IMG/VR virus record: IMGVR_UViG_3300046804_003469
Span: 124,001-188,000 of that record
DNA: 64,000 nt
Reading direction: 5' to 3' (one strand)
Part shown: one piece after another, positions 1-64,000 of the stretch
Position numbering within the stretch: position 1 is the first letter of the stretch
Layout of the letters: every line of letters starts with the position of its first letter
Notes under the pieces: model-generated
What the model saw: the letters and a program-made list of their open reading frames with translations, nothing else
The model's database searches: none
Told to the model about the DNA's origin: nothing
Made by a program: the position numbers and the translations under genes

Positions 1-3000
1 AATCATATCTATTTTCCAGGCCCCATGGATGGAAAACTTGAATTTTCTTATTACACATATGAAAATACTTTAGAATCTCAAATACTTGATTCTCAAAGAT
101 TAATTAGAAAAATATCTAATCCAGAACCTATTTCAAATCCAAAAGAAACCTATCCAGGAGCAACTGGAATTTTGGTTAATGGAGTTGAAATTTTAAATTA
201 TAAATCTAGAGATAGTATCTATTATGGATCAATAGAAGATATTGAAGTATTAAGATCAGGTGAAGGATTTAATGTTATAAATCCACCAGTGTTACAAATT
301 TCAGATTCCACAGGAACTGGTGCATCTGGACATTGCTGTGTAATTGGTTCATTGGATAGAATTGATATTGTTGATCCTGGTTTTGATTATTTGGATGAAC
401 CAAATATTGTAATCAAGGGTGGAAATGGTAAAAATGCAGAAGCTAAAGCCAGATTAATAGAATTTGAGCATATTGTATACTTTAATTCTCAACCAACTGC
501 GTTATGCGTAAACATATCTGATTCTTCCATAGTATTTCCAAAATATCATAAATTTAGAGATTTTGAATCTGTACTTTATAGATCATATGGTCAGCAAGAA
601 ATAACTGGATTAATTTCTGGATCAATATACTATGTTAAAGTTATAAACGAATATAAAGTACAGTTTTATTCTTCATTTGAAGATGCAGTTAATCAGGTTA
701 ATAAAATATCTTTAACTGGGCATGGGATTGGAAATCATAGTTTCCAGAGCACTAAAAATAAAAATAAAATAGGATCTATTGATATTATTGATCCTGGTTT
801 TGATTATGCTAATCAAAAAATTATTGTATCTTCGTCTGGAATTAATACTGCTTCTAATACTATATTATTCAAAAATCATGGTTATCAAAGTGGTGAAATA
901 GTAGTTTACAAACAGTCATCTGTAACTCCAATTTCAGGTTTAACCACACAAACTTCTTATTATGTAACTAAAGTTAATGATGATGAATTTAGACTATCAC
1001 GTATAAACAATCAAGCAGTAGGAATAAATTCTTCAAACTTAGAATTTTATTATACGACCAATCAATATGTAAATTTAACTTCAACTGGTGAAGGATTTCA
1101 TGAATTTAATTATGAACCAATTACTGTAGAAGTTATTGGAAATATTGGAGTTTCTTCTGTTTATAATCAAAATTTCAGTGCTATTCTTCAACCAATTTTT
1201 AAGGGAGGAATAAGCAAAGTATTTTTAGAAACTAATGGATCATCATACGGAAATGAAGAAATAATAAACTATGAAAAACAACCAACTTTATCTTTACTCA
1301 ATGGATCTGGTGCATTAGTAAGACCAGTAATTAACAATGGGTCTATAGTTGACATTTTAGTACAAAATCCTGGAATAAATTACAATTGTCCTCCAGATTT
1401 AGTAGTTAATGGTGATGGTTTTGGTGCTTTGTTAGTTCCTATAGTTGAAAATGGTTATTTAAAAAATATAAAAATAGTAGATGGTGGTTTTGGATATAAT
1501 GAAAGTAATACCACAATCAATGTTATCTCGACTGGTTATAATCAACAGTTAAAAGCAAACATTAAAAGTTGGAGAATTAATTTAGTTGAAAGAAGTATTC
1601 AAAATAATCAAATAACAGATGATGATGGATTTATTGATTCTGGTTTAAACGATAGTTATGGATTACAGTATACTCATGCTTACGCTGGAAGAAAATTCAG
1701 ATCTTCTACATTATCATCAAGATATGTTAATGGTGTTATTAGATATTATCCAGATTTACAAATGTCTGGAGGTATTGAAGTAGATTCTCCATCTCACTCT
1801 CCAATTATTGGTTGGGCATATGATGGAAATCCAATATATGGACCTTATGCATATTCATCCAAAGATGGAGGACCAATAAGATCATTAAAATCAAGTTATA
1901 TTTTACAAAACTCTTCAAATAGACCAAATATTTCTAATTATCCATTAGGAATATTTGTTGAAGACTATGTATATAATGCATCTGGTGATCTTGATGAATT
2001 TAACGGAAGATTTTGTAAAACACCAGAATTTCCTAATGGAGTTTATGCTTATTTTTGCACCATAGAGAATATTGTTCAATCTTTTGGACCTTTTAAAAAT
2101 TATAAAAAACCATCATTTCCATACATCATTGGAAACTACTATAAATCAAAACCAATTGATTTTAATTTCAACAAATCTTCAAATCAAAATGAAATTGATA
2201 TAAACAAAACTGGTTGGTTAAGAAATACTAGTGCTTATAATTTACTTCAAGAAAAAAGTGGTTATGATTATATTTTTAGACCTTATAAAATTAAAGAGCA
2301 ATTTTCAATTATTAACTCAGTATCTAGAGGAAAGGTAGATAGTATTGGCATTTTAACTGGGGGATATAATTATAAAGTTAAAGACAAAGTTATTTTTGAT
2401 AACACTAAAACAACAGGTACTGATGTATCTGCGGAAGTATCTTTAATAAAAGGTAAAAAGGTTAATTATGTAAGTACAGCATCATCTATTACCAACAATG
2501 TAGAACTTATTGCGGTTTCACCATCATCATTCGTAGGATTTACTACACTTCCACATGACTACAATAATAATGATATTGTATCATTTACTGGATTATATGA
2601 CTTTAAAAAATATGGGACAATCAAGATTTCAGAAAATCAATTATTCTTAAGAACTGGCGTTTCTTCAGTATTATATACTGGAATAGTTACTTATTTTGAT
2701 GTATTTGGATCTTTAGATTTTCCAAGAATTAGAGAAAATGACATTTATCAAATTGAAAACGAACAAGTAAAGATATTAAATATCGATCCATCATCATCAA
2801 GAATAAGAGTATTACGTAATCAAAATGGTACTGTTGGTGTTACATCATATAGTTCTGGATTTAGATGTTCCGAAATTACAAGAAAATTTGAAGTAAGTTT
2901 TGGTATTAGTTCTTCATATAGTTCTACACCAAACAAAGAAATATACTTTGATCCTTATGAATCTGTTGGTATAGGAACAAGCGTAGGTGTTGGAATCAAT

Positions 3001-6000
3001 TCTACAATTTATTTTTCAAATCCAGGAATTGGACCAAGATTTATAACAATTCCAACTAAAACAATATACTTACCAAATCATCAACTTAATACTGGATCTG
3101 AATTAATTTATTCATCTAATGGTGGAAGTCCAATATCAATTTCCACAGATGGTTATACTTCTACATCTTTACCTGATAATTCAGTAGTTTATGTAGCAAA
3201 AATAACTGATAATTTAATTGGCATATCCACAGTTTTGGTTGGGTTAGACACTACTGGTAATTTTTCTGGAATTGGAACAAATTCTTCAATAAGTACTCTA
3301 TATTTCACGAATAAGGGATCTGGAAATTATCATAGTTTTAAAACAAATTATCAAGATACACTAGTTGGAGATTTAAGTAGAAATACTGTAACTGTATTTA
3401 CAAAACAAAATCATAATTTACAATTAAATGATAATGTAATTATTGATATTTCATCTGGTATAACAACAGTGGTTAATGTTCAATATAATGATTATAATAG
3501 AAGATTAGTAGTTAATTCAAAAAACTTTAGTGAATCTGATGTAGATATATTGAAAAATACCATTAGAATTCCAAATCACAATTTCCAAGAAGGTCAAAAA
3601 GTAATCTATAAGTCTACAGCTTCAGGTATAGAGACAATATATTATGTTATTATTGTAGACTCTAATAGAATTAAACTTTCAAATAGTTATTATGAAGCAA
3701 CATTATCAAATCCAATAGAAGTTAATATTGGATTTGCTAAAACTTCTGGTTCATTATTACCTATTAATCCTCCAATTGAATTATATAAAAATAGTATAGT
3801 AAAATTTGATCTATCAGATTCTTCATTATCTTATAGTAAAAATTTCACTTCATATCCTGCTTTCCATTTCGATTTTTATAAGGATCCAGATTTTAAATAC
3901 AAATATGAAATTTCTGAAGGATCTTTATCTTATGAAGTGTATAGAATTGGAAAAATTGGTATTGATAGCACTGCCGCTGTTTATTTGACAATTACCGATA
4001 ACACTCCACAAAATTTATACTATAGATTAGAACCAATAGATCCAGTTAATAATTTACCAGAGAAATTAAGTATCATTGTAGATGATGATCAAGTAATTAA
4101 TCACAACAAATTATATTTTGTCGATAGTAAGTATAATGGAACTCATACAATAAGTGGAATTGGATCAACTTCATTTACATTTTCATTATTGGATACTCCA
4201 GAGAAAAATAGTTATTATCCATATGAAGGTGATTTAAATTATTACACAAATTCTTCAACTGCTTCTGGAGAAATATATGAATTAAAATTAACTTCTAAGG
4301 GTAGAAGTTATAACAATGTTCCAGATATAGTTGGTGTTGTTACAAATACTGGTAACTCTGCTATTCTCGAATGTCAAACTAACAGTATTGGTAAAATTCT
4401 TAATACTACAATTAAAGACATTGGATTTGATTATTCATCAGATTTATCTTTAAGACCATCTGCTAAACTACCTAGTTTAGTTAAATTGCAATCTTTATAT
4501 TCATTAGATTATATTGGTATTACTTCTTCTGGAAGAAATTATGTTACTCCTCCAGATTTACTTTTATTTGATGGTTATACTCAAAAAATAGTAACAGATG
4601 TTGATTTAAGATATGTCAAAAATAGAAATCGTGTAACAATTTTAAAGAATACTACTTCTCTTTATAATTCTATTCCAACAATTTTGCCAATTAATAATTC
4701 AAATGGAATAAAAATTAAATCAATCACTTACGAACCAACAACTGGAATTGCATCAGTAACTCTTGCCCCAAGTTACAGTGATAGAGATGTTTTTCCTTTT
4801 GAAGTTGGTGATAATGTTATGATTGAACATACTAGTGTAGGAATTGCTACTACTGGTAAAGGATATAATACTGAAGATTATAATTATCAGTTCTTCGAAA
4901 TTGTATCCATGGATCCAAATATTGGAGGAGCCAATGGAAGTGTAAGATTTAGTTTAAATGGATTATTGTCACCAGGAGAATATCCTGGAACATATGATTC
5001 TGATAATTCATTGGGTACAATTGTTCCCGAAAAATTCTTCCCAATATTTAAACCAGTATTAAAGAAAAATAATTTCTTTGTTGGTGAAACTGTAATTTCA
5101 AAATCATCCCAAACTACTGGTGTTGTTGATAGTTGGAATACTAATAGTAATTATCTTAAAGTATTAGAAGATAGAACAAAGTTTAATGTTGGTGAAACTA
5201 TTGTTGGAAAATCATCCAAAACGCAAGGAGTTATTTCAGATATAATAAGATTTGATGCTGTTTATGATGTTAATGGATCATCAATAGTCAGAAAAGGATG
5301 GAATCTTGATACTGGATTTTTAAATGAACATTCTCAAAGATTGCATGATAGTGATTATTATCAAAATTTCTCATATTCTTTAAAATCAAAAGTACCTTAT
5401 GATGTTTGGAACACATCCGTTTCTGTTCTCAATCATACCGCTGGATTTAAAAGATTTTCTGATTTAATTATAGAATCAGTTCCTATTCCAAAATCTAGCA
5501 ATATTGTTGGAATAGGAACTACAGTTAATGTTGGAGTTGGAACTGTACGAGATGATATTGTTGGAATGCAGACATCACAAAATAATGGAGACTTTAGTAG
5601 TAGAGTTGATATTATTGAATATGTTGATACAAATACAATTTATGATTTTGACCTAGTTAAGGAAAGAACTATTTCAAATAGATCAAATAATCTCGTTTTT
5701 AATTCTAGAGTTATACAGGATTATATTGAATCTGTAGGAAATAGAGTACTTATTCTTGATGATTTAAGTCCTAGTTTTAATAGCAATCCAAGACCTACAA
5801 TATTCACTCCAGTAGATCAATTTAATTTAAATTATTATAGATCTAAAAAATATTTTGCTTTAGTTCAGGATAGAGCAAATATTAATGGAAGACAGGCAAA
5901 CTTGGTAACATTAGTGCAAAATGGAAAATATGGATTTATAAGTCAATATGGTATTTTAAATACTATTTCTCAACTTGGATATTATGATTTTTCAATCTCT

Positions 6001-9000
6001 GGCGATAGAGGAAGTTTAGATTTTTATCCATTGCTTTATTCAATTAATAACTATGATATTTCTTTAGTTTCATTTGATACTATTGATAAATTTGTTGGAA
6101 TAGGAACTACAACTTTAGGTAATGTTGTTAAGATTGACTCATCAACATCATCTCTTCCTGTTGGATTCAGCACTCAGAAAAATATTGTTGGTATTTCAAG
6201 TACTTATAGAACTTCTAAAATTTTAGTTACTATAGGATCTACAGAAAATAATTATTATGAATACAATGAATTAACATTATTGCATGATGGTACAAATGTT
6301 AATATACTTGAATTTGGAAGATTGAATACGGATACTTTAGGATATAATGCTACTACTGGTCTTGGAACTTACAGTGCATCATTATCTGGATCAAATGTAT
6401 ATCTTAATTTCCAACCATATACATCATTAACACATAATTATGTTGTTAACACTGTAAATTTATCCATCGGCAATACAAGTACTACTGCTACGGATAGCAT
6501 TCTTCTTAGTAATAGTAATTTAAAATCTACACGAGTAGCAATTTCTTCTTCTCCATCACCATCAGCAGTTGGAATTGCCACTTACTCAAAATTATATTAT
6601 AAATCTTGTTACTTGATTGTTTCTATTGAAGATAAAACAAATCAAAAATATCAAGTATCTGAAGTAGCTTTAGTTGATGATGACATAACCACTTATCTTG
6701 TTGAATATGGAGTTGTTCCTGTAAGTTCTGGTTTAGGTACATTTTCAAGTTCAATAGTTGGAAGTGGTTCTACATTATCTACTGTTGTATATTTTACACC
6801 AAACCCAAACATTAATGCGGAAGTTAGAGTATTCCAGACTTCTTTAGGAAATTATGGATCCAATTTAACCTCATTATCCACAATAGATTTTGCTAAAAAT
6901 GCTGCAATAAATGCAAATAATGCAATTTATATTGGCAATGAATTAGATATTAAAAAGCAATTTGATTTGACATATAAGCAAAATCCAGTATTTGTACAAT
7001 CATTTGATTCTACTGATAATACAGTTGTAGATATTGCAAACGATCAATTCAATTTAATAAATCATTATTTTACGAATGGTGAAAAAGTAGTGTATTCTTA
7101 TGGTGATCCAACTTTATATTCTCCCGTAGGAATTGCAACTACAACAATTTCTGGAATATCGACAAATGTATTACCTTCATCACTTTATATTGTAAAGGTA
7201 AATGAATCTGCAGTTAAAGTTGCAGCATCGGCAACTGATGCATTATCATCTCCACCAAAAATATTGGATATTAATTCTCTTGGAATAGGTACGGTTCATA
7301 CATTTACAGCAGTCAATCAAAATGTCAAATCTTTAATTACAATTGATAATGTAATACAATCACCAATAGTTGGGACAAATGTAACATGTTTCCTCGATTC
7401 TGATATCGGAGGATCAAATGAAACATTAGTATTTACTGGTATTAGTTCGTTCTTTGGTGGTGATATTGTTCAAATTGATGATGAGTTGATGAAAATTCAA
7501 GCAATAGGAATTGGATCAACAAATTATGTTCTTGTCCAAAGACCTTGGTTGGGAACAGTAGCAAAACCTCATAGTAAAAACAGTTTAATTAAAAAGGTAA
7601 GTGGTAATTATAATATTGTTGATAATACTTTATACTTTGCCGAAGCACCTTATGGTAAATTTATACCTCCAAATACTTTCAATGATCCACTTGAAGTTGA
7701 TTATACTGGTTTAATAACAGCTTCATCATTCTCTGGAAGAATATTTTTAAGGTCTGGATTAAACAATTCTGGTTCCGAAGCTTATTCTGGAAATTATATT
7801 TTTGATGATATTTCTCAACAGTTCAATGGTACAAGAAATTCATTTAATATAACATCAAACAATCAAAATATTACTGGATTTTCAACAGGAAATGCAATAG
7901 TTTTATATAATGATATTTTCCAAAATCCTTTAGAATTTAATTCAATCAATAATATTGCAGATTACAGATTATTAGAAAATTCTGGAATTACATCAATTAC
8001 CTTTACTGGATCTAATTTATCTGCAAAATATGATATTAATACTGGCAATCTTCCTCGTGGTGGTATTATTTTATCAGTTGGATCATCTCAGGGATATGGT
8101 TATCAACCTTTAATCTCTGCGGGTGGTACATGTACATTATCTGGAATAGGTTCTATACAATCAATTAGTATCGGTAATAGTGGATCTGGATATAGAGTAG
8201 GAATTCAAACAGTTAGAGTTGGAGTTCAAACTTACAGTGTTGGGAAACCGAATATTACTTATGTTGGAATTGCTTCAATATCAAAAGGTAATATTGTAAG
8301 TGTTGCAATTACTAATCCAGGAGTAGGATATACCAACTATTCAACTTTTGCATATTCATATACATCTGCACAAATTTCTGCTGGTTCTACCATCATACCT
8401 TTGAATAATATTACTAATATTATTACTGGAAATTACATTTCAGTTGGTTCTGCATTGACAAATGTTTATGTTACTGGAATTGGAAGTACTTTTGTAACTA
8501 TTGGAGTTGCGAATACCACAAATAGAATTATTTCATATGGTTCTACAACAACCATCAAATCTTATAGTCCACCTAAAGTAATTTTTGACGACCCAATACC
8601 ATACACAAACATACCTTTATCTTATAGTTCTGAGTCTACTCCTGGAATTGGTACGCAGGCAACTATAGATATTGTAGTTGGACAAGGTTCAAGTGTAATT
8701 TCATTTGAAATTAAGAATTATGGTTATGCTTATGGTAATAAGGAAATACTAACTGTTCCAGTTGGAGGAAGCACTGGAATACCTACAGATACTACTAAAA
8801 CTTTTACAGAATTTAAATTATACATTGATAAAGTTTTCAATGATAAATTCTCTGGATGGACTGTTGGTGATTTACAAGTTTTAGATCCAATCAATGCATA
8901 TTTTGATGGGGTGAGAAAAGTATTTCCAATCAATTTAAATGGACAAAGAGTTTCAATTGTATCAAGAAAAGGATCTACAATAGAATTACAAGCAAATCTA

Positions 9001-10431
9001 TTAGTTTTTATTAATAATACTTTACAAGTTCCAGGAATTTCATATATCTTTAATGGTGGAAGTAACATAACATTCTTAGAAGCTCCTAAAGCAGGAGATC
9101 TATCGAAACTCGTATTTTATGCTGGAACTTCAAGCATTGATACTGTAGTAAGTAACATTTTAGAAAGTATTAAAGTAGGAGATACTGTTCAAGTTATTGG
9201 AGATACTAAAAATCTTGTAGAAAATGAAAGAGTAGTAACAGATATTGTTTCTACGGATGAAATTAATACTAATGTTTATCGCGGTCCAGGGATAACTTTA
9301 GATCAAACTTTATTGAGACCTTTGAATCTATATAAGCAAACTGAAGATAGAATTGTTTATGGAAAATATGTTGCAAAAGATAGACCTAGTTATGAACCTT
9401 TAATCTATCCATCAACGAATATTATTCAAAGTATTGGATCTGGAACTAGTGTATTCTATGTTGAAAATGTAAAAACTATATTTGATAATTTGAAAGAAAA
9501 TGTCAGTTCTGCATATCAATCCAAGATTGAAATTATTTCACAAGATGTTAATGTTGGTGCATATGCTACTGCAATAGTTTCTGCAGCTGGTTCTATAACT
9601 TCTTTCAATATAATCAATAGCGGAAGTGGTTATTTAAATAGTCCATCTGTTCACATTTCGTCTCCAACTGGAATAGGAACAACTGCAATTATTACATCAA
9701 CTATTGCAAATGGATCTATAACAAACTTATCAATATCTAATTCTGGATCTGGATATGATCCTCAAAATCCACCTTTACTTTTAATTGATCCTCCAACAAT
9801 AATAGACGAAGTGGATAATAATGTTTTATACTATGGAGATTTTGGTAATATTACTCAAATAAGAAAAACTTCTGTAGTTGGAGTAGCTTCTACTGGGTTA
9901 TACTTCAATTTCTTTATCCCATTAGATTCTCCTTTAAGAGATCAAACTGTAGTAGGAACTGCAATAACTATAAGTACTATTCAAAGTGGAGATTATTTTG
10001 TAGTAAATAACTCTAAAGTTGGGTCTGGTTTAACATCATTAAATTCGACCAATTCAACTGTTGGAATTGCAACTTCTTGTATTGATACTGTTTACCAAGT
10101 TCTTTCATCTTCAGTAGTATATAAAAATGTTGCTGGAATAGGAATAACAGCGGTTAAGGAAGTATTGGTTGGTGTATCTTCTTATAAAGGATATGATTTT
10201 AGTTTATCAACTTTTGATTGTACTACATTAACATTTGATTCAACATCTTCACAATTTACTTTTGATACAAATATAATTTATTATGCAAATTATAGTTGGG
10301 GTAAAATTATTCCATCCGCTAGAACAACAAGTTCATCTTTTAACTTCTATGGAACCAATGGAATTACTGGAATCACAACTTCTGCAATCATTAAACGTTA
10401 TAATCCTTTGACATACGTAAATTATACCTAA
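1..10431 (+). CDS. Giant baseplate wedge protein, gp7-like (5'-truncated; frame is open from position 1)
   Basis: More than 3468 aa. Has a YHYH-type domain (HSPIIGWAYDGNPIYGPY...DLDEFNGRFCKTPEFPNGVYAYF), a LHDSDYYQNFSYSLKS...HTAGF wedge motif and repeated GSGY beta modules. Lies upstream of gp8. Confidence 0.75.
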   Translation, partial: NHIYFPGPMDGKLEFSYYTYENTLESQILDSQRLIRKISNPEPISNPKETYPGATGILVNGVEILNYKSRDSIYYGSIEDIEVLRSGEGFNVINPPVLQISDSTGTGASGHCCVIGSLDRIDIVDPGFDYLDEPNIVIKGGNGKNAEAKARLIEFEHIVYFNSQPTALCVNISDSSIVFPKYHKFRDFESVLYRSYGQQEITGLISGSIYYVKVINEYKVQFYSSFEDAVNQVNKISLTGHGIGNHSFQSTKNKNKIGSIDIIDPGFDYANQKIIVSSSGINTASNTILFKNHGYQSGEIVVYKQSSVTPISGLTTQTSYYVTKVNDDEFRLSRINNQAVGINSSNLEFYYTTNQYVNLTSTGEGFHEFNYEPITVEVIGNIGVSSVYNQNFSAILQPIFKGGISKVFLETNGSSYGNEEIINYEKQPTLSLLNGSGALVRPVINNGSIVDILVQNPGINYNCPPDLVVNGDGFGALLVPIVENGYLKNIKIVDGGFGYNESNTTINVISTGYNQQLKANIKSWRINLVERSIQNNQITDDDGFIDSGLNDSYGLQYTHAYAGRKFRSSTLSSRYVNGVIRYYPDLQMSGGIEVDSPSHSPIIGWAYDGNPIYGPYAYSSKDGGPIRSLKSSYILQNSSNRPNISNYPLGIFVEDYVYNASGDLDEFNGRFCKTPEFPNGVYAYFCTIENIVQSFGPFKNYKKPSFPYIIGNYYKSKPIDFNFNKSSNQNEIDINKTGWLRNTSAYNLLQEKSGYDYIFRPYKIKEQFSIINSVSRGKVDSIGILTGGYNYKVKDKVIFDNTKTTGTDVSAEVSLIKGKKVNYVSTASSITNNVELIAVSPSSFVGFTTLPHDYNNNDIVSFTGLYDFKKYGTIKISENQLFLRTGVSSVLYTGIVTYFDVFGSLDFPRIRENDIYQIENEQVKILNIDPSSSRIRVLRNQNGTVGVTSYSSGFRCSEITRKFEVSFGISSSYSSTPNKEIYFDPYESVGIGTSVGVGINSTIYFSNPGIGPRFITIPTKTIYLPNHQLNTGSELIYSSNGGSPISISTDGYTSTSLPDNSVVYVAKITDNLIGISTVLVGLDTTGNFSGIGTNSSISTLYFTNKGSGNYHSFKTNYQDTLVGDLSRNTVTVFTKQNHNLQLNDNVIIDISSGITTVVNVQYNDYNRRLVVNSKNFSESDVDILKNTIRIPNHNFQEGQKVIYKSTASGIETIYYVIIVDSNRIKLSNSYYEATLSNPIEVNIGFAKTSGSLLPINPPIELYKNSIVKFDLSDSSLSYSKNFTSYPAFHFDFYKDPDFKYKYEISEGSLSYEVYRIGKIGIDSTAAVYLTITDNTPQNLYYRLEPIDPVNNLPEKLSIIVDDDQVINHNKLYFVDSKYNGTHTISGIGSTSFTFSLLDTPEKNSYYPYEGDLNYYTNSSTASGEIYELKLTSKGRSYNNVPDIVGVVTNTGNSAILECQTNSIGKILNTTIKDIGFDYSSDLSLRPSAKLPSLVKLQSLYSLDYIGITSSGRNYVTPPDLLLFDGYTQKIVTDVDLRYVKNRNRVTILKNTTSLYNSIPTILPINNSNGIKIKSITYEPTTGIASVTLAPSYSDRDVFPFEVGDNVMIEHTSVGIATTGKGYNTEDYNYQFFEIVSMDPNIGGANGSVRFSLNGLLSPGEYPGTYDSDNSLGTIVPEKFFPIFKPVLKKNNFFVGETVISKSSQTTGVVDSWNTNSNYLKVLEDRTKFNVGETIVGKSSKTQGVISDIIRFDAVYDVNGSSIVRKGWNLDTGFLNEHSQRLHDSDYYQNFSYSLKSKVPYDVWNTSVSVLNHTAGFKRFSDLIIESVPIPKSSNIVGIGTTVNVGVGTVRDDIVGMQTSQNNGDFSSRVDIIEYVDTNTIYDFDLVKERTISNRSNNLVFNSRVIQDYIESVGNRVLILDDLSPSFNSNPRPTIFTPVDQFNLNYYRSKKYFALVQDRANINGRQANLVTLVQNGKYGFISQYGILNTISQLGYYDFSISGDRGSLDFYPLLYSINNYDISLVSFDTIDKFVGIGTTTLGNVVKIDSSTSSLPVGFSTQKNIVGISSTYRTSKILVTIGSTENNYYEYNELTLLHDGTNVNILEFGRLNTDTLGYNATTGLGTYSASLSGSNVYLNFQPYTSLTHNYVVNTVNLSIGNTSTTATDSILLSNSNLKSTRVAISSSPSPSAVGIATYSKLYYKSCYLIVSIEDKTNQKYQVSEVALVDDDITTYLVEYGVVPVSSGLGTFSSSIVGSGSTLSTVVYFTPNPNINAEVRVFQTSLGNYGSNLTSLSTIDFAKNAAINANNAIYIGNELDIKKQFDLTYKQNPVFVQSFDSTDNTVVDIANDQFNLINHYFTNGEKVVYSYGDPTLYSPVGIATTTISGISTNVLPSSLYIVKVNESAVKVAASATDALSSPPKILDINSLGIGTVHTFTAVNQNVKSLITIDNVIQSPIVGTNVTCFLDSDIGGSNETLVFTGISSFFGGDIVQIDDELMKIQAIGIGSTNYVLVQRPWLGTVAKPHSKNSLIKKVSGNYNIVDNTLYFAEAPYGKFIPPNTFNDPLEVDYTGLITASSFSGRIFLRSGLNNSGSEAYSGNYIFDDISQQFNGTRNSFNITSNNQNITGFSTGNAIVLYNDIFQNPLEFNSINNIADYRLLENSGITSITFTGSNLSAKYDINTGNLPRGGIILSVGSSQGYGYQPLISAGGTCTLSGIGSIQSISIGNSGSGYRVGIQTVRVGVQTYSVGKPNITYVGIASISKGNIVSVAITNPGVGYTNYSTFAYSYTSAQISAGSTIIPLNNITNIITGNYISVGSALTNVYVTGIGSTFVTIGVANTTNRIISYGSTTTIKSYSPPKVIFDDPIPYTNIPLSYSSESTPGIGTQATIDIVVGQGSSVISFEIKNYGYAYGNKEILTVPVGGSTGIPTDTTKTFTEFKLYIDKVFNDKFSGWTVGDLQVLDPINAYFDGVRKVFPINLNGQRVSIVSRKGSTIELQANLLVFINNTLQVPGISYIFNGGSNITFLEAPKAGDLSKLVFYAGTSSIDTVVSNILESIKVGDTVQVIGDTKNLVENERVVTDIVSTDEINTNVYRGPGITLDQTLLRPLNLYKQTEDRIVYGKYVAKDRPSYEPLIYPSTNIIQSIGSGTSVFYVENVKTIFDNLKENVSSAYQSKIEIISQDVNVGAYATAIVSAAGSITSFNIINSGSGYLNSPSVHISSPTGIGTTAIITSTIANGSITNLSISNSGSGYDPQNPPLLLIDPPTIIDEVDNNVLYYGDFGNITQIRKTSVVGVASTGLYFNFFIPLDSPLRDQTVVGTAITISTIQSGDYFVVNNSKVGSGLTSLNSTNSTVGIATSCIDTVYQVLSSSVVYKNVAGIGITAVKEVLVGVSSYKGYDFSLSTFDCTTLTFDSTSSQFTFDTNIIYYANYSWGKIIPSARTTSSSFNFYGTNGITGITTSAIIKRYNPLTYVNYT

Positions 10432-10437
10432 TAAATA
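10430..10437 (+). promoter_or_regulatory. T4-type late promoter (AATAAATA)
   Basis: NATAAATA in the intergenic gap, about 27 nt before the ATG at 10465. Confidence 0.7.
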
Positions 10438-10464
10438 TTTCATAATTAGGTTTTTCTAAAAAAG

Positions 10465-12105
10465 ATGTCTAAATTGGGAATAAACACTGGTTCTGTTCCA
10501 AATGATGGTACTGGTGATACTTTATTGAGTGGTGCTGTAAAAATAAATACGAACTTTAATGAAATTTATAGTTCAATAGGAGATGGTTCGAATCTTGTTG
10601 TTGGTGTAGGAAAAACTGTTTTATCAATTTTACTATCTGGTAATGTTGGTGTAGGTTCTACTATACCAGCATCCAAATTGGATGTTTCTGGTAATATAAA
10701 TGGAAGTTCTATTTCTATAGGAAATACACAAATTGTCAGTGGTTCTTTCCAACTTAAAAACATTGCTTCTCTTGACTCCACTACAATTTCTACAATTGAA
10801 AACGCAATTACTCTTGCACCAAATACATTTACAGATTTGAATATAACTGGAATATCAACCTTTATTAATGGCCCTGTTTTAATTGGTGGAGGAAGTTCAA
10901 CTGGGAATGCCGCAACTGTTCTTCAAATTTCTGGAATTAATAGTAGTGTTTATGTTGGTGGAAATATTGGTATTGGAACCATAAATCCATCAAGAAGGGT
11001 TCAAGTTGCTGGTGATGCTTCAACAAATCAGTTTAACGCATCGATATCAATTACAAATACCAATAGTGCTGGATATGGAGCTTATTATGGTTTAAACGCT
11101 ACTTCAATTTCTTCTGGACGTGATTGGAGACTGGTTAGCAATGGATTATCAGATTCTGCAGGGGTTGGTAAATTTTCAATTCTCGATGTTTCTGCTGGAA
11201 GAGATAGATTAGTTATTGATAGTTCTGGAAATATTGGCATTTCATCTTTAAGTCCTTCATCGAAACTTACTGTATCTGGTGATGTTTTTATTACTGGTGT
11301 TGTAACTGCAACATCTTTTATTGGATTAACCACAGTTGCAACTAGTGTAATAGGTGGTATTGCTTCAGTAACACAGTTAAATGTAACTGGTATTGGAACT
11401 ATTAGTAATTTAAGCGGCACTACCTTTAATTACTCTTCAGGATTCATTAATGCTGGTGTAGTAACCAATATTAGTGGTACTACTTTAAATTATCCTTCAG
11501 GGTTCATTAATGCTGGTGTTGTTACTACAATTACTGGAGTAAATTTAAATTATTCTGGATTATCTACATTTACAGGTCCTGTAGTAATTGGTGGTGGTAA
11601 TTCAACAGGAATTACTTCATCAGTTCTTCAACTTGTTGGTATTAACTCAAATGCTTACATTGGTGGTAACTTAGGTATAGGTATTTCATATACTACATTA
11701 CCATTGCAAGTTGTTGGTATAGTATCAGCAACAACCGTTAGAGATGGTATTGGAACTATTAGAACAATACCACAAAACGCACAATCTTCTGGTGGAATTT
11801 ATACTGCTACCAGTTCTGATGTTGGAAAACATATTTCAATATCTTCTGGAATTGGAGTTAGTATTAATGCTGGTACTTTCTCAATTGGTGATGTTTTTTA
11901 CGTTTTCAATAATACTACTGGAACTATTACTATTGGTGCAGGTGCTGGTGTATCAATATTCTTAAGTGGAAACTACAACCCTGGTACTGGTATTAGAACT
12001 ATGATGTCGAGAGCACTTGCCACTGTTTTGTGTGTTAATAACAATACATTTGTTGCTGGTGCTCTTGCTGGAGCAGCAACAACAGCAAATGCTCCAATTG
12101 CATAA
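10465..12105 (+). CDS. Fibre/baseplate-attached protein with gp9/gp10-like N-terminal attachment domain
   Basis: N-terminus INTGSVPNDGTGDTLLSGAVKINTNFNEIY is typical of gp9/gp10-type proteins. GNVGIGT fibre repeats and internal duplications follow. Confidence 0.7.
   Translation: MSKLGINTGSVPNDGTGDTLLSGAVKINTNFNEIYSSIGDGSNLVVGVGKTVLSILLSGNVGVGSTIPASKLDVSGNINGSSISIGNTQIVSGSFQLKNIASLDSTTISTIENAITLAPNTFTDLNITGISTFINGPVLIGGGSSTGNAATVLQISGINSSVYVGGNIGIGTINPSRRVQVAGDASTNQFNASISITNTNSAGYGAYYGLNATSISSGRDWRLVSNGLSDSAGVGKFSILDVSAGRDRLVIDSSGNIGISSLSPSSKLTVSGDVFITGVVTATSFIGLTTVATSVIGGIASVTQLNVTGIGTISNLSGTTFNYSSGFINAGVVTNISGTTLNYPSGFINAGVVTTITGVNLNYSGLSTFTGPVVIGGGNSTGITSSVLQLVGINSNAYIGGNLGIGISYTTLPLQVVGIVSATTVRDGIGTIRTIPQNAQSSGGIYTATSSDVGKHISISSGIGVSINAGTFSIGDVFYVFNNTTGTITIGAGAGVSIFLSGNYNPGTGIRTMMSRALATVLCVNNNTFVAGALAGAATTANAPIA
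11401..11555 (+). repeat. Imperfect 60-bp (20-aa) tandem repeat in the fibre gene
   Basis: SGTTFNYSSGFINAGVVTNI / SGTTLNYPSGFINAGVVTTI / TGVNLNYSG. DNA ttcattaatgctggtgt recurs 60 nt apart. Confidence 0.85.
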
Positions 12106-12124
12106 TAATTATCAGTTCACATTT

Positions 12125-12132
12125 AATAAATA
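12125..12132 (+). promoter_or_regulatory. Late promoter (AATAAATA)
   Basis: Intergenic, before gp8. Confidence 0.7.
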
Positions 12133-12147
12133 AATAAAAAACCCAAA

Positions 12148-13701
12148 ATGTCTGCAATTATAACTGATCAATTAAGAATTTTGAATGCGAGTAACTTTGT
12201 CGCTGCTGCAACTTCATCGTACAATTCATATTATACATTTGTTGGTTTACCAAATGCTTCAGATTATCAATCTGATTGGAATGTAAACCCACCAGCACCA
12301 AAGGATAGTTTTGATCAAGAAAATGATTATTGGGATACTATAGTTGGATTGAAAAAAATTAAACCAGAAGATGTTAAACAAGTTATTAGAAAAATAACTT
12401 GGACTTCTGGAACTGTTTATGATATGTATAGACATGATATTACGAGAACTAATACATCAAAACCTTCAAATTCTACAAATCTTTATTCTGCCAATTATTA
12501 TGTAATGAATAAAGATTATAGGGTTTATATTTGCCTCTATAATGGAATAACACCAGAAAATCCTTCAGGAAAACCATCAATTGATGAACCAACATTTGTT
12601 GATTTAGAACCAAGAGCAGCAGGAACTAGTGGTGATGGATATATTTGGAAATATCTTTATACAATCAATCCTTCAGATATTGTAAAATTTGATTCTGTTA
12701 ATTTTATGCCAGTTCCATCAGACTGGTATACAAATATTCAAAATACTCCAATTATAGACAATGCAAAATATAGTGGTCAGATAAAGATAGTTACTATAAA
12801 AAATCGTGGAGTTGGACTTGGAACTGCTGGAGTAACTTATACTGGTGTTCCAATCAGTGGAGATGGATCTGGAGGGCAGGCAACTATCGTTATAAACAAT
12901 GATTCAAAAGTTCAATCTATTACAGTTACGAATGGTGGTTCTGGATATACTTATGGAACTGTAGATTTGATTGCTGGCAACGTTCCAACTGGCACAGTAA
13001 CACCGACTTTTGATGTAATTATTCCACCCAAAGGTGGTCATGGCGCAAACATTTATAGAGAACTTGGAGCATTTAATGTTTTAGTATTTTCTAGAATTGA
13101 AAATGATATACAAAATCCAGATTTTATTACTGGTAATCAAGTTTCAAGAATAGGTATTGTTCAAAATCCACAAGCATATAATTCTACAAATCTTTTGACT
13201 TCCGAAAAAGCAAGTAATTTATATGCAATCAAATTTAGTCAGACTAACTTCGATACAACTACATTTACATCAGATTCCTTTATTACTCAAACAGTTTCTA
13301 CTGGTGTTACTGCTGTTGGAAGAGTGGCTTCATATGATCAGAATACTGGGGTTTTGAAATATTGGCAAGATAGAACCCTTGTAGGATTTAATTCAGATGG
13401 AACACAAAATCCATCTTCATCATATGGATTAAAAATGGTTAGATTTACAAATAGTGTTGGGGTAGGTGGTTCTACAACCATAATTGGTGGATCAAGAAAT
13501 TTAAATATTGACACTACTTTTAGTGGTATTAGTACGGTAATAAATAACAATACATATTATCTTGGTCAATCTTTTACAAATGGTTTATCTAATCCAGAAG
13601 TACAAAAATATTCTGGAAATATAATTTATATTGATAATAGACCATCTGTTCTAAGATCAGTAAATCAAAAAGAAGATATTAAAGTTATTTTGCAATTCTA
13701 A
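12148..13701 (+). CDS. gp8: Baseplate wedge subunit gp8
   Basis: MSAIITDQLRILNA N-terminus, YRVYICLYN, DGYIWKYLYTI, C-terminal YIDNRP...QKEDIKVILQF. Confidence 0.92.
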   Translation: MSAIITDQLRILNASNFVAAATSSYNSYYTFVGLPNASDYQSDWNVNPPAPKDSFDQENDYWDTIVGLKKIKPEDVKQVIRKITWTSGTVYDMYRHDITRTNTSKPSNSTNLYSANYYVMNKDYRVYICLYNGITPENPSGKPSIDEPTFVDLEPRAAGTSGDGYIWKYLYTINPSDIVKFDSVNFMPVPSDWYTNIQNTPIIDNAKYSGQIKIVTIKNRGVGLGTAGVTYTGVPISGDGSGGQATIVINNDSKVQSITVTNGGSGYTYGTVDLIAGNVPTGTVTPTFDVIIPPKGGHGANIYRELGAFNVLVFSRIENDIQNPDFITGNQVSRIGIVQNPQAYNSTNLLTSEKASNLYAIKFSQTNFDTTTFTSDSFITQTVSTGVTAVGRVASYDQNTGVLKYWQDRTLVGFNSDGTQNPSSSYGLKMVRFTNSVGVGGSTTIIGGSRNLNIDTTFSGISTVINNNTYYLGQSFTNGLSNPEVQKYSGNIIYIDNRPSVLRSVNQKEDIKVILQF

Positions 13702-13707
13702 AGAATT

Positions 13708-16700
13708 ATGCCACAACATACAGATCTCAACGTTTCTCCTTATTTTGATGATTTTGATCCAAAAAAGAACTATCACAAAGTTCTGTTTAAACCTGGATAT
13801 CCAGTACAAGCTAGAGAATTAACTACTCTACAATCAATTTTTCAAAATCAAATTGAATCTTTTGGAAAAAATATCTTCAAAGAAGGATCTGTTGTAATTC
13901 CAGGTCAAACAAAATATGATGCTTCGGTTTTTGCAGTTCAAGTTGAATCTGAATATAATGGAGTTCCTATTTCATTATATCTCAACGGACTGGTTGGAAA
14001 AAGACTTAAAGGATCTATAAGTGGTGTTTCTGCTGAAGTTGTTTATGTTTTATCAAAATCAGATTCTGATAGGAATAAAGATACCATTTATTTGAGATTT
14101 TATGAAAGTGGTGGTGCTGATTTAAAAAATAAAGTTTTTTCGAATGGTGAGACATTAACTCTTTTGAGTGCATTTAAATATAACGGCATATCTTTTAATA
14201 AAGGACAGGGAATTTGCAATACTATCGCAAATGATGCGATGCAAAAAGGTTCTTTGTTTAGTGTAACTGATGGGGTATATTTTGTACGTGGATTTTTTGT
14301 AAACGTAGTAGCACAAACAATAATTTTAGATCAATATTCATCAAAACCAAATTACAAAGTAGGTTTTAATGTCATTGAATCGGTTGTAACTGCTGATGAA
14401 GATCAAAGTTTATATGATAATGCTCAAGGATTTTCAAACTATGCTGCTCCTGGAGCAGATAGATTTAAGATAGAACTAGAACTGTCTAAAAAACCATTAA
14501 CAGATACTGATACTCAAAATTTTGTAGAGATTTTTAGAGTTACTGACGGAAAAACCCAATCTTATCAAAAAAATCCTCAATATGCATTGATACGTGATGA
14601 AATGGCCAGAAGAGTGTATGATCAATCTGGTGACTTTTTTGTTAGACCTTTTTCATTATTTGTTCGTGATTGTTTAAATGATAGAGTATTAAGTAATGGA
14701 TTATATTATGAAAATCAATTAACTATGAGTAATAATAAACCATCTGAAGATAAGATGATTTATGAAATAGGTTCTGGTAAAGCCTATGTTAATGGATATG
14801 ATGTTGAAACTTTATCTGCAAAGATGATAGATGTTCCCAAAACAAGAACAACTAAAACACTTAAGAATCAACAAGTAACATTTAATGCTGGTTTATTGGC
14901 ATATGTAAATAATGTTTATGGTTCTCCAACTATTGGACTTGGTAACGGTGTTGTAGTTAGTCTTATGGATAGTAGGGTTGGAACTAATCCTACTGTTTCT
15001 ACTGGTTCTACAATTGGTATTGCTAGAGTTTATGATTATATTCCAGAAGCTGGATATTTTAATGATTCTAGCAGAATTTTAATGCGACTGTATGATATTC
15101 AAACATATACTAAAATACAGTTAACAACACCAATTACTTTACAATCTCCAGCATACATTGAAGGAGTTAGAAGTAACGCTAGTGGTTTCTTAGTTTCAAG
15201 TGTTTCCTCATCTGCAAATTTAACACTTTATGAAACTAATGGAGCATTTTTAGTTAATGAACCTATAAGAATTAATGGTATTGATAATGGACGTTTAATA
15301 TATTCAGTTACTGACTATCGTATTGGAGATATTAAATCTTTATATTCAAATACTGGAGTAAGTAATGGATTTACTGCAGATTTGGTATTAAATTCTAAAA
15401 AATTAATCGCAACTCCTGGAACTAATTTTCAGATAACCGCAAGATCAAGTGCCACTTCAAATGGAATTAGCACGGTTACAGCAGGTCTTGGCACAGATTT
15501 TATTAACACGATAAGAGCAGGAGATATTATTACTTATAGCGGTTTATCAACTACTGGTGATCCAATATACAATAAAGTTGTTTCTATTAGTGCTGGTGGA
15601 AACTCATTCACAATCGCTCCAGTTGCCACAGTTTTAGGAGTTTGTGATGGTGCTCTTCCATCAACAAACACTACAGTATCTAACATTAATAGACTTAGTA
15701 CAAATATACAAAATAAAAATTCATCATTATTAACTCCAATTAAAAATGAAAATATATCTTCAATTAATATTGAAGATAATGAATTATCTCAAAGAAGATT
15801 TTATGGATCAGTTCCTCTTTCTGGAGATTCTTTAACTGTTACTATTTCGGATCCTGATATTTATTTTGATGCTTTTTCTGCAGATAGATTTTTCATTACT
15901 TATGATACTGGAAAAATAGAATATTTGACTTTTGACAAATATTCTTTGGATACTTCAGGAAAACAACTTCAATTCATTGGATTAACAAATACAAACGGGG
16001 CAAGTTATGCTGATGTAATTACTACCGTTAAAAATTTAAAACCAAATTCAAAAATCAAAAAATTAAATAGAGCATCAAGTATTGTTATTGATGGTTCTAT
16101 TAATCAAGCTTCTGGAATTGGAGCAACTACACTAAATGATGGACTTACTTATACAAATATCTATGGTTTAAGAATTCAAGATGAACAAATTAGTTTAAAT
16201 GTTCCAGATGTAATTAATGTTCTTGCAATTTATGAGTCTACAAGTGTAGCAGAACCATCTCTTCCTAAAATAGTTTGCACTGGATTTACTGGATCACAAA
16301 ATTCAGCAAAAGATTTTGTGGTTGGAGAACACATTAATGGTGAAAGTTCTGGATCTGTAGGTCTCATAACAAAAATAATTGATGCTTCTACAATAGAATT
16401 CATATATTTAAATAATACACAATTTGTAGAGAATGAGGTTGTTTCTGGAACAGATTCAAAAACTAAAGGAATTGTTATTTCCAAACTACTTGGTGATAAA
16501 AACATCACTCAAAACTTTACTCTCGAACATGGTTATACTGATACTTATTATGATTTTTCTAGAATAATAAGAAAAGAAGGTGTTGCATCTCCTTCAAGAA
16601 AAATAAAAGTAATATTCCAGAATTATACTATTGATTCTACAGATACTGGCGAATTTATGTCAGTAAACAGTTATCCAGCATCTACATTCAAACATGATAT

Positions 16701-19700
16701 CCCATATGTCGAAAATGATCGTAGAAGATTAACAGATTATATTGACATAAGACCAAGAGTAGCTCCATATACTCCATCACAATATTCTCCTTTCGAATTC
16801 CAATCAAGAAATTTTGGTGCTGCTGGTCAATACTCCACATATACAATTGCTCCAGGAGAAAACATTATTCTTGGATATTCATACTATCTCCCAAGAATTG
16901 ATAGAGTTTATTTAACTCCATCAGGAAATTTTGAAATTAGTAGAGGAGTTCCAGCGGATAATCCAAAAGTTCCAGAAATAAAGGCAAATTGTTTAGATAT
17001 TGCTACTATACATATTCCCCCATATGTTTTTAACACCAAGAGTGTTGTTGTGGATATGGCGGAACATAAAAGATATACTATGAAAGATATTTCTGAACTG
17101 GAAAATAGAATTGAGAGAGTTGAAAGATTTACTACTCTAACAAGTTTAGAAAATAAAACTGAAAACTTCAAAATTAAAGACGCAGAAACGGGATTAGATC
17201 GTTTTAAATGTGGATTTTTTGTAGACAATTTTAGTACTACTACATATCAAGAAACTAATAATCCTCTGTTTAGATCTTGTATTGATACTGTATCTTCAAC
17301 ATTAAGACCTCCTCATCGCAGTACAAAATTAGATCTTCAATTAGGATCGGAAGCAATTTCAGGAATTGGTTCTACATATTTACCAAACTTAGATCATTCA
17401 CATGTTACTGATTTAGGATCTCCTGGAGTAAGAAAAACTGGAGATTTAATTACTTTAAATTATACCGAAAAAACATATTATGAACAACTTGTAGCAACAA
17501 GAAGTGAATATATTACTCCATTTTTGGTTAGGTTCTGGCAAGGATCTATACAACTGTTTCCTCCAGCAGATACTTGGCATGATGAATTATCAATTACAGT
17601 TCCAATTACAGTAACAAATACAACACAGGGAGTAGCACCTCCAGTAAAAAATGTTACAGTAACAAATAATGTAACTGTTGGAACTCCAGTAAATACTAAA
17701 TTACCAGTAGGTCAAACAGGTACTCAACCATTCGATTGGATTGCTAATGCAAGATCTGTTTTAAATACAATTGGTAAGCAAAAAGCATGGGGAGGTTCAA
17801 CACAAGGCGGTCTTCTTCAAGAAACTTGGAGAGGTGAGGTAACAAAAGTTACAGATAATAATATTCATTTAGTTTTTACAAATAGGTTCTTTAATACAAC
17901 TGGCGAATCAATTATTAGAAAAATACTTCCTCCAGATGTAGCCGATCAATATATTAATAAAATTAAATCTGGTGCAAAAGATCTTTCAACCACAGTTATT
18001 GATTTTGCTCCCCCAAAACAAACAACAACAACTACACAATCAACAAACGTTTCAACTACATTCACTCCACAACCTCCACAAATAACAGAAACAGTCACCC
18101 AATCAGTTTCGCATTACACACAACCAATTCGTTTCTTAAGAAGTAGAAACATTGAATTTGATGCCAAATCTTTAAGACCTGTTACAAGATTTTATCCATT
18201 TTTCCAAGGAATTGATGTAAGTAAGTATATTGTTCCAAAACTTTTAGAAATCAAAATGATTTCAGGAAAGTTTCAAGTTGGAGAAAAAGTTGTAAGTGAT
18301 GCTCATTTCTTAACAAATAGAGTAGCATTTAGATTGTGTACTCCAAATCATAAATTTGGACCTTTTAATAATCCAACTCAAAAATATAATTATCTCCCAT
18401 ACACACAACAAACTTTCCCAACAACCTATTCAGAATCATCTACTTTTTTAAATGTAGATACTTTATCAATGCAACTTCAATCAGAAACTCAATATTATGG
18501 TTCAGTTGCAATTGGAATGAGATTGATTGGACAATCATCAAAAGCGGTTGCAGAAATTACAAATATTCGTTTAGTTTCTGACAGTAATGGAAGATTAATT
18601 GGATCTTTATTTGTTCCAGATCCTTCAACAGTTGGAAACCCCAAGTGGATTAACGGTGAAAATACATTCACAGTAAGTGATTTACCAACACTACAACCAC
18701 CTGTTCCAGCACCAAATGAAATCATTGCAAACACTGTAGGATCACAAAGTTCTGCTAGTGCTGATTTCCATTCTGAGGCATGGTCTAATGTTACTGAAAC
18801 TGACATAATCACTACTAGAAATGTAGTGATTATTCCTCCACAAAAAGTTGTTACTACAACAATTACTAATACTACAACTTATGGAACAGGAACTAATGCT
18901 ACTACTAAATTTAGCGCGTCATCATTTGACCCACTTGCAGAGTCTTTCATTGTTAATGAACAAAACGGAATATTTTTAACTTCTGTCGATATTTTCTTTG
19001 AAACTAAAGATGAATCAGTACCAGTAACTTTACAAATCAGACCTATGGATGCTGGTGTTCCAAGTAATACTATCATTCCTTTCTCTGAAGTTACTTTAAA
19101 TCCTGATTTAGTCGGATTATCAACAAATGGTTCCAAATCTACTAGATTTACTTTCCCATCACCAGTTTATTTGAGCGGATCAACTCAACAGTCCATAAGA
19201 CAAGCACCAGTTGCAAATGCTCAACCAAAAGAATATTCTGTAGTTTTACTCTCGGCAAGTCCAAATTATCGTGTGTTTGTTTCTAGATTAGGTGAAAAAG
19301 ATCTTTTAACTGGAGTAACTTTAAACGCACAACCAAGTTTAGGATCTTTATTTAAGTCACAAGAAGGTTCTACTTGGACTCCATCACAATTAGAAGATTT
19401 GAAGTTTAGATTAAATAAAGCAAGTTTTGTGAAAGAAGGATTAGTAAGATTCTTCAATCCAGTTCTTTCATATAAGAATAAAAAAGTTGCAGTTACTGGA
19501 TCTAATCATTCATTATGTTTATCGAAAACTATTGTAGTTGGTCTTGGATCTACAGGTATTGATCCTAATGTTGGATTAGGTGTATCAATTATGCAAGATT
19601 CTGCTACTGCTAATTTGGTAGGACTTGCTGGAAGTGTTACTGATTTGTCAGTGGTTAATGCTGGAACTGGATATACTAATGGAACATTTAATAATATCTC

Positions 19701-21417
19701 ATTAATTACAGAAACTGGTTATGGAAAAGGAGCAACAGCAAATATTGTAGTTGCATCAAATAAAGTAACAAGTGCAACTGTTGTAAATAGTGGAACTGGA
19801 TATGAGGTAGGAGATTCATTAAAACTCCCAAGAATTGGTAATAATATTGGATTTGGAGGACAATTAGTAGTCACTTCGATAGGATCAACTAATACATTTG
19901 TACTTGGAAATGTACAAGGTCAATTTAAAGTGGGAATTTCTACATTATTCTATACAGATTATCTTGGTATTACGACTTATGTTGGTGCTGGAGTAAGCAT
20001 AACGAGCATCTTTGAAGATCAATTTGAAGATGGATTGCATATGAAGATTACTCATCCAAATCATGGAATGCACTCTCCATCCAATTTAGTTCAAATTACT
20101 GATTTTAGACCAAATGTTGAAGATAATTTTGCAAAAACAACAGCAAATATTACATCTTCAGAACAAACAACAATTCAAGTTGATTCTACTGCTGGTTTTG
20201 AAACATTTGAGGGTCTTCCAGTAAGCGCATCTAATCCAGGTTATGTTATAATTGGACATGAAGTTATAAAATATACTTCATATTCTTCAACTACTTTGAC
20301 AAATTTAACGAGAGCAATTGATGGAACTGTATCTCATCCATATAATTCTGGAGTTCCAGTTTATAAGTATGAATTTAATGGTGTTTCTCTCAGAAGAATT
20401 AATAAAATTCACGATCTTGGAGAAGTTTCTAATCCATTAGTTCATCCTACTACCCTTGATGATTATTACATCAAAGTAAGTATGGCCGCAACTGATTTCC
20501 AAGGAAATCAAATTGGAAAAGATAGAAGAAATGGTCTTTATTTCACAGAAACATCTCAATCTGGATGTCCTGGAGCTGAAATATCAAGTAATTTCCAGTT
20601 TGAAGCAATCACTCCTACAATTAGAAAAGTTTTACCTCCTGGAACAGTTATAGAACCTAAGATTAGAACAACATCAGCGACAAGTATTGGAGGTAATGAA
20701 ATTTCTTTCGTTGATAAGGGATTTGAAGATATTAAACTGGATCAAATTAATACATTTAAAGATCCAAGAATGGTTTGCTCAAAAGTTAATGAAGATCGCT
20801 ATATGACAGCAAATCCTGGAAATAGATCTTTCTCCATGCAGTTCTATATGACTACAAATAGTTCAGATTTATCTCCAGTAATTGATACTGCATTTACTTC
20901 TGTTCTATTAACAACAAATAGAATTAATGATCCTATTGGAATTCAAACTGCATTATCTTATTCAGAATCTACATTAATTAGATCATTAAATTCAGATCCA
21001 CATGATGCTATTTACATTTCTAAGATAATTAAATTAGATGTTCCAGCAAATTCATTAAAGGTTCTCTTAACTGCAAAGAGAAATACTACAAATGACATTA
21101 GAGTTATGTATAGATTATTCAGAAATGATTCTGCAGCATTGTCTTCAAGTTATCAACTGTTCCCTGGTTATTCTAACTATAAAACTGATGGTTTTGGAAT
21201 TAGAAGAGTAATTGATCCTTCTTTAAATGATGGTTCTGAAGATTTTTATTCGCAACCTTCAGGGGCTATGGAATTTAGAGATTATGAATATACTGCAGAT
21301 AATTTACCCGAATTTAATGCATTCAGTATTAAAATTGTTATGGCAGGAACTAACCAAGCGCAACCACCAGTATTTGCAGATTTAAGAGCAATCGCAACAG
21401 TAAGACCGCAAACATAA
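13708..21417 (+). CDS. Large VrlC-like (DUF4815-type) virion structural protein
   Basis: MPQHTDLNVSPYFDDFD...VLFKPGYPVQARELTTLQS, APGADRFK, GFFVDNF, DPLAESF...FLTSVDIFF. Follows gp8, as in cyanomyoviruses. Confidence 0.85.
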   Translation: MPQHTDLNVSPYFDDFDPKKNYHKVLFKPGYPVQARELTTLQSIFQNQIESFGKNIFKEGSVVIPGQTKYDASVFAVQVESEYNGVPISLYLNGLVGKRLKGSISGVSAEVVYVLSKSDSDRNKDTIYLRFYESGGADLKNKVFSNGETLTLLSAFKYNGISFNKGQGICNTIANDAMQKGSLFSVTDGVYFVRGFFVNVVAQTIILDQYSSKPNYKVGFNVIESVVTADEDQSLYDNAQGFSNYAAPGADRFKIELELSKKPLTDTDTQNFVEIFRVTDGKTQSYQKNPQYALIRDEMARRVYDQSGDFFVRPFSLFVRDCLNDRVLSNGLYYENQLTMSNNKPSEDKMIYEIGSGKAYVNGYDVETLSAKMIDVPKTRTTKTLKNQQVTFNAGLLAYVNNVYGSPTIGLGNGVVVSLMDSRVGTNPTVSTGSTIGIARVYDYIPEAGYFNDSSRILMRLYDIQTYTKIQLTTPITLQSPAYIEGVRSNASGFLVSSVSSSANLTLYETNGAFLVNEPIRINGIDNGRLIYSVTDYRIGDIKSLYSNTGVSNGFTADLVLNSKKLIATPGTNFQITARSSATSNGISTVTAGLGTDFINTIRAGDIITYSGLSTTGDPIYNKVVSISAGGNSFTIAPVATVLGVCDGALPSTNTTVSNINRLSTNIQNKNSSLLTPIKNENISSINIEDNELSQRRFYGSVPLSGDSLTVTISDPDIYFDAFSADRFFITYDTGKIEYLTFDKYSLDTSGKQLQFIGLTNTNGASYADVITTVKNLKPNSKIKKLNRASSIVIDGSINQASGIGATTLNDGLTYTNIYGLRIQDEQISLNVPDVINVLAIYESTSVAEPSLPKIVCTGFTGSQNSAKDFVVGEHINGESSGSVGLITKIIDASTIEFIYLNNTQFVENEVVSGTDSKTKGIVISKLLGDKNITQNFTLEHGYTDTYYDFSRIIRKEGVASPSRKIKVIFQNYTIDSTDTGEFMSVNSYPASTFKHDIPYVENDRRRLTDYIDIRPRVAPYTPSQYSPFEFQSRNFGAAGQYSTYTIAPGENIILGYSYYLPRIDRVYLTPSGNFEISRGVPADNPKVPEIKANCLDIATIHIPPYVFNTKSVVVDMAEHKRYTMKDISELENRIERVERFTTLTSLENKTENFKIKDAETGLDRFKCGFFVDNFSTTTYQETNNPLFRSCIDTVSSTLRPPHRSTKLDLQLGSEAISGIGSTYLPNLDHSHVTDLGSPGVRKTGDLITLNYTEKTYYEQLVATRSEYITPFLVRFWQGSIQLFPPADTWHDELSITVPITVTNTTQGVAPPVKNVTVTNNVTVGTPVNTKLPVGQTGTQPFDWIANARSVLNTIGKQKAWGGSTQGGLLQETWRGEVTKVTDNNIHLVFTNRFFNTTGESIIRKILPPDVADQYINKIKSGAKDLSTTVIDFAPPKQTTTTTQSTNVSTTFTPQPPQITETVTQSVSHYTQPIRFLRSRNIEFDAKSLRPVTRFYPFFQGIDVSKYIVPKLLEIKMISGKFQVGEKVVSDAHFLTNRVAFRLCTPNHKFGPFNNPTQKYNYLPYTQQTFPTTYSESSTFLNVDTLSMQLQSETQYYGSVAIGMRLIGQSSKAVAEITNIRLVSDSNGRLIGSLFVPDPSTVGNPKWINGENTFTVSDLPTLQPPVPAPNEIIANTVGSQSSASADFHSEAWSNVTETDIITTRNVVIIPPQKVVTTTITNTTTYGTGTNATTKFSASSFDPLAESFIVNEQNGIFLTSVDIFFETKDESVPVTLQIRPMDAGVPSNTIIPFSEVTLNPDLVGLSTNGSKSTRFTFPSPVYLSGSTQQSIRQAPVANAQPKEYSVVLLSASPNYRVFVSRLGEKDLLTGVTLNAQPSLGSLFKSQEGSTWTPSQLEDLKFRLNKASFVKEGLVRFFNPVLSYKNKKVAVTGSNHSLCLSKTIVVGLGSTGIDPNVGLGVSIMQDSATANLVGLAGSVTDLSVVNAGTGYTNGTFNNISLITETGYGKGATANIVVASNKVTSATVVNSGTGYEVGDSLKLPRIGNNIGFGGQLVVTSIGSTNTFVLGNVQGQFKVGISTLFYTDYLGITTYVGAGVSITSIFEDQFEDGLHMKITHPNHGMHSPSNLVQITDFRPNVEDNFAKTTANITSSEQTTIQVDSTAGFETFEGLPVSASNPGYVIIGHEVIKYTSYSSTTLTNLTRAIDGTVSHPYNSGVPVYKYEFNGVSLRRINKIHDLGEVSNPLVHPTTLDDYYIKVSMAATDFQGNQIGKDRRNGLYFTETSQSGCPGAEISSNFQFEAITPTIRKVLPPGTVIEPKIRTTSATSIGGNEISFVDKGFEDIKLDQINTFKDPRMVCSKVNEDRYMTANPGNRSFSMQFYMTTNSSDLSPVIDTAFTSVLLTTNRINDPIGIQTALSYSESTLIRSLNSDPHDAIYISKIIKLDVPANSLKVLLTAKRNTTNDIRVMYRLFRNDSAALSSSYQLFPGYSNYKTDGFGIRRVIDPSLNDGSEDFYSQPSGAMEFRDYEYTADNLPEFNAFSIKIVMAGTNQAQPPVFADLRAIATVRPQT

Positions 21418-21420
21418 TTT

Positions 21421-21648
21421 ATGGAATACATAAAAGTAAAAGATAAAGATCATTTAGTTCGTGATAGTTATTCAAACGCAATTATTAATACTGACATTGA
21501 AGGTTACAATTCCTATATGGAAACTTATAGAATTAAATATAATGAAAAAAAGAGAATTGAAAACTTAGAAAATGATGTAAACTCAATCAAAAGTGATTTG
21601 AATGAAATTAAAGATTTGTTGAGAGGATTATCTAATGGATCCAAATAA
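21421..21648 (+). CDS. Small coiled-coil hypothetical protein
   Basis: LVRDSYSNAIINTD...LENDVNSIKSDLNEIKDLL. Directly follows the VrlC-like gene. Confidence 0.8.
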   Translation: MEYIKVKDKDHLVRDSYSNAIINTDIEGYNSYMETYRIKYNEKKRIENLENDVNSIKSDLNEIKDLLRGLSNGSK

Positions 21649-21799
21649 AATTACTTTAGAAAACATCAATAAATTGTTTGAATATGAAAAACTTTGTCGA
21701 GACATAGATAGTATAGATGATATTGATGTTGTAAAAGATTTTGCAAAATCTTATATTAAACTTTATTTCAAACAACAAGAAGTCATATCGAATTTCTAA
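21635..21799 (+). CDS. 54-aa NblA-like protein (not in the ORF track)
   Basis: Hand translation: MDPNKITLENINKLFEYEKLCRDIDSIDDIDVVKDFAKSYIKLYFKQQEVISNF. SD-like GAGAGGA upstream; TAATG overlap with gp13 start. The ORF looks solid, the NblA call is by-eye similarity. Confidence 0.6.
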   Translation: MDPNKITLENINKLFEYEKLCRDIDSIDDIDVVKDFAKSYIKLYFKQQEVISNF

Positions 21800-22644
21800 T
21801 GGCACAACCATCTACTAGACAAGAATTAATCGACTATTGTAAAAGAAAACTGGGACATCCAGTTTTAGAGATTAACGTTGCTGATGAACAAATTGATGAT
21901 TTGGTAGATGATGCTATTCAATTCTTTCAAGAAAGACATTTTGATGGTGTGTATCAAACATACATGAAATATAAAATTACTCAAGATGATATTAATAGAG
22001 GAAGATCTAGAGCTCATGGCGTAACTCCAGTTGGAATTACAACCACTACAGTATATGAAAATCTTGGAAATTCTACTTCATTTTCTTTTGAAGAAAATGG
22101 AAACTACTTACCAGTTCCTCCATCAGTAATTGGAGTTGAAAGAATATTTCATTTTGATGGTTCAAACACCATAACACATAATATGTTTAGTGTTAAATAT
22201 CAATTATTTTTAAATGATATTTACTATTGGGGTTCAACGGAACTGTTAACTTATGCCATGGTTAAAACATATCTTGAAGATATTGACTTTTTATTGACAA
22301 CTCAGAAACAAATTAGATTTAATAAGAGACAAGATAGACTTTATCTTGATATTGATTGGGGAAGTGTTACTCCAGATACTTATCTAATTATTGATTGTTA
22401 TAGAACACTCGATCCAAATGATTACGGAAGAGTATGGAATGATTCGTTCTTAAAATTATATCTCACATCGCTAATTAAACGTCAGTGGGGTCAGAATTTA
22501 ATTAAATTCCAAGGTGTAAAACTTCCAGGTGGAGTAGAATTAAATGGAAGGCAATTATATGATGATGCTCAAAGAGAAATTGATGTACTTATGGAAAAAA
22601 TGTCCAATACTTACGAACTCCCACCATTAGACATGATTGGATAA
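21799..22644 (+). CDS. gp13: Neck protein gp13
   Basis: RQELIDYCKRKLGHPVLEINV...KRQWGQNLIKFQGVKLPGGVELNG. Confidence 0.95.
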   Translation: MAQPSTRQELIDYCKRKLGHPVLEINVADEQIDDLVDDAIQFFQERHFDGVYQTYMKYKITQDDINRGRSRAHGVTPVGITTTTVYENLGNSTSFSFEENGNYLPVPPSVIGVERIFHFDGSNTITHNMFSVKYQLFLNDIYYWGSTELLTYAMVKTYLEDIDFLLTTQKQIRFNKRQDRLYLDIDWGSVTPDTYLIIDCYRTLDPNDYGRVWNDSFLKLYLTSLIKRQWGQNLIKFQGVKLPGGVELNGRQLYDDAQREIDVLMEKMSNTYELPPLDMIG

Positions 22645-22645
22645 T

Positions 22646-24079
22646 ATGCTTAATCCATTTTTCCTCCAAGGGTCAAAATCAGAACAATCTTTAGTTCAAG
22701 ATTTAATTAATGAACAACTCCGCATGTATGGAGTTGAAATTTATTATTTGCCAAGAAAGTATGTTACTAAAAATACTGTAATTAGAGAAGTAATTGAATC
22801 TAAATTTGATAATGCATATCCATTGGAAGCATATGTTGATACGTATGATGGATATGAGGGACAGGGAACTATTCTTTCAAAATTTGGCATTCAACCATTA
22901 ACAGACTTAACTGTTATTATTTCTAAAGAAAGATTTGAAACTTATATTACACCATTAATAAAAAATTTACCGAATGTAGAACTAGCAACCAGACCAAAAG
23001 AGGGAGATTTAATTTATTTTCCTCTTGGTCACAGATTATTTGAAATTAAATTTGTTGAGCACGAAAAACCTTTTTATCAACTTCAAAAAACTTATGTCTA
23101 TGAATTGAGATGTGAACTCTTTAGACTTGAAGATGAAATTATAGATACTGGAGTTGCTGATGTAGATAATACTGTGAATGGTGGAGTTGATAATTTAGGC
23201 AATACATCAATTAATGATGAAGATAGTAATACTTATATTCAAGGGCATACCCAAACTTTACAATTAGTTGGATCTGGTGTAACTGCAACTGCAATCACTA
23301 GTGTATTAAATCATGGTGTAAGATATATTGATATTTTAAATAGAGGAAATGGATATACTTCCACACCAACTATAAAAATATCATCAGCACCTTTGGGTGG
23401 ATCTACAGCAGTTGGAATTGCCTCTATGATTGATGGTCTTATTGATTGTGATGGTATAATTTCACCAAAAATACAAGCAATTCAAATTATAAATCCTGGT
23501 TATGGTTATGATGTAACACCTTCTATAATGGCAATTGGTGGAGGTGGATCTGGATTTATTGCTACATGCGTTCTTGGAGATGGAATAGTTGGAATTATTA
23601 CAGTCACAAATGGTGGATCTGGATATGTTAATAATCCTACAGTAACTATTAGTAGTCCATCTTCTGGTGAAACTGCAACCGCAACTGCTCACATTAATAC
23701 AGTTGGAATTGTTACTATGATAACTTTATCAAATACTGGATATGGTTACACTAGCGTTCCAACTATAACAATACAATCTCCAAATGTAACTGGAATTGGA
23801 ACATACGTTCCTAATGAAACTATAGTTGGAAGTATATCTCAAACTACAGCACTGGTAAGATCCTGGAATTCACTCACTAATGAGTTAATAATTTCAAATA
23901 TTTCTGGTTCATTTAAACCTGGGGAAGTTATAACAGGTTCAGAATCTGGTGCGTTTTATAATTTGAAAAAATATGTTCTTGATAATTCGATAGATAAATA
24001 TAATCAAAATTTAGAAATACAAACTGAATCTAATTCAATTATTGACTTTTCTGAATCCAACCCTTTTGGGATGCCATAA
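22646..24079 (+). CDS. gp14: Neck/head-closure protein gp14 with C-terminal beta-repeat extension
   Basis: MLNPFF...EQSLVQDLINEQLRMYGVEIYYLPR, RPKEGDLIYFP, ending DFSESNPFG. ATG 22646 preferred over TTG 22637. Confidence 0.93.
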   Translation: MLNPFFLQGSKSEQSLVQDLINEQLRMYGVEIYYLPRKYVTKNTVIREVIESKFDNAYPLEAYVDTYDGYEGQGTILSKFGIQPLTDLTVIISKERFETYITPLIKNLPNVELATRPKEGDLIYFPLGHRLFEIKFVEHEKPFYQLQKTYVYELRCELFRLEDEIIDTGVADVDNTVNGGVDNLGNTSINDEDSNTYIQGHTQTLQLVGSGVTATAITSVLNHGVRYIDILNRGNGYTSTPTIKISSAPLGGSTAVGIASMIDGLIDCDGIISPKIQAIQIINPGYGYDVTPSIMAIGGGGSGFIATCVLGDGIVGIITVTNGGSGYVNNPTVTISSPSSGETATATAHINTVGIVTMITLSNTGYGYTSVPTITIQSPNVTGIGTYVPNETIVGSISQTTALVRSWNSLTNELIISNISGSFKPGEVITGSESGAFYNLKKYVLDNSIDKYNQNLEIQTESNSIIDFSESNPFGMP

Positions 24080-24082
24080 ATA
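24075..24082 (+). promoter_or_regulatory. Late promoter (CATAAATA)
   Basis: Overlaps the gp14 stop, upstream of gp15. Confidence 0.65.
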
Positions 24083-24119
24083 GTCAATTAATTGTTATTT
24101 TTAACAAAGGGTTAACAAC

Positions 24120-25121
24120 ATGTTTGAATATTTTTATCACGAAATACTAAGAAGAACCATAATTGGTTTTGGTTCTTTATTTAATGGTATTTCAATTAAA
24201 CATGTTAATGAATCAAAAGATGTAACCAATGTTATACAAGTTCCTCTTGCATACGGACCTACTCAAAAATTTCTCGCAAGATTAGAGCAAGTACCAAATT
24301 TAAATAAACCAGTTCAAATCACATTACCAAGAATGTCATTTGAATTTGTTGGTTTAACCTACGATCCTACAAGAAAAGTAACTACAACTCAAACATTTTT
24401 ATCTGTCGATAAAAATGGAAGTAGTGTAAGAAAAACTTTTATGCCAGTTCCATACAATATGGAATTTGAACTTTCTATTTTTACAATTTTAAATGATGAT
24501 ATGCTTCAAATCATCGAACAAATTTTACCTTATTTTCAACCTGCATATACATTGACAGTTGATTTAGTAGATAAAATTGGAGAAAAAAGAGATATTCCAA
24601 TCGTAATAGATTCTATTACGATGCAAGATAATTATGAAGGAAATTTTGATACTAGAAGAGCGTTAATTTATACCATTAGATTTACTGCTAAAACTTATCT
24701 TTTTGGACCTACTTCTTCTTCGGATGTATCCAAAGATATTATTCAAAGAGTTTCTATTGGTTATGTTACTGGAGAACAGGGAAGTGGTGCAACCAGAGAT
24801 CTCACATATAGTGTTGAACCAAGAGCATTACAAAGTTATTCAAATAATACAGTTACTTCCTTGGCATCAGATATTGATCAATCTTCCACTTTATTAACAG
24901 TAAATGATACTTCATCTTTAGCAATAAACAAGTATATTACTATAGATAATGAAGAACTTTATATTACTTCTATCCCAAGTTCAACTACAATTATTGTAAA
25001 TAGAGGTGCTGATGGAACCACTGCATCTTCTCACGTATCTGGAACTGAAATTAAGTTAATTACTCAATCTGATAATTCTTTAATACCATTTGGCGACGAT
25101 TTTGGATTTGATGGATTATGA
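24120..25121 (+). CDS. gp15: Tail terminator/sheath stabiliser gp15 with extra C-terminal domain
   Basis: YFYHEILRRTIIGFGSLFN, VPLAYGPTQKFLARL, LPRMSFE, QIIEQILPYFQP. Confidence 0.95.
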   Translation: MFEYFYHEILRRTIIGFGSLFNGISIKHVNESKDVTNVIQVPLAYGPTQKFLARLEQVPNLNKPVQITLPRMSFEFVGLTYDPTRKVTTTQTFLSVDKNGSSVRKTFMPVPYNMEFELSIFTILNDDMLQIIEQILPYFQPAYTLTVDLVDKIGEKRDIPIVIDSITMQDNYEGNFDTRRALIYTIRFTAKTYLFGPTSSSDVSKDIIQRVSIGYVTGEQGSGATRDLTYSVEPRALQSYSNNTVTSLASDIDQSSTLLTVNDTSSLAINKYITIDNEELYITSIPSSTTIIVNRGADGTTASSHVSGTEIKLITQSDNSLIPFGDDFGFDGL

Positions 25122-25567
25122 AAATGACTAAAAAATTTGATAACCTAAATCAAACTTTTAATGTTTCTGGAGACATTGTTTCGAAAGAAGTGGAAGAAAT
25201 ACAACCAATTGAAGATAAAATTGAAAAAATATCTTCAATTTCAGATGATATTAAAAAAGATTATGAATATACGAGAGGAAACTTATATTCTATCATTGAA
25301 AAAGGTCAGGAAGCAATTAATGGTATATTAGAACTTGCCCAAGAAAGTGAAATGCCTCGTGCATATGAGGTTGCTGGACAATTAATTAAGAGTGTTTCTG
25401 ATGCAACTGATAAGTTAATGGATCTTCAGAAAAAACTAAAAGATATTGATGAAGTTAAACATAAAGGCCCTACAAATGTTACAAATGCACTTTTTGTTGG
25501 ATCAACTGCAGAACTTCAAAAATTGTTAAAACAACAACAATTTAATGGAGAAGTTCCAAACAAATAA
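25118..25567 (+). CDS. gp16: Terminase small subunit gp16
   Basis: DYEYTRGNLY, PRAYEVAGQLIK, NALFVGSTAELQK. Confidence 0.95.
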   Translation: MKMTKKFDNLNQTFNVSGDIVSKEVEEIQPIEDKIEKISSISDDIKKDYEYTRGNLYSIIEKGQEAINGILELAQESEMPRAYEVAGQLIKSVSDATDKLMDLQKKLKDIDEVKHKGPTNVTNALFVGSTAELQKLLKQQQFNGEVPNK

Positions 25568-25570
25568 ATA
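25563..25570 (+). promoter_or_regulatory. Late promoter (AATAAATA)
   Basis: At the gp16 stop, upstream of the 582-aa ORF. Confidence 0.65.
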
Positions 25571-25596
25571 ATAAATGAGAATGACTCTTTTTTTAA

Positions 25597-27345
25597 ATGC
25601 ATGAAGTAAAGGCGCACAAAACAATTGAGCAAATTGCAAAAAAACATCGTCTTGATGTGTCTTTTGTGAGTAAGCAGTTAGAAATGGGCATCCCTATTGA
25701 ACATGAGCATACTAAAGACAAAGATCTTGCCACTGATATTGCCCTACAGCATCTTGATGAAATTCCAGACTACTACACTAGATTAAAGAAAATGGAAGCA
25801 TCTGCCAAAAAAGAACATAAAAAGTTCAAAGATGTAAAGGAAGATGCAGATTCAGGTGTTGATGATATGGATTCGCCAATTCATCCAGTTCATGCAATTC
25901 ATGTAGATCATGAAAAAAGATACTGTCCGAAATGCAAAAGAGTTGAATTGAGAAGTCAATGTAAATATGGACCAAAATGTTGGGACATGTTTTCATCTCC
26001 AGCCAAATTAAAAGAGGAAAAATCTATGCAAGACGAAAAAAGATATTGCCCTCTATGCGATAAAAGAGAAACGAGATCTGAATGTTCTTATGGTGGCAAG
26101 GCATGGGATAAAGTATCTGTAAAAGATCATGAGTACTCTATGGCACGTTCTGAACTTTCTACTATTGCAGATGCAGTTAAAAGATTGAATATGAAGGTTG
26201 GAAAAGGTGAAGGTAACTTAGAAGCATGGGTTCAATCAAAAATTACTAAAGCAGCAGATTACATTGATACTGTGGCAGATTATATTGCAAGTGGTGAAAT
26301 GGAAGAAGCATTAAGTTTTGAACTTGGTCCAAAATTCAAAACCGCACAAAAGATAGCAAAAGCATCTGAAATTTCTAAAAAAGGATCTACTGAAGGAGAA
26401 AGAACTGCAGGTAAAAAAGCAGTTCAAAGATTGGGTGGAACTGCAGCAGAACTGCCTAAGATTAAAGAGGAAAATTTAGTTAATAAAATTTTAGGAGAGT
26501 TGGAAGAGGATAAAAAGAAGGGTTTGTGGGATAATATTCATGCTCGTAGAGAAAAAGGATTACCACGTAAAAAACCAGGACAAAAAGGATATCCAGAAAC
26601 ACTCGATATTGATGAAGACCTTGAACAAGCACGTAAAAATGTAGGTGCTAGTAAATGCTGGAAAGGTAAAGTTGCAAAGGGAACAAAAATAAAGAATGGA
26701 AAAGAAGTTCCAAACTGTGTTCCTGCAGAAAGCGTAACTATTGAAGATGCAAATGGAAATCCATATGTAGAATTTGTTGATTTAATTAAACCAGATCCAC
26801 TTGTATCTGAGACATATCGTTTACCTCCTAATAATGGAAATATACTTCTTGTAACTGTAATGTGGAGAGGAGCAACATATTCAACAAAAATGTTCTTCCC
26901 ACAAATTAATATTCCATCAAGAAAAGATGTAACTGATGAAATTCAAAAAGTATATCCAGGGGCAAAAGTTTTAGCATATCAACCATCAAATTTTCAACCT
27001 GGACAAGCACTGATTGTTACCGATAGAAGATCAAAAAATTATCTTATCACAAACAAAACAATTGGTGAAGAAGTAGAACTTGAAGAAGATTGGCAATCTG
27101 TAAATCGTAAAGATAAAACTGATGGATTAAGTCAAAAAGCAGTTAATGCTTATCGTCGTGAAAATCCTGGTTCCAAGTTACAAACTGCTGTAACTGAAAA
27201 AAAGCCTAAAGGGAAAAGGAAGAAAAGACGTAAGAGTTTTTGTAGTCGTATGAAAGGAATGAAATCAAAACTTACATCAGCAAAAACTGCTAGAGATCCA
27301 GATTCAAGAATTAACAAAGCACTTCGTCGTTGGAATTGTAACTAA
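25597..27345 (+). CDS. Modular 582-aa protein, probable internal head protein/polyprotein
   Basis: DUF5661-like N-module (GIPIEHEHT...IALQHLDEIPDYYTRL), two CPxC repeats, and a basic DUF6321-like C-module (SFCSRMKG...SRINKALRRWNC). Modules are separated by acidic xxEE linkers. Confidence 0.6.
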   Translation: MHEVKAHKTIEQIAKKHRLDVSFVSKQLEMGIPIEHEHTKDKDLATDIALQHLDEIPDYYTRLKKMEASAKKEHKKFKDVKEDADSGVDDMDSPIHPVHAIHVDHEKRYCPKCKRVELRSQCKYGPKCWDMFSSPAKLKEEKSMQDEKRYCPLCDKRETRSECSYGGKAWDKVSVKDHEYSMARSELSTIADAVKRLNMKVGKGEGNLEAWVQSKITKAADYIDTVADYIASGEMEEALSFELGPKFKTAQKIAKASEISKKGSTEGERTAGKKAVQRLGGTAAELPKIKEENLVNKILGELEEDKKKGLWDNIHARREKGLPRKKPGQKGYPETLDIDEDLEQARKNVGASKCWKGKVAKGTKIKNGKEVPNCVPAESVTIEDANGNPYVEFVDLIKPDPLVSETYRLPPNNGNILLVTVMWRGATYSTKMFFPQINIPSRKDVTDEIQKVYPGAKVLAYQPSNFQPGQALIVTDRRSKNYLITNKTIGEEVELEEDWQSVNRKDKTDGLSQKAVNAYRRENPGSKLQTAVTEKKPKGKRKKRRKSFCSRMKGMKSKLTSAKTARDPDSRINKALRRWNCN

Positions 27346-27361
27346 TATATAAATTTTTATT

Positions 27362-29011
27362 ATGGCAAATGATAACATTTACTTAGGTAATCCTAATCTA
27401 AAAAAAGCAAATACACCGATTGAATTTACTCAAGAACAGATTCTTGAGTTTGTAAAATGTAAAAATGATCCTGTATATTTTTCAAAAAATTATGTAAAAA
27501 TTGTGACTCTTGATCACGGTCTGCAACCATTTGAACCTTATGATTTTCAAGAAAAATTAATTAATAACTTCTATAAGAATAGATTTAATATTTGTAAGAT
27601 GCCACGGCAAACTGGTAAATCTACCACCGTAGTATCTTTTCTTTTACATTATGCAGTATTCAATGACAGTGTAAATATTGGTATTCTTGCAAACAAAGCA
27701 TCAACTGCAAGAGAACTTTTAAGTAGACTTCAAATTGCTTATGAAAACCTTCCTAAATGGATGCAGCAAGGCATTCTATCGTGGAATAAGGGTTCTCTTG
27801 AGTTAGAGAATGGTTCAAAGATTCTTGCCGCTTCTACGTCAGCATCTGCTGTCAGAGGAATGTCATTTAATATTATCTTTTTGGATGAATTTGCGTTCGT
27901 TCCAAATCATATTGCTGATGACTTTTTTAGTTCAGTATATCCAACTATTTCTTCAGGTAAATCCACAAAGGTAATTATTGTATCTACGCCCAAAGGTATG
28001 AATCATTTCTACCGAATGTGGCATGATGCTGAACGAGGAAAAAATGAATATATTCCTACAGATGTTCATTGGTCTGAAGTTCCTGGAAGAGATTCTGCTT
28101 GGAAAGAGCAAACCATTAAAAATACTTCAGAACAACAATTTAAAGTTGAGTTTGAATGTGAATTCTTAGGATCTGTAGATACTTTAATTGCTCCTAGCAA
28201 ATTAAGAAGTTTGATTTATGAGGCACCACAAACAAGGAATGCTGGATTAGATGTCTATGAAGACTCTAAAGATAATCATGACTATGTTATTTCTGTAGAC
28301 GTTGCTAGAGGAGTTGGGAACGACTACTCAGCATTTGTTGTGGTGGATATTACAGAGTTCCCCCATAGAATGGTTGCAAAGTATCGAGATAACAATATAA
28401 AACCGATGCTATTTCCAAGTATAATTCAAGAGGTAGCAAAAAATTACAACAATGCTTATATCTTATGTGAGGTTAATGATATTGGAGATCAAGTAGCAAG
28501 TATTCTTCACTATGATTTAGAATATACAAATATTCTTATGTGTTCTATGAGAGGTAGAGCAGGTCAAATTGTTGGACAAGGATTTTCTGGAAAGAAAACA
28601 CAACTTGGTGTCAAAATGTCCAAAACTGTTAAAAAAGTTGGATGTTTAAATCTTAAAACACTTATAGAAGAAAGTAAACTGTTACTTTGTGATTATGATA
28701 CAATTAGTGAATTAACAACATTTATCCAAAAGCATAATTCTTTTGAAGCAGAAGAAGGTTGTAATGACGATCTTGCTATGTGCTTAGTAATTTATGCTTG
28801 GTTAGTCGCTCAAGATTACTTTAAAGAACTTACCGATCAAGATGTAAGAAAGCGTTTATATGAAGAACAAAAAAATCAAATAGAGCAGGATATGGCTCCA
28901 TTTGGATTTATATCTGACGGATTAGATGATGTTAGTTTTGTGGATGATGATGGTGATAGATGGTTCACAGATGAATATGGTGACCGTTCATATATGTGGC
29001 AATATATGTGA
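27362..29011 (+). CDS. gp17: Terminase large subunit gp17
   Basis: Walker A PRQTGKST, Walker B IIFLDEFAF, nuclease motifs VDVARG and NDDLAM. Confidence 0.98.
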   Translation: MANDNIYLGNPNLKKANTPIEFTQEQILEFVKCKNDPVYFSKNYVKIVTLDHGLQPFEPYDFQEKLINNFYKNRFNICKMPRQTGKSTTVVSFLLHYAVFNDSVNIGILANKASTARELLSRLQIAYENLPKWMQQGILSWNKGSLELENGSKILAASTSASAVRGMSFNIIFLDEFAFVPNHIADDFFSSVYPTISSGKSTKVIIVSTPKGMNHFYRMWHDAERGKNEYIPTDVHWSEVPGRDSAWKEQTIKNTSEQQFKVEFECEFLGSVDTLIAPSKLRSLIYEAPQTRNAGLDVYEDSKDNHDYVISVDVARGVGNDYSAFVVVDITEFPHRMVAKYRDNNIKPMLFPSIIQEVAKNYNNAYILCEVNDIGDQVASILHYDLEYTNILMCSMRGRAGQIVGQGFSGKKTQLGVKMSKTVKKVGCLNLKTLIEESKLLLCDYDTISELTTFIQKHNSFEAEEGCNDDLAMCLVIYAWLVAQDYFKELTDQDVRKRLYEEQKNQIEQDMAPFGFISDGLDDVSFVDDDGDRWFTDEYGDRSYMWQYM

Positions 29012-29235
29012 TGGATTTAGATAATCAAATAACATTAGGTCATTTATTTTTCACAAATAGGAATTGTAGGACTTGTGGGAAACAAAAAAATTTACTAGAA
29101 GATTTTTATAGAATTAGAAAAGGATCTTTAGTATCTTCATATTCTTACGAATGTAAAGAATGCACCAAGGAAAGAATTATAAAAAATAGAAAAAATAAAT
29201 TTTATCATTACAAAACAGAATATCCCGATTGGTAG
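29011..29235 (+). CDS. Small CxxC...CxxC zinc-binding protein
   Basis: CRTC...YECKEC...EYPDW. TGATG overlap with the gp17 stop. Confidence 0.7.
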   Translation: MDLDNQITLGHLFFTNRNCRTCGKQKNLLEDFYRIRKGSLVSSYSYECKECTKERIIKNRKNKFYHYKTEYPDW

Positions 29236-29274
29236 ATATTCATGCATTGTTTCCCCGATCAAAAGTTGCTTTTT

Positions 29275-29282
29275 AATAAATA
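29275..29282 (+). promoter_or_regulatory. Late promoter (AATAAATA)
   Basis: Upstream of gp18; AGGAG SD follows. Confidence 0.75.
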
Positions 29283-29315
29283 TTTTTTAGATACATAAAT
29301 CATCAGGAGAAAAAC

Positions 29316-31517
29316 ATGGCGACTCCTCAATTATCTCCAGGCGTACTCGTCAGAGAAGTTGATTTAACTGTAGGGAGAGCTGATAATGTATTAGAAAATG
29401 TTGGAGCAATTGCAGGTCCTTTCGCACTTGGTCCAGTTAATGAGATTGTAAATATTACTACAGAACAAGAACTTATTAATACTTTTGGAAAACCACTTTC
29501 AACAGATTCCCAGTATGAGTATTGGATGAGTGCATCCTCATACCTTTCTTACGGTGGTGTTCTTAAAGTAATCAGAACAGATAGTGCTAACTTAAATTGT
29601 GCAAATGCTGGCGTAAATACTGTTAGTAATGCATCAACTAAAATTAAAAATTATGATGATTATGTAGCAAACTGGTCTTCAACAAATTCAACATATATTT
29701 TTGCTGCTAAAAATCCAGGAACTTGGGGTAATGGATTAAAAGTTTGCATGATTGATGATCTTGCAGATCAAATTGTAGCAATTAACACTTCCAATCCAGG
29801 CAATGTTGGAGCAATTGTTGGATATGGAATGACTTATGCAATTACCAATACGGTGCTTGCTGGAATTGGAACTACTACTCCATTTACTGGTTATCTTAAA
29901 GCAATTGTTACTGGTGTAACAACAGATACACAAACTTCAAATAGTTTAGTTTCTGTTAAAATTGTTTCCAGAGTATCTTCTGGTGGAACAGAATATCCTG
30001 TATCTTATGCAGAAGGATTTGTTGGTGCTGCATTTAGTTCATATAGTTCAAACGTTAATTTTATTAACAATAGTGGTACTCTTGCTGGAACTGTTACACT
30101 TGGAATTGCTTCAGATTGGTATGGACAGCAAACTTTAGGACTGACAAATACAACAATTTATTGGAAATCAATTGCACCAAAGCCAATCTCAAATAGTTTT
30201 ACATTAAATAGATCTGGAAAAAATGATGGTCTTCATGTTGTAGTTGTTGATGATAGAGGATCTATAACTGGAGTTACTGGTAATATTTTAGAAAAGCATC
30301 TGTTCTTATCAAAATCAGCAGATTCTGTTTCAACCAGAAATTCACCACAAAGAAACTATTGGAAGGATTACTTAGCATTAAGTTCTGATTATCTCTATGC
30401 TGGTGATAATCCATCAGTTGGAGCAGATACTTATTGGAACACACAATATCGTGCTACAGGTTTCTCAACTGCTTTCAATCCATATTCTGAATCTCAAGGT
30501 GCATGGAATCAAAATGCACAAGGAGTTACTTTCAGTGCATTAGGAAATCTAACATATACATTATCTGGAGGAAAAGATTATTATGGAACTGATAATGTAT
30601 CGAACGGAATGGTTGCAAAATTAGGTGATTTATATACTTCATACGACTTATTTGCAAGCAAAGAAAATTCTAAGGTTGACTTCTTAATCATGGGTCCTGG
30701 ACTTGATAATAAATCTGAATCTCAAGCAAAAGCAAATCATCTGATTGCAATTGCCGATGGAAGAAAAGATTGTGTTGCAGTTATTTCTCCACACAGATCA
30801 GATCTGGTAAATGTAACTAATGCAGAAACACAAACAAATAATGTAATTCAGTTCTTTAGTCCACTTTCCTCATCCTCATATGCAGTATTTGATAGTGGAT
30901 ATAAGTATACTTATGATAGATTTAATAACCTGTTTAGATATATCCCATGTAATGCGGATATTGCTGGATTAATGTGCAGAACTGGAATTCAAGCCTATCC
31001 TTGGTTCTCACCTGCTGGTCAACAGCGTGGAATTTTAAATAATGCAATTAAACTTGCATATAATCCAAACCAAGCACAAAGAGATAGACTTTATCCATTG
31101 AGAATTAATTCAGTTATAAATCAACCTGGAATTGGTATTTTACTCTTTGGAGATAAAACTGCTCTTGGATATGATTCGGCATTTGATAGAATTAATGTTA
31201 GAAGATTGTTCTTAACTGTTGAGCAAGCACTTCAAAAGTCTGCACAAGCACAACTGTTCGAATTAAATGATCAAATTACAAGAGCAAACTTCGTAAATAT
31301 TGTTGAACCTTATTTACGTGATGTTCAAGCTAAGAGAGGATTATATGATTTCAGAGTGATCTGCGATGAGACTAACAACACTCCTGATATTATTGATAAT
31401 AATGAGTTTAGAGCAGATATCTATCTCAAACCAGCTAAGTCTATCAACTATGTAACTATTACATTTGTTGCTACGAGAACTGGAGTCTCGTTCGAAGAAG
31501 TTGCTGGTAGAGTTTAA
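29316..31517 (+). CDS. gp18: Tail sheath protein gp18
   Basis: LSPGVLVREVDLT, PWFSPAG, AFDRINVRRLF, KPAKSINYV. Confidence 0.98.
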   Translation: MATPQLSPGVLVREVDLTVGRADNVLENVGAIAGPFALGPVNEIVNITTEQELINTFGKPLSTDSQYEYWMSASSYLSYGGVLKVIRTDSANLNCANAGVNTVSNASTKIKNYDDYVANWSSTNSTYIFAAKNPGTWGNGLKVCMIDDLADQIVAINTSNPGNVGAIVGYGMTYAITNTVLAGIGTTTPFTGYLKAIVTGVTTDTQTSNSLVSVKIVSRVSSGGTEYPVSYAEGFVGAAFSSYSSNVNFINNSGTLAGTVTLGIASDWYGQQTLGLTNTTIYWKSIAPKPISNSFTLNRSGKNDGLHVVVVDDRGSITGVTGNILEKHLFLSKSADSVSTRNSPQRNYWKDYLALSSDYLYAGDNPSVGADTYWNTQYRATGFSTAFNPYSESQGAWNQNAQGVTFSALGNLTYTLSGGKDYYGTDNVSNGMVAKLGDLYTSYDLFASKENSKVDFLIMGPGLDNKSESQAKANHLIAIADGRKDCVAVISPHRSDLVNVTNAETQTNNVIQFFSPLSSSSYAVFDSGYKYTYDRFNNLFRYIPCNADIAGLMCRTGIQAYPWFSPAGQQRGILNNAIKLAYNPNQAQRDRLYPLRINSVINQPGIGILLFGDKTALGYDSAFDRINVRRLFLTVEQALQKSAQAQLFELNDQITRANFVNIVEPYLRDVQAKRGLYDFRVICDETNNTPDIIDNNEFRADIYLKPAKSINYVTITFVATRTGVSFEEVAGRV

Positions 31518-31555
31518 TTTAACTAGATTATTAATTACAAAAGGAGGATCCTAAA

Positions 31556-32170
31556 ATGGCAACAATTCCAGTAAGAAACCTTTCTCAATTTAAATCAAAG
31601 TTAATTGGTGGTGGTGCTCGTCCTAATTTATTTGAAGTGAACGTAACTTTCCCAACAGGAGTTAATTTAGGAATTCAGGCTGATGGTGGTGGAACATTTA
31701 ACACAGATAATTTTAGATTCCTGTGTAAGGCTGCCGCATTACCTGCATCAAACGTTGCTCCAATTGATGTCCCATTCAGAGGACGTATTTTAAAAGTTGC
31801 TGGAGACAGAACTTTTGATACTTGGACTGTAACCGTTATTAATGATGAAAACTTCCAACATAGAAGAGCATTTGAAGCATGGATGCAAAACGTTGCTCAA
31901 TATGCTGACCATGCTGGTTTAACTAACCCAGCTAGTTACATGGGTAATGCTAATGTTTATCAACTTGGAAGAACTAGATCAAATACTCAAACTCAAAGCA
32001 GCACTTCTGGTAATGCTGCTATATTAGCACAATATAAATTCATTGATATTTTCCCAACTAATGTTTCTGCAATTGAACTTTCTTATGAAAGCACTGATAC
32101 TATTGAAGAGTTTACTGTTGAGTTCCAAGTTCAATACTTCTATCCTGAAAGAGCAGGTTCTGGTGCTTGA
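31556..32170 (+). CDS. gp19: Tail tube protein gp19
   Basis: GGGARPNLFEV, VPFRGRILKVAGDRTFDTWTVTV, IEEFTVEFQ. Confidence 0.98.
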   Translation: MATIPVRNLSQFKSKLIGGGARPNLFEVNVTFPTGVNLGIQADGGGTFNTDNFRFLCKAAALPASNVAPIDVPFRGRILKVAGDRTFDTWTVTVINDENFQHRRAFEAWMQNVAQYADHAGLTNPASYMGNANVYQLGRTRSNTQTQSSTSGNAAILAQYKFIDIFPTNVSAIELSYESTDTIEEFTVEFQVQYFYPERAGSGA

Positions 32171-32176
32171 TAAATA
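32169..32176 (+). promoter_or_regulatory. Late promoter (GATAAATA)
   Basis: Between gp19 and gp20. Confidence 0.7.
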
Positions 32177-32202
32177 GAGCATAAGTAAGACGAATTTTAA
32201 TA

Positions 32203-33879
32203 ATGGCAAAACTGTTTGGTTTTTCAATTAATGATGATAACAAATTGCCCGCTAGTGCGGTCTCTCCCGTTCCTCCGAATACGGATGACGGGGCTGACTT
32301 TTACCTCACTAGCGGGTTTTTTGGATCTTATGTAGACCTTGAAGGAATTTATAGAACTGAATTTGATTTAATTAAAAGATATCGTGAGATGGCACTTCAC
32401 CCAGAATGTGATGGTGCTATTGAAGATATTGTAAATGAAGCAATTGTTTCGGATACAAATGATGTTCCTGTTGAAATTGAATTATCAAACTTAAACGCCA
32501 GTGATGGTATAAAAAATAAAATAAGACAAGAATTTAGATATATTTTAGATCTTTTAGATTTTGATAAAAAATGTCATGAAATTTATAGAAATTGGTATGT
32601 TGATGGAAGAATTCACTACCATAAGATTATCGATTTAAAAAGACCTCAGGATGGCATACAAGAATTAAGATATATTGATGCCATGAAAATTAGGTATGTT
32701 AGACAAACCAAAAAGGAAAAGAAAGATCAATATAGATTATCCAATATGAATCAGGATAATCCCATGCAATATGAGTTTCCTGAAATTGAGGAGTATTTTC
32801 TTTATACTCCTCAAGCAACATATCCATCTTCAAATCCTTCAGCATTAGGAGATCAAAAAGGAATTAAGATTGCAAAAGATGCAATTACTTATTGCACTTC
32901 AGGACTTGTTGATAGAAATAAAGGATCCGTTCTTTCATATCTACATAAAGCAATTAAAGCACTCAATCAACTTCGTATGATTGAGGATAGTCTTGTTATT
33001 TACAGACTTTCTCGTGCTCCAGAAAGAAGAATTTTCTATATTGATGTAGGAAATCTTCCAAAAGTTAAAGCAGAACAATATCTTCGTGATGTTATGATGC
33101 GTTATCGTAACAAACTGGTATATGATGCAAATACTGGTGAAATTCGTGATGATCGCAAATTTATGTCTATGATGGAAGATTTTTGGCTTCCAAGAAGAGA
33201 AGGTGGTAGAGGAACTGAAATTACCACTCTTCCTGGTGGACAAAATCTTGGAGAAATTACAGATATTAAATATTTCCAAGAAAAACTTTACAGATCTTTA
33301 AGTGTTCCACCTTCAAGAATTAGTGGAGATACTGGATTCAATCTTGGCAGATCTTCTGAAATCTTAAGAGATGAATTAAAGTTCACTAAATTTGTTGGTC
33401 GTCTCAGAAAAAGATTTTCAAACATGTTTAACGACATGTTAAAGACACAATTGATTTTAAAGAATATTATTACCCCAGAAGATTGGGAAGTAATGTCACA
33501 ACATATACAATATGATTTCCTTTATGACAATCATTTCTCGGAATTAAAAGAAGCCGAACTCTTAACTGAAAGATTAAATCTTCTTGTGACTGCAGAGCCT
33601 TATGTTGGTAAATATTTCTCCAAAGATTATGTAAGAAGAAAAATTCTTCGTCAAACTGATGAAGAAATCATTGAACAAGATAAAATTATTAATAAAGAAA
33701 TTAAAGATGGTATTATTCCAGATCCAAATGCACCAATAGATCCAAATACTGGAATGCCAATGCAAGATACTGCTGGAATGAATCTTGGTCAACCAGTCAT
33801 GGAACCAGATATTCAAAAACAAGCAGATTCTGCAGTTGGAGTAAAGTCAGATTCTACTGCGCAAAAAGCAAATAAATAA
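32203..33879 (+). CDS. gp20: Portal protein gp20
   Basis: RAPERRIFYIDVGNLPKVKAEQYL, EDFWLPRREGGRGTEITTLPGGQNLG. Confidence 0.99.
   Translation: MAKLFGFSINDDNKLPASAVSPVPPNTDDGADFYLTSGFFGSYVDLEGIYRTEFDLIKRYREMALHPECDGAIEDIVNEAIVSDTNDVPVEIELSNLNASDGIKNKIRQEFRYILDLLDFDKKCHEIYRNWYVDGRIHYHKIIDLKRPQDGIQELRYIDAMKIRYVRQTKKEKKDQYRLSNMNQDNPMQYEFPEIEEYFLYTPQATYPSSNPSALGDQKGIKIAKDAITYCTSGLVDRNKGSVLSYLHKAIKALNQLRMIEDSLVIYRLSRAPERRIFYIDVGNLPKVKAEQYLRDVMMRYRNKLVYDANTGEIRDDRKFMSMMEDFWLPRREGGRGTEITTLPGGQNLGEITDIKYFQEKLYRSLSVPPSRISGDTGFNLGRSSEILRDELKFTKFVGRLRKRFSNMFNDMLKTQLILKNIITPEDWEVMSQHIQYDFLYDNHFSELKEAELLTERLNLLVTAEPYVGKYFSKDYVRRKILRQTDEEIIEQDKIINKEIKDGIIPDPNAPIDPNTGMPMQDTAGMNLGQPVMEPDIQKQADSAVGVKSDSTAQKANK
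33871..33878 (+). promoter_or_regulatory. Late promoter (AATAAATA)
   Basis: At the gp20 3' end. Confidence 0.6.
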
Positions 33880-33904
33880 AAACGATTACTTATTTTTAAA
33901 AATT

Positions 33905-34066
33905 ATGGAAGAATTAATGGATATGATTGCTGCAGATGAAAGTCCTTCACAAATCAGCGATAAAATCAAAGATTTACTTTTTACAAAAGCGGCAGAAAAG
34001 ATAGATGATTTTAAACCATCTGTGTCTTCTTCTTTATTTGGTCAATTCGATACCGACGAGGAATAA
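33905..34066 (+). CDS. 53-aa acidic prohead core protein in the gp67-like position (not in the ORF track)
   Basis: Hand translation: MEELMDMIAADESPSQISDKIKDLLFTKAAEKIDDFKPSVSSSLFGQFDTDEE. Immediately after portal. Confidence 0.7.
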   Translation: MEELMDMIAADESPSQISDKIKDLLFTKAAEKIDDFKPSVSSSLFGQFDTDEE

Positions 34067-34387
34067 ATGAAATCTTTCAAGCAATTTATCTCAGAATCAG
34101 TTAATATTGCTGGCGATTTCACAGGAAATCTTTATATCAACTCGCAACCAGATCAACCACAGCAAGTTGGTGAGGAATATGTTGCTGATGTAATGTGGAA
34201 TGGAAGTTTATATAGGTTGGAATTAACAACTAGAAACGGAATTCCAACAAAACAAGAACTTGGTGAGCAATTACAATCAACTTATCCTGGTGTAGTTGTT
34301 CATCAAATTTATCCAATGATGGAAAAGAATTTAAATATCAAAGATGTAAAAAGATACCACCCATCAAAATTAGAATGGATTGATTGA
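34067..34387 (+). CDS. Putative internal head protein with capsid-targeting-like N-terminus
   Basis: Starts MKSFKQFISE (T4 internal-protein CTS is MKTYQEFIAE). Shares a domain with the 582-aa ORF. Confidence 0.65.
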   Translation: MKSFKQFISESVNIAGDFTGNLYINSQPDQPQQVGEEYVADVMWNGSLYRLELTTRNGIPTKQELGEQLQSTYPGVVVHQIYPMMEKNLNIKDVKRYHPSKLEWID

Positions 34388-34390
34388 TAA

Positions 34391-35821
34391 ATGGCTCAGT
34401 GGAATGTAACTACACAAGATTATTTAAATCAAGAAAGAAGTTTATTTGAAGTCGTTGGTGTCGCTTCCAGTGATGGACAAATTATTAGTGCTCAAAATCC
34501 ATTCCCAGTAACTGGAACAGTTGGAATATCATCAGAAACACTTGTAACAATCAATGCAGATACAAATTCCGTAGATGCTTTTGGAAGACAAAGAGTATCT
34601 GAACCCTTTACTCTTGGTGATTATAAACATCTTTATGCAATTGATCCAAACTTTTTAGATAGTTATTCTGGTGCTGGATCTACAGTATCATTTTTATCAA
34701 ACCAAGCGTGTGCAAGATTATCTACTGGTATTGGATCTACTGCATATTCAGTTCATCAAACTAAATTTTATCATCATTATCAACCAGGAAAATCACAATT
34801 AATTTTCAGTTCTTTTAATTTTTATGCACCCCAACAAAATGCAACAAAAAGAACTGGATACTTTGATGATAGAGATGGAATATTTTTTGAACAAGTTGGA
34901 CTTAGCACTTCAGATGGTATAAATGCTGGTATAGGAACTTATAACTGGGTTATAAGAAGTTATGTTACTGGAATTGCATCAGAAACAAGAATTCCAAGAT
35001 CTCAATGGAATAGAGATAAATTTAATGGAACTGGGGCATCTGGTATAACTCTTGATTTTACAAAAACTCAACTTGCATTTATTGATTTTCAATGGTTAGG
35101 GGTAGGTAGAGTTCGTTGTGGTTTTGCTCACGATGGAAAATTAGTGACTGCACACGAATTTTATCACTCAAATAATTTACCTACAGTATATCTTGCAAAT
35201 CCCAATCTTCCAGTTCGTTGCGAACTTAGAAACACTGGTGTTGGTATTGGAGCATCATTTGATCAAATTTGTGCCACCGTAATGTCTGAAGGTGGATATG
35301 TAGAAAGTGGAATTGATTTTTCTCATACTATGCTTACCACAAGAACAACTCCAACCCCAGCAGGAACAGAGTTTCCTTTGATTGCTATTCGCCTTAAAAA
35401 TAGTTTTCAAGGTTATCCAAATAGAATGTCAGTCAGATTGAATAACTTATCAATTTATTGCGAAACGAATAGTATTTCATATAGAGTTGTTAAACTTCCA
35501 AGTTCCTCATTTTTAAGTAATGCAGGAACTTTAACTTGGACTTCTGCAGCAAATGATAGTGGTGTGGAATACTGTATTGATGCAACAACTTATTCTGATG
35601 GAGATGAGTTTGCATCAGGATTTGTTCCTTCTGGAGCATCTCAAAACTCACTTTCTCCAGTTGCATCAGGGCAACTAAGTTCAGCAAAGAAAAATATTAT
35701 TGTTCAGAATATTGACTCAACAAGTTCAGAAGTTTATGCAATTATTGTGAGAACAATTACAACGACTGGAAATGCAACCGCAAACGTTGCTTGTTCATTA
35801 CAATGGAGAGAGATATATTAA
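34391..35821 (+). CDS. 476-aa hypothetical beta-rich (virion?) protein
   Basis: Long clean ORF with DAFGRQRVSEP, YQPGKSQL and DFQWLGVGRVRCGF motifs; carries GIGT motifs. Confidence 0.75.
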   Translation: MAQWNVTTQDYLNQERSLFEVVGVASSDGQIISAQNPFPVTGTVGISSETLVTINADTNSVDAFGRQRVSEPFTLGDYKHLYAIDPNFLDSYSGAGSTVSFLSNQACARLSTGIGSTAYSVHQTKFYHHYQPGKSQLIFSSFNFYAPQQNATKRTGYFDDRDGIFFEQVGLSTSDGINAGIGTYNWVIRSYVTGIASETRIPRSQWNRDKFNGTGASGITLDFTKTQLAFIDFQWLGVGRVRCGFAHDGKLVTAHEFYHSNNLPTVYLANPNLPVRCELRNTGVGIGASFDQICATVMSEGGYVESGIDFSHTMLTTRTTPTPAGTEFPLIAIRLKNSFQGYPNRMSVRLNNLSIYCETNSISYRVVKLPSSSFLSNAGTLTWTSAANDSGVEYCIDATTYSDGDEFASGFVPSGASQNSLSPVASGQLSSAKKNIIVQNIDSTSSEVYAIIVRTITTTGNATANVACSLQWREIY

Positions 35822-35824
35822 TTT

Positions 35825-35832
35825 AATAAATA
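35825..35832 (+). promoter_or_regulatory. Late promoter (AATAAATA)
   Basis: Intergenic. Confidence 0.65.
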
Positions 35833-35856
35833 ACTAATAAGTGTATTATAAGAATA

Positions 35857-36408
35857 ATGACTCATAGACCAGTTGGAGCTGGTGTTTCAATCGCCACTTC
35901 CATAACTTCAGCACAATCAAGTGCATTTACATGCCAATCAAATGCAATTCGTTTAGTTGCATCTGGTGCTGGTGCATTTGTTGCGATTGGCACAAATCCA
36001 ACTGCAACTACTTCAGATTATTATATTCCAGCAAATACTGCAGCAGTTCTCACTCTTGATATTGGTTCACAAAGAGTAGTTGGTGTTACTACTGGAACAA
36101 CCACAATTATAGATTTTCCAGAAGGAACTGGTTCACCATTTGATGTTGGAGAAACAGTAACTTTGACTGCATCAAGTCAAACATATTATAACTTCACTCA
36201 TGCAACTGTTGCTTCAGTAAATAATTCTTCTGGGGTTGGTGGTTATTATTCCACAAGAATTGTAGTAAATGCCAATACTAGTGGGATTGTAACAGCATTT
36301 ACTGATGCAGATACGACTTTAAGAAAATCATTAAAAGTTGCAGCTAGAACCGATACTGGAACTGGTACACTTTATGCACAACAAATTCAAGTTACAGGAC
36401 AGGCATAA
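35857..36408 (+). CDS. 183-aa Thr/Gly-rich hypothetical structural protein
   Basis: Late promoter upstream; sits immediately before gp21. Confidence 0.75.
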   Translation: MTHRPVGAGVSIATSITSAQSSAFTCQSNAIRLVASGAGAFVAIGTNPTATTSDYYIPANTAAVLTLDIGSQRVVGVTTGTTTIIDFPEGTGSPFDVGETVTLTASSQTYYNFTHATVASVNNSSGVGGYYSTRIVVNANTSGIVTAFTDADTTLRKSLKVAARTDTGTGTLYAQQIQVTGQA

Positions 36409-36409
36409 A

Positions 36410-37057
36410 ATGAAACTTATCAGAGAAGAAATAGAAAAAGTAAAAGTTATTACCGAAGAAAAAAACGGTAAGAAAAATCTTTATATTCAAGGTGTGTTCC
36501 TCCAAAGTGAGTGTGTAAACCGCAATGGAAGGATGTATCCTTTTTCAATTATGGAAAGGGAAGTAAAAAGATATAATGAAAACTATGTTCAAAAAGGTAG
36601 AGCATTAGGTGAACTTGGACATCCTGATGGTCCAACCGTCAATCTCGATAGAGTATCTCATAAAATTGTAGAACTCTATCAAAAAGGAAATAACTTTATT
36701 GGTAAAGCACAAATTTTATCCACTCCAATGGGTAAAATTGCAGAAGCACTTTTAGGTGATGGTGTTACTTTGGGTGTTTCTTCTCGTGGTATTGGTTCTT
36801 TAAAAGAGAATCATAAAGGGTATAAAGAAGTTGGTGAAGATTTTATGCTTGCAACTGCAGCAGATATTGTTGCAGATCCTTCTGCTCCTGATGCTTTTGT
36901 TCAGGGAATCATGGAAGGAGTTGAGTGGGTTTGGAATAATGGAATTCTTGAGCAAAGAGTTCAAGGATTTAAAACAAAGATAGATAGATTAGCAAGATCA
37001 AGACAACTTGAAGAGAATAAATTAAACCTCTTCAATGAATTTCTTGCAAATTTATAA
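36410..37057 (+). CDS. gp21: Prohead protease gp21
   Basis: MKLIREE start, NRNGRMY, ALGELGHP, GVSSRGIGS, DIVADPSAPDAFV. Confidence 0.97.
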   Translation: MKLIREEIEKVKVITEEKNGKKNLYIQGVFLQSECVNRNGRMYPFSIMEREVKRYNENYVQKGRALGELGHPDGPTVNLDRVSHKIVELYQKGNNFIGKAQILSTPMGKIAEALLGDGVTLGVSSRGIGSLKENHKGYKEVGEDFMLATAADIVADPSAPDAFVQGIMEGVEWVWNNGILEQRVQGFKTKIDRLARSRQLEENKLNLFNEFLANL

Positions 37058-37059
37058 TT

Positions 37060-37067
37060 TATAAATA
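37060..37067 (+). promoter_or_regulatory. Late promoter (TATAAATA, perfect T4 consensus)
   Basis: Upstream of gp22/gp23. Confidence 0.85.
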
Positions 37068-37105
37068 AATATAGATTAAATTACTAGGTTAATCGGAGAG
37101 TTCAA

Positions 37106-38335
37106 ATGTCTCGTGGAGATTTACAAGAAATGGAAGTAGGCACTAAGCAATCCAAAACCGCTGTCAATGCAAATGCTAAGGCAGGGGATGCAATGCCAAA
37201 ATTATCAGGAAATCTTCCTGATGGACAAACAGGAAGTTGGGAAGATCTTGGTGGACCAGATCCTTCCAACTATCGTCCAGATGATGATTCAGCAAAACTG
37301 AAGACACCTGGAGCAACTCTGAAGCAAGTCAGAGATGTTGTTAACAAGGGTGCTAAGGGTGCTGATCCAATGAAAGGTCTTAAGAAAGAAGACGCTGATT
37401 ATGATGAGGACGAAGAACTCTTAGAAGGTAAGTACGAAGAAGAGGAAGAGGAGGAAGAAGAGGAAGAGGAAGAAGAAGGTGGTAAGAAAAAAGGTAAGAA
37501 AAAAGTAGCAGAAGCTAAAGAGGAAGAGGAGGAAGAGGAGGAAGAAGAGGAAGAGGAGGAAGAAGAGGAAGAGGATGGTGAGAAGAAAGGTAAAAAGAAA
37601 ATGGAAGAAGACTTCAACATCGATGAAGATGTTGATGCTCTCGTAGGTGGTGAAGATCTTTCCGAAGAATTTAAGGAAAGAGCAAAAGTTATTTTTGAGG
37701 CTGCATTAAGAAGCAAGGTTTCTGAAATTCAAGAAGCACTTGAAGTGCAGTATGAAGAAAGACTCATCGAAGAAGTTTCTGAAATCAAAGCAGAACTTCA
37801 AGAAAGAGTCGATGCATACCTTGAGTATGTTTCTGAAGAATGGATGTCAGAAAATGAACTGGCAGTTGAGCACGGACTCAAATCCGAAATGACCGAATCA
37901 TTCCTTTCAGGAATGAAGGATCTTTTTGAAGCACATTATGTATCAATCCCTGAAGATAAATATGATGTTCTTGAGAGCATGGTAGAAAAACTTGATGACA
38001 TGGAGACAAAACTCAACGAGCAAATCGAGAAAAATATCCATTTAAACAAGCGTCTCGCAGAGTCGGTTGCTGATGGAATCTTTGAACAAGTTTCTGAAGG
38101 TCTTGCGGCTACTCAGAAAGATAAGCTCGCTTCACTTGCCGAAAGTGTTGAGTTTGAAAGTGAAGAAGAATATCGTGAAAAACTGGAGACATTAAGGGAA
38201 TCGTATTTCCCTTCAAGAGGAGCTTCTCCATCAACTAAAGCTGATACCCTTTCAGAGGGCGTAAGCATTGCTCCTGAGTCATACACAGGTTCAATGGCTG
38301 CTTATTTGAAAACTCTTTCAGCATTTAGTAAATAA
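37106..38335 (+). CDS. gp22: Prohead scaffold/core protein gp22
   Basis: LSEEFKERAKVIFEAA, VDAYLEYVSEEWMSEN, KLETLRESYF. Lies between gp21 and gp23. Confidence 0.95.
   Translation: MSRGDLQEMEVGTKQSKTAVNANAKAGDAMPKLSGNLPDGQTGSWEDLGGPDPSNYRPDDDSAKLKTPGATLKQVRDVVNKGAKGADPMKGLKKEDADYDEDEELLEGKYEEEEEEEEEEEEEEGGKKKGKKKVAEAKEEEEEEEEEEEEEEEEEEDGEKKGKKKMEEDFNIDEDVDALVGGEDLSEEFKERAKVIFEAALRSKVSEIQEALEVQYEERLIEEVSEIKAELQERVDAYLEYVSEEWMSENELAVEHGLKSEMTESFLSGMKDLFEAHYVSIPEDKYDVLESMVEKLDDMETKLNEQIEKNIHLNKRLAESVADGIFEQVSEGLAATQKDKLASLAESVEFESEEEYREKLETLRESYFPSRGASPSTKADTLSEGVSIAPESYTGSMAAYLKTLSAFSK
37436..37600 (+). repeat. Two (GAR)n tracts encoding E14 and E18, each followed by a GKKK-type basic cap
   Basis: Direct reading of the GAA/GAG runs. 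Confidence 0.95.
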
Positions 38336-38394
38336 TTGAATTTAATATAATTCAAACCCAAAAAACAAACACTTAGTAAAAAAGGTAAAAGCAA

Positions 38395-39831
38395 ATGTTC
38401 CATTCCGAGCATCTGCAGGAAAAGTGGGCACCACTCTTAGACTATCAGGGTCTTGATCCAATCAAAGATTCTCATCGTAGAGCTGTAACCGCTGTCCTGC
38501 TCGAAAACCAAGAGAAATTCTTAAGAGAGCAATCTGCTTTCGATAACGGTTCCATGAGTATGCTCATGGAGTCCCCAACCAATAGTGCAAACGCTGCTGG
38601 CGCAACAGGTGGATTTGGCGGCGGCGCTGCTGCTGGCGGTCCTACTGCTGGTTTTGATCCAGTTCTGATTTCACTCATTCGTCGTTCAATGCCTAACTTG
38701 GTCGCTTATGACCTCGCTGGCGTTCAACCAATGAGTGGTCCTACTGGACTCATCTTCGCAATGCGTTCACGTTATACCAATCAAAACGGTACTGAGACAT
38801 TCTTCAACGAAGTAGATACTGCATTCTCAGGTCAGAATGCTGGTGGTACTCTTGTTGGATTTGCTGACACTAGTGCTGGTATTGGTACAACTGCACAGTC
38901 TGGTTCTAACCCATCAATTCTGAACCCAACTGCTAGTGCATCACAAACCGATTATAACGTCGGTGAAGGTATGCTCACTGGCGATTCAGAAAATCTTGAT
39001 GGTAACAGCACTGGTGCTTTCAACCAGATGGCATTCTCAATCGAGAAAGTCACTGTTACTGCACGTTCAAGAGCACTGAAAGCCGAGTATTCATTAGAAC
39101 TCGCACAAGACCTCAAGGCAATCCATGGTCTGAACGCTGAGGCTGAGTTAGCAAACATTCTCTCAACCGAGATTCTTGCTGAAATCAACCGTGAAGTTAT
39201 CAGAACCATCTACAAGATTGCTGAACAGGGTGCTGTAGAAAATACCGCAACTGCTGGTGTATTCGACCTCGACGTTGATTCAAACGGTCGTTGGTCAGTT
39301 GAGAAGTTCAAGGGTCTTCTGTTCCAGATCGAAAGAGACGCAAACAGAATCGCTCAGAGAACTCGTAGAGGAAAGGGTAACATCATCATGTGCTCTGCTG
39401 ACGTTGCTTCAGCACTGACCATGGCTGGTGTTCTCGATTACACCCCTGCGCTCAATGCTAACCTCAATGTTGATGACACTGGTAACACCTTCGCTGGTGT
39501 TCTCCAAGGTCGTTACAGAGTTTATATCGACCCATATGCTGCAAACCTTGCTGCTGATAACAGCGGTCTCGCACAGGGCACCAACCAATACTACGTTGTT
39601 GGTTATAAGGGTTCCAGCCCATATGATGCTGGTCTCTTCTATTGCCCATATGTTCCTCTCCAAATGGTACGTGCCGTTGGTGAGAACTCCTTCCAGCCCA
39701 AGATTGGCTTCAAGACCCGTTACGGTATTGTTGCTAACCCATTTGCTGAAGGTACAACCCAAGGTCTCGGCAGACTCAAAGTTAACGCAAACCGTTACTA
39801 CAGAAGAGTTGCTATCAAGAACCTCATGTGA
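38395..39831 (+). CDS. gp23: Major capsid protein gp23
   Basis: EKWAPLL, GVQPMSGPTGLIFAMRSRY, RALKAEYSLELAQDLKAIHGLNAEAEL, FQPKIGFKTRYG. Confidence 0.99.
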   Translation: MFHSEHLQEKWAPLLDYQGLDPIKDSHRRAVTAVLLENQEKFLREQSAFDNGSMSMLMESPTNSANAAGATGGFGGGAAAGGPTAGFDPVLISLIRRSMPNLVAYDLAGVQPMSGPTGLIFAMRSRYTNQNGTETFFNEVDTAFSGQNAGGTLVGFADTSAGIGTTAQSGSNPSILNPTASASQTDYNVGEGMLTGDSENLDGNSTGAFNQMAFSIEKVTVTARSRALKAEYSLELAQDLKAIHGLNAEAELANILSTEILAEINREVIRTIYKIAEQGAVENTATAGVFDLDVDSNGRWSVEKFKGLLFQIERDANRIAQRTRRGKGNIIMCSADVASALTMAGVLDYTPALNANLNVDDTGNTFAGVLQGRYRVYIDPYAANLAADNSGLAQGTNQYYVVGYKGSSPYDAGLFYCPYVPLQMVRAVGENSFQPKIGFKTRYGIVANPFAEGTTQGLGRLKVNANRYYRRVAIKNLM

Positions 39832-39852
39832 TTCATCACACAAAGGTCTCTG

Positions 39853-39878
39853 GGGTGCCGAAAGGCACCCTTTTTTTT
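39853..39878 (+). terminator. Intrinsic terminator after gp23
   Basis: GGGTGCC-GAAA-GGCACCC followed by T8. Confidence 0.92.
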
Positions 39879-39879
39879 A

Positions 39880-39887
39880 TCTAAATA
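39880..39887 (+). promoter_or_regulatory. Late promoter variant (TCTAAATA)
   Basis: Directly after the terminator, before gp3. Confidence 0.6.
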
Positions 39888-39896
39888 TTTAAAAAA

Positions 39897-40460
39897 ATGG
39901 CAACGAGTAACGCATTTAAAAATCAGATACAAAATAGAAACTTTCTTTCCCCAGTTGGATTTAAGTTTTTATTGAATAGAGCACCTAAAGTTGCATTCTT
40001 TAGCAATTCAGCAAATGTTCCTGGAATGACTCTTGGAACAGCAATTCAACCAACATATTTAAAAGATATTGATGTTCCTGGTGATAAAATTACATTTCAA
40101 GATTTTTCTTTAAGATTTTTAGTTGATGAAAATCTTGAGAATTATTTGGAAATACAACATTGGATGAGAGGTCTTGGATATCCAGAATCTTTAGAAGAAA
40201 TTTATAATTTACAATCAGAAAATAAAATTGGAACTACCAGTTCAAAATTAATGGATATATTTTCTGACGGAACTTTGCAAATTTTAACAAGTAGTAATAA
40301 TTTAAATTTTCAAGTAAAATTCAAAGATTTATTTCCAGTAGATTTGTCAAATCTCGAATTTGATGCTACGGATACTGATATTGAATACTTTACAGCACAA
40401 GTCACTTTCAAGTATACTATTTACAATATAACTGATTTAAATGGAAATGTTTTAGCATGA
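39897..40460 (+). CDS. gp3: Tail tube terminator/completion protein gp3
   Basis: NRNFLSPVGFKF, LRFLVDENLENY, AQVTFKY. Follows gp23. Confidence 0.88.
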   Translation: MATSNAFKNQIQNRNFLSPVGFKFLLNRAPKVAFFSNSANVPGMTLGTAIQPTYLKDIDVPGDKITFQDFSLRFLVDENLENYLEIQHWMRGLGYPESLEEIYNLQSENKIGTTSSKLMDIFSDGTLQILTSSNNLNFQVKFKDLFPVDLSNLEFDATDTDIEYFTAQVTFKYTIYNITDLNGNVLA

Positions 40461-40894
40461 GTATTGATCTTGATACTATTCAAAAAATGTGGGAAAAAGA
40501 TTCCCAAATTGATCCAGATAATTTACACACAGAATCTTTAAATATTCCAGTTTTACACGCAAAATATTTTGATTTGTATAATACACTGGTTCTTTTGAGA
40601 AAGAGAGCAGAACAACAAAGAAAAAATATTCGCCATGAAAGATATGAATATTATACAGGAAAAGCAGATCCAGAAGTTTATGTAGAAGATCCTTTTCCTA
40701 AAAAAATTAGAGATAAAGATACACTTCAAAAATATCTTGATGCAGATAATAAATTATCTCAGGTTAATCTTAAAATAGAGTATTATGAAACTATGATAAA
40801 TTACTTAGAGAGTATTCTTAAAGTAATTCAAAATAGAACTTACCAAATTAAGAATGCTGTTGAATTCATTAAATTCCAGGCAGGATATGGTTGA
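40457..40894 (+). CDS. uvsY: Recombination mediator UvsY
   Basis: ESLNIPVLHAKY, EYYTGKA, RTYQIKNAVEF. Confidence 0.92.
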   Translation: MSIDLDTIQKMWEKDSQIDPDNLHTESLNIPVLHAKYFDLYNTLVLLRKRAEQQRKNIRHERYEYYTGKADPEVYVEDPFPKKIRDKDTLQKYLDADNKLSQVNLKIEYYETMINYLESILKVIQNRTYQIKNAVEFIKFQAGYG

Positions 40895-42386
40895 TACAGT
40901 TAACTTAGTTATCAGTAAATCTAACGAAGTTTTTTTAAAGATAAAAACAGAACCTCATATTGAATATGAATTAAGAGATCACTTCAAATTTGAAGTTCCT
41001 AATGCAAAGTTTATGCCTCAATATAGAGGTAGAAATTGGAATGGAGAAATACATTTATTTGATATGAGATCCAAGCAAATTTATGTGGGTCTCTTAGATA
41101 AAATTGTAAATTTTTGCGAGCAATATGGTTATTCATATAAATTTGAAGATAATAAATTTTATGGACAACCTTTTGAAATTAATGAGAATATCTCATACGA
41201 GGGTGTAAAAGATTACATGCAATCTATTTGTACTCATTCTCCACGGCAGTATCAAATAGAGGGAGTATACGACGCTCTACGACATAACCGAAAATTATTG
41301 ATATCACCCACAGCCTCAGGAAAATCCTTGATGATTTATTCCCTCGTAAGGTATTATGTAGATAAAGGACAAAAAATTCTTCTAGTTGTTCCAACGACAT
41401 CTTTGGTAGAACAGATGTACAAGGATTTCCAAGATTATAGTTGGGATGCTGAGTCATATTGTCATCGTATTTACTCTGGTAGAGAGAAAACAAATGAACA
41501 TTCTGTAACTATTACAACGTGGCAATCTGTATATAAGTTAGAACGTTCATTCTTTGAAGATTATAATGTGATTATAGGAGATGAAGCACATTTATTCAAG
41601 AGTAAGTCTCTGATTGAGATTATGACTAAGTTGCATCATGCAAAATATAGATTTGGATTTACAGGAACTCTTGATGGTACACAAACCCATAAATGGGTGC
41701 TTGAAGGATTATTTGGTCCTTCATATAAAGTTACTAAGACTGCTGAATTGATGGAACAAGGACATCTTTCTCAATTAGACATTAGATGTTTAGTTCTTAA
41801 ACATTCACCTCAAAAATTTGAAACTTATGAAGATGAAATTCAATATCTAATTTCCCATGATCAAAGAAATAAATTTATTACTAATTTAACTCTTGATTTG
41901 AAAGGTAATACTCTTGTTTTATTTTCAAGAGTAGAGTCTCATGGAGCAATACTTTTTGAAAGAATAAATAACAATAAGCGAGATGATCGTAAAGTATTTT
42001 TCATTCATGGAAAAGTGGATGCTGAAGAAAGAGAATTGGTAAGAGAAATTACTGAAAAAGAAAATAATGCAATTATTGTTGCATCATATGGGACATTCAG
42101 TACTGGTGTCAATATTAAAAATTTACATAATGTTATTTTTGCATCACCAAGTAAATCAAGAATTAGAAATCTACAAAGCATTGGAAGAGTTTTAAGAAAA
42201 GGAAAAAATAAAACTAAAGCAATGCTATATGATATTTCTGATGATTGTTCATATAACTCAAGAAAAAATTATACATTAAATCATTTTATAGAAAGAATCA
42301 AAATTTATAACGAAGAAAATTTTAACTATGAAATTATTACTATTCAATTAAAAAGTAAGTTGGAGGGTATGTTAAATGGGAATTGA
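40887..42386 (+). CDS. uvsW: SF2 helicase UvsW
   Basis: SPTASGKS, IGDEAH, GFTGTL, LQSIGRVLR. Confidence 0.96.
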   Translation: MVDTVNLVISKSNEVFLKIKTEPHIEYELRDHFKFEVPNAKFMPQYRGRNWNGEIHLFDMRSKQIYVGLLDKIVNFCEQYGYSYKFEDNKFYGQPFEINENISYEGVKDYMQSICTHSPRQYQIEGVYDALRHNRKLLISPTASGKSLMIYSLVRYYVDKGQKILLVVPTTSLVEQMYKDFQDYSWDAESYCHRIYSGREKTNEHSVTITTWQSVYKLERSFFEDYNVIIGDEAHLFKSKSLIEIMTKLHHAKYRFGFTGTLDGTQTHKWVLEGLFGPSYKVTKTAELMEQGHLSQLDIRCLVLKHSPQKFETYEDEIQYLISHDQRNKFITNLTLDLKGNTLVLFSRVESHGAILFERINNNKRDDRKVFFIHGKVDAEERELVREITEKENNAIIVASYGTFSTGVNIKNLHNVIFASPSKSRIRNLQSIGRVLRKGKNKTKAMLYDISDDCSYNSRKNYTLNHFIERIKIYNEENFNYEIITIQLKSKLEGMLNGN

Positions 42387-42768
42387 AGATGATTTTTATG
42401 CTACAGTTAAATTAAAGACAGGTGAAGAAATATTTGCTAAAGTTGCTGCATCTGAAGAGGAAGATAGAACTTTACTGATTGTATCTAATCCTATTATGAT
42501 TTCTGAAATTAAAACAAGAAATGGAATTGGATACAAAGTAGAACCTTGGTTGAAAACAACTAATGACGATATGTTTGTTATTAATTTAGATGATGTTCTT
42601 ACTATGAGTGAATCATCAGATATAGAAATAATTTCAATGTATCAATCTTATCTAAGACAAACTTATAAACTTAGAAATAAAGAAGCGAAGCTTGATAGAA
42701 GAATGGGATATATCTCTAATATAAATGATGCTAAAGAGATCTTAGAGAAACTTTATAAGAGTAACTAA
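42376..42768 (+). CDS. Hypothetical protein, Sm-like fold candidate
   Basis: VKLKTGEEIFAKV...NP...EPW pattern. Located between uvsW and gp55. Confidence 0.7.
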   Translation: MGIEDDFYATVKLKTGEEIFAKVAASEEEDRTLLIVSNPIMISEIKTRNGIGYKVEPWLKTTNDDMFVINLDDVLTMSESSDIEIISMYQSYLRQTYKLRNKEAKLDRRMGYISNINDAKEILEKLYKSN

Positions 42769-42804
42769 AGCTCTTAAGCTGTTCCCTCAAAGCCAGACAA
42801 ACCT

Positions 42805-42834
42805 AGTCTACAGTATTTGTAAAGGTCTTGTCAA
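42805..42834 (-). promoter_or_regulatory. Possible divergent antisense sigma70 promoter
   Basis: Minus strand TTGACA-18 nt-TAGACT, sharing the TTGTCAA element. Confidence 0.45.
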
Positions 42835-42856
42835 GCGTTCATCTCAGTGTTATAAT
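42828..42856 (+). promoter_or_regulatory. Sigma70-type promoter for gp55
   Basis: TTGTCA-17 nt-TATAAT. Confidence 0.8.
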
Positions 42857-42883
42857 TCCTACATTATAAATTAAATAATATAG

Positions 42884-43378
42884 ATGATCACAACAACAGT
42901 TATGACCAAAAGAAAGAGGTCAGAGCATTACGTCAACAACAAAGAGTTTTTAGCAGCACTTATTGCTTATCGTGAAAGTGTTGATCTTGCTGCCATTCGT
43001 GGAGAACCAAAACCACGTATTACAAATTATATTGGTGAATGCTTTCTTAAGATTGCAACACATCTTTCCTTTAAACCAAATTTTGTGAATTACATGTTTA
43101 AGGAAGATATGATTTGTGATGGTATTGAAAATTGTATCCAATACATTCATAATTTTAATCCAGAGAAATCTCAGAATCCCTTTGCTTACTTTACTCAAAT
43201 TATCAACTATGCTTTTTTGAGAAGAATTCAAAAAGAGAAAAAGCAATTAGAAATCAAAAATAAAATTCTTGAAAGAACTGGATTTGATCAGGTCTTTGAT
43301 GACTCATCGGTTGACGGATCTAACTATTCAGATTATAATTCAATCAAGGATGCCATCTATTCTAAACTTCGGTACTGA
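42884..43378 (+). CDS. gp55: Late-transcription sigma factor gp55
   Basis: HYVNNKEFL, IGECFLKIATHLS, NPFAYFTQI...AFLRRIQKEKKQ. Confidence 0.97.
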   Translation: MITTTVMTKRKRSEHYVNNKEFLAALIAYRESVDLAAIRGEPKPRITNYIGECFLKIATHLSFKPNFVNYMFKEDMICDGIENCIQYIHNFNPEKSQNPFAYFTQIINYAFLRRIQKEKKQLEIKNKILERTGFDQVFDDSSVDGSNYSDYNSIKDAIYSKLRY

Positions 43379-44419
43379 ATGAAAATAGCAATTATCACAG
43401 ACCAACATTTTGGTGCTAGAAAAAATTCAAAACTTTTTCACGATTATTTTTTACAATTTTATAATGACATATTTTTTCCTACTTTAGAAAAGGAAGGAAT
43501 TACTACTGTCGTTGATATGGGTGATACATTTGATAGTCGTAAAGGAATTGATTTTTCTGCTCTTGCTTGGGCAAAAGATAATTACTACGATAAACTTAAA
43601 TCTTTAGGATGTAAAGTTTATACAATTGTTGGAAATCATACGGCGTATTATAAAAACACAAACGACGTAAATGCTGTAGACCTGTTGTTGAGAGAATATA
43701 AAAATGTAGAGATAGTTTCTCATCCATCTGAGTTTATTCTTGATAATCTTAAAGTTCTTTTCATTCCATGGATTAATCAAGAAAATGAGCAGAAGACAAT
43801 GCAACTGATTAGAAATACAGAATCAACAGTTGCTATGGGTCATTTGGAGTTAAATGGATTTTCTCCTTATCGTGGTCATACTATGGATGGAGGAATGGAT
43901 CCAACTATTTTTGATAGATTTGAAAGAGTTTTTTCTGGTCATTATCATACTCGATCAACAAATGGTAAGATTTTTTATCTGGGTAATCCATATGAGATAT
44001 ATTGGAACGACGTAAATGATACTCGGGGATTTACTATTTTTGATACGGATACGTTAGAACATACTTCAGTAGATAATCCATATCAAATGTTTCATAACAT
44101 TTATTATGAAGATACTCCGTATCAGATGTTTGATACAAGATCTTATCAAAATAAAATTATTAGAGTTATTGTTAGAAAAAAATCAGATAGTAAAAAATTT
44201 GAAAAATTTATAGATAAACTCTATAGTGCAAACGTTTTTGAGTTAAAGGTAGTAGAAAATTTTCAAGTTAAAGAATCTGAAGAATTTGAAGCATTTGAAA
44301 GTGAAGATACTATCTCTATTTTGAATAGATATATAAAAGAGTCTGAAATTGAATTGGATAAATCAATTATTCAAGATATCATTCAAGAAGTTTATAAGGA
44401 AGCATGTGAGATGGTATAA
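43379..44419 (+). CDS. gp47: Recombination nuclease gp47 (Mre11/SbcD-like)
   Basis: TDQHFG, GDTFD, GNH, GHLE, SGHYH metallophosphoesterase motifs. Confidence 0.97.
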   Translation: MKIAIITDQHFGARKNSKLFHDYFLQFYNDIFFPTLEKEGITTVVDMGDTFDSRKGIDFSALAWAKDNYYDKLKSLGCKVYTIVGNHTAYYKNTNDVNAVDLLLREYKNVEIVSHPSEFILDNLKVLFIPWINQENEQKTMQLIRNTESTVAMGHLELNGFSPYRGHTMDGGMDPTIFDRFERVFSGHYHTRSTNGKIFYLGNPYEIYWNDVNDTRGFTIFDTDTLEHTSVDNPYQMFHNIYYEDTPYQMFDTRSYQNKIIRVIVRKKSDSKKFEKFIDKLYSANVFELKVVENFQVKESEEFEAFESEDTISILNRYIKESEIELDKSIIQDIIQEVYKEACEMV

Positions 44420-44689
44420 ATGTACATACTAACTATCAATGGTAAAGAAACAGAAGGTGCATATTCAGTAACTGATGAAGAGGGAGATAATATTCTTTAT
44501 ATCTTCCAAGAAGAGGATGATGCAGTTCGTTTTGCCATGATGTTAGAAGAAGATGGATTTCCAGAAATGCATGTAATTGAAGTAGAAGATCATATCATGA
44601 TGAAGACATGTGAAATCCAAAATTACAGATATAGTATAATTACTAAAGATGATATTGTGATACCCCCAGAAGACCATGATTTTATTTGA
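44420..44689 (+). CDS. Small acidic hypothetical protein
   Basis: EGAYSV...FQEEDDAVRFAMMLE...DDIVIPP. Abuts gp47 and overlaps gp46. Confidence 0.8.
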   Translation: MYILTINGKETEGAYSVTDEEGDNILYIFQEEDDAVRFAMMLEEDGFPEMHVIEVEDHIMMKTCEIQNYRYSIITKDDIVIPPEDHDFI

Positions 44690-46388
44690 AAAAATTCGTT
44701 GGAAAAACTTTTTAAGCACTGGAAATCAGTTTACGGAAGTCATTCTCAACAAGACAGATAACACTCTTATTATAGGATCAAATGGTGCTGGAAAGAGTAC
44801 AATTCTTGATGCATTGACTTTTTCACTTTTTGGAAAACCTTTTCGTAAAATTAATAAACCACAACTTATAAATTCTACGAATGAAAAGGATTGTTTAGTT
44901 GAGGTTGAATTATCTATTGGTTCTACTTCTTGGAAAGTTGTGCGTGGAATTAAACCAGCAATATTTGAAATTTATAGAAATGGTAAACTTTTAGATCAAT
45001 CTGCTGCTGCTTTAGACCAACAAAAATGGTTAGAGCAAACTGTATTAAAAATGAATTACAAATCTTTCACTCAGATTGTAATTCTTGGATCAAGTACATT
45101 TGTCCCCTTTATGCAACTTCCTGCTGCTCATAGGAGAGAAGTTATTGAAGATCTTTTGGATATTAAAATATTTTCTTCAATGACTTCAATTATTAAGGAT
45201 AAAATACGTCAAATTAAAGATGATATCAAAGTTTTGAATCTTAAAAAAGATTCTTTAAAAGATAAAGTTGATATGCAACAAAATTTTATTGAAGAATTGG
45301 AAAATCGTGGAAATGCCAAAATAAATGCCAATAAAGAAAAGATTGCAAATTTAGATCAAGAAGTTGGTGTTTATATGGTGGATAACTCTGCTATTGAAGA
45401 AGGAATTTATAAACTTCAAAAAGAACAAGAGGGAGTTATTAGTTCTGTAGAAAAAATAAAAAAACTTAATAATCTTAAAGGTAAAGTATCTCAAAAAGTA
45501 GTATCAGTAACAAGAGAGCATAAGTTTTTTAAAGAAAATACGGTATGCCCTACTTGTACTCAAACAATTGAAGAAGAATTTCGGTTAAATAAAGTTGCAG
45601 ATGCTCAAAATAAAGCAAAAGAACTCCAAAAAGGTTATCAAGAACTTGAGGAGACTATAAAAAATGAACAGGAAAGAGAGCGTCAATTTATTGAACTTTC
45701 CAAAGAAATTACAAAACTAAACCATGAGATTTCGCAGAATAATACTCGCATTTCCTTCAACCAAAGACAAATTCAAGATCTTGAATCTGAAATTCAAACT
45801 ATTACCGAACAGATTAAGAATAAAAATACTGAACATGAAAAATTAGAAGAATTTAAAAAAAATCTAACGGAAACTTTTTCTGAACTAGCAGAGAAAAAAG
45901 ACAAAATTAATTATTATGATTTTTCATATAGTTTACTTAAAGATGGTGGAGTAAAAACTAAAATCATCAAGAAGTATCTACCGCTGATAAATCAGCAAGT
46001 TAATCGTTATCTTCAAATGATGGATTTTTATATCAATTTTACTCTTGATGAAGAGTTTGATGAAACTATTCAATCTCCCATTCATGAAGATTTTTCTTAT
46101 GCTTCTTTTAGTGAGGGTGAAAAAATGAGAATTGATTTGTCTCTTTTGTTTACTTGGAGAGAAGTTGCCAGATATAAAAATTCAGTAAATACGAATCTTT
46201 TAATCCTTGATGAAGTATTTGATTCTTCTTTAGATGGATTTGGTACTGATGAATTTTTAAAAATTATTCGGTATGTTATAAAAGATGCTAATATCTTTGT
46301 TATTTCGCATAAAACGGGAATGGAAGATAAATTTAGAAGTGTAGTAAAATTTGAAAAAATTAAAGGTTTTAGTAGGATGGTTTCTTAA
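44676..46388 (+). CDS. gp46: Recombination ATPase gp46 (Rad50/SbcC-like)
   Basis: GSNGAGKS, CPTC zinc hook, FSEGEK signature, LILDEVFD. Confidence 0.97.
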   Translation: MILFEKIRWKNFLSTGNQFTEVILNKTDNTLIIGSNGAGKSTILDALTFSLFGKPFRKINKPQLINSTNEKDCLVEVELSIGSTSWKVVRGIKPAIFEIYRNGKLLDQSAAALDQQKWLEQTVLKMNYKSFTQIVILGSSTFVPFMQLPAAHRREVIEDLLDIKIFSSMTSIIKDKIRQIKDDIKVLNLKKDSLKDKVDMQQNFIEELENRGNAKINANKEKIANLDQEVGVYMVDNSAIEEGIYKLQKEQEGVISSVEKIKKLNNLKGKVSQKVVSVTREHKFFKENTVCPTCTQTIEEEFRLNKVADAQNKAKELQKGYQELEETIKNEQERERQFIELSKEITKLNHEISQNNTRISFNQRQIQDLESEIQTITEQIKNKNTEHEKLEEFKKNLTETFSELAEKKDKINYYDFSYSLLKDGGVKTKIIKKYLPLINQQVNRYLQMMDFYINFTLDEEFDETIQSPIHEDFSYASFSEGEKMRIDLSLLFTWREVARYKNSVNTNLLILDEVFDSSLDGFGTDEFLKIIRYVIKDANIFVISHKTGMEDKFRSVVKFEKIKGFSRMVS

Positions 46389-46432
46389 GTGGCACATGAA
46401 GAAGATTGGGCAGATCGTTTGGTAAATAGGAT
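46386..46432 (+). promoter_or_regulatory. Phage-type promoter: AAGTGGCACA box plus -10 TAGGAT
   Basis: 31-nt spacing from TGGCAC to the -10, identical to the copies at 46582 and 48812. Confidence 0.55.
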
Positions 46433-46464
46433 ATGGGACTTCATAGATAGGATCTGTTACCCTG

Positions 46465-46650
46465 ATGGCAAACCACAAGATCTGGGAAAGTGGTCGCAAT
46501 CCTCACAGGAGGAACGACAAGGGGAAAAAGAAACCCCAAGCACTCCGACAAGCAAAAGCACGACTGAACCACTTTAAAAAGTGTCACAAGACCTCCCCCA
46601 AAAAGGGAGGTTCTTCTTTATTGTACGTTCATACGATTCAAATCAAATGA
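46465..46650 (+). CDS. 61-aa highly basic protein with an internal terminator (ArfA/BrfA-like gene architecture)
   Basis: MANHKIWESGRNPHRRNDKGKKKPQALRQAKARLNHFKK... Own promoter upstream; ATGA overlap with the next gene. Confidence 0.6.
   Translation: MANHKIWESGRNPHRRNDKGKKKPQALRQAKARLNHFKKCHKTSPKKGGSSLLYVHTIQIK
46569..46624 (+). promoter_or_regulatory. Phage-type promoter: CCACTT-N3-AAAGTGTCACAAGA plus -10 TATTGT
   Basis: Near-identical box at 48799-48821, with the same 31-nt spacing. Confidence 0.7.
46591..46619 (+). terminator. Intrinsic terminator-like hairpin inside ORF 46465..46650
   Basis: ACCTCCC-CCAAAAA-GGGAGGT followed by TCTTCTTT. Confidence 0.6.
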
Positions 46651-48797
46651 CCGTCCGCCACGAAATCAAGTCTCAACTCGCCAAACTTCTTGCTACTGAA
46701 GACCTTGTGGTTGAGCACAAGAAAGTAGAGACCGCTTGCTTCAACGTCCATACTCGTGTGCTGACTCTTCCAATGTGGGAGAAGGCAAGCAACACCGTCT
46801 ATGACCTGCTGGTTGGTCACGAAGTTGGTCACGCTCTTTATACTCCAGATGAAGATTGGTTGAAAGAATATAAGATTCCACCTCAGTTTGTGAATGTGGT
46901 GGAGGATGCTCGTATTGAGAAACTGATGAAGCGTCGTTATGCTGGTCTGGCGAAGACTTTCTTCAACGGATACAAGGAACTTGCCGACGATGATTTCTTT
47001 CAAATCAAAGACGACAACCTGGAAACTTATAATCTTGCCGACCGTGCAAACCTGTGGTTCAAGATTGGTAATTATACTCAGGTGCCGATTGAGCATGGTG
47101 AAGAGACTGATATTATCAATCTGATTGCCGAAACTGAAACTTTTGCCGATGTGCTGATTGCCGCAGAGGCACTCTACAAGTATTGTAAGCACAAGCAAGA
47201 AGAAGAAACAAAGACTTCTCTGGATAATCTTGAGTCCCAACAGAGTGGTTCTAATCAACCTGCTTCTGACTTTAGTGATCAACAAGAAGGTGAAAACGAT
47301 CAACCAGAATCTGGTGCTAGTGATGGTTCTTCTTCTGATGAATCTACTCAACAACCTACTCAACAAACTCCCCAAGAAATGGGTGGTGAAAAGGATGAAG
47401 ATCCAGAAGTAAAGACGATGGATTCTCTGGAAGAGTCTCTAAAAGAACTTGTGAATAATAGCACTCCTGAAAATGTTTATTTGGAACTTCCTCAACTTGA
47501 CTTAAAAAAAGTCATTGTTCCAAATGATATTATTCATTCTAAGTGTGAACAAGAATGGGATAACTATATTCAAGTGCGAGAATGTACATATGATCAAATT
47601 TTTGGTGTAGTTGATAAGTCATTTATCGAGTTCAAGCGTTCTGCTCAGAAAGAAGTCAACTATCTGGTGAAAGAGTTTGAGTGTCGCAAGGCAGCAGATT
47701 CCTATGCCCGTGCATCAACTGCCCGTACTGGTGTTCTGGACTGCTCCAAACTTCATACCTACAAGTACAACGAAGACCTGTTTAAAAAAGTCACTACTTT
47801 TGCCGATGGTAAAAATCATGGTCTAGTGTTTGTTCTGGATTGGTCTGGATCTATGAATGAGGTGATGTTGGATACTGTCAAGCAACTCTTCAATCTTGTA
47901 TGGTTCTGTAAGAAAGTTGCAATTCCGTTTGAGGTTTATGCTTTCACTTCGGATTATCCTTTAGTATCTTACGATGAAAATGGTCGATCTAATTTGAGGC
48001 AACTTTCTTATAAAAAACGTGATGGTTTGATTCAAGTTGGGGAATGGTTTTCTATGATGAATCTGTTGACTAGTAATACTAATAATAAAGTTCTTGATCA
48101 ACAGATGAAAAATCTCTATCGTATTGCATATTCTTTTGGTAGAAATTGTTATACTTCTTATTCAATTCCAAATGGACTTTCTCTTTCTGGAACTCCTTTG
48201 AATGAAGCAATTATTTCTCTTCATCAAATTCTCCCTAAATTTCAGAAAGAAAACAAACTTCAAAAAGTTCAGTGTGTGGTTTTAACTGATGGTGAAGCAT
48301 GTGGTATCAAATATCATCGTGAAGTAAAACGTCATTGGGAGCAAGAACCTTTTCTTGGAACTTTTCATATTGGAAGGGATGCTATTCTTCGTGACCGCAA
48401 AACGGGAAATACTTATTCTTTGGATTGTGAATGGCATCAATTTACTGATATTCTTCTTCGCAATATTCGTGATCGTTTTGTCGATATTAACTTTATCGGT
48501 ATTCGTGTTCTCGAATCCCGTGATGCTGGTAGTTTTATTCGCCGTTATTGTGGATTTTATGGTGAAGAACATGATAAAGTGATGGGTGCTTGGCGTAAAG
48601 AAAAAGCATTTTCTATTAAAAAGTCTGGATACCATACTTACTTTGGTCTTTCTGCAACTGCTCTTTCTCAAGATACTGAATTTGAAGTTGCTGAATGTGC
48701 TACTAAATCTCAAATCAAATCTGCATTTGTAAAAAGTTTAAAATCGAAAAAAATGAACAAAAAAATTCTGGGTGAGTTTGTGGAACTGGTTGCCTGA
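46647..48797 (+). CDS. CobT-like protein: HExxH metallopeptidase-like domain, acidic linker, vWA domain
   Basis: GHEVGHALYT, NVVEDARIEK, MIDAS motif DWSGSM, SGTPL, LTDGE. Confidence 0.85.
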   Translation: MTVRHEIKSQLAKLLATEDLVVEHKKVETACFNVHTRVLTLPMWEKASNTVYDLLVGHEVGHALYTPDEDWLKEYKIPPQFVNVVEDARIEKLMKRRYAGLAKTFFNGYKELADDDFFQIKDDNLETYNLADRANLWFKIGNYTQVPIEHGEETDIINLIAETETFADVLIAAEALYKYCKHKQEEETKTSLDNLESQQSGSNQPASDFSDQQEGENDQPESGASDGSSSDESTQQPTQQTPQEMGGEKDEDPEVKTMDSLEESLKELVNNSTPENVYLELPQLDLKKVIVPNDIIHSKCEQEWDNYIQVRECTYDQIFGVVDKSFIEFKRSAQKEVNYLVKEFECRKAADSYARASTARTGVLDCSKLHTYKYNEDLFKKVTTFADGKNHGLVFVLDWSGSMNEVMLDTVKQLFNLVWFCKKVAIPFEVYAFTSDYPLVSYDENGRSNLRQLSYKKRDGLIQVGEWFSMMNLLTSNTNNKVLDQQMKNLYRIAYSFGRNCYTSYSIPNGLSLSGTPLNEAIISLHQILPKFQKENKLQKVQCVVLTDGEACGIKYHREVKRHWEQEPFLGTFHIGRDAILRDRKTGNTYSLDCEWHQFTDILLRNIRDRFVDINFIGIRVLESRDAGSFIRRYCGFYGEEHDKVMGAWRKEKAFSIKKSGYHTYFGLSATALSQDTEFEVAECATKSQIKSAFVKSLKSKKMNKKILGEFVELVA

Positions 48798-48798
48798 T

Positions 48799-48854
48799 CC
48801 ACTTTTCAAACTGTCACAAGAGTCATCTCTATGCCCCTTGTGTGCCCCTATAAT
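48799..48854 (+). promoter_or_regulatory. Phage-type promoter: CCACTT-N3-AAACTGTCACAAGA plus -10 TATAAT
   Basis: Perfect -10 located 31 nt after TGTCAC; no canonical -35. Confidence 0.75.
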
Positions 48855-48886
48855 TACTTTGTTGAAACAATTCCACTTAACTCATC

Positions 48887-49999
48887 ATGCCCCGTAAAAT
48901 TTCTGTGACTGACGACCAACTGATTACTGATCTTCGTTCTGTGTTTGGTAGTGAAGTAATTGCTGCCGATATTCGTGGATTTTGTGCCTCTCGTGGTCTT
49001 AACTATCAAACTGTGACTCGTCGCCTTGATAACTATAAGACTGGTCGTGGTCGTTGGAATCTTGAGGTAACTCAAGAACGTGTTGAAGAAATTGAACGTT
49101 CTTACCAATCTCCTGCAGTTCTTCCTGTCGTGGAACAAAACCTTATTCCTGATAAAGATGATACCTTCGTCAAGTTTGGTAATTTTAACGATATTAAAAA
49201 AATTATTCAGTCCCGTCTTTTTTATCCTACGTTTATTACGGGTCTTTCGGGTAATGGTAAAACGTTCAGTGTGGAGCAAGCATGTGCTCAATTGGGTCGG
49301 GAACTGATTCGTGTCAACATCACCATTGAGACCGATGAGGATGATCTGATTGGTGGTTTCCGTCTTGTGAATGGTGAAACTGCATGGCATAACGGTCCTG
49401 TGATTGAAGCATTAGAGCGTGGTGCAATTCTTCTTCTGGATGAGATTGATCTTGCTTCTAACAAGATTCTGTGTCTCCAATCTGTTCTTGAAGGTAAGGG
49501 CGTCTTCCTCAAAAAAATTGGTCGATTCGTGAAACCCGCTGCTGGATTCAACGTGATTGCCACTGCAAATACCAAGGGTAAGGGTTCTGATGATGGTCGT
49601 TTCATTGGCACCAACGTGCTCAACGAAGCATTCCTTGAACGCTTCCCCGTGACCTTTGAGCAGTCCTACCCTGCTCCCGCAACGGAGCAGAAGATCCTGG
49701 AAGGCATCGCTCTGGACCTTGGCGTGGAAGACCGCGACTTCTGCAAGCAATTGGTAAATTGGTCTGATATTATTAGGAAAACTTTCTATGATGGTGGTAT
49801 TGAAGAAATCATTAGCACCCGACGACTGGTTCATATCATTCGTGCATATAGTATTTTTGGTGATAAGGCAAAGGCAATCCAAGTTTGCATTAACCGCTTT
49901 GACGATGAAACCAAAACCGCATTCCTTGAACTTTATGATAAAATTGATGTCAATTTTGAACTTCCAAAAGAAGAGAGTGGCGAGACTCCTACTTTCTAA
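48887..49999 (+). CDS. cobS: CobS/MoxR-like AAA+ ATPase
   Basis: GLSGNGKT, LLLDEID, ATANTKGKG, NEAFLERF, STRRLV. Confidence 0.9.
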   Translation: MPRKISVTDDQLITDLRSVFGSEVIAADIRGFCASRGLNYQTVTRRLDNYKTGRGRWNLEVTQERVEEIERSYQSPAVLPVVEQNLIPDKDDTFVKFGNFNDIKKIIQSRLFYPTFITGLSGNGKTFSVEQACAQLGRELIRVNITIETDEDDLIGGFRLVNGETAWHNGPVIEALERGAILLLDEIDLASNKILCLQSVLEGKGVFLKKIGRFVKPAAGFNVIATANTKGKGSDDGRFIGTNVLNEAFLERFPVTFEQSYPAPATEQKILEGIALDLGVEDRDFCKQLVNWSDIIRKTFYDGGIEEIISTRRLVHIIRAYSIFGDKAKAIQVCINRFDDETKTAFLELYDKIDVNFELPKEESGETPTF

Positions 50000-50020
50000 T
50001 TTCTAATAAAACTTTTTTAC

Positions 50021-50060
50021 TGAAAAGTGTTATTCGTATAAATAGTAATAGCACTTTTCA
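50021..50060 (+). promoter_or_regulatory. 14-bp hairpin with late promoter TATAAATA (50037-50044) in its loop
   Basis: TGAAAAGTGTTATT / AATAGCACTTTTCA inverted repeat ending 7 nt before the HNH ATG. Confidence 0.75.
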
Positions 50061-50067
50061 CCAACTT

Positions 50068-50565
50068 ATGTCATATACAAAAGAACAAAGAATTGAGTAT
50101 AATAAAAAATACTATGAAAATAGGAGTGATGAGCAAAAAGAACTAAAACGCCTTGCTGATAGGGAATATTATTACAAAAATAAAGAAAAATGCAATAAAA
50201 GGCATTTAGAATATTATGAAACCAATAAAGAAAAACTAAAAAAACAGAATACTGAAAACAATAACAAAAGACGACAAAAACTAAAAGAGGAAGCAAAACA
50301 AAAACTTGGTGGAAAATGTGTATGGTGTGGAGCAACTGAAAACCTTGAATTTGACCATATAGACCCAGCACAAAAACAATTTACCATAAGTGCCTTTCCT
50401 TGCTCTCTTGAATTATGGTGGAAAGAGGTTGAAAAATGTCGCCTATTATGCAAAACCTGCCACAAAAAACATAGTGATGCTGAAATGGCAGCAAAACATC
50501 TTTATTGGGTAAATCTTTCTTTTGATGAACGACAAAAACTCATTCAGCAGCAACTTGACCAATAA
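50068..50565 (+). CDS. Free-standing HNH (homing) endonuclease
   Basis: CVWCG...LEFDHIDP...KCRLLCKTCHKKH, with a basic helical N-terminus of YYxKNKEK repeats. Confidence 0.88.
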   Translation: MSYTKEQRIEYNKKYYENRSDEQKELKRLADREYYYKNKEKCNKRHLEYYETNKEKLKKQNTENNNKRRQKLKEEAKQKLGGKCVWCGATENLEFDHIDPAQKQFTISAFPCSLELWWKEVEKCRLLCKTCHKKHSDAEMAAKHLYWVNLSFDERQKLIQQQLDQ

Positions 50566-50583
50566 CCTCAATCCTGATATAAT
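50555..50583 (+). promoter_or_regulatory. Sigma70-type promoter with extended -10
   Basis: TTGACC-17 nt-TATAAT, with TG-N preceding the -10. Confidence 0.8.
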
Positions 50584-50585
50584 TG

Positions 50586-50614
50586 GGGGAGGTAAAAAAT
50601 ACACCTTCCCTTTT
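50586..50614 (+). terminator. Possible terminator hairpin overlapping the predicted transcription start
   Basis: GGGGAGGT-N9-ACCTTCCC followed by TTTT. Confidence 0.45.
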
Positions 50615-50618
50615 CATT

Positions 50619-51119
50619 ATGGATAATAAAAACACTGATTACATTTCACTAAACAACCCTCAATATTTTATGGGTGGTGATGGTTGTAGTGACGATTATG
50701 CACATTTGAATTTAAGTAACTTGTATACTTATAATCTCAATAATGAAGATAAAATTGAAATTAAAAAAACTCCAGGTGAATCTTCCGCAACTATGAATGA
50801 GACTAAAAATCATCTTTGGAAATACAACGAAGACAAAATCTTGAAAGATATTCAGGATTATGTGACTAGCACTTATGGAAGTCACTATTGCGGACATCAA
50901 CAAGAATATCAAGGTGTCCAAACGATTGATTTGATGGCAGCAAAGGAACTTGCTTCAGATTTCTGTCAAGCAAATATTATTAAATACGGTTCTCGTTATG
51001 GTGATAAAGACGGACGTAGCAAGCGTGATTTGATGAAAGTCATTCACTATGCTATGCTTCTACTTCACTTCGATGGTCATTATTCACGCAAGGATAATGG
51101 TCTTACAGAATTCCGTTGA
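50619..51119 (+). CDS. DUF3310-like (putative nucleotide kinase family) protein
   Basis: KYNEDKIL...STYGSHY...QTIDL...FCQANIIKYGSRYGDKDG...DLMKVIHYA. ATG 50619 preferred over TTG 50583. Confidence 0.65.
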   Translation: MDNKNTDYISLNNPQYFMGGDGCSDDYAHLNLSNLYTYNLNNEDKIEIKKTPGESSATMNETKNHLWKYNEDKILKDIQDYVTSTYGSHYCGHQQEYQGVQTIDLMAAKELASDFCQANIIKYGSRYGDKDGRSKRDLMKVIHYAMLLLHFDGHYSRKDNGLTEFR

Positions 51120-51121
51120 TT

Positions 51122-51808
51122 ATGAAACTCAGACAAGATACTATGAAATTTTCTGATAAAACTTTAACTCTTCTTAAAAATTTTTCTTCGATTAATCAAT
51201 CAATTCTTTTTAAGAAGGGAAATTCGCTTCGCACCATTTCGGTAATGAAAAACATTCTTGCTGAAGCAACTATTGATGAAGATCTCCCTAAAGATTTTGG
51301 AATTTATGATTTAAACCAATTTCTAAATGGTCTTTCACTTCACAATGATGCTGAACTGGACTTTACAAATGACAAGTACACAATCATTAAAGAAGGTAAA
51401 AGTAGGTCGAAATACTTCTTTGCTGATCCAAATGTAATTGTAACTCCTCCCGATAAATCTATTGTTCTTCCTAGTGAAGATGTTTGCTTTCTTCTTGATA
51501 CTAAAGAATTAGATAAACTGAAAAAAGCATCAGCAGTTTATGAACTTGATGATCTTTCGGTAATCGGTGAAAATGGAGTTGTAAAACTTCTTGTTCGTGA
51601 TAAGAAGAATGAAACATCTAATGACTTCTCCGTAATTGTTGGTGAAACGGATGATACTTTTGTTTTTAACTTTAAAGTTGAAAATCTTAAGATTCTTCCT
51701 GGTTCTTATGAAGTAGTAATTTCTAAGCAACTTCTTTCTAGGTTCAAGAGTACTACCTATAGTGTAACGTATTACATCGCAATGGAACCAGACTCATCTT
51801 TCAACTGA
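51122..51808 (+). CDS. gp45: Sliding clamp gp45
   Basis: LLKNFSSINQSI, FGIYDLNQFL, YYIAMEPDS. Confidence 0.96.
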   Translation: MKLRQDTMKFSDKTLTLLKNFSSINQSILFKKGNSLRTISVMKNILAEATIDEDLPKDFGIYDLNQFLNGLSLHNDAELDFTNDKYTIIKEGKSRSKYFFADPNVIVTPPDKSIVLPSEDVCFLLDTKELDKLKKASAVYELDDLSVIGENGVVKLLVRDKKNETSNDFSVIVGETDDTFVFNFKVENLKILPGSYEVVISKQLLSRFKSTTYSVTYYIAMEPDSSFN

Positions 51809-51836
51809 TATACTAAGGATATCAACAACTTACATT

Positions 51837-52346
51837 ATGAACATCTTTGCCACTCATCCCTTTCCTGCTGAGTCTGCTATTTGTCTTCCCGATAAACATA
51901 TTGTTAAAATGCCACTTGAGTGCTGCCAAATGCTTTCCATTGTAGCATCCAAGTGGTATCATAATTATGGAGCAATTCATAAAGCAGATGGAAATCCTTA
52001 TGCAACTGAGAAAGGTGCATTCCGCAACCATCCATGTACTCAATGGGCATCACAAACAATTGATAATGCATATTGGTTGATTAAGTGGGGAATGAATTTA
52101 TGTGATGAATATGCTATTCGTTATGATAAGATTCATGCTTGTTATAACACTCTAGTTGAAGCATATTATTTGTTTCCTAAAGGTAAACTGGATAACGTAA
52201 CTCCTTTTGCTCGTGCGATGCCAGATGAGTATAAACTTGATGGCAGTATTGACACTTTTACTGCTTACAAGATGTATATCGCATCCAAACCTTGGGTTGC
52301 ATCTAATTATCTTCGTATGCCGCAACGAAAACCTGATTGGGTCTAA
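51837..52346 (+). CDS. Pyrimidine-dimer DNA glycosylase/DenV-like protein
   Basis: MNIF...DKHIVKMPLECCQMLS, NHPCTQW, AMPDEYK, AYKMY. Confidence 0.8.
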   Translation: MNIFATHPFPAESAICLPDKHIVKMPLECCQMLSIVASKWYHNYGAIHKADGNPYATEKGAFRNHPCTQWASQTIDNAYWLIKWGMNLCDEYAIRYDKIHACYNTLVEAYYLFPKGKLDNVTPFARAMPDEYKLDGSIDTFTAYKMYIASKPWVASNYLRMPQRKPDWV

Positions 52347-52349
52347 ATT

Positions 52350-52526
52350 ATGAAACTCTCTGATGATGAAGTTCTGTGGATTTCTGCTATACTTCATAAA
52401 TCTAAATCAAAAGTTCTTTCGGAATATCCTGAAGCACAATTGATTATGGATAAGATTTGTAACGAATCTGGAAAAATAGTTGCAAATAAAGCACGGAAAC
52501 TCTTAAAACTTGGTAAGTGGTCTTAA
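52350..52526 (+). CDS. 58-aa hypothetical protein (not in the ORF track)
   Basis: Hand translation: MKLSDDEVLWISAILHKSKSKVLSEYPEAQLIMDKICNESGKIVANKARKLLKLGKWS. Exactly fills the gap. Confidence 0.65.
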   Translation: MKLSDDEVLWISAILHKSKSKVLSEYPEAQLIMDKICNESGKIVANKARKLLKLGKWS

Positions 52527-52529
52527 ATT

Positions 52530-53474
52530 ATGACAAGTGAATTCTTATTCTGTGAGAAGTATCGTCCTCAAGTGATTGAAGATTGTATTCTCCCCGATGA
52601 TACTAAAAAAACATTCAAGGAGTTTGTAGAAAAAGGAGAGATTCCAAATCTTCTTCTTGCTGGTCCTCCTGGTATTGGTAAAACAACAATCGCAAAAGCA
52701 CTTTGCAATGAACTAGGAGCAGATTATTATGTTATCAATGGATCCGACGAAGGACGTTTCTTGGATACTGTACGAAACCAAGCAAAGAACTTTGCTTCGA
52801 CCGTCTCACTTACGGGATCTTCTAAACATAAAGTCATCATCATCGATGAGGCGGATAACACAGGAAACGACGTACAACTCCTTCTACGGGCGAATATTGA
52901 GACATTTTATAGCAACTGCAGATTCATCTTCACCTGCAACTATAAAAACAAAATTATTGAACCTCTTCACTCTCGATGTGCAGTCATCGACTTCACAATC
53001 AAGGGGAAACAAAAGGCACAACTTGCGGGATCATTTTTCAAGCGTCTCCAAATTATCTTGGATCAGGAAAAAATTGAATATGATCAAAAAGTCGTTGCAG
53101 AACTTGTATCCAAACATTTTCCTGATTTTCGACGTGTCCTCAACGAATGTCAACGATATTCTACAGGAGGAAAAATCGACTCAGGCATTCTTGCATCTTT
53201 CTCAGACGTTTCAGTAAATGATCTCATTAAACATCTCAAAACTAAAAACTTCACAGAAGTACGAAAGTGGGTGGTCTCCAACTTGGACAACGATCCTTCT
53301 ATCCTTTTTCGCAGGATTTATGACGCCTGTTATACTTGCCTTTCACCTCAAACTATTCCCGCTGCCATTCTTGTTATTGCTAAGTATCAATACCAATGTG
53401 CGTTCGTGGCTGATCAAGAAATTAACTTTTTAGCAGCATTGACTGAAATTATGTGTGAGTGTGAGTTTCTATGA
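52530..53474 (+). CDS. gp44: Clamp loader large subunit gp44
   Basis: EKYRP, GPPGIGKTT, IIDEAD, PLHSRC, FPDFRR. Confidence 0.97.
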   Translation: MTSEFLFCEKYRPQVIEDCILPDDTKKTFKEFVEKGEIPNLLLAGPPGIGKTTIAKALCNELGADYYVINGSDEGRFLDTVRNQAKNFASTVSLTGSSKHKVIIIDEADNTGNDVQLLLRANIETFYSNCRFIFTCNYKNKIIEPLHSRCAVIDFTIKGKQKAQLAGSFFKRLQIILDQEKIEYDQKVVAELVSKHFPDFRRVLNECQRYSTGGKIDSGILASFSDVSVNDLIKHLKTKNFTEVRKWVVSNLDNDPSILFRRIYDACYTCLSPQTIPAAILVIAKYQYQCAFVADQEINFLAALTEIMCECEFL

Positions 53475-53686
53475 ATCCTTATAAAATAGATCGCTCAAAA
53501 CTATATGAGCATCCAGTTAAGACTACTCCCGAAAATGTGAAAGAGGCAAATGAAGGTCTTTTTCGTGCTAAAATGACTCTTCCTGCTGCTGCAAAACATT
53601 GTGGTATGACGCAGAAAGAAATGAAACTCACCTTTTTTGAATACCTAAAGTATAACAAACCTGATTATGAAAACAAAGGTCACTAA
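53471..53686 (+). CDS. 71-aa putative helix-turn-helix protein
   Basis: MTLPAAAKHCGMTQKEMK HTH-like pattern; ATGA overlap with gp44. Confidence 0.65.
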   Translation: MNPYKIDRSKLYEHPVKTTPENVKEANEGLFRAKMTLPAAAKHCGMTQKEMKLTFFEYLKYNKPDYENKGH

Positions 53687-54221
53687 ACCTCACAAAAAAA
53701 ATTGGAAGGCATATTGTGAAACTGCCTTTAATAATTGTAAAGGTAGTTTGTATAACTGGGGGAAACCAGATTATTTTAGACCAATTACTCGCACCTTCTA
53801 CATTAATGTATTTGATTGTGCTGGAGCAAATCATACTGGTCTTATTAGTAAAGATGCGATTGATAGTCCTAAAGATAGAACACTTGATCACTGTCTTTCG
53901 CCGCAGTTTATTGGTAGGATGATTATGGATAATCCAGAAAAGTTTTTGAATGATTATGAAACATTTGAAAATCTTTTTTGGTTGGCATGTTCTACAATCA
54001 CAGTAACTAAAAAAGAAAATACAGCATTGAGTTTATTGACTATCAATGATGGTTATGAATATAAAGTTTCTGTTCCAACAAACTTGAAATATAATCATCT
54101 TGGAATTCAACTGTATATGAAAGTTGGAAATCGCTGGAGGGATTCTGCTCCTGTAGAATCGAATATTATTGATGCTCCAGAAGAATTGTTGGAATATGAA
54201 AAAAACTTTTTAATTTTGTAA
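53667..54221 (+). CDS. 184-aa hypothetical protein, possible degenerate His-Me/HNH-like fold
   Basis: TLDHCLSPQ ... TITVTKKEN. Confidence 0.55.
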   Translation: MKTKVTKPHKKNWKAYCETAFNNCKGSLYNWGKPDYFRPITRTFYINVFDCAGANHTGLISKDAIDSPKDRTLDHCLSPQFIGRMIMDNPEKFLNDYETFENLFWLACSTITVTKKENTALSLLTINDGYEYKVSVPTNLKYNHLGIQLYMKVGNRWRDSAPVESNIIDAPEELLEYEKNFLIL

Positions 54222-55282
54222 TGTTATTAACCGAAGAGAATGCCATTTGGGCAGCAAATCAATTCATACAATATTATTCTGATTTTAATCGTATTGACGA
54301 TTATATGAGGTTTGTTAAAAAGAGTAGAATTGAAAATTCTGTTGGAAAATTATTTGGACCTCATGATGAAATCTTTTCAGATTTTTCTTTAGATCCAAAT
54401 AATATGTCATTTGCAATTCATGAAGTTGACACAAGTTCAAAACCAAAATCAAAGTATAACCAAGAATTATACTCTGAAATTTTGAACATGACTGCATCAA
54501 ATGCTATTGAAGAAGCAATTCCAGGTAGAACTATTAAATGGATTGTTACTGAAGAAACAACTAAAAAAATTGTCGGAGTTGTTCGTTTTGGGTCTCCTAC
54601 AATTAACTCAAAACCAAGAAATGATTATTTTGGTGAAGTTCTTCCTCTTTCCACAATTAATCAGCAGTTTGTAATGGGATTTAACATTGTTCCCGTCCAA
54701 CCATTTGGATATAATTATCTTGGCGGAAAACTTCTTGCTCTTTTAGCATCATCAAATTATCTTAAAAGACAATTTGATTTGAAGTATGGAACTGATCTTC
54801 AGTATTTTGAAACTACTTCATTGTATGGAACAACAAAAGGTGTATCCATGTATGATGGTCTTAAACCTTACATCAAACATATTGGAGATACTGAAAGCAA
54901 ATTTCTTCCTTTGTTTCATGATGATTATTTTAGAGATTTATTCTGGTGGTTTAATAATAATGCTAATGGCGGAGAAAGATTAATCTCTGCAGATAAGTCT
55001 TCTAAAAAATTAAAAATACAAGTGAAAATGATTTCAATTATTCGCCATTCTCTTAAGGACGAAAATAAATTAAATGAGTTTAATGCGTGTATTGAAAAAG
55101 CAAAATCATTAACTGAAAAGAAAAGATACTATCTTTCAAAATTTGGTTATGAACCAGAAGATGTTATTGCTTGGTGGAAAGTTAAGGCATCTAAAAGATA
55201 TAATAAATTAATTCTGGAGAATAAGTTAAGAACAAAAATTGAATTATGGGAACCTGGAGTTGATTTGGAGATTATTCGATGA
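54221..55282 (+). CDS. DUF4338 (Druantia DruA-related) family protein
   Basis: IPGRTIKWIV...VGVVRFGSPTINSKPRN, IVPVQPFGYNYLGGKLLALL, ETTSLYG...SMYDG. Confidence 0.7.
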   Translation: MLLTEENAIWAANQFIQYYSDFNRIDDYMRFVKKSRIENSVGKLFGPHDEIFSDFSLDPNNMSFAIHEVDTSSKPKSKYNQELYSEILNMTASNAIEEAIPGRTIKWIVTEETTKKIVGVVRFGSPTINSKPRNDYFGEVLPLSTINQQFVMGFNIVPVQPFGYNYLGGKLLALLASSNYLKRQFDLKYGTDLQYFETTSLYGTTKGVSMYDGLKPYIKHIGDTESKFLPLFHDDYFRDLFWWFNNNANGGERLISADKSSKKLKIQVKMISIIRHSLKDENKLNEFNACIEKAKSLTEKKRYYLSKFGYEPEDVIAWWKVKASKRYNKLILENKLRTKIELWEPGVDLEIIR

Positions 55283-55422
55283 AATGTGAAGTCCAACTCT
55301 ATGTTGCTGGTACGGTTTTTTATGAAACCGTAATTGCCAGAGATTATAAAGAAGCAAAGGAAGTTGCCCTTGCTCGTAATCCTAATGCTAAAGTAATTGC
55401 TGTCACTGCGAAGTTTAAATAA
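55279..55422 (+). CDS. 47-aa hypothetical protein (not in the ORF track)
   Basis: MKCEVQLYVAGTVFYETVIARDYKEAKEVALARNPNAKVIAVTAKFK. ATGA and TAATG overlaps on the two sides. Confidence 0.75.
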   Translation: MKCEVQLYVAGTVFYETVIARDYKEAKEVALARNPNAKVIAVTAKFK

Positions 55423-55802
55423 TGGAACTGAAAGATTGGTTGAATTCGATAAATCAAACAAAAGTAAATTTAATTGATGATGATTTATCTTTAGAAAAAG
55501 AATATGCTCCATTCATCATCAATAGGTGTCTTTCTGGTCATATTGATTGTATTATGTATGCAAATGAGATGAACAGGTATAATTTTTTGCCAAAAAAGAT
55601 GCAGTATGATTTTTTTATAAATAGTCTGAGGAAAAAAAAGAGATTCTCTCCTTGGCTCCGAAAAGATCAAATCAAAGACTTAGAATGTGTTAAACAATAC
55701 TATGGATATAGTAATGAAAAAGCACTACAATCTTTGAAGATTTTAAACAAAGAACAAATCAACTTTATTAAACAACGACTTGAAATTGGCGGAAAGAAAT
55801 GA
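55422..55802 (+). CDS. gp62: Clamp loader small subunit gp62
   Basis: YAPFIINRCLS, ANEMN, QYDFFINSLRKKKRFSPW, YYGYSNEKA. Confidence 0.93.
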   Translation: MELKDWLNSINQTKVNLIDDDLSLEKEYAPFIINRCLSGHIDCIMYANEMNRYNFLPKKMQYDFFINSLRKKKRFSPWLRKDQIKDLECVKQYYGYSNEKALQSLKILNKEQINFIKQRLEIGGKK

Positions 55803-56239
55803 CTAATCAAACTATTGAACCACAAGTAAATTGGTCTCCTGAGATGATGGTGGAAGTTATTCTGAATGAACCAGATGACTTTCTTAAAGTTCGTGAAACT
55901 TTGACTCGAATCGGAGTTGCATCGAGAAAGGAGAAAAAACTCTATCAGAGTTGCCACATTCTTCATAAGCAAGGTAGATATTATCTTGTTCACTTTAAGG
56001 AACTGTTTGCTCTGGATGGTAAACATGCAAACCTGACTGTGAATGATGTTCAGCGTCGCAATCGTATTACTCGCCTTCTTTCTGATTGGGGGTTAATTAC
56101 TGTTGTAAAAGAAGAATCTATTGCAGATATTGCTCCCCTCAATCAAATTAAAGTTCTTTCTTATAAAGATAAAGGTGATTGGATTTTAGAGCAAAAATAC
56201 AATATTGGTAAAAAAGGAAAAGGTCAGGAAACCGAATGA
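55799..56239 (+). CDS. regA: Translational repressor RegA
   Basis: DDFLKVRETLTRIGVAS, LYQSCHILHKQGRYYLVHFKELFALDG. Confidence 0.98.
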   Translation: MTNQTIEPQVNWSPEMMVEVILNEPDDFLKVRETLTRIGVASRKEKKLYQSCHILHKQGRYYLVHFKELFALDGKHANLTVNDVQRRNRITRLLSDWGLITVVKEESIADIAPLNQIKVLSYKDKGDWILEQKYNIGKKGKGQETE

Positions 56240-56245
56240 TTTTGT

Positions 56246-56270
56246 AGGGAGGTCAACACCTCCCTTTTTT
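56246..56270 (+). terminator. Intrinsic terminator after regA
   Basis: AGGGAGGT-CAAC-ACCTCCCT followed by a T run. Confidence 0.85.
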
Positions 56271-56290
56271 AATGAATTTTGATATATATT

Positions 56291-56379
56291 AGTGATGGGA
56301 TTGGAAATTCCACCCATACGCTAAAGCGGAGTCTTCGGATCCGTAAGTCAAAACACTCGCTTATTCAAGGAGAACTCAA
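56291..56379 (+). promoter_or_regulatory. Structured hsp20 5' leader, ROSE-like RNA thermometer candidate
   Basis: Three hairpins. The last pairs CTC-G-CTT with the SD AAGGAG and leaves a bulged G (UCGCU motif). Confidence 0.6.
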
Positions 56380-56826
56380 ATGTTTAACACTTCAGTTACC
56401 AAATACTATACATCTAATAATGGAATTGAAAAGTTGTTTCAAGATTTAGAAAAAAATTCAATTGGTATGGATGAATGGTTCCATAGAATTGGAACTCTCC
56501 ACGAATCATCTGCCAATTACCCTCCATATAATTTAATTAAAGAAAGTTCTACAGAGTTTACTTTAGAAATTGCTCTGGCAGGATATAAAAAAGAAGATAT
56601 TGAAGTGACAACAGAATGGAACAAACTTTTTGTAGAAGTTAAAAAAGCAAAGACTGAATATGAATATATGCATAATGGAATTGCTCGTAGAGCATTTACT
56701 AGAACATGGACTTTATCTGATGATGTAGTTGTTGGTGATGTTTCTTTTGTAGATGGATTACTCACTATTAAACTAAATAGAGTTATTCCAGATCATCAAA
56801 AGAAAAAAGTATATGATATCTTTTAA
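56380..56826 (+). CDS. hsp20: Small heat-shock protein Hsp20
   Basis: NYPPYNL, LEIALAGY, HNGIARRAFTRTWTL, DGLLTIKL alpha-crystallin motifs. Confidence 0.96.
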   Translation: MFNTSVTKYYTSNNGIEKLFQDLEKNSIGMDEWFHRIGTLHESSANYPPYNLIKESSTEFTLEIALAGYKKEDIEVTTEWNKLFVEVKKAKTEYEYMHNGIARRAFTRTWTLSDDVVVGDVSFVDGLLTIKLNRVIPDHQKKKVYDIF

Positions 56827-56971
56827 AGAGTTTATGGAAATCATTCAAGAAAAGGTTGGAGATTTTGGAAATCCACCTTTACCAACTCCAGTAAACTGTT
56901 ATGGAAAAACTGTGAAATATGCCATGGCTCCTGGAAAGAAAGTTTGTGCTTTTAAAAGAAAAAGAGAATAA
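56813..56971 (+). CDS. 52-aa late protein with CTS-like N-terminus (not in the ORF track)
   Basis: MISFKEFMEIIQEKVGDFGNPPLPTPVNCYGKTVKYAMAPGKKVCAFKRKRE. CTAAATA late-promoter variant at 56773-56779 inside hsp20. Confidence 0.55.
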   Translation: MISFKEFMEIIQEKVGDFGNPPLPTPVNCYGKTVKYAMAPGKKVCAFKRKRE

Positions 56972-56974
56972 ATA

Positions 56975-57044
56975 ATACGGGTTATCCAAATATCGTCGGC
57001 GCGGAGGGGAAACTGGCACAATCCAGTTGACTCCCCTCTTTTTT
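56975..57044 (+). ncRNA. Candidate ~65-nt small RNA between a late promoter (56967-56974) and a terminator-like hairpin
   Basis: No ORF. GAGGGGA-AACTGG-loop-CCAGTT-gac-TCCCCTC followed by T6. Confidence 0.35.
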
Positions 57045-57055
57045 CATGGTAAAAT
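57011..57055 (+). promoter_or_regulatory. Sigma70-type promoter embedded in the hairpin, with an upstream AACTGGCACA box
   Basis: TTGACT-17 nt-TAAAAT; box to -10 spacing is 30 nt. Confidence 0.7.
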
Positions 57056-57076
57056 TAAAAGAGGTATGAAATTCTT

Positions 57077-57418
57077 ATGACTATAAAACTTGCAATTTTA
57101 AAATCTGGGGAAAGTATAATTACTGATATTAAAGAAGGAATTGTAGATGATAAAGTAGTTGCTTACATTTTCAATAGTCCTTGTACAGTTTCTGTAAATG
57201 GAACATATAAAATTTTAGATGATAATGAAGATACTGCTGAGAAATTAAGTCTTAAATTGCAACCATGGCCTTATCTTTCTGTAGATAAAGTTGTAACTGT
57301 AGTTTTGGATTGGGTAATTACAATTGTTGAACCTAATCCAGAACTTAAAGAAATGTACGAAAAAGAGGTATTAAAAAATGGAACAACAGAACATCAAACT
57401 ACTGATACTGCACAATAA
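57077..57418 (+). CDS. Hypothetical protein, Sm-like fold candidate
   Basis: IKLAILKSGESIITDI...P...LQPW...VITIVEP. Confidence 0.75.
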   Translation: MTIKLAILKSGESIITDIKEGIVDDKVVAYIFNSPCTVSVNGTYKILDDNEDTAEKLSLKLQPWPYLSVDKVVTVVLDWVITIVEPNPELKEMYEKEVLKNGTTEHQTTDTAQ

Positions 57419-57653
57419 TGTTATTCTAATAACTCAAATTGAAGAAGTAGGTTCAGAACTTGGAGAACCTGATTGTAAATTAATTGAACCTTTTGTGGTC
57501 AACAAAAATGATCTAACAAACTCAATAATTCTTGAACCATGGTTAATTGATGTTACATCACAAAACACATACATGATTCATTCAGATAAAATTCTGACAA
57601 TCGCTGATCCTAAACCAACCCTCCTTGAAAAATACCAAAATTTGATTAAATGA
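57378..57653 (+). CDS. Hypothetical protein, paralogue of the preceding gene
   Basis: IKLLIL...LITQI...P...LEPW...ILTIADP. Confidence 0.75.
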   Translation: MEQQNIKLLILHNNVILITQIEEVGSELGEPDCKLIEPFVVNKNDLTNSIILEPWLIDVTSQNTYMIHSDKILTIADPKPTLLEKYQNLIK

Positions 57654-60145
57654 GATTTTATACCAATGTGCAAATGATCGGGAATCAATTCCTGGTTCGT
57701 GGTTATGACAATGGAAAACATGTAATGTTTAAGGAGGAATATACTCCAACTTTATTCATTAGATCAAATAGACAATCAAAATATAAAACTCTTGATGGGG
57801 AAAATGTAGAACCAATTCAACCTGGACTAGTAAAAGATTGTCGAGAGTTTTATAAAAAATATGATGATGTCGAAGGATTCAAAATCTATGGAAATGACAA
57901 ATATGTATCTCAGTATATTTCTGACAAGTATCCAGAAGATGAAATTAAATTCGATATCAGTAAAATTAAATTAACTACAATTGATATTGAAGTTGCATCT
58001 GAAAATGGATTCCCAGATACTGAATCATGTTCAGAAGAAATTCTTACAATTACAATTCAAGACTATACAACTAAAAAGATTATTACATGGGGTGTCAAAC
58101 CATTTAATAATAAACAAGAAAATGTAACTTACATTGAATGTTCCAGTGAGCATAATTTGTTATCCAGATTTATCGATTATTGGGATGCAAATATTCCAGA
58201 AGTAATTACTGGATGGAACATTCAATTTTATGACGTTCCATATATCTGTGGTCGTCTTAATAAAGTTGTCAGTGAAAAGCAAATGAAAAGATTTTCACCT
58301 TGGGGTCTGATTACAAGAAACGAAATTTTTATCAAAGGTCGCAAAGAAATTTGTTATGATGTTGGTGGAATTACTCAGTTAGATTATCTAGATCTTTATA
58401 AGAAATTTACTTATACCAATCAGGAATCTTATCGTCTGGATCACATTGCTGAAGTGGAACTTGGGCAGAAGAAACTGGATCACTCTGAGTTTGATACGTT
58501 CAAAGATTTTTACACCAAAGGTTGGCAGAAATTTGTAGAGTACAATATTGTTGACGTAGAACTTGTTGACCGTTTGGAAGACAAGATGAAACTCATTGAA
58601 CTTGCAATTACAATGGCATATGACGCCAAGGTAAACTTTGCAGATGTTTTTTCCCAAGTTAGAATGTGGGATAGCATTATCTACAATTATCTTAAGAAAA
58701 GGAATATTGTAATTCCTCCAAAAGTAAAAACTGAAAAGGATGAAAAATATGCTGGAGCATATGTAAAAGAACCTATTCCAGGAAAATATGACTGGGTTGT
58801 ATCGTTTGACTTGAATAGTCTTTATCCGCATTTAATTATGCAATACAATATTAGTCCTGAAACTCTTTTGGAAGAAAGACATCCAACGGTAAATGTGGAT
58901 AAAATTTTAACCAAAAAAATTAACTTTGAAGATTGTAAAGATAAAGCAGTTTGTGCTAATGGTGCAATGTACCGCAAAGATGTTCGTGGATTTCTTCCAG
59001 AACTTATGGAAAAAATTTATAATGAACGTGTAATCTTTAAGAAAAAAATGATTACGGCAGAGCAAGAATATGTCAAGAAAAAAACAAAAGAATTAGAAAA
59101 AGAAATTGCTCGATGTAATAACATTCAGATGGCACGAAAGATCCAACTTAATTCTGCCTATGGTGCAATTGGTAATCAGTATTTTCGTTATTATAAACTT
59201 GAAAATGCTGAAGCAATTACGCTTTCTGGACAAGTTTCCATTCAATGGATTATGGATAAGATGAATTCTTATTTAAATAAAATTCTTAAAACTGGAGATG
59301 TAGATTATGTTATTGCTTCTGATACTGATTCTTTGTACATCAATATGGGTCCTTTGGTTGAAAGTGTATTCAAGGAAAGAGAGAAAACTACTCAAGGCAT
59401 TGTTTCATTCCTTGATAAGGTCTGTAAAATGGAATTTGAAAAGTATATTGAAAGTTCTTATCAAGAATTGGCGGATTATGTAAATGCTTATGAGCAAAAA
59501 ATGTTCATGAAGCGTGAATGTATTTCTGAACGTGGAATCTGGACTGCCAAGAAAAGATACATTTTGAGTGTATGGGATAGTGAAGGTGTTCGTTATGAAG
59601 AACCTAAACTTAAAATCAAGGGTATTGAAGCAATTAAATCTTCAACTCCTGCTCCTTGTCGTAAGATGCTCAAAGAGTCATTTAAAATTATGATGAGTGG
59701 TACTGAATCAAATATGATTGATTTTATTGAGGGGTGTCGTAAAAAATTTAAATCTCTTTCTCCAGCAGAAATCTCTTTTCCTCGTTCAGTAAATGACATT
59801 AAGAAGTATCATTCTAGTTCTACAATTTATGCACATAAAACACCAATCCAAGTAAGAGGTGCTTTATTGTTTAACTACTATGTTAAAGAAAATAAACTAA
59901 CAAATAAATATTCACTCATTCAAAACGGTGAAAAAATTAAATTTTGCTATCTTAAAAAACCAAATCCAATTCATGAAAATGTGATTTCCTTTATTCAAGA
60001 TTTTCCTAAAGAATTTGGAATTGACAAGTATGTAGATTATGACCTACAATTTGAGAAGGCATTTTTAGAACCACTTAAAACAATTCTTGATGTTATTGGG
60101 TGGAATGTAGAAAAAACTGTAAACCTTGAATCATTTTTCTTCTAA
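57650..60145 (+). CDS. gp43: Family B DNA polymerase gp43
   Basis: DIE exonuclease motif, [24 protein letters not shown]. Confidence 0.99.
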
Positions 60146-61149
60146 TGGATTTTTTAAAAGATATTGTAAAAGAGATTGGCGATGACTATACAAAAGTAGC
60201 ATCAGACATTGATGAAACAGAAACTTATGTTGACACAGGTTCGTACATTTTTAATGCACTGGTTTCAGGTAGTATATTTGGTGGTGTATCTGGGAATAAG
60301 ATTACTGCTATTGCTGGAGAGTCTTCTACTGGAAAGACTTTCTTTTCTCTCGCTGTGGTTAAGAATTTTCTTGATACTCACCCCGATGGTTATTGTCTCT
60401 ACTTTGATACTGAGGCTGCCATTACTAAGTCACTCTTGGAGTCACGCGGCATCGACACATCTCGTCTTGTCGTGGTTAATGTTGTCACAGTAGAAGAGTT
60501 TCGTACTAAGGCACTTAAGGCAGTAGATCTCTATATGAAGAAACCTGAAGAAGAACGCAAACCCTGCATGTTTGTGTTAGACTCCTTAGGAATGCTTTCC
60601 ACGGAGAAAGAAATTACTGATGCACTGAATGATAAGCAAGTTCGTGATATGACTAAATCACAACTTATCAAAGGTGCTTTTAGAATGTTAACCCTCAAAT
60701 TAGGACAGGCAAATGTTCCACTCTTGGTCACAAATCATACATACGATGTCATCGGAGCTTATGTACCAACGAAAGAAATGGGAGGAGGTTCTGGACTCAA
60801 ATATGCAGCGAGCACAATCATTTATCTCAGCAAAAAGAAAGAAAAGGATGGAACAGAAGTGGTCGGCAATATTATCAAGGCTAAGACTGCTAAATCGCGT
60901 TTGAGTAAGGAAAATAAAGATGTTGAAATCCGTCTGTATTATGATGAGCGCGGCCTTGATCGTTACTATGGTCTTTTGGAACTTGGTGAGATTGGTGGAC
61001 TCTGGAAGAATGTAGCGGGACGCTATGAGATTGATGGTAAGAAAATCTATGGTAAACAAATTCTTGCAAATCCAGAAGATTACTTTACTGAAGAAGTGAT
61101 GCAAAAACTTGATGAGATTGCAAAAGAAGAGTTTAGTTATGGGCATTGA
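60145..61149 (+). CDS. uvsX: RecA-like recombinase UvsX
   Basis: [33 protein letters not shown]. Confidence 0.97.
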
Positions 61150-61699
61150 ACTAAATGATTTTGTTCATGTTTATGATGATGCTTTAGAACCAAATATATG
61201 TCAATTTTTAATTGATTTTTTTGAAGCATGTCCAGATAAACATGAACGAATAGATCAAAATCAAAAACCAAATTTTACTCAGTTTAATTTAACTGAAAAT
61301 CACAAATACTCAGAAGATGTAGAAAAAGTTCATAATCATCTGATTGCAAAAGTATTTGAATATAAAAAGAAATATTATGAATTTGTAGATGAACGTTGTT
61401 TCCCAGAACAACATAATTTTGAACAATTCAGAATTAAAAAATATAACAATGATGGTAATGATTTATTTGATACACATGTAGATGTAATGGATCATGAATC
61501 ATCTAGAAGATTTTTATCTTTTTTCTGGTACTTAAATGACGTTGAAACTGGTGGTGAAACAATCTTTCAGGATTTGGTAATTGCGCCAAAAACTGGTAAG
61601 ATGGTAGTGTTCCCACCGCTATGGATGTTCCCTCATAAAGGGTGCATTCCAATTAGCAACACAAAATACTTGTTAAGCACTTACTTACATTATAAATGA
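61139..61699 (+). CDS. 2OG-Fe(II) oxygenase
   Basis: HVD facial-triad start, [25 protein letters not shown]. Confidence 0.9.
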
Positions 61700-63075
61700 T
61701 GGACAAAATAGAATTTTTGATTTTAAGGAATTTATTGCACAATGATGAATATGTTAGGAAAGTAATTCCTTTTATCAAAGATGAATATTTTGAAGATGTG
61801 CAACAGAAAATAGTTTTTCAAGAAATTTTTAAGTTTATTCAAGAATACAATCAATTAGCAACAAAAGAAGTTCTTAGTATTGAAATTGAAAAACGAAAAG
61901 ATATTGATGAAAAATCATTTCAAGAAATAAAACACCTAATCAGTTGTCTTGAAGATATTCCTGTAGAGTTAAATTGGTTGATCAATATCACTGAAAAATG
62001 GTGTCGTGATCGTGCAATTTATATTGCACTCATGGAATCAATCTATATTGCTGATGGTAAAGATGAGAAGAAGAATCGTGATAGTATTCCTTCTATTTTA
62101 TCTGATGCTCTTGCAGTAAGTTTTGATACTCACGTTGGACATGATTATCTTGAAGATTATGAACAAAGATATGAATCATACCATAAAAAGGAGGATAAAA
62201 TTGAATTTGATCTTGAATACTTTAATAAAATCACGAAAGGTGGTCTCCCTAACAAAACTCTTAACATCGCTCTTGCTGGTACGGGTGTCGGGAAATCTCT
62301 ATTCATGTGCCATGTGGCTAGCTCCGTCTTGCTCCAAGGACGGAACGTTTTGTACATTACGTTGGAAATGGCAGAAGAACGCATTGCTGAAAGAATTGAC
62401 GCAAATCTCTTGAATGTCCCTATTCAAGATATTATCGATCTTCCAAAATCTATTTTTGAAAATAAAGTTACTAATCTTGCGAAGAAAACTCAGGGAACAC
62501 TTATAATTAAAGAATATCCAACGGCATCTGCCCATGCTGGACATTTTAAAGCACTTCTTAATGAACTTTCACTTAAGAAGTCATTTAGACCTGATATTAT
62601 TTTCATTGATTACCTTAATATTTGTTCTTCCTCTAGGTATCGCGGAAACAGCAATATCAATTCTTATACATTTGTTAAAGCAATTGCAGAAGAACTTAGA
62701 GGACTCGCAGTTGAATTTAATGTTCCAATTGTTTCCGCTACTCAGACTACTCGTTCAGGTTTTGGTAGTTCTGATGTTGAACTTACTGATACTTCTGAAT
62801 CCTTTGGTCTCCCTGCTACTGCTGATCTTATGTTTGCCCTTATTAGCACTGAAGAGTTGGAGGGACTTGGACAAATTCTAGTGAAGCAACTTAAGAATCG
62901 TTATAATGATCCTACAATCTACAAAAGATTTGTGGTTGGAATTGATAGGGCAAAAATGCGTCTATATGATTGCGAACAATCTGCTCAAAATGATATTCTT
63001 GACAATCGACAAGAAGAAGAGTATGATTATGAAGAAAGAAAACCTAAAAAATCATTTGAGGGATTTAAGTTTTAA
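61696..63075 (+). CDS. gp41: Replicative helicase gp41
   Basis: AGTGVGKS, YITLEMAEE, IFIDYLN, ATQTTR, QLKNRY. Confidence 0.98.
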   Translation: MMDKIEFLILRNLLHNDEYVRKVIPFIKDEYFEDVQQKIVFQEIFKFIQEYNQLATKEVLSIEIEKRKDIDEKSFQEIKHLISCLEDIPVELNWLINITEKWCRDRAIYIALMESIYIADGKDEKKNRDSIPSILSDALAVSFDTHVGHDYLEDYEQRYESYHKKEDKIEFDLEYFNKITKGGLPNKTLNIALAGTGVGKSLFMCHVASSVLLQGRNVLYITLEMAEERIAERIDANLLNVPIQDIIDLPKSIFENKVTNLAKKTQGTLIIKEYPTASAHAGHFKALLNELSLKKSFRPDIIFIDYLNICSSSRYRGNSNINSYTFVKAIAEELRGLAVEFNVPIVSATQTTRSGFGSSDVELTDTSESFGLPATADLMFALISTEELEGLGQILVKQLKNRYNDPTIYKRFVVGIDRAKMRLYDCEQSAQNDILDNRQEEEYDYEERKPKKSFEGFKF

Positions 63076-63077
63076 AT

Positions 63078-63488
63078 ATGGCACAAGTTATTGATACAAA
63101 CAAATATATTGAATTCGTTCGTCAAACTACGAGTCCTGCAAGCACTGACTATGCTTCTCTTTTGACTCGCTTAAATGAACTTGAAGTACAAGATACTGAT
63201 GTTCCTCGTCTTTTGACTGCTGCTCTTGGGATTAGTGCAGAAGCAGGAGAATTTACTGAGGTTGTGAAAAAGATTTTCCTTCAAGGCAAACCCTACAACG
63301 AAGAAAGTGTTTTTCATATGAAGCGTGAACTTGGTGATATTTGCTGGTATCTTTCACAAGCATTTATGGCACTTGATACTAATTTTGAAGAGATTCTTCA
63401 AATGAACTTTGAGAAACTGAGTGCTCGTTATCCTGAAGGTACATTTGATGTTTATCGTTCTGAAAATCGTGTGGAGGGAGACCTGTGA
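63078..63488 (+). CDS. mazG: MazG-like nucleotide pyrophosphohydrolase
   Basis: EAGEFTEVVKK, ELGDICWY, KLSARYP. Confidence 0.93.
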   Translation: MAQVIDTNKYIEFVRQTTSPASTDYASLLTRLNELEVQDTDVPRLLTAALGISAEAGEFTEVVKKIFLQGKPYNEESVFHMKRELGDICWYLSQAFMALDTNFEEILQMNFEKLSARYPEGTFDVYRSENRVEGDL

Positions 63489-63661
63489 GCAAAGAAAAAC
63501 AAGTAACGATTAAAATGAATGTGAATTCAGCAATTCGAGTTCTTGAAGTTCTTGATAATGCTACTGCTGGATATAGTAAAGAACATATTCCAGAAAGAAT
63601 TGTACTTCTACGTGAAGTTATTGAACAACTTGATAAAGAACTTGAAAAAGTAGTTCTCTGA
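63485..63661 (+). CDS. 58-aa hypothetical protein (GTG start, not in the ORF track)
   Basis: MSKEKQVTIKMNVNSAIRVLEVLDNATAGYSKEHIPERIVLLREVIEQLDKELEKVVL. GTGA overlap with mazG; GGAG SD upstream. Confidence 0.7.
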   Translation: MSKEKQVTIKMNVNSAIRVLEVLDNATAGYSKEHIPERIVLLREVIEQLDKELEKVVL

Positions 63662-63679
63662 CCCCGTGAGGGGTTTTTT
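63661..63679 (+). terminator. Intrinsic terminator
   Basis: ACCCC-GTGA-GGGGT followed by a T run. Confidence 0.8.
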
Positions 63680-63687
63680 CATAAATA
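63680..63687 (+). promoter_or_regulatory. Late promoter (CATAAATA)
   Basis: Immediately after the terminator. Confidence 0.7.
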
Positions 63688-63701
63688 TTTAAAAAAAAGC
63701 A

Positions 63702-64000
63702 ATGTATTTTTCTGAATGGAGAAAGCAGCAACGTTTAAAAGAAACTTATAATTTTTTTAAAGTTCCTGCAAATAAAATTACTGATGTTCAATTTGCAACA
63801 ATTATTCATGCTTTTATAAAGTTTGCAAAAAAATATTTAAAGATAAAATCTAATCCAAAAATTAAATTTGTAAAAGATTCTAAATTTGCCCAAAAGATAG
63901 GTGCATTTGGACAAATTACTGGAAAGAATGAGATTAAGATTGATATATTAAATAGACATCCAATGGATATACTGAGAACTGTAGCGCATGAATTAGTTCA
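63702..64000 (+). CDS. Partial late gene, HExxH zinc-metallopeptidase-like (runs off the window)
   Basis: MYFSEWRKQQRLKE...NRHPMDILRTVAHELV, with the next codon cut at 'ca' (His or Gln). Confidence 0.65.
   Translation, partial: MYFSEWRKQQRLKETYNFFKVPANKITDVQFATIIHAFIKFAKKYLKIKSNPKIKFVKDSKFAQKIGAFGQITGKNEIKIDILNRHPMDILRTVAHELV

What the first reader, a model, noticed from the sequence alone, without database searches (positions are those of the whole stretch)
46386..57055. Phage-specific promoter class: AA(C/G)TG(T/G)CACA box fixed 30-31 nt before the -10
Seen: four copies. These are TGGCAC 46390 to TAGGAT (31 nt), TGTCAC 46582 to TATTGT (31), TGTCAC 48812 to TATAAT (31) and TGGCAC 57014 to TAAAAT (30). 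Two share the longer box CCACTT-N3-AAA(G/C)TGTCACAAGA, an imperfect inverted repeat. Three lack a canonical -35. Inference: an activator site at about -45 defining an early regulon of the basic ORF, cobT-like, cobS-like and the Sm-like/gp43 operon. A similar early motif has, to my recollection, been noted in cyanomyoviruses, but I know of no identified binding factor.
Basis: partly seen in the sequence, partly recalled or inferred. Interest (0 to 1): 0.6.

Follow-up and report, generated by a model that had tools for sequence, protein, structure and literature searches.

The report
Cyanophage early-promoter dyad box
Two of the four flagged sites belong to a conserved cyanophage promoter cassette, a 28-bp palindromic protein-binding box a fixed 27-29 nt upstream of a -10 element; it appears to be the already reported early-gene element of T4-like cyanophages, whose binding factor is still unknown.

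Summary
The four sequences and spacings are in the window as described. The box is far commoner than chance: 5 copies in the window against 0.57 expected, and 22 in the 215-kb phage genome against 0 for the reversed control.

Its 3' end lies 27-29 nt before a TANNNT -10, so it spans about -68 to -41. An intrinsic terminator often fills the spacer.

- **Sites 2 (46563-46590) and 3 (48793-48820):** full members. Both cassettes are conserved upstream of the peptidase/CobT-like and CobS-like genes in about 50 and 69 related viral contigs.
- **Site 1:** a half-site inside a window-specific insertion. Membership is uncertain.
- **Site 4:** not a member. Its TGGCACA sits in a conserved terminator hairpin, which carries its own TTGACT-17-TAAAAT promoter.

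The two arms show no compensatory covariation and the box does not fold as RNA, so it is best read as a DNA site for a dimeric protein. It is not enriched in 201 host-family genomes. It does occur in Syn9, P-SSM2, S-SKS1 and S-SRM01.

By my recollection this matches the "novel early regulatory element" of Doron et al. 2016, a paper I could not read here. Whether the box activates or represses, and what binds it, remains untested.

The parts
46563..46590 (+). Site 2: full 28-bp dyad box.
   Evidence: PWM 24.1/25.0 bits on the two strands. Conserved at -82 to -84 from the ATG of the peptidase homolog in about 50 related contigs.
46590..46612 (+). GC hairpin followed by a T-rich tract. Terminator-like, and it fills the box-to-(-10) spacer of site 2.
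   Evidence: Terminator scan. RNA fold -13.1 kcal/mol. Same hairpin in relatives L017, L030, L039 and L062.
46619..46624 (+). -10-like hexamer TATTGT, 28 nt after the box. No -35 (best 2 of 6).
   Evidence: Orthologs carry TATGAT, TATTAT or TATAAT at the same place.
46647..48797 (+). 716-aa peptidase/CobT-like gene served by the site-2 promoter.
   Evidence: phrog_459 'peptidase' 1.5e-269, with a weak cobalamin-biosynthesis-protein hit.
48793..48820 (+). Site 3: full 28-bp dyad box.
   Evidence: PWM 27.0/26.5 bits. Box present upstream of the CobS homolog in 69 distinct related sequences and in P-SSM2, S-SRM01 and S-SCSM2R.
48849..48854 (+). -10 hexamer TATAAT, 28 nt after the box. No -35, and the spacer hairpin seen in relatives has decayed here.
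   Evidence: Spacer folds at 0 kcal/mol. 53 of 69 orthologs have a hairpin plus T-run in this spacer.
48887..49999 (+). CobS/MoxR-type AAA ATPase gene served by the site-3 promoter.
   Evidence: Pfam AAA_5 7.9e-18 and CbbQ_C. Annotated CobS/MoxR in related phages.
46371..46398 (+). Site 1: right arm only (AAGTGGCACA). It overlaps the gp46 stop codon, and its left arm is degenerate.
   Evidence: PWM 19.1 bits, inflated because the site helped train the PWM. It lies in a stretch absent from gp46-adjacent relatives L030, L062 and L075.
46427..46432 (+). TAGGAT, a possible -10 for the basic ORF. It is 28 nt after the site-1 box, and the box end is 66 nt from ATG 46465.
   Evidence: The geometry equals that of site 3. 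TAGGAT is also the -10 candidate of the genome copy at G000 116302.
46465..46650 (+). Conserved 61-aa basic ORF. It reads through the site-2 box, hairpin and -10, and ends in an ATGA overlap with the peptidase start.
   Evidence: Alignment with 6 relatives shows mostly synonymous changes in this frame. No Pfam, PHROG or Atlas lead.
57004..57044 (+). Site 4: strong intrinsic terminator (stem-loop plus T6).
   Evidence: Fold -20.5 kcal/mol, z -3.84. Five relatives keep the hairpin but read CCTGGCAAAAT or similar instead of TGGCACA.
57027..57055 (+). Host-like sigma-70 promoter TTGACT-17-TAAAAT with TG upstream. Its -35 is embedded in the 3' arm of the terminator. It serves the DUF6561 genes and gp43 DNA polymerase.
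   Evidence: 10 of 12 matches in the promoter scan. TTGAC(T/A) and the -10 are conserved in relatives. Gene identities.
12987..12996 (+). Fifth window match to the 10-mer, inside a long coding frame. Taken as chance.
   Evidence: PWM 15.6 bits, coding context, no -10 geometry.

Best explanation
Shown: sites 2 and 3 are copies of a promoter cassette present about 20 times in this cyanomyovirus genome. The cassette has four parts:
- a length-constrained 27-29 nt spacer of free sequence, often holding the intrinsic terminator of the upstream gene;
- a TANNNT -10 hexamer;
- a 20-30 nt leader to the start codon.

Inferred: the dyad, spanning about -68 to -41, is a double-stranded DNA site for a dimeric or tetrameric sequence-specific protein. 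That protein helps host RNA polymerase holoenzyme use -10 elements that often lack a -35. This defines the early class of cyanomyovirus transcription. Because the dyad is not a host regulatory motif, the factor is either brought or encoded by the phage, or is a host protein with very few chromosomal sites.

From memory: this is the same element that Doron et al. 2016 reported as a novel early-gene regulatory element of Syn9 and P-TIM40.

Site 4 is a different, host-like promoter nested in a terminator. Site 1 is at most a degenerate member.
For: - **Abundance:** 22 sites of at least 18 bits in the genome against 0.17 in dinucleotide shuffles. AACTGGCA and ACTGGCAC are among the top de novo k-mers upstream of genes, after the late-promoter ATAAATA and T-runs.
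- **Geometry:** TANNNT starts 27-29 nt after the box in 15 of 20 own copies, against a background of 2.5% per position, and in 69 of 69 distinct CobS-upstream orthologs. The spacer sequence varies freely. The start codon lies 54-66 nt after the box in most copies.
- **Conservation:** the box, spacer and -10 are kept upstream of the CobS and peptidase homologs in 69 and about 50 related contigs. The box occurs in Syn9 (10 against 3 control, with 5 PWM hits in its small-ORF region), S-SKS1 (5 against 0), S-SRM01 (12 against 1) and P-SSM2 (9 against 0, including just upstream of cobS). S-SCSM2R carries variants.
- **DNA rather than RNA:** arm complementarity is no better than for independent columns (152 against 147.6 pairs, P=0.20). 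The non-complementary CACTT...AACTG combination is the conserved form in CobS orthologs. The boxes fold at -3.3 and -0.7 kcal/mol, no different from shuffles. No Rfam family matches.
- **Phage-specific:** 8 sites per 215 kb at up to 1 mismatch in the phage. Host-family genomes of about 2 Mb show 0-5 each, no more than the reversed control, across 201 genomes. The one recurrent host hit is coding.
- **Early-type targets:** 17 of 20 copies lie in the 90-117 kb block of small ORFs.
Against: - No transcription start site or binding data exist for this phage; no RNA run was listed.
- The equation with the published Syn9 early element rests on my memory of an abstract and on finding the box in Syn9's small-ORF region. 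I could not compare it with the published logo.
- Eight of 20 copies have a reasonable -35, so they may not need an activator.
- A site centred near -55 with half-site cores about 14 bp apart is unusual for classical activators.
- CobS and the peptidase sit in a replication-gene block that would be 'middle' in T4.
- No DNA-binding protein candidate was found among about 40 phage ORFs scanned.
Confidence: 0.6

Rival explanations
1. The dyad is an operator for a phage-encoded repressor made early in infection. The repressor shuts the early class off at the early-to-middle switch, and the promoters themselves fire with unaided host RNA polymerase.
For: - The site is palindromic and phage-specific, and absent from host genomes.
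- 40% of copies have a usable -35 such as TTGACA-17-TAGATT or TTGCCA-17-TAAAAT, so some could work unaided.
- Early genes must be shut off.
- A sub-threshold MazE/AbrB-like domain occurs in one early-region ORF.
Against: - The box does not overlap the -35, spacer or -10, where repressors usually act.
- Many members, including sites 2 and 3 and most CobS orthologs, have no -35 and no extended -10. They would be very weak unaided.
- The +/-1 bp spacing constraint across unrelated spacer sequences argues for a stereospecific contact with polymerase.
Confidence: 0.2
2. The box acts at the RNA level. It would be a 3'-end stem-loop of the upstream transcript, for stability or processing, forming a tandem structure with the terminator hairpin. 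Its distance to the -10 would be a by-product of cassette ancestry.
For: The box sits at the 3' ends of upstream genes, directly before a terminator hairpin in most orthologs. It is an inverted repeat.
Against: - No compensatory covariation.
- C-C or G-G mismatched arm combinations are conserved.
- Folding energy is negligible.
- Spacing to the -10 is kept where there is no hairpin (sites at G000 92667, 102557 and 172793).
- One copy precedes a tRNA gene, with the -10 just upstream of its 5' end.
Confidence: 0.05
3. The cassettes are mainly recombination substrates, like the promoter-early stem-loop (PeSL) cassettes of T4-type phages. Their sequence similarity would then reflect spread by modular shuffling rather than binding of a dedicated factor.
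For: - They cluster in a hyperplastic small-ORF region.
- Extended similarity runs through the leader between copies, and even between this phage and Syn9.
- Gene content differs between relatives exactly at cassette borders.
- PeSLs are described for other T4-like phages (PMC2839356, PMC4122927).
Against: This does not explain dyad symmetry, positional invariants (CA at 8-9, TG at 20-21, C at 23) amid variable flanks, or strict spacing with unrelated spacers. It is compatible with, rather than exclusive of, the promoter model.
Confidence: 0.1
4. The four window copies are a chance collection of a short GC-containing word near AT-rich -10-like hexamers.
For: This is true for site 4 (terminator loop, not conserved) and for 12987 (coding). 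TGKCACA alone is not enriched: 13 against 16.6 expected.
Against: Genome-wide enrichment, ortholog conservation and fixed geometry for sites 2 and 3.
Confidence: 0.03

Closest known systems
Early-gene regulatory element of T4-like cyanophages (Doron et al. 2016, ISME J 10:1437, PMC5029184). Cited from memory of the abstract; the paper is not held here.
   Same: A non-sigma-70-like element in front of early genes, conserved and abundant among T4-like cyanophages, with no known factor. The dyad box found here occurs in Syn9 itself, in front of small ORFs gp68, gp73, gp78, gp79 and gp89/90, and in P-SSM2, S-SKS1 and S-SRM01.
   Different: I could not compare it with the published logo or TSS list, so identity is inferred. 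I cannot say whether the dyad symmetry, the terminator nested in the spacer and the absence from host genomes shown here were described there.
PeSL (promoter-early stem-loop) cassettes of T4-type phages (Arbiol et al. 2010, PMC2839356; Comeau et al. 2014, PMC4122927)
   Same: Compact terminator-plus-early-promoter cassettes. They are repeated many times, concentrated in hyperplastic regions before small ORFs, and sit at borders of gene-content differences. Site 4 fits this description well.
   Different: PeSLs carry sigma-70-type -35/N17/-10 promoters with the stem-loop upstream. In sites 2 and 3 the stem-loop replaces the -35 region, and a 28-bp dyad with no PeSL counterpart lies upstream.
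T4 middle promoters (MotA box plus -10, sigma appropriation by AsiA/MotA)
   Same: A phage-specific upstream box stands in for the -35 in front of a normal -10.
   Different: The MotA box (TGCTT) is non-palindromic and centred at -30. T4-like cyanophages lack motA and asiA (stated in PMC5780444). Here the box is a dyad spanning -68 to -41.
NtcA/CRP-family activator-dependent promoters of cyanobacteria
   Same: A palindromic site upstream of a -10 with a weak or absent -35.
   Different: The consensus (GTA-N8-TAC; TGTGA-N6-TCACA) and position (-41.5) differ. These figures are from established knowledge. The dyad is not enriched in 201 host-family genomes.
Sigma-54 -24 element TGGCAC
   Same: The hexamer TGGCAC is shared.
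   Different: No TTGC(A/T) lies 5 nt downstream at any site. TGTCAC is equally used. By general knowledge, cyanobacteria lack sigma-54.

Membership tests
Cyanomyovirus early-gene regulatory element (Doron et al. 2016) | Present and repeated in Syn9 and other T4-like cyanophages | tested here: met
   Syn9 10 against 3 control, with PWM hits before gp68, gp73, gp78, gp79 and gp89/90. S-SKS1 5 against 0, S-SRM01 12 against 1, P-SSM2 9 against 0.
Cyanomyovirus early-gene regulatory element (Doron et al. 2016) | Lies at a fixed distance upstream of mapped early transcription start sites | not testable with these tools
   No RNA run was listed, and the paper with the TSS data is not held.
Cyanomyovirus early-gene regulatory element (Doron et al. 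2016) | Sequence matches the published motif logo | not testable with these tools
   Paper not held. Other papers citing it give no sequence.
Cyanomyovirus early-gene regulatory element (Doron et al. 2016) | Does not resemble a host sigma-70 -35/-10 promoter | tested here: met
   Sites 2 and 3 match TTGACA at only 2 of 6 positions at 16-18 nt spacing. This is not met for site 4, which has TTGACT-17-TAAAAT.
PeSL composite terminator-promoter cassette | Terminator stem-loop immediately coupled to an early promoter | tested here: met
   Hairpin plus T-run at site 2 and site 4, and in 53 of 69 CobS orthologs. Decayed at site 3.
PeSL composite terminator-promoter cassette | Sigma-70-type -35, 17-nt spacer and -10 downstream of the stem-loop | tested here: not met
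   Sites 2 and 3 have no -35, and the stem-loop lies between the box and the -10. Site 4 alone meets it, with its -35 inside the stem.
PeSL composite terminator-promoter cassette | Concentrated in hyperplastic small-ORF regions and at indel borders between relatives | tested here: inconclusive
   17 of 20 copies lie in the 90-117 kb small-ORF block. Gene content differs at cassette borders in a few relatives. No systematic breakpoint analysis was done.
T4 MotA-dependent middle promoter | MotA box (a/t)(a/t)TGCTT(t/c)A centred at -30, 12-13 nt from the -10 | tested here: not met
   Spacers of sites 1-4 read directly. No TGCTT at that position.
Sigma-54 promoter | TGGCAC-N5-TTGC(A/T), the -24/-12 elements | tested here: not met
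   Five nt after TGGCAC come GAAG (site 1) and AGTT (site 4). Sites 2 and 3 have TGTCAC.
Host transcription-factor regulon (NtcA/CRP/LexA-type site borrowed by the phage) | The same dyad recurs in host genomes above background | tested here: not met
   0 hits in 5 picocyanobacterial genomes. In 201 family genomes counts equal the reversed-pattern control. The recurrent hit is coding.
Structured RNA element (stem-loop) | Compensatory changes keep the arms paired, and folding is stable | tested here: not met
   152 against 147.6 expected pairs, P=0.20. Folding at -3.3 and -0.7 kcal/mol, within the shuffle range. No Rfam hit.
Intrinsic terminator (site 4 only) | GC-rich stem-loop followed by a T-run, conserved in relatives | tested here: met
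   -20.5 kcal/mol, z -3.84, followed by T6. Conserved in 5 relatives.

The most novel reading that the evidence does not exclude
The 28-bp dyad is the operator of a still unidentified phage-supplied factor, for example one packaged in the virion and injected with the DNA. Bound at about -55, it would let host RNA polymerase fire -35-less promoters within minutes of infection. The cassette tolerates, and usually carries, the upstream gene's terminator inside its own spacer, so each cassette is a self-insulating, portable early expression unit. It even drives a phage tRNA-Leu(TAA) gene.
Probability: 0.3. Interest if true: 0.65.

Novelty: new member of a known kind. Interest (0 to 1): 0.35.

Why it matters
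T4-like cyanophages lack the MotA/AsiA system. How they start and time transcription in Synechococcus and Prochlorococcus is only partly understood, and the factor that reads the early element is unknown.

This analysis sharpens the target:
- It defines a 28-bp dyad with fixed geometry, invariant CA/TG/C positions and a stronger proximal arm.
- It indicates the element is recognised as DNA, not RNA.
- It shows the element is not a host regulon motif.
- It gives about 20 natural variants in one genome and more than 100 orthologous variants to guide pull-down, EMSA and reporter design.

It also corrects the regulon in this window. The peptidase/CobT-like and CobS-like genes are in it. The gp43 operon is out, served instead by a host-like promoter nested in a terminator.

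Tried and rejected
- **RNA evidence:** The look-up of sequencing runs listed no RNA run, so read laying was not used and no TSS could be checked.
- **Literature:** Doron et al. 2016 could not be opened by DOI or PMC id. Nine full-text searches and eleven papers gave no printed sequence of the Syn9 early motif.
- **BLAST:** one whole cassette against the phage collection found nothing at E 0.01, because the query is too short for the database size.
- **Host site lead:** a dyad-like sequence recurring in several host genomes proved to be coding sequence of one conserved gene.
- **Candidate binding protein:** Pfam and PHROG scans of about 40 ORFs (replication block, genes behind boxes, early region) gave no HTH or RHH protein. 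The only trace is a sub-threshold MazE/AbrB-like match. An Atlas look-up of the basic 61-aa ORF gave only unnamed viral clusters below 0.9.
- **Rejected readings:** sigma-54 (no -12 element), NtcA/CRP (wrong consensus, position and host distribution), MotA box (absent), RNA hairpin (no covariation, no stability).
Full report
**Context.** The window is bases 124001-188000 of a 215,027-bp, 34% GC viral record rated 100% complete.
- Its genes are those of a T4-like cyanomyovirus. The stretch in question runs gp46, a small basic ORF, a 716-aa peptidase/CobT-like protein, CobS/MoxR ATPase, an HNH endonuclease, DUF3310, the gp45 clamp, DenV, gp44, a DruA-like protein, gp62, RegA, Hsp20, two DUF6561 proteins and gp43 polymerase.
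- The nearest named phages are S-SKS1, S-SCSM2R, S-SRM01 and P-SSM2, at 74-86% identity over parts of the query.
- Its psbA is closest to Cyanobium and Synechococcus genomes. The host is therefore probably a picocyanobacterium; this is an inference.

**Check of the observation.**
- AASTGKCACA occurs 5 times in the window against 0.57 expected.
- It occurs 22 times in the genome, 19 on the gene-coding strand, against 0 for the reversed pattern.
- The 7-mer core alone is not enriched.

**What the motif really is.** Aligning the genome-wide copies shows that the 10-mer is the right arm of a 28-bp near-palindrome, roughly cTTGTGnCAsTTT-NN-AAAsTGnCACAAG.
- A position matrix finds 22 sites of at least 18 bits, against 0.17 in 30 dinucleotide shuffles.
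- Three of the 22 are in long structural genes and look like coding coincidences, and one overlaps a tRNA gene.
- Among the copies counted as members, 17 lie in the 90-117 kb block of small ORFs upstream of the window and two lie in the window.
- In an unbiased k-mer test of regions upstream of genes, AACTGGCA and ACTGGCAC rank just after the late-promoter word ATAAATA and T-runs.
- The right, gene-proximal arm is better conserved than the left. Invariant or near-invariant positions are CA at 8-9, TG at 20-21 and C at 23.

**Geometry.**
- Without choosing a best hexamer, TANNNT starts 27, 28 or 29 nt after the box in 15 of 20 own copies. The background rate is 2.5% per position.
- The start codon follows 54-66 nt after the box in most copies.
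- The spacer has no conserved sequence. In many copies it is a GC hairpin plus T-run, that is, the terminator of the upstream gene.
- With the -10 at -12 to -7, the dyad spans about -68 to -41 and is centred near -55.
- A -35-like hexamer (at least 4 of 6) at 16-18 nt is present in 8 of 20 copies against 14% at random. Sites 2 and 3 have only 2 of 6.

**Conservation.**
- Eighty related viral contigs were fetched through the CobS homolog.
- In 69 distinct upstream sequences the box is present and TANNNT starts 27-29 nt after it in all 69. Fifty-three have a hairpin plus T-run in the spacer.
- About 50 of the same contigs reach the peptidase gene. They show the box at -82 to -84 from its ATG, with a hairpin and a TATGAT-, TATTAT- or TATAAT-type -10.
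- The 20-nt core pattern (up to 1 mismatch) occurs 5, 12 and 9 times in S-SKS1, S-SRM01 and P-SSM2, against 0, 1 and 0 for the control. One P-SSM2 copy lies directly before cobS.
- S-SCSM2R has variants with two or more mismatches before both genes.
- Syn9 has 10 matches against 3 control at up to 2 mismatches. The matrix picks five sites in its small-ORF region with the same spacing to TATTCT or ATACTA, and a leader that is also seen at one copy in this genome.

**The four sites, one by one.**
- **Site 2 (46563-46590)** is a full dyad. It is followed by a hairpin (-13.1 kcal/mol), a T-rich tract, TATTGT and the ATG at 46647.
- **Site 3 (48793-48820)** is a full dyad with TATAAT 28 nt downstream and the ATG at 48887. 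The hairpin that most orthologs carry has decayed here.
- **Site 1 (46371-46398)** has a good right arm but no left TGnCA.
  - It lies in a stretch that gp46-adjacent relatives lack. In those relatives the basic ORF follows gp46 directly.
  - Other relatives have a full box with TAAAAT before the same ORF.
  - Its distances, 28 nt to TAGGAT and 66 nt from the box end to ATG 46465, fit the class. I treat it as a possible weak member.
- **Site 4** is different.
  - AACTGG...CCAGTT there forms the upper stem of a -20.5 kcal/mol terminator (z -3.84).
  - The 3' arm of that stem contains TTGACT, followed 17 nt later by TAAAAT with an upstream TG.
  - Five relatives keep the hairpin, TTGAC(T/A) and the -10 but read CCTGGCAAAAT or similar where the window has TGGCACA.
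  - This is a host-like promoter nested in a terminator, serving the DUF6561 genes and the DNA polymerase.

**DNA site or RNA hairpin?** The evidence favours recognition of double-stranded DNA by a symmetric protein.
- Across 20 copies the arms form 152 Watson-Crick pairs, against 147.6 expected if the arms vary independently (permutation P=0.20). The two variable positions pair no more often than chance.
- The dominant, conserved form before cobS is CACTT...AACTG, which would place C opposite C.
- As RNA the two window dyads fold at -3.3 and -0.7 kcal/mol, within the range of shuffles.
- No Rfam family matches the window or the early region except a tRNA.

**Host or phage specificity.**
- The core pattern (up to 1 mismatch) has 8 sites in the 215-kb phage, against 1 for the control.
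- It has none in five picocyanobacterial genomes.
- In 201 genomes of the host family the counts are 0-5 per genome, no higher than the reversed control.
- The one sequence that recurs across hosts lies inside a conserved protein-coding gene.
- The dyad is therefore not a common host regulatory site. A host factor with very few or looser sites is not excluded.

**Comparison with what is known.**
- From memory, Doron et al. (2016) reported three things: early genes of Syn9 and P-TIM40 are controlled by a novel regulatory element, middle genes use host-like promoters, and these elements are abundant and conserved in T4-like cyanophages.
  - I could not open that paper, and no accessible paper prints the motif.
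  - What I could show fits that picture. The box is in Syn9 before small ORFs, it is conserved across the group, site 4 is a host-like promoter before replication genes, and the late word ATAAATA is separately enriched.
- PeSL cassettes of other T4-type phages (PMC2839356, PMC4122927) are the nearest described architecture. However, they use -35/-10 promoters and have no dyad.
- MotA-type, sigma-54 and NtcA/CRP readings fail on their defining features (see the membership table).

**Mechanism.**
- Shown: the cassette anatomy, its constraint on length but not sequence of the spacer, its conservation, and its phage specificity.
- Inferred: a dimeric or tetrameric protein binds the dyad and, from a fixed face and distance, helps RNA polymerase at -10 elements that often lack a -35.
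- A shut-off operator is the main rival.
  - It is favoured by the copies that have a good -35.
  - It is disfavoured by the position upstream of the core promoter, by the many -35-less members and by the strict spacing.
- A role of the cassettes in modular gene shuffling is compatible with either model.

**Limits.**
- There are no expression or binding data.
- The matrix was trained on this genome.
- My gene calls are simple longest-ORF calls.
- Identity with the published element is not verified.

Noticed in passing
L199:10716-10880, 13529-13620 and 14723-14800 (G000 111716-111880, 114529-114620, 115723-115800; upstream of the window): Downstream of three box promoters whose -10 is TAGATT, the leaders carry clusters of 4-6 direct repeats of (A)ACTAGATT(C), partly as about 21-nt tandem units. 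Fifteen of the 23 forward genome copies of CTAGATT lie in these three clusters. Function unknown.
   Followed up: partly
L199:11923-12082 (G000 112923-113082): A full dyad box with TATAAT 29 nt downstream sits just before tRNA-Leu(TAA). The -10 ends about 13 nt before the tRNA 5' end. The early-type cassette therefore appears to drive this tRNA, the species shown to be limiting for Syn9 in a resistant host (PMC11726456).
   Followed up: partly
window 46465-46650: A conserved, very basic 61-aa ORF reads through the site-2 dyad, hairpin and -10 and overlaps the peptidase start (ATGA). Relatives show mostly synonymous changes in this frame. No family or Atlas lead.
   Followed up: partly
window 56988-57000: A 13-nt sequence, ATATCGTCGGCGC, just upstream of the site-4 terminator is unique in the genome and conserved in five relatives. 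It is preceded by an ATAAATA late-promoter-like word that overlaps the upstream stop codon.
   Followed up: partly
window 54221-55282: A 353-aa protein inside the replication module matches the Pfam family of Druantia protein DruA (4.5e-10), a defence-system component, in a phage genome.
   Followed up: no
window 50068-50565: An HNH endonuclease ORF (PHROG matches to 3e-18) is inserted between the CobS-like gene and DUF3310/gp45. Relatives have different genes at this place.
   Followed up: no
whole genome G000 (window included): ATAAATA and CTAAATA, T4-type late-promoter words, are the most enriched 7-mers within 120 nt upstream of genes: 37 of 257 upstream regions against 7.3 expected.
   Followed up: partly
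L198:7947-8477 (G000 96947-97480): A 177-aa early-region ORF has a sub-threshold C-terminal match to the MazE/AbrB-type DNA-binding fold (E 0.0012, below the Pfam cut-off). It is the only hint of a DNA-binding protein among the ORFs scanned.
   Followed up: no
G000 91213, 108360, 112120, 115113, 116302 (mostly L199): In the opposite direction from the dyad, TANNNT also starts 27-28 nt away in 6 of 20 copies. Some minus-strand ORFs lie in 113-116 kb, so some boxes might serve divergent promoters.
   Followed up: no
window 46397-46465: A stretch of roughly 70 nt after the gp46 stop is absent from gp46-adjacent relatives. It contains site 1's spacer, two TAGGAT words and the start of the basic ORF, so it looks like a recent insertion or cassette remnant.
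   Followed up: partly

What the first reader, a model, noticed from the sequence alone, without database searches (positions are those of the whole stretch)
46386..46650. Candidate phage-encoded alternative ribosome-rescue factor made from a non-stop mRNA
Seen: a self-contained unit. A promoter (-10 at 46427-46432) precedes the ATG at 46465 and a very basic 61-aa ORF (RNPHRRNDKGKKKPQALRQAKARLNHFKK). A GC hairpin plus U-rich tract (46591-46619) lies about 10 codons before the stop. The C-terminal residues (TSPKKGGSSLL) are simply the translated terminator. Known: ArfA and BrfA are ~60-70-aa basic proteins whose mRNAs are truncated inside the ORF by a terminator or RNase III. They are therefore tmRNA-tagged and destroyed unless trans-translation is overloaded, when they recruit a release factor. 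Inference: a tmRNA-sensing rescue factor or ribosome-binding peptide for when host mRNA decay floods the cell with stalled ribosomes. I see no sequence similarity to ArfA or BrfA; the case rests on architecture. The hairpin also overlaps the cobT promoter and its U-tract is imperfect.
Basis: partly seen in the sequence, partly recalled or inferred. Interest (0 to 1): 0.85.

Follow-up and report, generated by a model that had tools for sequence, protein, structure and literature searches.

The report
Phage small basic gene ending inside terminator
A small, very basic protein gene that is widespread in T4-like cyanophages runs straight into a transcription terminator before reaching its stop codon, as the bacterial rescue-factor genes arfA and brfA do, but nothing yet shows that its product rescues ribosomes.

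Summary
The ORF (46465-46650, 61 aa, pI 11.2) and the hairpin plus T-tract (46590-46621) are real. The ORF belongs to a large, phage-only family (phrog_3309). The family has 215 GenBank cyanophage records and at least 1,591 metagenomic proteins, and no cellular relatives.

Codon-position variation shows strong protein-level selection on about 38 N-terminal residues. That selection stops exactly where the hairpin begins. The hairpin is conserved as a structure, with 82 different sequences and 3-6 pair types per stem position.

Among 196 distinct family loci, 159 have this hairpin with the in-frame stop 1-119 nt after it, and none has the stop before or inside it. Seven more ORFs read into a tRNA gene. 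Other terminators in the same phage DNA follow stop codons (30 of 33). The ArfA/BrfA-like non-stop architecture is therefore supported.

Several points are not supported:
- The unit is not self-contained. The gene is usually the last cistron after gp46 or gp32.
- There is no similarity to ArfA or BrfA, and no evidence of rescue activity.
- About 15% of members have ordinary stops or are fused to signal-peptide proteins.
- The hairpin doubles as a terminator-promoter cassette for the downstream cobT-like peptidase gene.

Incidental overlap and translation-sensed attenuation remain serious rivals.

The parts
44676..46388 (+). gp46 (SbcC-like recombination endonuclease subunit), the upstream gene. 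In most relatives the small basic ORF follows it directly.
   Evidence: Pfam SMC_N/AAA_23. GenBank relatives are annotated gp46. gp46 C-terminus found in 190 of the roughly 250 fetched loci.
46389..46577 (+). Alternative-frame ORF (GTG start, 62 aa). Its first ~30 codons (46389 to about 46480) encode an acidic peptide conserved only in the window's sub-clade. The remainder overlaps the basic ORF and is not conserved (L019 has a stop there).
   Evidence: tblastn hits in L011, L014, L019, L023 only. No PHROG or Pfam hit.
46465..46650 (+). Small basic ORF, 61 aa, a divergent member of the cyanophage family phrog_3309.
   Evidence: tblastn to S-SZBM1 (2e-7) and S-SKS1 (6e-7). Relatives hit phrog_3309 at 1e-12 to 1e-21. 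Alignments A1, A2, A6.
46465..46587 (+). Constrained core (residues 1-41 here, about 38 in the family consensus): a disordered basic N-terminus plus one helix (residues 25-40).
   Evidence: Codon-position entropy 0.585/0.373/1.242 in the core. AF2 helix 25-40 with block-mean pLDDT 83-91, rest low.
46590..46612 (+). G+C-rich hairpin (intrinsic-terminator stem-loop) inside the ORF, covering codons 42-50.
   Evidence: Same position in 159 of 196 loci with 82 distinct sequences. Covariation at every stem position. No codon periodicity, 0.93/1.03/1.11.
46613..46621 (+). T-rich tract. Predicted transcript 3' ends fall at about 46619-46621, inside codon 52-53 and 27-29 nt before the stop codon.
   Evidence: The 3'-end position is inferred from the usual 7-9 nt rule for intrinsic terminators and was not measured.
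46619..46624 (+). -10-like hexamer TATTGT. It aligns with the conserved TGTAT(A/G/T)AT that follows the hairpin upstream of the peptidase ATG in relatives.
   Evidence: Position-specific conservation upstream of 140 distinct peptidase starts. No transcription-start data.
46647..48797 (+). It has an HExxH motif and a vWA-type DxSGS motif. Its ATG overlaps the small ORF's TGA.
   Evidence: No Pfam hit at E<=0.01. The motifs were read directly from the translation.

Best explanation
This is a genuine protein-coding gene of a large family confined to T4-like cyanophages.

The functional part is a basic peptide of about 38 residues: a disordered Lys/Arg-rich N-terminus with a conserved Trp, a KPQALR motif, and one amphipathic helix. 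The gene is normally the last cistron of the gp46 (or gp32) transcription unit.

Immediately after the constrained core, with no stop codon in between, comes a structurally conserved G+C hairpin and T-tract. This element also forms the terminator half of a terminator-promoter cassette for the next gene. Transcripts that end at this terminator therefore lack an in-frame stop. Only read-through transcripts carry one, at a position that drifts freely.

By established bacterial biology, ribosomes reaching such a 3' end stall and are resolved by tmRNA-SmpB, which tags the peptide for degradation. I infer that peptide accumulation is coupled to terminator read-through and to the host's trans-translation capacity. 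This is the expression logic of arfA and brfA.

What the peptide does is not shown. My best guess is that it binds a polyanionic partner such as the ribosome or RNA.

Shown here: homology, coding constraint and where it ends, hairpin conservation and covariation, and the position of the stop relative to the hairpin.
Inferred: termination in vivo, non-stop translation, tmRNA tagging, and any ribosome role.
For: - Family size and restriction to phages: phrog_3309, 215 phage records, 1,591 proteins, 147 clusters at 50% identity with the core at the N-terminus. No true hit in 185,579 cellular genomes.
- Coding signal: entropy by codon position is 0.585/0.373/1.242 over the core but 0.93/1.03/1.11 over the hairpin.
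- Hairpin plus T tail at a fixed offset in 159 of 196 distinct loci, against 1.6% at random positions.
- 82 distinct hairpin sequences, two positional classes, and 3-6 canonical pair types at each stem position.
- The in-frame stop is always after the hairpin (159 of 159), at +1 to +119 nt, most often at +8 or +85. Only 12 loci have it within 5 nt.
- Seven further ORFs run 11-23 nt into tRNA-Leu or tRNA-Ile genes, so an RNase P cut would also remove the stop.
- Other terminators in the same ~800 kb of cyanophage DNA follow stop codons (30 canonical, 3 spanning). In the window itself, the three other strongest + strand candidates (39852, 56246, 63660) follow a stop codon; two weaker hairpin candidates (22715, 62323) lie within long ORFs.
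- ArfA and BrfA precedent: both are 72-codon genes with a stem-loop or terminator before the stop (PMC8012679).
Against: - No transcript 3' ends, tagging or protein data exist.
- 30 of 196 loci break the pattern: 12 stop 6-27 nt before a tRNA, 8 have ordinary stops (for example S-SM2), and 10 are fused in frame to a signal/TM-like segment plus a domain. The peptide therefore works without non-stop gating in some phages.
- Depletion of in-frame stops inside the hairpin is not significant (0-1 in-frame against 10 out-of-frame events, p about 0.08).
- In 12 loci the stop lies within 5 nt of the stem and could be included in terminated RNA.
- In E. coli, translation close to or over a terminator represses it (PMC4824070), so the terminated non-stop isoform may be minor.
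- The U-tracts are imperfect (4-6 T in 9 nt).
- The hairpin in the window alone is only z = -1.96.
Confidence: 0.4

Rival explanations
1. The overlap is incidental. The peptide only needs its ~38-residue core and tolerates any C-terminal extension. Genome compaction has pushed the neighbouring terminator-promoter cassette (or a tRNA) right up against the core, so the first in-frame stop simply falls wherever A+T-rich sequence provides one. The peptide is made mainly from read-through or not-yet-terminated polycistronic RNA, and the non-stop isoform has no regulatory meaning.
For: - C-termini are extremely varied: hairpin-coded, tRNA-coded, 2-8 random residues, or a signal peptide plus domain.
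- Many stops occur at the first A+T-rich opportunity, 5-11 nt after the stem in about 50 loci.
- Later stops sit in the conserved peptidase leader or in an alternative frame of the peptidase N-terminus.
- The same hairpin-TGTATAAT cassette precedes the peptidase even when the small ORF is elsewhere.
- Selection against in-frame stops within the hairpin is not demonstrable.
Against: - Other genes in the same phage DNA keep their stop ahead of the terminator (30 of 33).
- None of the 159 hairpin-bearing loci has acquired a stop before or within the hairpin, despite repeated hairpin turnover and two positional classes.
- Routinely making a non-stop last cistron would be costly if it were merely tolerated.
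Confidence: 0.33
2. The ORF acts as a translation-sensing attenuator of the pyrBI-leader type. Because it spans the terminator, a ribosome following RNA polymerase closely prevents hairpin formation and lets transcription continue into the downstream gene. When translation lags, the terminator forms. The conserved peptide would then be a second, separate function.
For: - The ORF spans the terminator in 159 of 159 hairpin loci.
- It is often translationally coupled to the long upstream gene through ATGA or short gaps.
- In E. coli, terminators near or within the distal part of a translated region are repressed by ribosomes (PMC4824070).
- In the window and about 13 relatives the stop overlaps the peptidase ATG.
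Against: - The downstream gene appears to have its own -10-like element after the hairpin.
- Downstream genes differ between phages: peptidase, HNH endonuclease, a 226-aa ORF, or tRNAs.
- Leader peptides are not normally under strong amino-acid selection, whereas this one is.
- The degree of transcription-translation coupling in picocyanobacteria is unknown.
Confidence: 0.15
3. The real gene is the alternative-frame ORF 46389-46577, which ends 12 nt before the hairpin in the canonical gene-stop-terminator order. Under this reading the basic ORF is spurious.
For: That ORF starts directly after the gp46 stop. Its first ~30 residues are conserved at the protein level in L011, L014, L019 and L023.
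Against: - The acidic ORF exists only in the window's small sub-clade.
- Its distal part is not conserved (L019 has a stop there).
- It has no family hits.
- The basic frame shows strong codon periodicity across 78 sequences and hundreds of homologues.
- Both ORFs may be real, but the acidic one does not replace the basic one.
Confidence: 0.04
4. The region is a non-coding RNA gene or a purely regulatory element: a conserved ~110-nt sequence ending in a terminator, as in bacterial sRNAs.
For: The layout of a conserved segment followed by an intrinsic terminator resembles sRNA genes.
Against: - Third-position variability is 2-3 times that of positions 1 and 2.
- An ATG start is present in 161 of 186 loci.
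- In-frame fusions to longer proteins exist.
- No Rfam match.
Confidence: 0.02

Closest known systems
ArfA (E. coli alternative ribosome-rescue factor A) and its non-stop arfA mRNA
   Same: Both are small basic proteins of about 50-70 codons. A stem-loop lies inside the ORF ahead of the stop, so the mature mRNA lacks a stop. The residues beyond the truncation point are dispensable (PMC8012679).
   Different: There is no sequence similarity. The phage gene is usually a distal cistron rather than a monocistronic gene. About 15% of family members have normal stops or are fusions. No constrained KGKGS-type motif is present. tmRNA regulation, RF2 recruitment and rescue are all untested.
BrfA (B. 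subtilis YqkK)
   Same: A rho-independent terminator lies inside the ORF before the stop codon. This is the same kind of element as here, not an RNase III site (PMC8012679).
   Different: No homology was detected. The phage family is absent from cellular genomes, and its function is unknown.
pyrL leader of the pyrBI attenuator (my own knowledge), and the ribosome repression of nearby terminators measured in E. coli (PMC4824070)
   Same: A short ORF is translated across an intrinsic terminator, so translation can suppress termination.
   Different: Here the peptide is under strong purifying selection, and the downstream gene varies and seems to have its own promoter.
PeSL composite terminator/promoter cassettes of T4-type phages (PMC2839356, PMC4122927)
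   Same: A stem-loop is immediately followed by a sigma-70-like -10 element at gene boundaries of T4-like genomes. The small gene also occupies different genomic contexts in different phages.
   Different: PeSLs were described in non-cyano T4-like phages as intergenic elements. Here the stem-loop lies inside an ORF, and no -35 element or transcription-start data are available.
phrog_3309 / 'T4-like GC 587, 729, 1213' hypothetical proteins
   Same: This is the family the window ORF belongs to.
   Different: These are only annotated as hypothetical, or mis-annotated as gp5 or as cAMP phosphodiesterase. The searches run here found no description of the in-ORF terminator.

Membership tests
ArfA family (Pfam ArfA) | Sequence homology to ArfA | tested here: not met
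   No ArfA hit for the window ORF or 28 relatives at E<=10 in Pfam or NCBIfam. A profile search against all PDB chains returned only two chance matches, E 3.4 and 5.
ArfA family (Pfam ArfA) | Hairpin or terminator inside the ORF upstream of the stop, giving a non-stop mRNA | tested here: met
   At the sequence level only: (159 of 196 loci, stop always after the hairpin). In vivo truncation was not tested.
ArfA family (Pfam ArfA) | Conserved basic C-terminal motif (KGKGS-type, from my own knowledge) that occupies the mRNA channel | tested here: not met
   The window's PKKGGS is encoded by the hairpin. The equivalent residues vary freely (for example KRRGS, KGDLS, NGAVS, HGDAS) and show no codon periodicity.
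ArfA family (Pfam ArfA) | Product tagged by tmRNA; recruits RF2 to non-stop ribosomes; synthetic lethality rescue | not testable with these tools
   Requires experiments.
BrfA (YqkK) | Sequence homology to BrfA | tested here: not met
BrfA (YqkK) | Rho-independent terminator before the stop codon | tested here: met
   BrfA description in PMC8012679.
phrog_3309 (cyanophage small basic protein) | Homology to family members | tested here: met
   The window ORF matches the S-SZBM1 and S-SKS1 ORFs by tblastn against 2.3 Gb (2e-7, 6e-7). S-SKS1, S-SM2 and S-SRM01 members hit phrog_3309 at 7.5e-14 to 1.3e-21. The window ORF itself is too divergent at its N-terminus to hit the PHROG HMM at E<=1.
Intrinsic (rho-independent) terminator | G+C-rich stem-loop followed by a U-rich tract, conserved as a structure | tested here: met
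   U-tracts are imperfect (4-6 of 9).
Intrinsic (rho-independent) terminator | Actual transcript 3' ends at the U-tract | not testable with these tools
   No 3'-end data could be found.
pyrBI-type translation-coupled attenuator | Leader ORF spans the terminator | tested here: met
pyrBI-type translation-coupled attenuator | The leader peptide sequence is itself unimportant; one dedicated downstream operon | tested here: not met
   Strong amino-acid constraint. Downstream genes vary.
PeSL terminator-promoter cassette | Stem-loop immediately followed by an early sigma-70-type promoter | tested here: inconclusive
   A conserved TGTAT(A/G/T)AT follows the T-tract about 22-29 nt before the peptidase ATG in 140 loci. 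No -35 element and no TSS data.

The most novel reading that the evidence does not exclude
T4-like cyanophages encode their own tmRNA-gated, non-stop-mRNA-encoded ribosome-binding peptide, unrelated in sequence to ArfA, BrfA or ArfT. It accumulates only when host trans-translation is saturated during infection. It then either rescues stalled ribosomes by recruiting a release factor or otherwise modulates ribosome or tmRNA function to keep phage translation running.
Probability: 0.1. Interest if true: 0.9.

Novelty: new variant of a known kind. Interest (0 to 1): 0.62.

Why it matters
Genes whose mature mRNA lacks a stop codon by design are very rare. arfA and brfA are the textbook cases, and both report on the state of ribosome rescue.

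This gene would be the first viral family with that architecture if it holds up. The family is abundant in ocean metagenomes and present in most sequenced T4-like cyanophages.

That would give a direct experimental handle on how cyanophages deal with stalled ribosomes and trans-translation in Prochlorococcus and Synechococcus, which are globally important primary producers.

If the overlap instead proves incidental or attenuator-like, the result is still useful in three ways:
- It defines a conserved 38-residue peptide.
- It fixes several mis-annotations.
- It describes a conserved terminator-promoter cassette upstream of the cobT-like peptidase gene.

Tried and rejected
- RNAalifold on a MAFFT alignment of 53 hairpin regions gave no structure, because loops of different length were misaligned. 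I replaced it with counting pair types anchored on the ORF frame.
- The test for depletion of in-frame stop trinucleotides inside the hairpin looked strong when part of the coding core was included. Restricted to the hairpin it shrank to 0-1 against 10 events, p about 0.08. I treat it as inconclusive.
- I considered that the window's unusual N-terminus (KIWESGRNPHRRNDKGKK against PNWQHHSKKEQKRKLK) was a frameshifted copy. An ungapped nucleotide comparison shows in-frame divergence instead.
- I considered a Tat-signal reading of the RRxxLK motif, because some members are fused to signal-peptide-like segments. RR is not conserved in the window's clade, so this is unsupported.
- A lambda-N-like role, with an arginine-rich peptide binding its own hairpin, is unlikely. 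The peptide is conserved while the hairpin loops vary freely.
- Rfam gave nothing.
- I did not run a fold search, because the AF2 model is a single helix with mean pLDDT 65.
- The only genome-contig hit (L253, a MAG labelled Bdellovibrio) is a false positive within a 258-aa unrelated ORF.
- Literature searches for cyanophage ribosome rescue, cyanophage tmRNA, cyanophage terminators/TSS and the locus tags found nothing relevant.
Full report
**What is in the window**

The window comes from a T4-like cyanophage that is not in the phage collection. The best DNA match is Synechococcus phage S-SKS1, at about 81% identity over the flanking genes, with the intergenic part unmatched.

The gene order is as follows:
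- gp46 (SbcC-like) at 44676-46388.
- A 258-nt gap.
- A 716-aa gene starting at ATG 46647. GenBank relatives call it 'peptidase'.

Inside the gap, the ORF 46465-46650 encodes 61 residues with pI 11.2. The terminator scan reports one site there: a stem at 46590-46612 (8 pairs, 5 G-C, loop of 7) followed by CTTCTTTATT. The TGA of the ORF overlaps the ATG of the next gene. Folded alone, the hairpin is only modestly better than shuffles (z = -1.96), so the case rests on comparison with relatives.

**The ORF is a real gene of a large phage-only family**

- S-SKS1, S-SRM01, S-SM2, S-SZBM1, P-HM2 and P-RSM6 all carry a homologous ORF just after gp46.
- Three of these hit phrog_3309, a 42-position family of unknown function, at 8e-12 to 1e-21.
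- tblastn with the S-SM2 member finds 215 phage records, all cyanophages or marine viruses, with one copy each.
- A profile search of 5.8 billion proteins finds 1,591 members of 48-101 aa.
- An exhaustive HMM search of 1.84 billion representatives finds 147 clusters of 33-212 aa, with the match almost always at residues 1-37.
- A scan of 185,579 bacterial and archaeal genomes finds only one candidate, and it is a false positive.
- There is no Pfam, NCBIfam, PDB-sequence or Rfam match.

Across 78 non-redundant members, the mean entropy at codon positions 1, 2 and 3 is 0.585, 0.373 and 1.242 over the first ~38 codons. This is the signature of purifying selection on a protein. The window belongs to a sub-clade with a diverged but in-frame N-terminus.

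AlphaFold2 with 29 sequences predicts only one confident helix, residues 25-40. Everything else is disordered.

**Constraint stops at a conserved hairpin, and the stop codon comes later**

Over the hairpin-encoded codons the three-position periodicity disappears (0.93/1.03/1.11).

I collected 240 IMG/VR loci in three scans. One scan was ranked on the core only and one was seeded from the most different members, to avoid selecting for the tail. Together with the GenBank loci, this gives 196 distinct true family loci. Their architecture is:

| Class | Loci |
|---|---|
| G+C hairpin (dG <= -9) with T-rich tail right after the core, in-frame stop after the hairpin | 159 |
| Same hairpin, stop before or inside it | 0 |
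| ORF runs 11-23 nt into a tRNA-Leu or tRNA-Ile gene | 7 |
| ORF stops 6-27 nt before a tRNA | 12 |
| Short ORF with an ordinary stop | 8 |
| Fused in frame to a signal-peptide/TM-like segment plus a domain | 10 |

- The same hairpin criteria are met at only 24 of 1500 random positions in the same DNA.
- There are 82 different hairpin sequences in two positional classes. One starts 45 nt after the KPQA lysine codon, and its 5' arm encodes the conserved KKRL. The other starts at +59 nt.
- Each of eight stem positions shows 3-6 different canonical pair types.
- The first in-frame stop lies 1 to 119 nt beyond the stem. Peaks fall at +8 (26 loci), +35 (13 loci, the window's ATGA arrangement) and +85 (34 loci, where the ORF runs on in an alternative frame of the peptidase N-terminus). 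Only 12 loci have it within 5 nt.
- For the seven ORFs that read into a tRNA, RNase P processing would likewise remove the stop.
- In one fused member the added domain is a Gly-zipper 2TM domain.

**Is this just how these phages place terminators?**

No. In the window, the three other strongest + strand candidates (39852, 56246, 63660) all follow a stop codon, with gaps of 20, 6 and -2 nt; two weaker hairpin candidates (22715, 62323) lie within long ORFs.

A direct test for selection against in-frame stops inside the hairpin is inconclusive (0-1 in-frame against 10 out-of-frame events).

- The ORF starts within -5 to +18 nt of the upstream long ORF's stop in about 100 of 186 loci, often as an ATGA overlap. 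It is therefore typically the last cistron of the gp46 or gp32 unit, not a self-contained unit.
- The proposed -10 at 46427-46432 (TAGGAT) was not picked up by the scan.
- That site lies inside a second, acidic small ORF that begins right after gp46. This ORF is conserved only in the window's sub-clade.
- Upstream of 140 distinct peptidase starts there is always a hairpin, a T-tract and a TGTAT(A/G/T)AT element about 22-29 nt before the ATG. This holds even in phages where the small ORF is not adjacent.
- The hairpin is therefore also the terminator half of a terminator-promoter cassette. This is reminiscent of the PeSL cassettes of other T4-type phages (PMC4122927).

**Mechanism**

The following is established:
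- arfA and brfA are 72-codon genes with, respectively, a stem-loop (premature termination or RNase III cleavage) and a rho-independent terminator before the stop.
- Their products are made from non-stop mRNA and are repressed by trans-translation (PMC8012679).

By the same logic, transcripts ending at 46619-46621 would yield a peptide of about 52 residues on a stalled ribosome, subject to tmRNA tagging. Read-through transcripts would give the 61-residue form.

I rank the readings as follows:

| Reading | Confidence |
|---|---|
| Non-stop architecture that gates peptide accumulation | 0.40 |
| Incidental overlap with an unconstrained C-terminus | 0.33 |
| Translation-sensed attenuation of the downstream gene, consistent with ribosome repression of nearby terminators in E. 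coli (PMC4824070) | 0.15 |

An actual ribosome-rescue function has no direct support. The family is not homologous to ArfA or BrfA. The KKGGS-like string is a by-product of the hairpin sequence. Members with normal stops, or with membrane-targeted fusions, argue against an obligatory rescue-factor design. I put the rescue-factor reading at about 0.1.

**Novelty**

The literature searches I ran found no description of this family's in-ORF terminator. It is best filed as a new variant of a known kind: the ArfA/BrfA-type non-stop gene architecture in an unrelated, virus-only small-protein family. Its function remains to be determined.

Noticed in passing
window 46389-46480 (ORF listed as 46389-46577): A second small ORF starts with GTG directly after the gp46 stop. 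Its first ~30 residues are acidic and amphipathic (EEDWADRLVNRIWDFIDRICYP) and are conserved at the protein level, but only in the window's sub-clade (L011, L014, L019, L023). It overlaps the start of the basic ORF in another frame.
   Followed up: partly
L088 (S-RIM8) 1201-1710; L092 (S-B64) 1201-1548; L173-L182; P0158, P0162, P0164, P0195: In some phages the 37-residue core is fused in frame to a signal-peptide-like segment (for example LLAASVVLVGINPANA/ES) and a His-rich or glycine-zipper domain. This fused gene lies after gp32. The core carries a KRRxxLK string there that loosely resembles a Tat motif. S-RIM8 records annotate this protein as 'cAMP phosphodiesterase'.
   Followed up: partly
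L089 (P-RSM4) 1201-1332; L186, L187, L193, L232, L244, L247; also L185, L189, L195-L197 and others: In another set of phages the small ORF sits at the head of the phage tRNA array (tRNA-Ile(tat), Met, Leu(taa) and so on). In 7 loci its last codons and its stop lie inside the first tRNA gene.
   Followed up: partly
window 46590-46646, and 70 nt upstream of the peptidase ATG in 140 loci: A conserved hairpin, T-tract and TGTAT(A/G/T)AT cassette lies at a fixed distance before the cobT-like peptidase gene. It is also present when another gene intervenes (L002, L192, L214, L217, L218). It is probably a terminator-promoter module.
   Followed up: partly
L003 (S-SM2) 1902-2039; L001 (S-SKS1) 1890-3926: Annotation problems. 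The S-SM2 family member is annotated 'gp5 baseplate hub + tail lysozyme'. The family ORF is unannotated in S-SKS1, S-SRM01, S-SZBM1, P-RSM6, S-RSM4 and P-SSM2. The S-SKS1 RefSeq record has no feature over the peptidase gene.
   Followed up: no
window 46647-48797: The downstream 716-aa protein has an HExxH motif (VGHEVGHAL) and a vWA/MIDAS-like DWSGSM motif, but gives no Pfam hit at E<=0.01.
   Followed up: no
window 63485-63675: A 58-aa ORF ends exactly at the start of a clean terminator (63660-63675, followed by TTTTCATAA). This is a canonical stop-then-terminator arrangement that contrasts with the finding.
   Followed up: no
L002 (S-SRM01) 1945-1990 and the +45 class (L190-L227): In the class where the hairpin starts 45 nt after the KPQA lysine codon, the T-tract runs into TATAAATA. 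This matches the T4-type late-promoter consensus (my own knowledge), just before the ORF's stop.
   Followed up: no

Follow-up and report, generated by a model that had tools for sequence, protein, structure and literature searches.

The clamp-loader genes gp44 and gp62 of this marine cyanophage are split by four translationally coupled ORFs of 71, 184, 353 and 47 aa, of which ORF184 and ORF353 make up the real unit. These two genes probably constitute a DNA-marking module of a new kind, lying in the slot where relatives carry a nuclease-like gene and Dam. Positions are those of the window, that is, the whole stretch of 64,000 nucleotides that was analysed, and the locus reads as follows.

52530-53474, + strand: gp44, clamp-loader large subunit, left flank and core gene (PF00004 and PF21328 Gp44_lid; phrog_168, E 2e-135)
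53471-53686, + strand: ORF71, small basic protein, leader gene (phrog_1920)
53667-54221, + strand: ORF184, variable partner of the GNAT (invariant Y45, H75, N118, Y142 and E178)
54221-55282, + strand: ORF353, DUF4338/DruA-family GNAT-fold acyltransferase, putative DNA modifier (PF14236; phrog_19197)
55279-55422, + strand: ORF47, small cyanomyovirus-wide gene outside the cassette (phrog_685)
55422-55802, + strand: gp62, clamp-loader small subunit, right flank and core gene (PF16790, Phage_clamp_A; phrog_225)
55799-56239, + strand: regA translational repressor, final gene of the coupled run, its start overlapping the gp62 stop (PF01818, E 1e-44)
56246-56265, + strand: terminator-like hairpin closing the gp45-regA unit (8-bp stem with 5 GC pairs, then TTTTTT)

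In T4, gp44 adjoins gp62. Here every junction from gp44 to regA overlaps, which bears out the initial annotation in its placing of four overlapping ORFs between the two clamp-loader genes. The overlap is ATGA at three junctions (gp44/ORF71, ORF353/ORF47 and gp62/regA), TAATG at ORF184/ORF353 and at ORF47/gp62, and 20 nt long at ORF71/ORF184. The ORFs lie within a single operon running from gp45 to regA, and the earliest terminator-like hairpin on the + strand is the one found 3′ of regA. The island matches the window in GC content (0.30-0.35 as against a mean of 0.326) and so is no foreign insert by composition. Each of the four ORFs is a genuine, conserved gene; tblastn matched 435 phage records for ORF71, 17 for ORF184, 31 for ORF353 and 332 for ORF47.

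The two small ORFs are cyanomyovirus-wide genes that also flank a Dam methylase at this locus. Relatives of ORF71 (pI 9.2) with 81-90% identity precede and overlap nuclease-like plus Dam cassettes in three loci (L332, L336 and L339), and a further relative precedes Dam in S-CAM3. ORF47, in its 332 records, neighbours Dam, a peptidase or DUF4338 alike, and it is present in one of 80 close DUF4338 loci. Since ORF47 is rare at DUF4338 loci and ORF71 stands equally before Dam cassettes, both assort independently: ORF71 is the constant leader gene of a variable cassette, and ORF47 is a resident of the locus outside it. ORF71 had been read as an HTH regulator, a reading that found no backing, as the gene and its relatives (16 members) had no Pfam match and their profile retrieved only a designed repeat protein from the PDB.

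ORF184 and ORF353, by contrast, do not assort independently, and the four-gene module originally proposed is accordingly reduced to these two linked genes. ORF184 was found in 17 of the 31 DUF4338-positive records as against 0 of the approximately 442 remaining cyanomyovirus records that have gp44 (Fisher p 4e-23 by record, and ~1e-5 by lineage, the lineage counts being estimates). DUF4338 occurs without ORF184 in the remaining 14 records, and a profile search of five DUF4338-positive phages recovered no ORF184. The co-occurrence is thus one-way; because ORF184 never occurs without DUF4338 and DUF4338 is often alone, the putative modifier, unlike its partner, can exist by itself, a relation also found in restriction-modification (R-M) systems. 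Among the loci that were fetched, a set biased by the way in which they were found, ORF184 lies immediately upstream of DUF4338 in 76 and beside Dam in none, and the adjacent copies occupy the deep branches of the ORF184 tree.

Shared ancestry could account for part of this co-occurrence. The locus might be a hot spot holding unlinked cargo, the gp44-gp62 gap serving as a hypervariable site of insertion; ORF184 and ORF353 would be independent accessory genes whose carriers, a single group of cyanophages, happen to be related, and ORF353 would acetylate a host or phage protein or a small molecule. The gp44-gp62 slot does carry other cargo in relatives (peptidase, speD, purS, a 2OG-Fe(II) oxygenase-like gene, NUMOD3 and more), and DUF4338 is the sole gene between gp44 and gp62 in S-CREM1 and Sf-CH8. 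In IMG/VR, 59 of 77 ORF184 loci follow uvsW and are not beside the GNAT, and on one short contig (L250) ORF184 adjoins gp62 in an interval that lacks DUF4338. Moreover, the solved folds closest to ORF353 are ordinary small-molecule and protein acetyltransferases, tied in Z. Against this stand the absence of ORF184 from the DUF4338-negative records, the overlapping stop and start codons within the ORF184-ORF353 pair, and the retention of both genes through at least four changes of context. The association also persists where the genes are parted, both being present though far from each other in S-CAM9, S-T4, S-PRM1, S-CREM1, S-SCSM2R and SynMITS9220M01. Among long uncultured contigs that have uvsW-linked ORF184 and cover the gp44 region, three of three carry DUF4338 beside gp44; this count leaves aside G003, in which the gp44 region is missing, and five uvsW-ORF184 contigs that are short (24-38% complete). 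The partner switches of the upstream nuclease-like family, described below, likewise argue against unlinked cargo, which we consider unlikely.

In 12 loci the ORF184 slot is filled by an unrelated family of 178-209 aa proteins with the motif D60..E70-x-K72, these three residues being invariant in 24 sequences. This D..ExK family has no Pfam or PDB profile match and was found by tblastn in no isolated phage; its nearest named language-model clusters, which serve as a lead only, are PDDEXK_16, DpnI, RE_Bsp6I and Endonuc-PvuII. In five of six sampled members the gene lies upstream of Dam (PF02086) with a 1-nt overlap, and one such pair is located outside the gp44 locus. The motif, the language-model neighbours and the pairing with Dam together suggest that the family is nuclease-like. 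At least two changes of partner between Dam and DUF4338 have taken place in this family, so that the two are seen to be exchanged behind the same upstream gene. The statement in the initial annotation that this locus often carries DNA methylases in cyanomyoviruses is supported, Dam occupying the same slot in others, and the comparative data favour its pairing of a modifier with a nuclease-like partner. The complete genome of the present phage was searched for Dam and for N4/N6 and C5 methyltransferases and none was found; S-SCSM2R has both Dam and DUF4338, which are thus not strict alternatives.

The assignment of ORF353 to DUF4338/DruA was correct, the protein scoring 39.6 bits against PF14236 where the gathering cut-off is 27 (E 4.5e-10, residues 80-198); searching the genome gave the same assignment, all its close homologues carry the same domain, and PADLOC returns a DruA match (E 7e-6). 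The alignment covers positions 61-178 of 297 in the Pfam profile and 123-212 of 407 in that of PADLOC, so that the agreement with DruA is partial and not full-length, and the N- and C-terminal parts of ORF353 are specific to the phage family. A GNAT had been suspected, and structure prediction (pLDDT 79.9) followed by fold search gives a GNAT fold over residues ~58-314: VIA-align reports Z 9-9.5 over 143-187 aligned residues that span entire GNAT chains, and the top Foldseek matches in the PDB are all GNATs. The family profile itself retrieved nothing useful from the PDB. A GNAT is recognised by this fold together with an intact acyl-donor binding loop (Q/R-x-x-G-x-G/A), and ORF353 has both, the loop QPFGxNxLGGKLL (Q160-P-F-G163 and G168-G169-K170) being invariant in 33 phage sequences. 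Many basic and polar residues are also invariant, and the pI is 8.85. The GNAT fold says nothing about the substrate.

The GNAT core of DUF4338 has already been noted by Aravind's group (PMC10853773), and the Phold preprint (10.1101/2025.08.05.668817) reported a DruA-like fold for S-PRM1 and five other Synechococcus phages. Cyanophage genes described as DruA-like or "mom-like" have thus been published before; what seems to be new is the partner gene, together with the Dam/GNAT swap. Our literature search found no published report on the biochemistry or activity of DruA or of any DUF4338 protein. In ocean viromes the family is very abundant, with over 6,000 clusters at the 90% identity level; cyanophages and a Pelagibacter phage carry it.

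The further description of ORF353 as Mom-like holds at the level of the GNAT superfamily and fails by sequence. At E ≤ 0.1 there is no match between ORF353 and the Mom family PF25680, nor is there one anywhere in the genome at E ≤ 1; hhalign of the ORF353 family profile with Mu Mom gives a probability of 0.2%, while Mu Mom itself scores 253 bits. On these grounds membership of the Mom family is rejected. By Foldseek, the Mom structure 8bv8 ranks 40th in the PDB (E 1.3e-2) and a Salmonella phage Mom 7th in BFVD (E 8.7e-4). The name is nevertheless in use for a homologue, S-SCSM2R ORF152, which is 46% identical to ORF353 and annotated "methylcarbamoylase mom."

Two other roles can be imagined for an enzyme of this kind. 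ORF353 might be a toxin or host-shutoff protein that acetylates aminoacyl-tRNA or a translation factor in the manner of TacT/AtaT, ORF184 serving as regulator or antidote. GNAT toxins acting on charged tRNA do exist and are structurally close to Mom, and the basic ORF353 may bind nucleic acid; but the known toxins are of ~170 aa and paired with RHH antitoxins, ORF353 is often found without ORF184, a lethal logic for a toxin, and the fact that it trades places with Dam suggests DNA as the target. We regard such a role as very unlikely. Smaller still is the chance that the phage protein mimics DruA as a counter-defence, poisoning or decoying the type I Druantia complex of the host, a suggestion that draws on the membership of ORF353 in the DruA family and the frequency of defence-gene homologues in phages. 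The match to DruA is confined to the GNAT core, the catalytic-looking residues are invariant, which speaks for an active enzyme, a Pelagibacter phage has the gene as well as cyanophages, and both ORF184 and the exchange with Dam would be left unexplained.

ORF184 had been called HNH-like, which is not upheld. Neither ORF184 nor 71 members of its family have a Pfam, PHROG or PADLOC match, and among 1.84 billion proteins the family numbers 242 representatives, all of them stand-alone. ORF184 is a confidently modelled protein matching no known fold: the AF2 model has a pLDDT of 95.8, yet Foldseek against the PDB gives a best E of 1.2, VIA-align over 48,161 chains a best Z of 3.7, and searches of a fold atlas and a language-model atlas return only its own family. 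The family profile likewise found nothing in the PDB, and superposition on the T5 SciA endonuclease by VIA-align yields Z 3.5 with an rmsd of 4.9. Conserved D-H ... N residues are present: across 71 diverse members H75 and N118 are invariant and D74 is kept in 90% or more. The canonical HNH arrangement is not seen in the model, where the strand that H75 terminates leads directly into a helix and the second strand of the hairpin is missing. Having neither a family profile match nor a match to the beta-beta-alpha-metal fold, ORF184 is unsupported as an HNH or His-Me finger nuclease. Pairwise identity among ORF184 alleles runs from 22 to 100% (median 43) beside 80-100% (median 85) for the accompanying ORF353 (r = 0.25), a pattern of diversification typical of conflict genes. 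The predicted complex of ORF353 and ORF184 scored 0.00, below the mark, a value that counts neither for nor against binding.

This protein could alternatively assist the GNAT, whether as a subunit for specificity or DNA recognition, as a factor supplying the donor, or as the enzyme of a second step in DNA hypermodification. It pairs with DUF4338 alone (76 loci, versus none with Dam) and lacks a nuclease fold, and multi-enzyme hypermodification pathways are common in phages (PMC13219725). Many DUF4338 phages dispense with ORF184, however, so the enzyme has no need of it; one would expect a partner in biosynthesis to co-evolve with the GNAT, which the identities just given do not reflect; and in some loci the slot is taken by a D..ExK protein that is elsewhere the partner of Dam. 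A helper is, in our estimation, rather improbable.

The account that we favour, tentatively and with somewhat less than even confidence, is of a composite interval containing an R-M-like cassette, and for the most part we infer it: a GNAT would have replaced Dam as the DNA modifier, and ORF184 would be sensitive to the modification. ORF71 and ORF47 frame a swap slot between gp44 and gp62 in the early replication operon, its cassettes taking the form of a variable DNA-targeting or nuclease-like gene followed by a DNA-modifying enzyme; in many relatives these are the D..ExK gene and Dam, and here ORF184 and the GNAT ORF353. Produced together with the replisome, ORF353 would transfer an acyl or aminoacyl group to bases of newly made phage DNA, a class of chemistry shown for the GNAT Mom of phage Mu, at which ORF353 would have arrived on its own. 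DNA so marked would be protected against restriction by the host as well as against the phage's own ORF184. The latter, in this view, would target DNA and be sensitive to modification; most probably it would be a nuclease with a new fold, striking unmodified host or competitor DNA, and as the part facing the conflict its alleles would diversify and swap. The order and coupling of the genes, the family and the fold assigned to ORF353, the one-way co-occurrence, the diversity of ORF184 alleles and the exchange of Dam with DUF4338 are observed; DNA as substrate, nuclease action by ORF184 and the direction in which protection runs are inferred. The first reading of this DNA, as a modification or exclusion module, is partly supported. 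That DUF4338/DruA is a second independent lineage of GNATs marking DNA bases, able to replace Dam, and ORF184 a new-fold nuclease reading the absence of the mark, we hold to be possible, if doubtful.

As one nuclease-like gene is found with Dam in some phages and with a DruA-type GNAT in others, it becomes a cheaply testable hypothesis that DruA-type proteins mark DNA. Cultured phages are available with the pair linked, as in S-SRM01 and S-B68, with the pair unlinked, as in S-CAM9, S-T4 and S-CREM1, and with the GNAT alone, as in S-SM2, S-SSM7 and HTVC008M, while S-RIM2 is an example with neither gene. Were the wider reading given just above true, in which ORF184 senses that the mark is missing, self/non-self discrimination by type I Druantia would depend on a modification, with DruA as the marking enzyme, and a large fraction of marine T4-like phages (>6,000 protein clusters) would carry an undescribed DNA hypermodification. 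A new base modification in these phages would affect the sequencing, restriction and recycling of marine phage DNA.

Type I Druantia has DruA as its signature protein, encoded together with DruB-DruE, including the DUF1998/MZB helicase DruE. ORF353 resembles this system in exceeding the Pfam threshold for PF14236 and in its PADLOC DruA match. It differs in being located in a replication operon (gp44, gp62, regA) and not in a defence island, and the 100%-complete phage genome contains no DruB-E and no MZB/DUF1998 match.

T4 has hmC DNA, together with EndoII and EndoIV, which destroy unmodified host DNA. Its enzymes are unrelated to those considered here, and its base is made at the nucleotide level, whereas we propose a post-replicative transfer; by analogy, the suggested logic would be similar, phage DNA being marked at replication and unmarked DNA degraded.

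Mom is a GNAT that modifies adenine N6 in DNA via Gly-tRNA (PMC13219725), and its family is marked by the essential residues R111, S124, D149 and R151 and by an HTH-like insertion. ORF353 shares with Mom of phage Mu (PF25680) the GNAT-superfamily fold in a phage protein, the proposed action on DNA and weak structural matches. In the ORF353 model, helices 234-295 are inserted between strands 219-223 and 302-307, a predicted helical insertion between late strands that may correspond to the one in Mom; comparison of the sequences gave no reliable alignment onto the four essential residues. Mom is shorter, at 231-241 aa versus 353 aa, and is a late, Com-controlled gene, while ORF353 belongs to an early replication operon.

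The remaining comparison is with type II R-M systems, including those led by a C protein, and with phage-borne pairs of nuclease and Dam. Here a GNAT stands in place of a SAM methyltransferase as modifier, ORF184 matches no known nuclease fold, and no HTH is detectable in the leader ORF71. The likeness lies in co-oriented, overlapping genes for a leader, a nuclease-like protein and a modifier, in a modifier that can be solitary beside a partner that never is, and in the high variability of that partner. As in C-R operons, ORF71 precedes and overlaps a nuclease-like gene, a resemblance that is positional only, and in sister phages the same D..ExK gene is paired with Dam.

The clamp-loader genes gp44 and gp62 of this marine cyanophage are separated by four coupled ORFs, named here by their length in amino acids. 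The initial annotation had described this arrangement, and it is confirmed by the gene order and by the overlap at each junction:

51116-51808, + strand: gp45
51837-52346, + strand: denV, a denV-type pyrimidine-dimer glycosylase gene (PF03013, phrog_624), between gp45 and gp44
52350-52526, + strand: 58-aa ORF, between denV and gp44
52530-53474, + strand: gp44
53471-53686, + strand: ORF71 (phrog_1920)
53667-54221, + strand: ORF184
54221-55282, + strand: ORF353 (Pfam DruA/DUF4338, phrog_19197)
55279-55422, + strand: ORF47 (phrog_685)
55422-55802, + strand: gp62
55799-56239, + strand: regA
56246-56265, + strand: terminator-like hairpin after regA, the first such on this strand

All junctions from gp44 to regA are overlapping (ATGA, TAATG or 20 nt). 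The GC content of the island (0.30-0.35) is close to the window mean of 0.326, and the source virus record (215,027 bp) is rated 100% complete. Since each of the four ORFs has many conserved homologues, we consider them to be real genes. The gap between gp45 and gp44, which holds denV and the 58-aa ORF in the window, is filled by speD, a 2OG oxygenase or small ORFs in relatives, and is therefore also a variable slot. S-CREM1 has an annotated glnA riboswitch some hundreds of bases past regA, on the other strand (L002 5062-5160).

ORF71 and ORF47 are residents of the locus, outside any DUF4338 module, and the four genes do not form the single module originally envisaged. ORF47 is present in 332 phage records, with Dam (a DNA methylase), peptidase or DUF4338 neighbours alike, but among 80 loci with a DUF4338 that shares 80-84% identity with ORF353 it occurs in only one. 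Kin of ORF71, itself present in 435 records, also precede cassettes with Dam in place of DUF4338 (81-90% identity). Neither phrog_1920 nor phrog_685 is an informative family, and a profile search with ORF71 found no HTH protein, leaving its assignment as an HTH protein unsupported. The ORF47 homologue of DSL-LC02 (94% identical; L237 4134-4277) is annotated "RNA polymerase inhibitor", a name that we found nothing to support or contradict.

ORF353 matches Pfam DruA/DUF4338, the family named after a component of type I Druantia, with 39.6 bits against a curated threshold of 27; the match covers its core only (residues 80-198, profile positions 61-178 of 297). PADLOC DruA is also matched, weakly, and phrog_19197 is likewise a family match. 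In an AlphaFold2 model built from 33 diverse phage sequences (pLDDT 79.9), predicted residues from about 58 to 314 superpose on whole GNAT acetyltransferases (Z 9-9.5), and the top Foldseek matches in the PDB are GNATs without exception. The donor-binding loop Q160-P-F-G163 ... G168-G169-K170 is invariant in the 33 sequences, as are numerous polar and basic residues. The DUF4338 and GNAT assignments are thus borne out. A likeness to Mom, the DNA-modifying GNAT of phage Mu, had also been suggested. Mu Mom (8bv8) ranks 40th in the PDB for the model and a Mom ranks 7th in BFVD; Pfam Mom does not match ORF353, and an hhalign comparison of the family profile with Mu Mom has a probability of 0.2%. 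Given the DUF4338 match, the GNAT fold and the lack of a Mom sequence match, ORF353 is a DruA-family GNAT and not a member of the Mom family. Its best viral structural neighbours in BFVD are uncharacterised giant-virus proteins of 469-1260 aa (Faunusvirus, E 2e-13; Yasminevirus; Dasosvirus). Weaker matches include several phage proteins of 400-700 aa named endonuclease-like or restriction-endonuclease-like, a hint, from the model, of possible GNAT-nuclease fusions.

ORF184 and 71 diverse relatives belong to no Pfam, PHROG or PADLOC family, and an exhaustive profile search of 1.84 billion proteins yielded only 242 representatives. The best 150 of these are stand-alone proteins of 56-248 aa, fragments included, with no fusions. 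The predicted model is highly confident (pLDDT 95.8, pTM 0.90) and has no structural neighbour: the best Foldseek E was 1.2, the best Z in a full scan of 48,161 PDB chains was 3.7, and a fold search of the Atlas returned the family itself only. ORF184 had been called HNH-like. The D-H and E-N residues behind that name do exist and are conserved (H75 and N118 invariant, D74 in at least 90% of members), but an HNH fold is unsupported, there being neither a family match nor a structural neighbour despite the confident model.

In the phage collection all 17 records with ORF184 (11 phages) fall within the 31 that carry DUF4338, and both genes are absent from about 442 other gp44-bearing cyanomyovirus records (Fisher p = 4e-23 on records, ignoring kinship among them; about 1e-5 on a rough lineage count with estimated numbers). 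The dependence is one-way, for DUF4338 may occur alone: an ORF184 profile search found none in the DUF4338-positive S-SM2, S-SSM7, HTVC008M, DSL-LC02 and Sf-FS3. In 76 fetched loci, a set skewed by the queries used to find them, ORF184 immediately precedes DUF4338; in S-B68 it immediately follows it. The two are far apart in S-CAM9, S-T4, S-PRM1, S-CREM1, S-SCSM2R and SynMITS9220M01, and in several phages with a distant pair ORF184 comes right after uvsW. This uvsW type makes up 59 of 77 ORF184 loci in IMG/VR; all three long contigs of this type that cover the gp44 region have DUF4338 adjoining gp44, the remaining contigs examined being fragments or without that region. Both adjacency and separation support the link. 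The only candidate exception is a 6-kb contig with no DUF4338 between gp44 and gp62, where a 181-aa His-rich ORF is followed by ORF184 kin directly before gp62 (L250 1076-1621).

A tree built from 96 distinct ORF184 sequences has the gp44-side copies on deep, diverse branches and the uvsW-side copies in a single shallow clade; with a midpoint root only, at least four context changes are needed. Across 46 distinct adjacent pairs, identity is 80-100% for ORF353 (median 85) and 22-100% for ORF184 (median 43), with a correlation of 0.25, and GNATs at least 95% identical can adjoin ORF184 proteins merely 26% identical. ORF184 alleles are therefore exchanged or diversifying beside a conserved enzyme.

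In 12 close-relative loci the ORF184 slot is taken by an unrelated family of 178-209 aa with invariant D60 ... E70-x-K72, here D..ExK. The named clusters closest to it by language model are PDDEXK_16, DpnI, Bsp6I and PvuII, a lead only, because Pfam and PDB profile matches are absent. Among members sampled from other phages, five of six lie upstream of Dam (PF02086) with a 1-nt overlap. One D..ExK-Dam pair is found away from the gp44 locus, flanked by thyX and RNR; the adjoining ribonucleotide-reductase gene (L341 4079-5365) has weak intein-splicing and RNR insertion-domain matches.

Pairings in the fetched loci (upstream gene, downstream gene)
D..ExK, Dam: 15
D..ExK, DUF4338: 12
ORF184, DUF4338: 76
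ORF184, Dam: 0

To account for the D..ExK tree, the partner must have changed between Dam and DUF4338 at least twice. DNA methylases had been expected at this locus in cyanomyoviruses, and Dam is seen there in others; for instance, the S-CAM3 order of ORF71-like, Dam, ORF47-like and gp62 has the same frame as ORF71, ORF184 with ORF353, ORF47 and gp62 in the window. No Dam, N4/N6 or C5 methyltransferase is encoded in the complete genome to which the window belongs. Directly 3′ of regA, S-CAM3 carries an annotated type II restriction enzyme and DNA methylase (L327 4475-5153), a second R-M-like pair in the replication block besides the gp44-gp62 Dam. One Dam-cassette contig has a 193-aa protein with a weak match to NUMOD3, a homing-endonuclease-type DNA-binding motif, between gp44 and the ORF71-like gene (L335 1714-2295); near-identical sister contigs lack the insertion. 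The stretch immediately after uvsW is another hot spot (L330 540-4522; L243, L245, L246), with ORF184 kin and, on one contig, the D..ExK family, so that these unrelated slot proteins have both genomic homes in common.

DruA-like folds in six Synechococcus phages are already in the Phold preprint (10.1101/2025.08.05.668817), the S-SCSM2R paper annotates a homologue of ORF353 as "mom" on structural similarity, and the Aravind group had assigned DUF4338 to the GNATs (PMC10853773). Neither the ORF184 family nor its one-way association with DUF4338 is described in any report that we found, nor is Dam/DUF4338 exchange behind a common nuclease-like gene, and we found no biochemical data on DruA.

These data fit a swap slot occupied by a cassette of two genes, the first variable and DNA-targeting, the second a DNA modifier; in the window the modifier would be a DruA-type GNAT instead of Dam. 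Mom, which alters adenine at N6 with the help of Gly-tRNA (PMC13219725), shows that a GNAT is able to modify DNA. We therefore propose that ORF353 marks phage DNA once it has been replicated, and that unmarked DNA is what ORF184 acts on; that DNA is the substrate, that ORF184 is a nuclease and which way the protection runs are all inferred here. The one-way dependence is the signature of restriction-modification logic, in which the modifier may be solitary and its partner never is.
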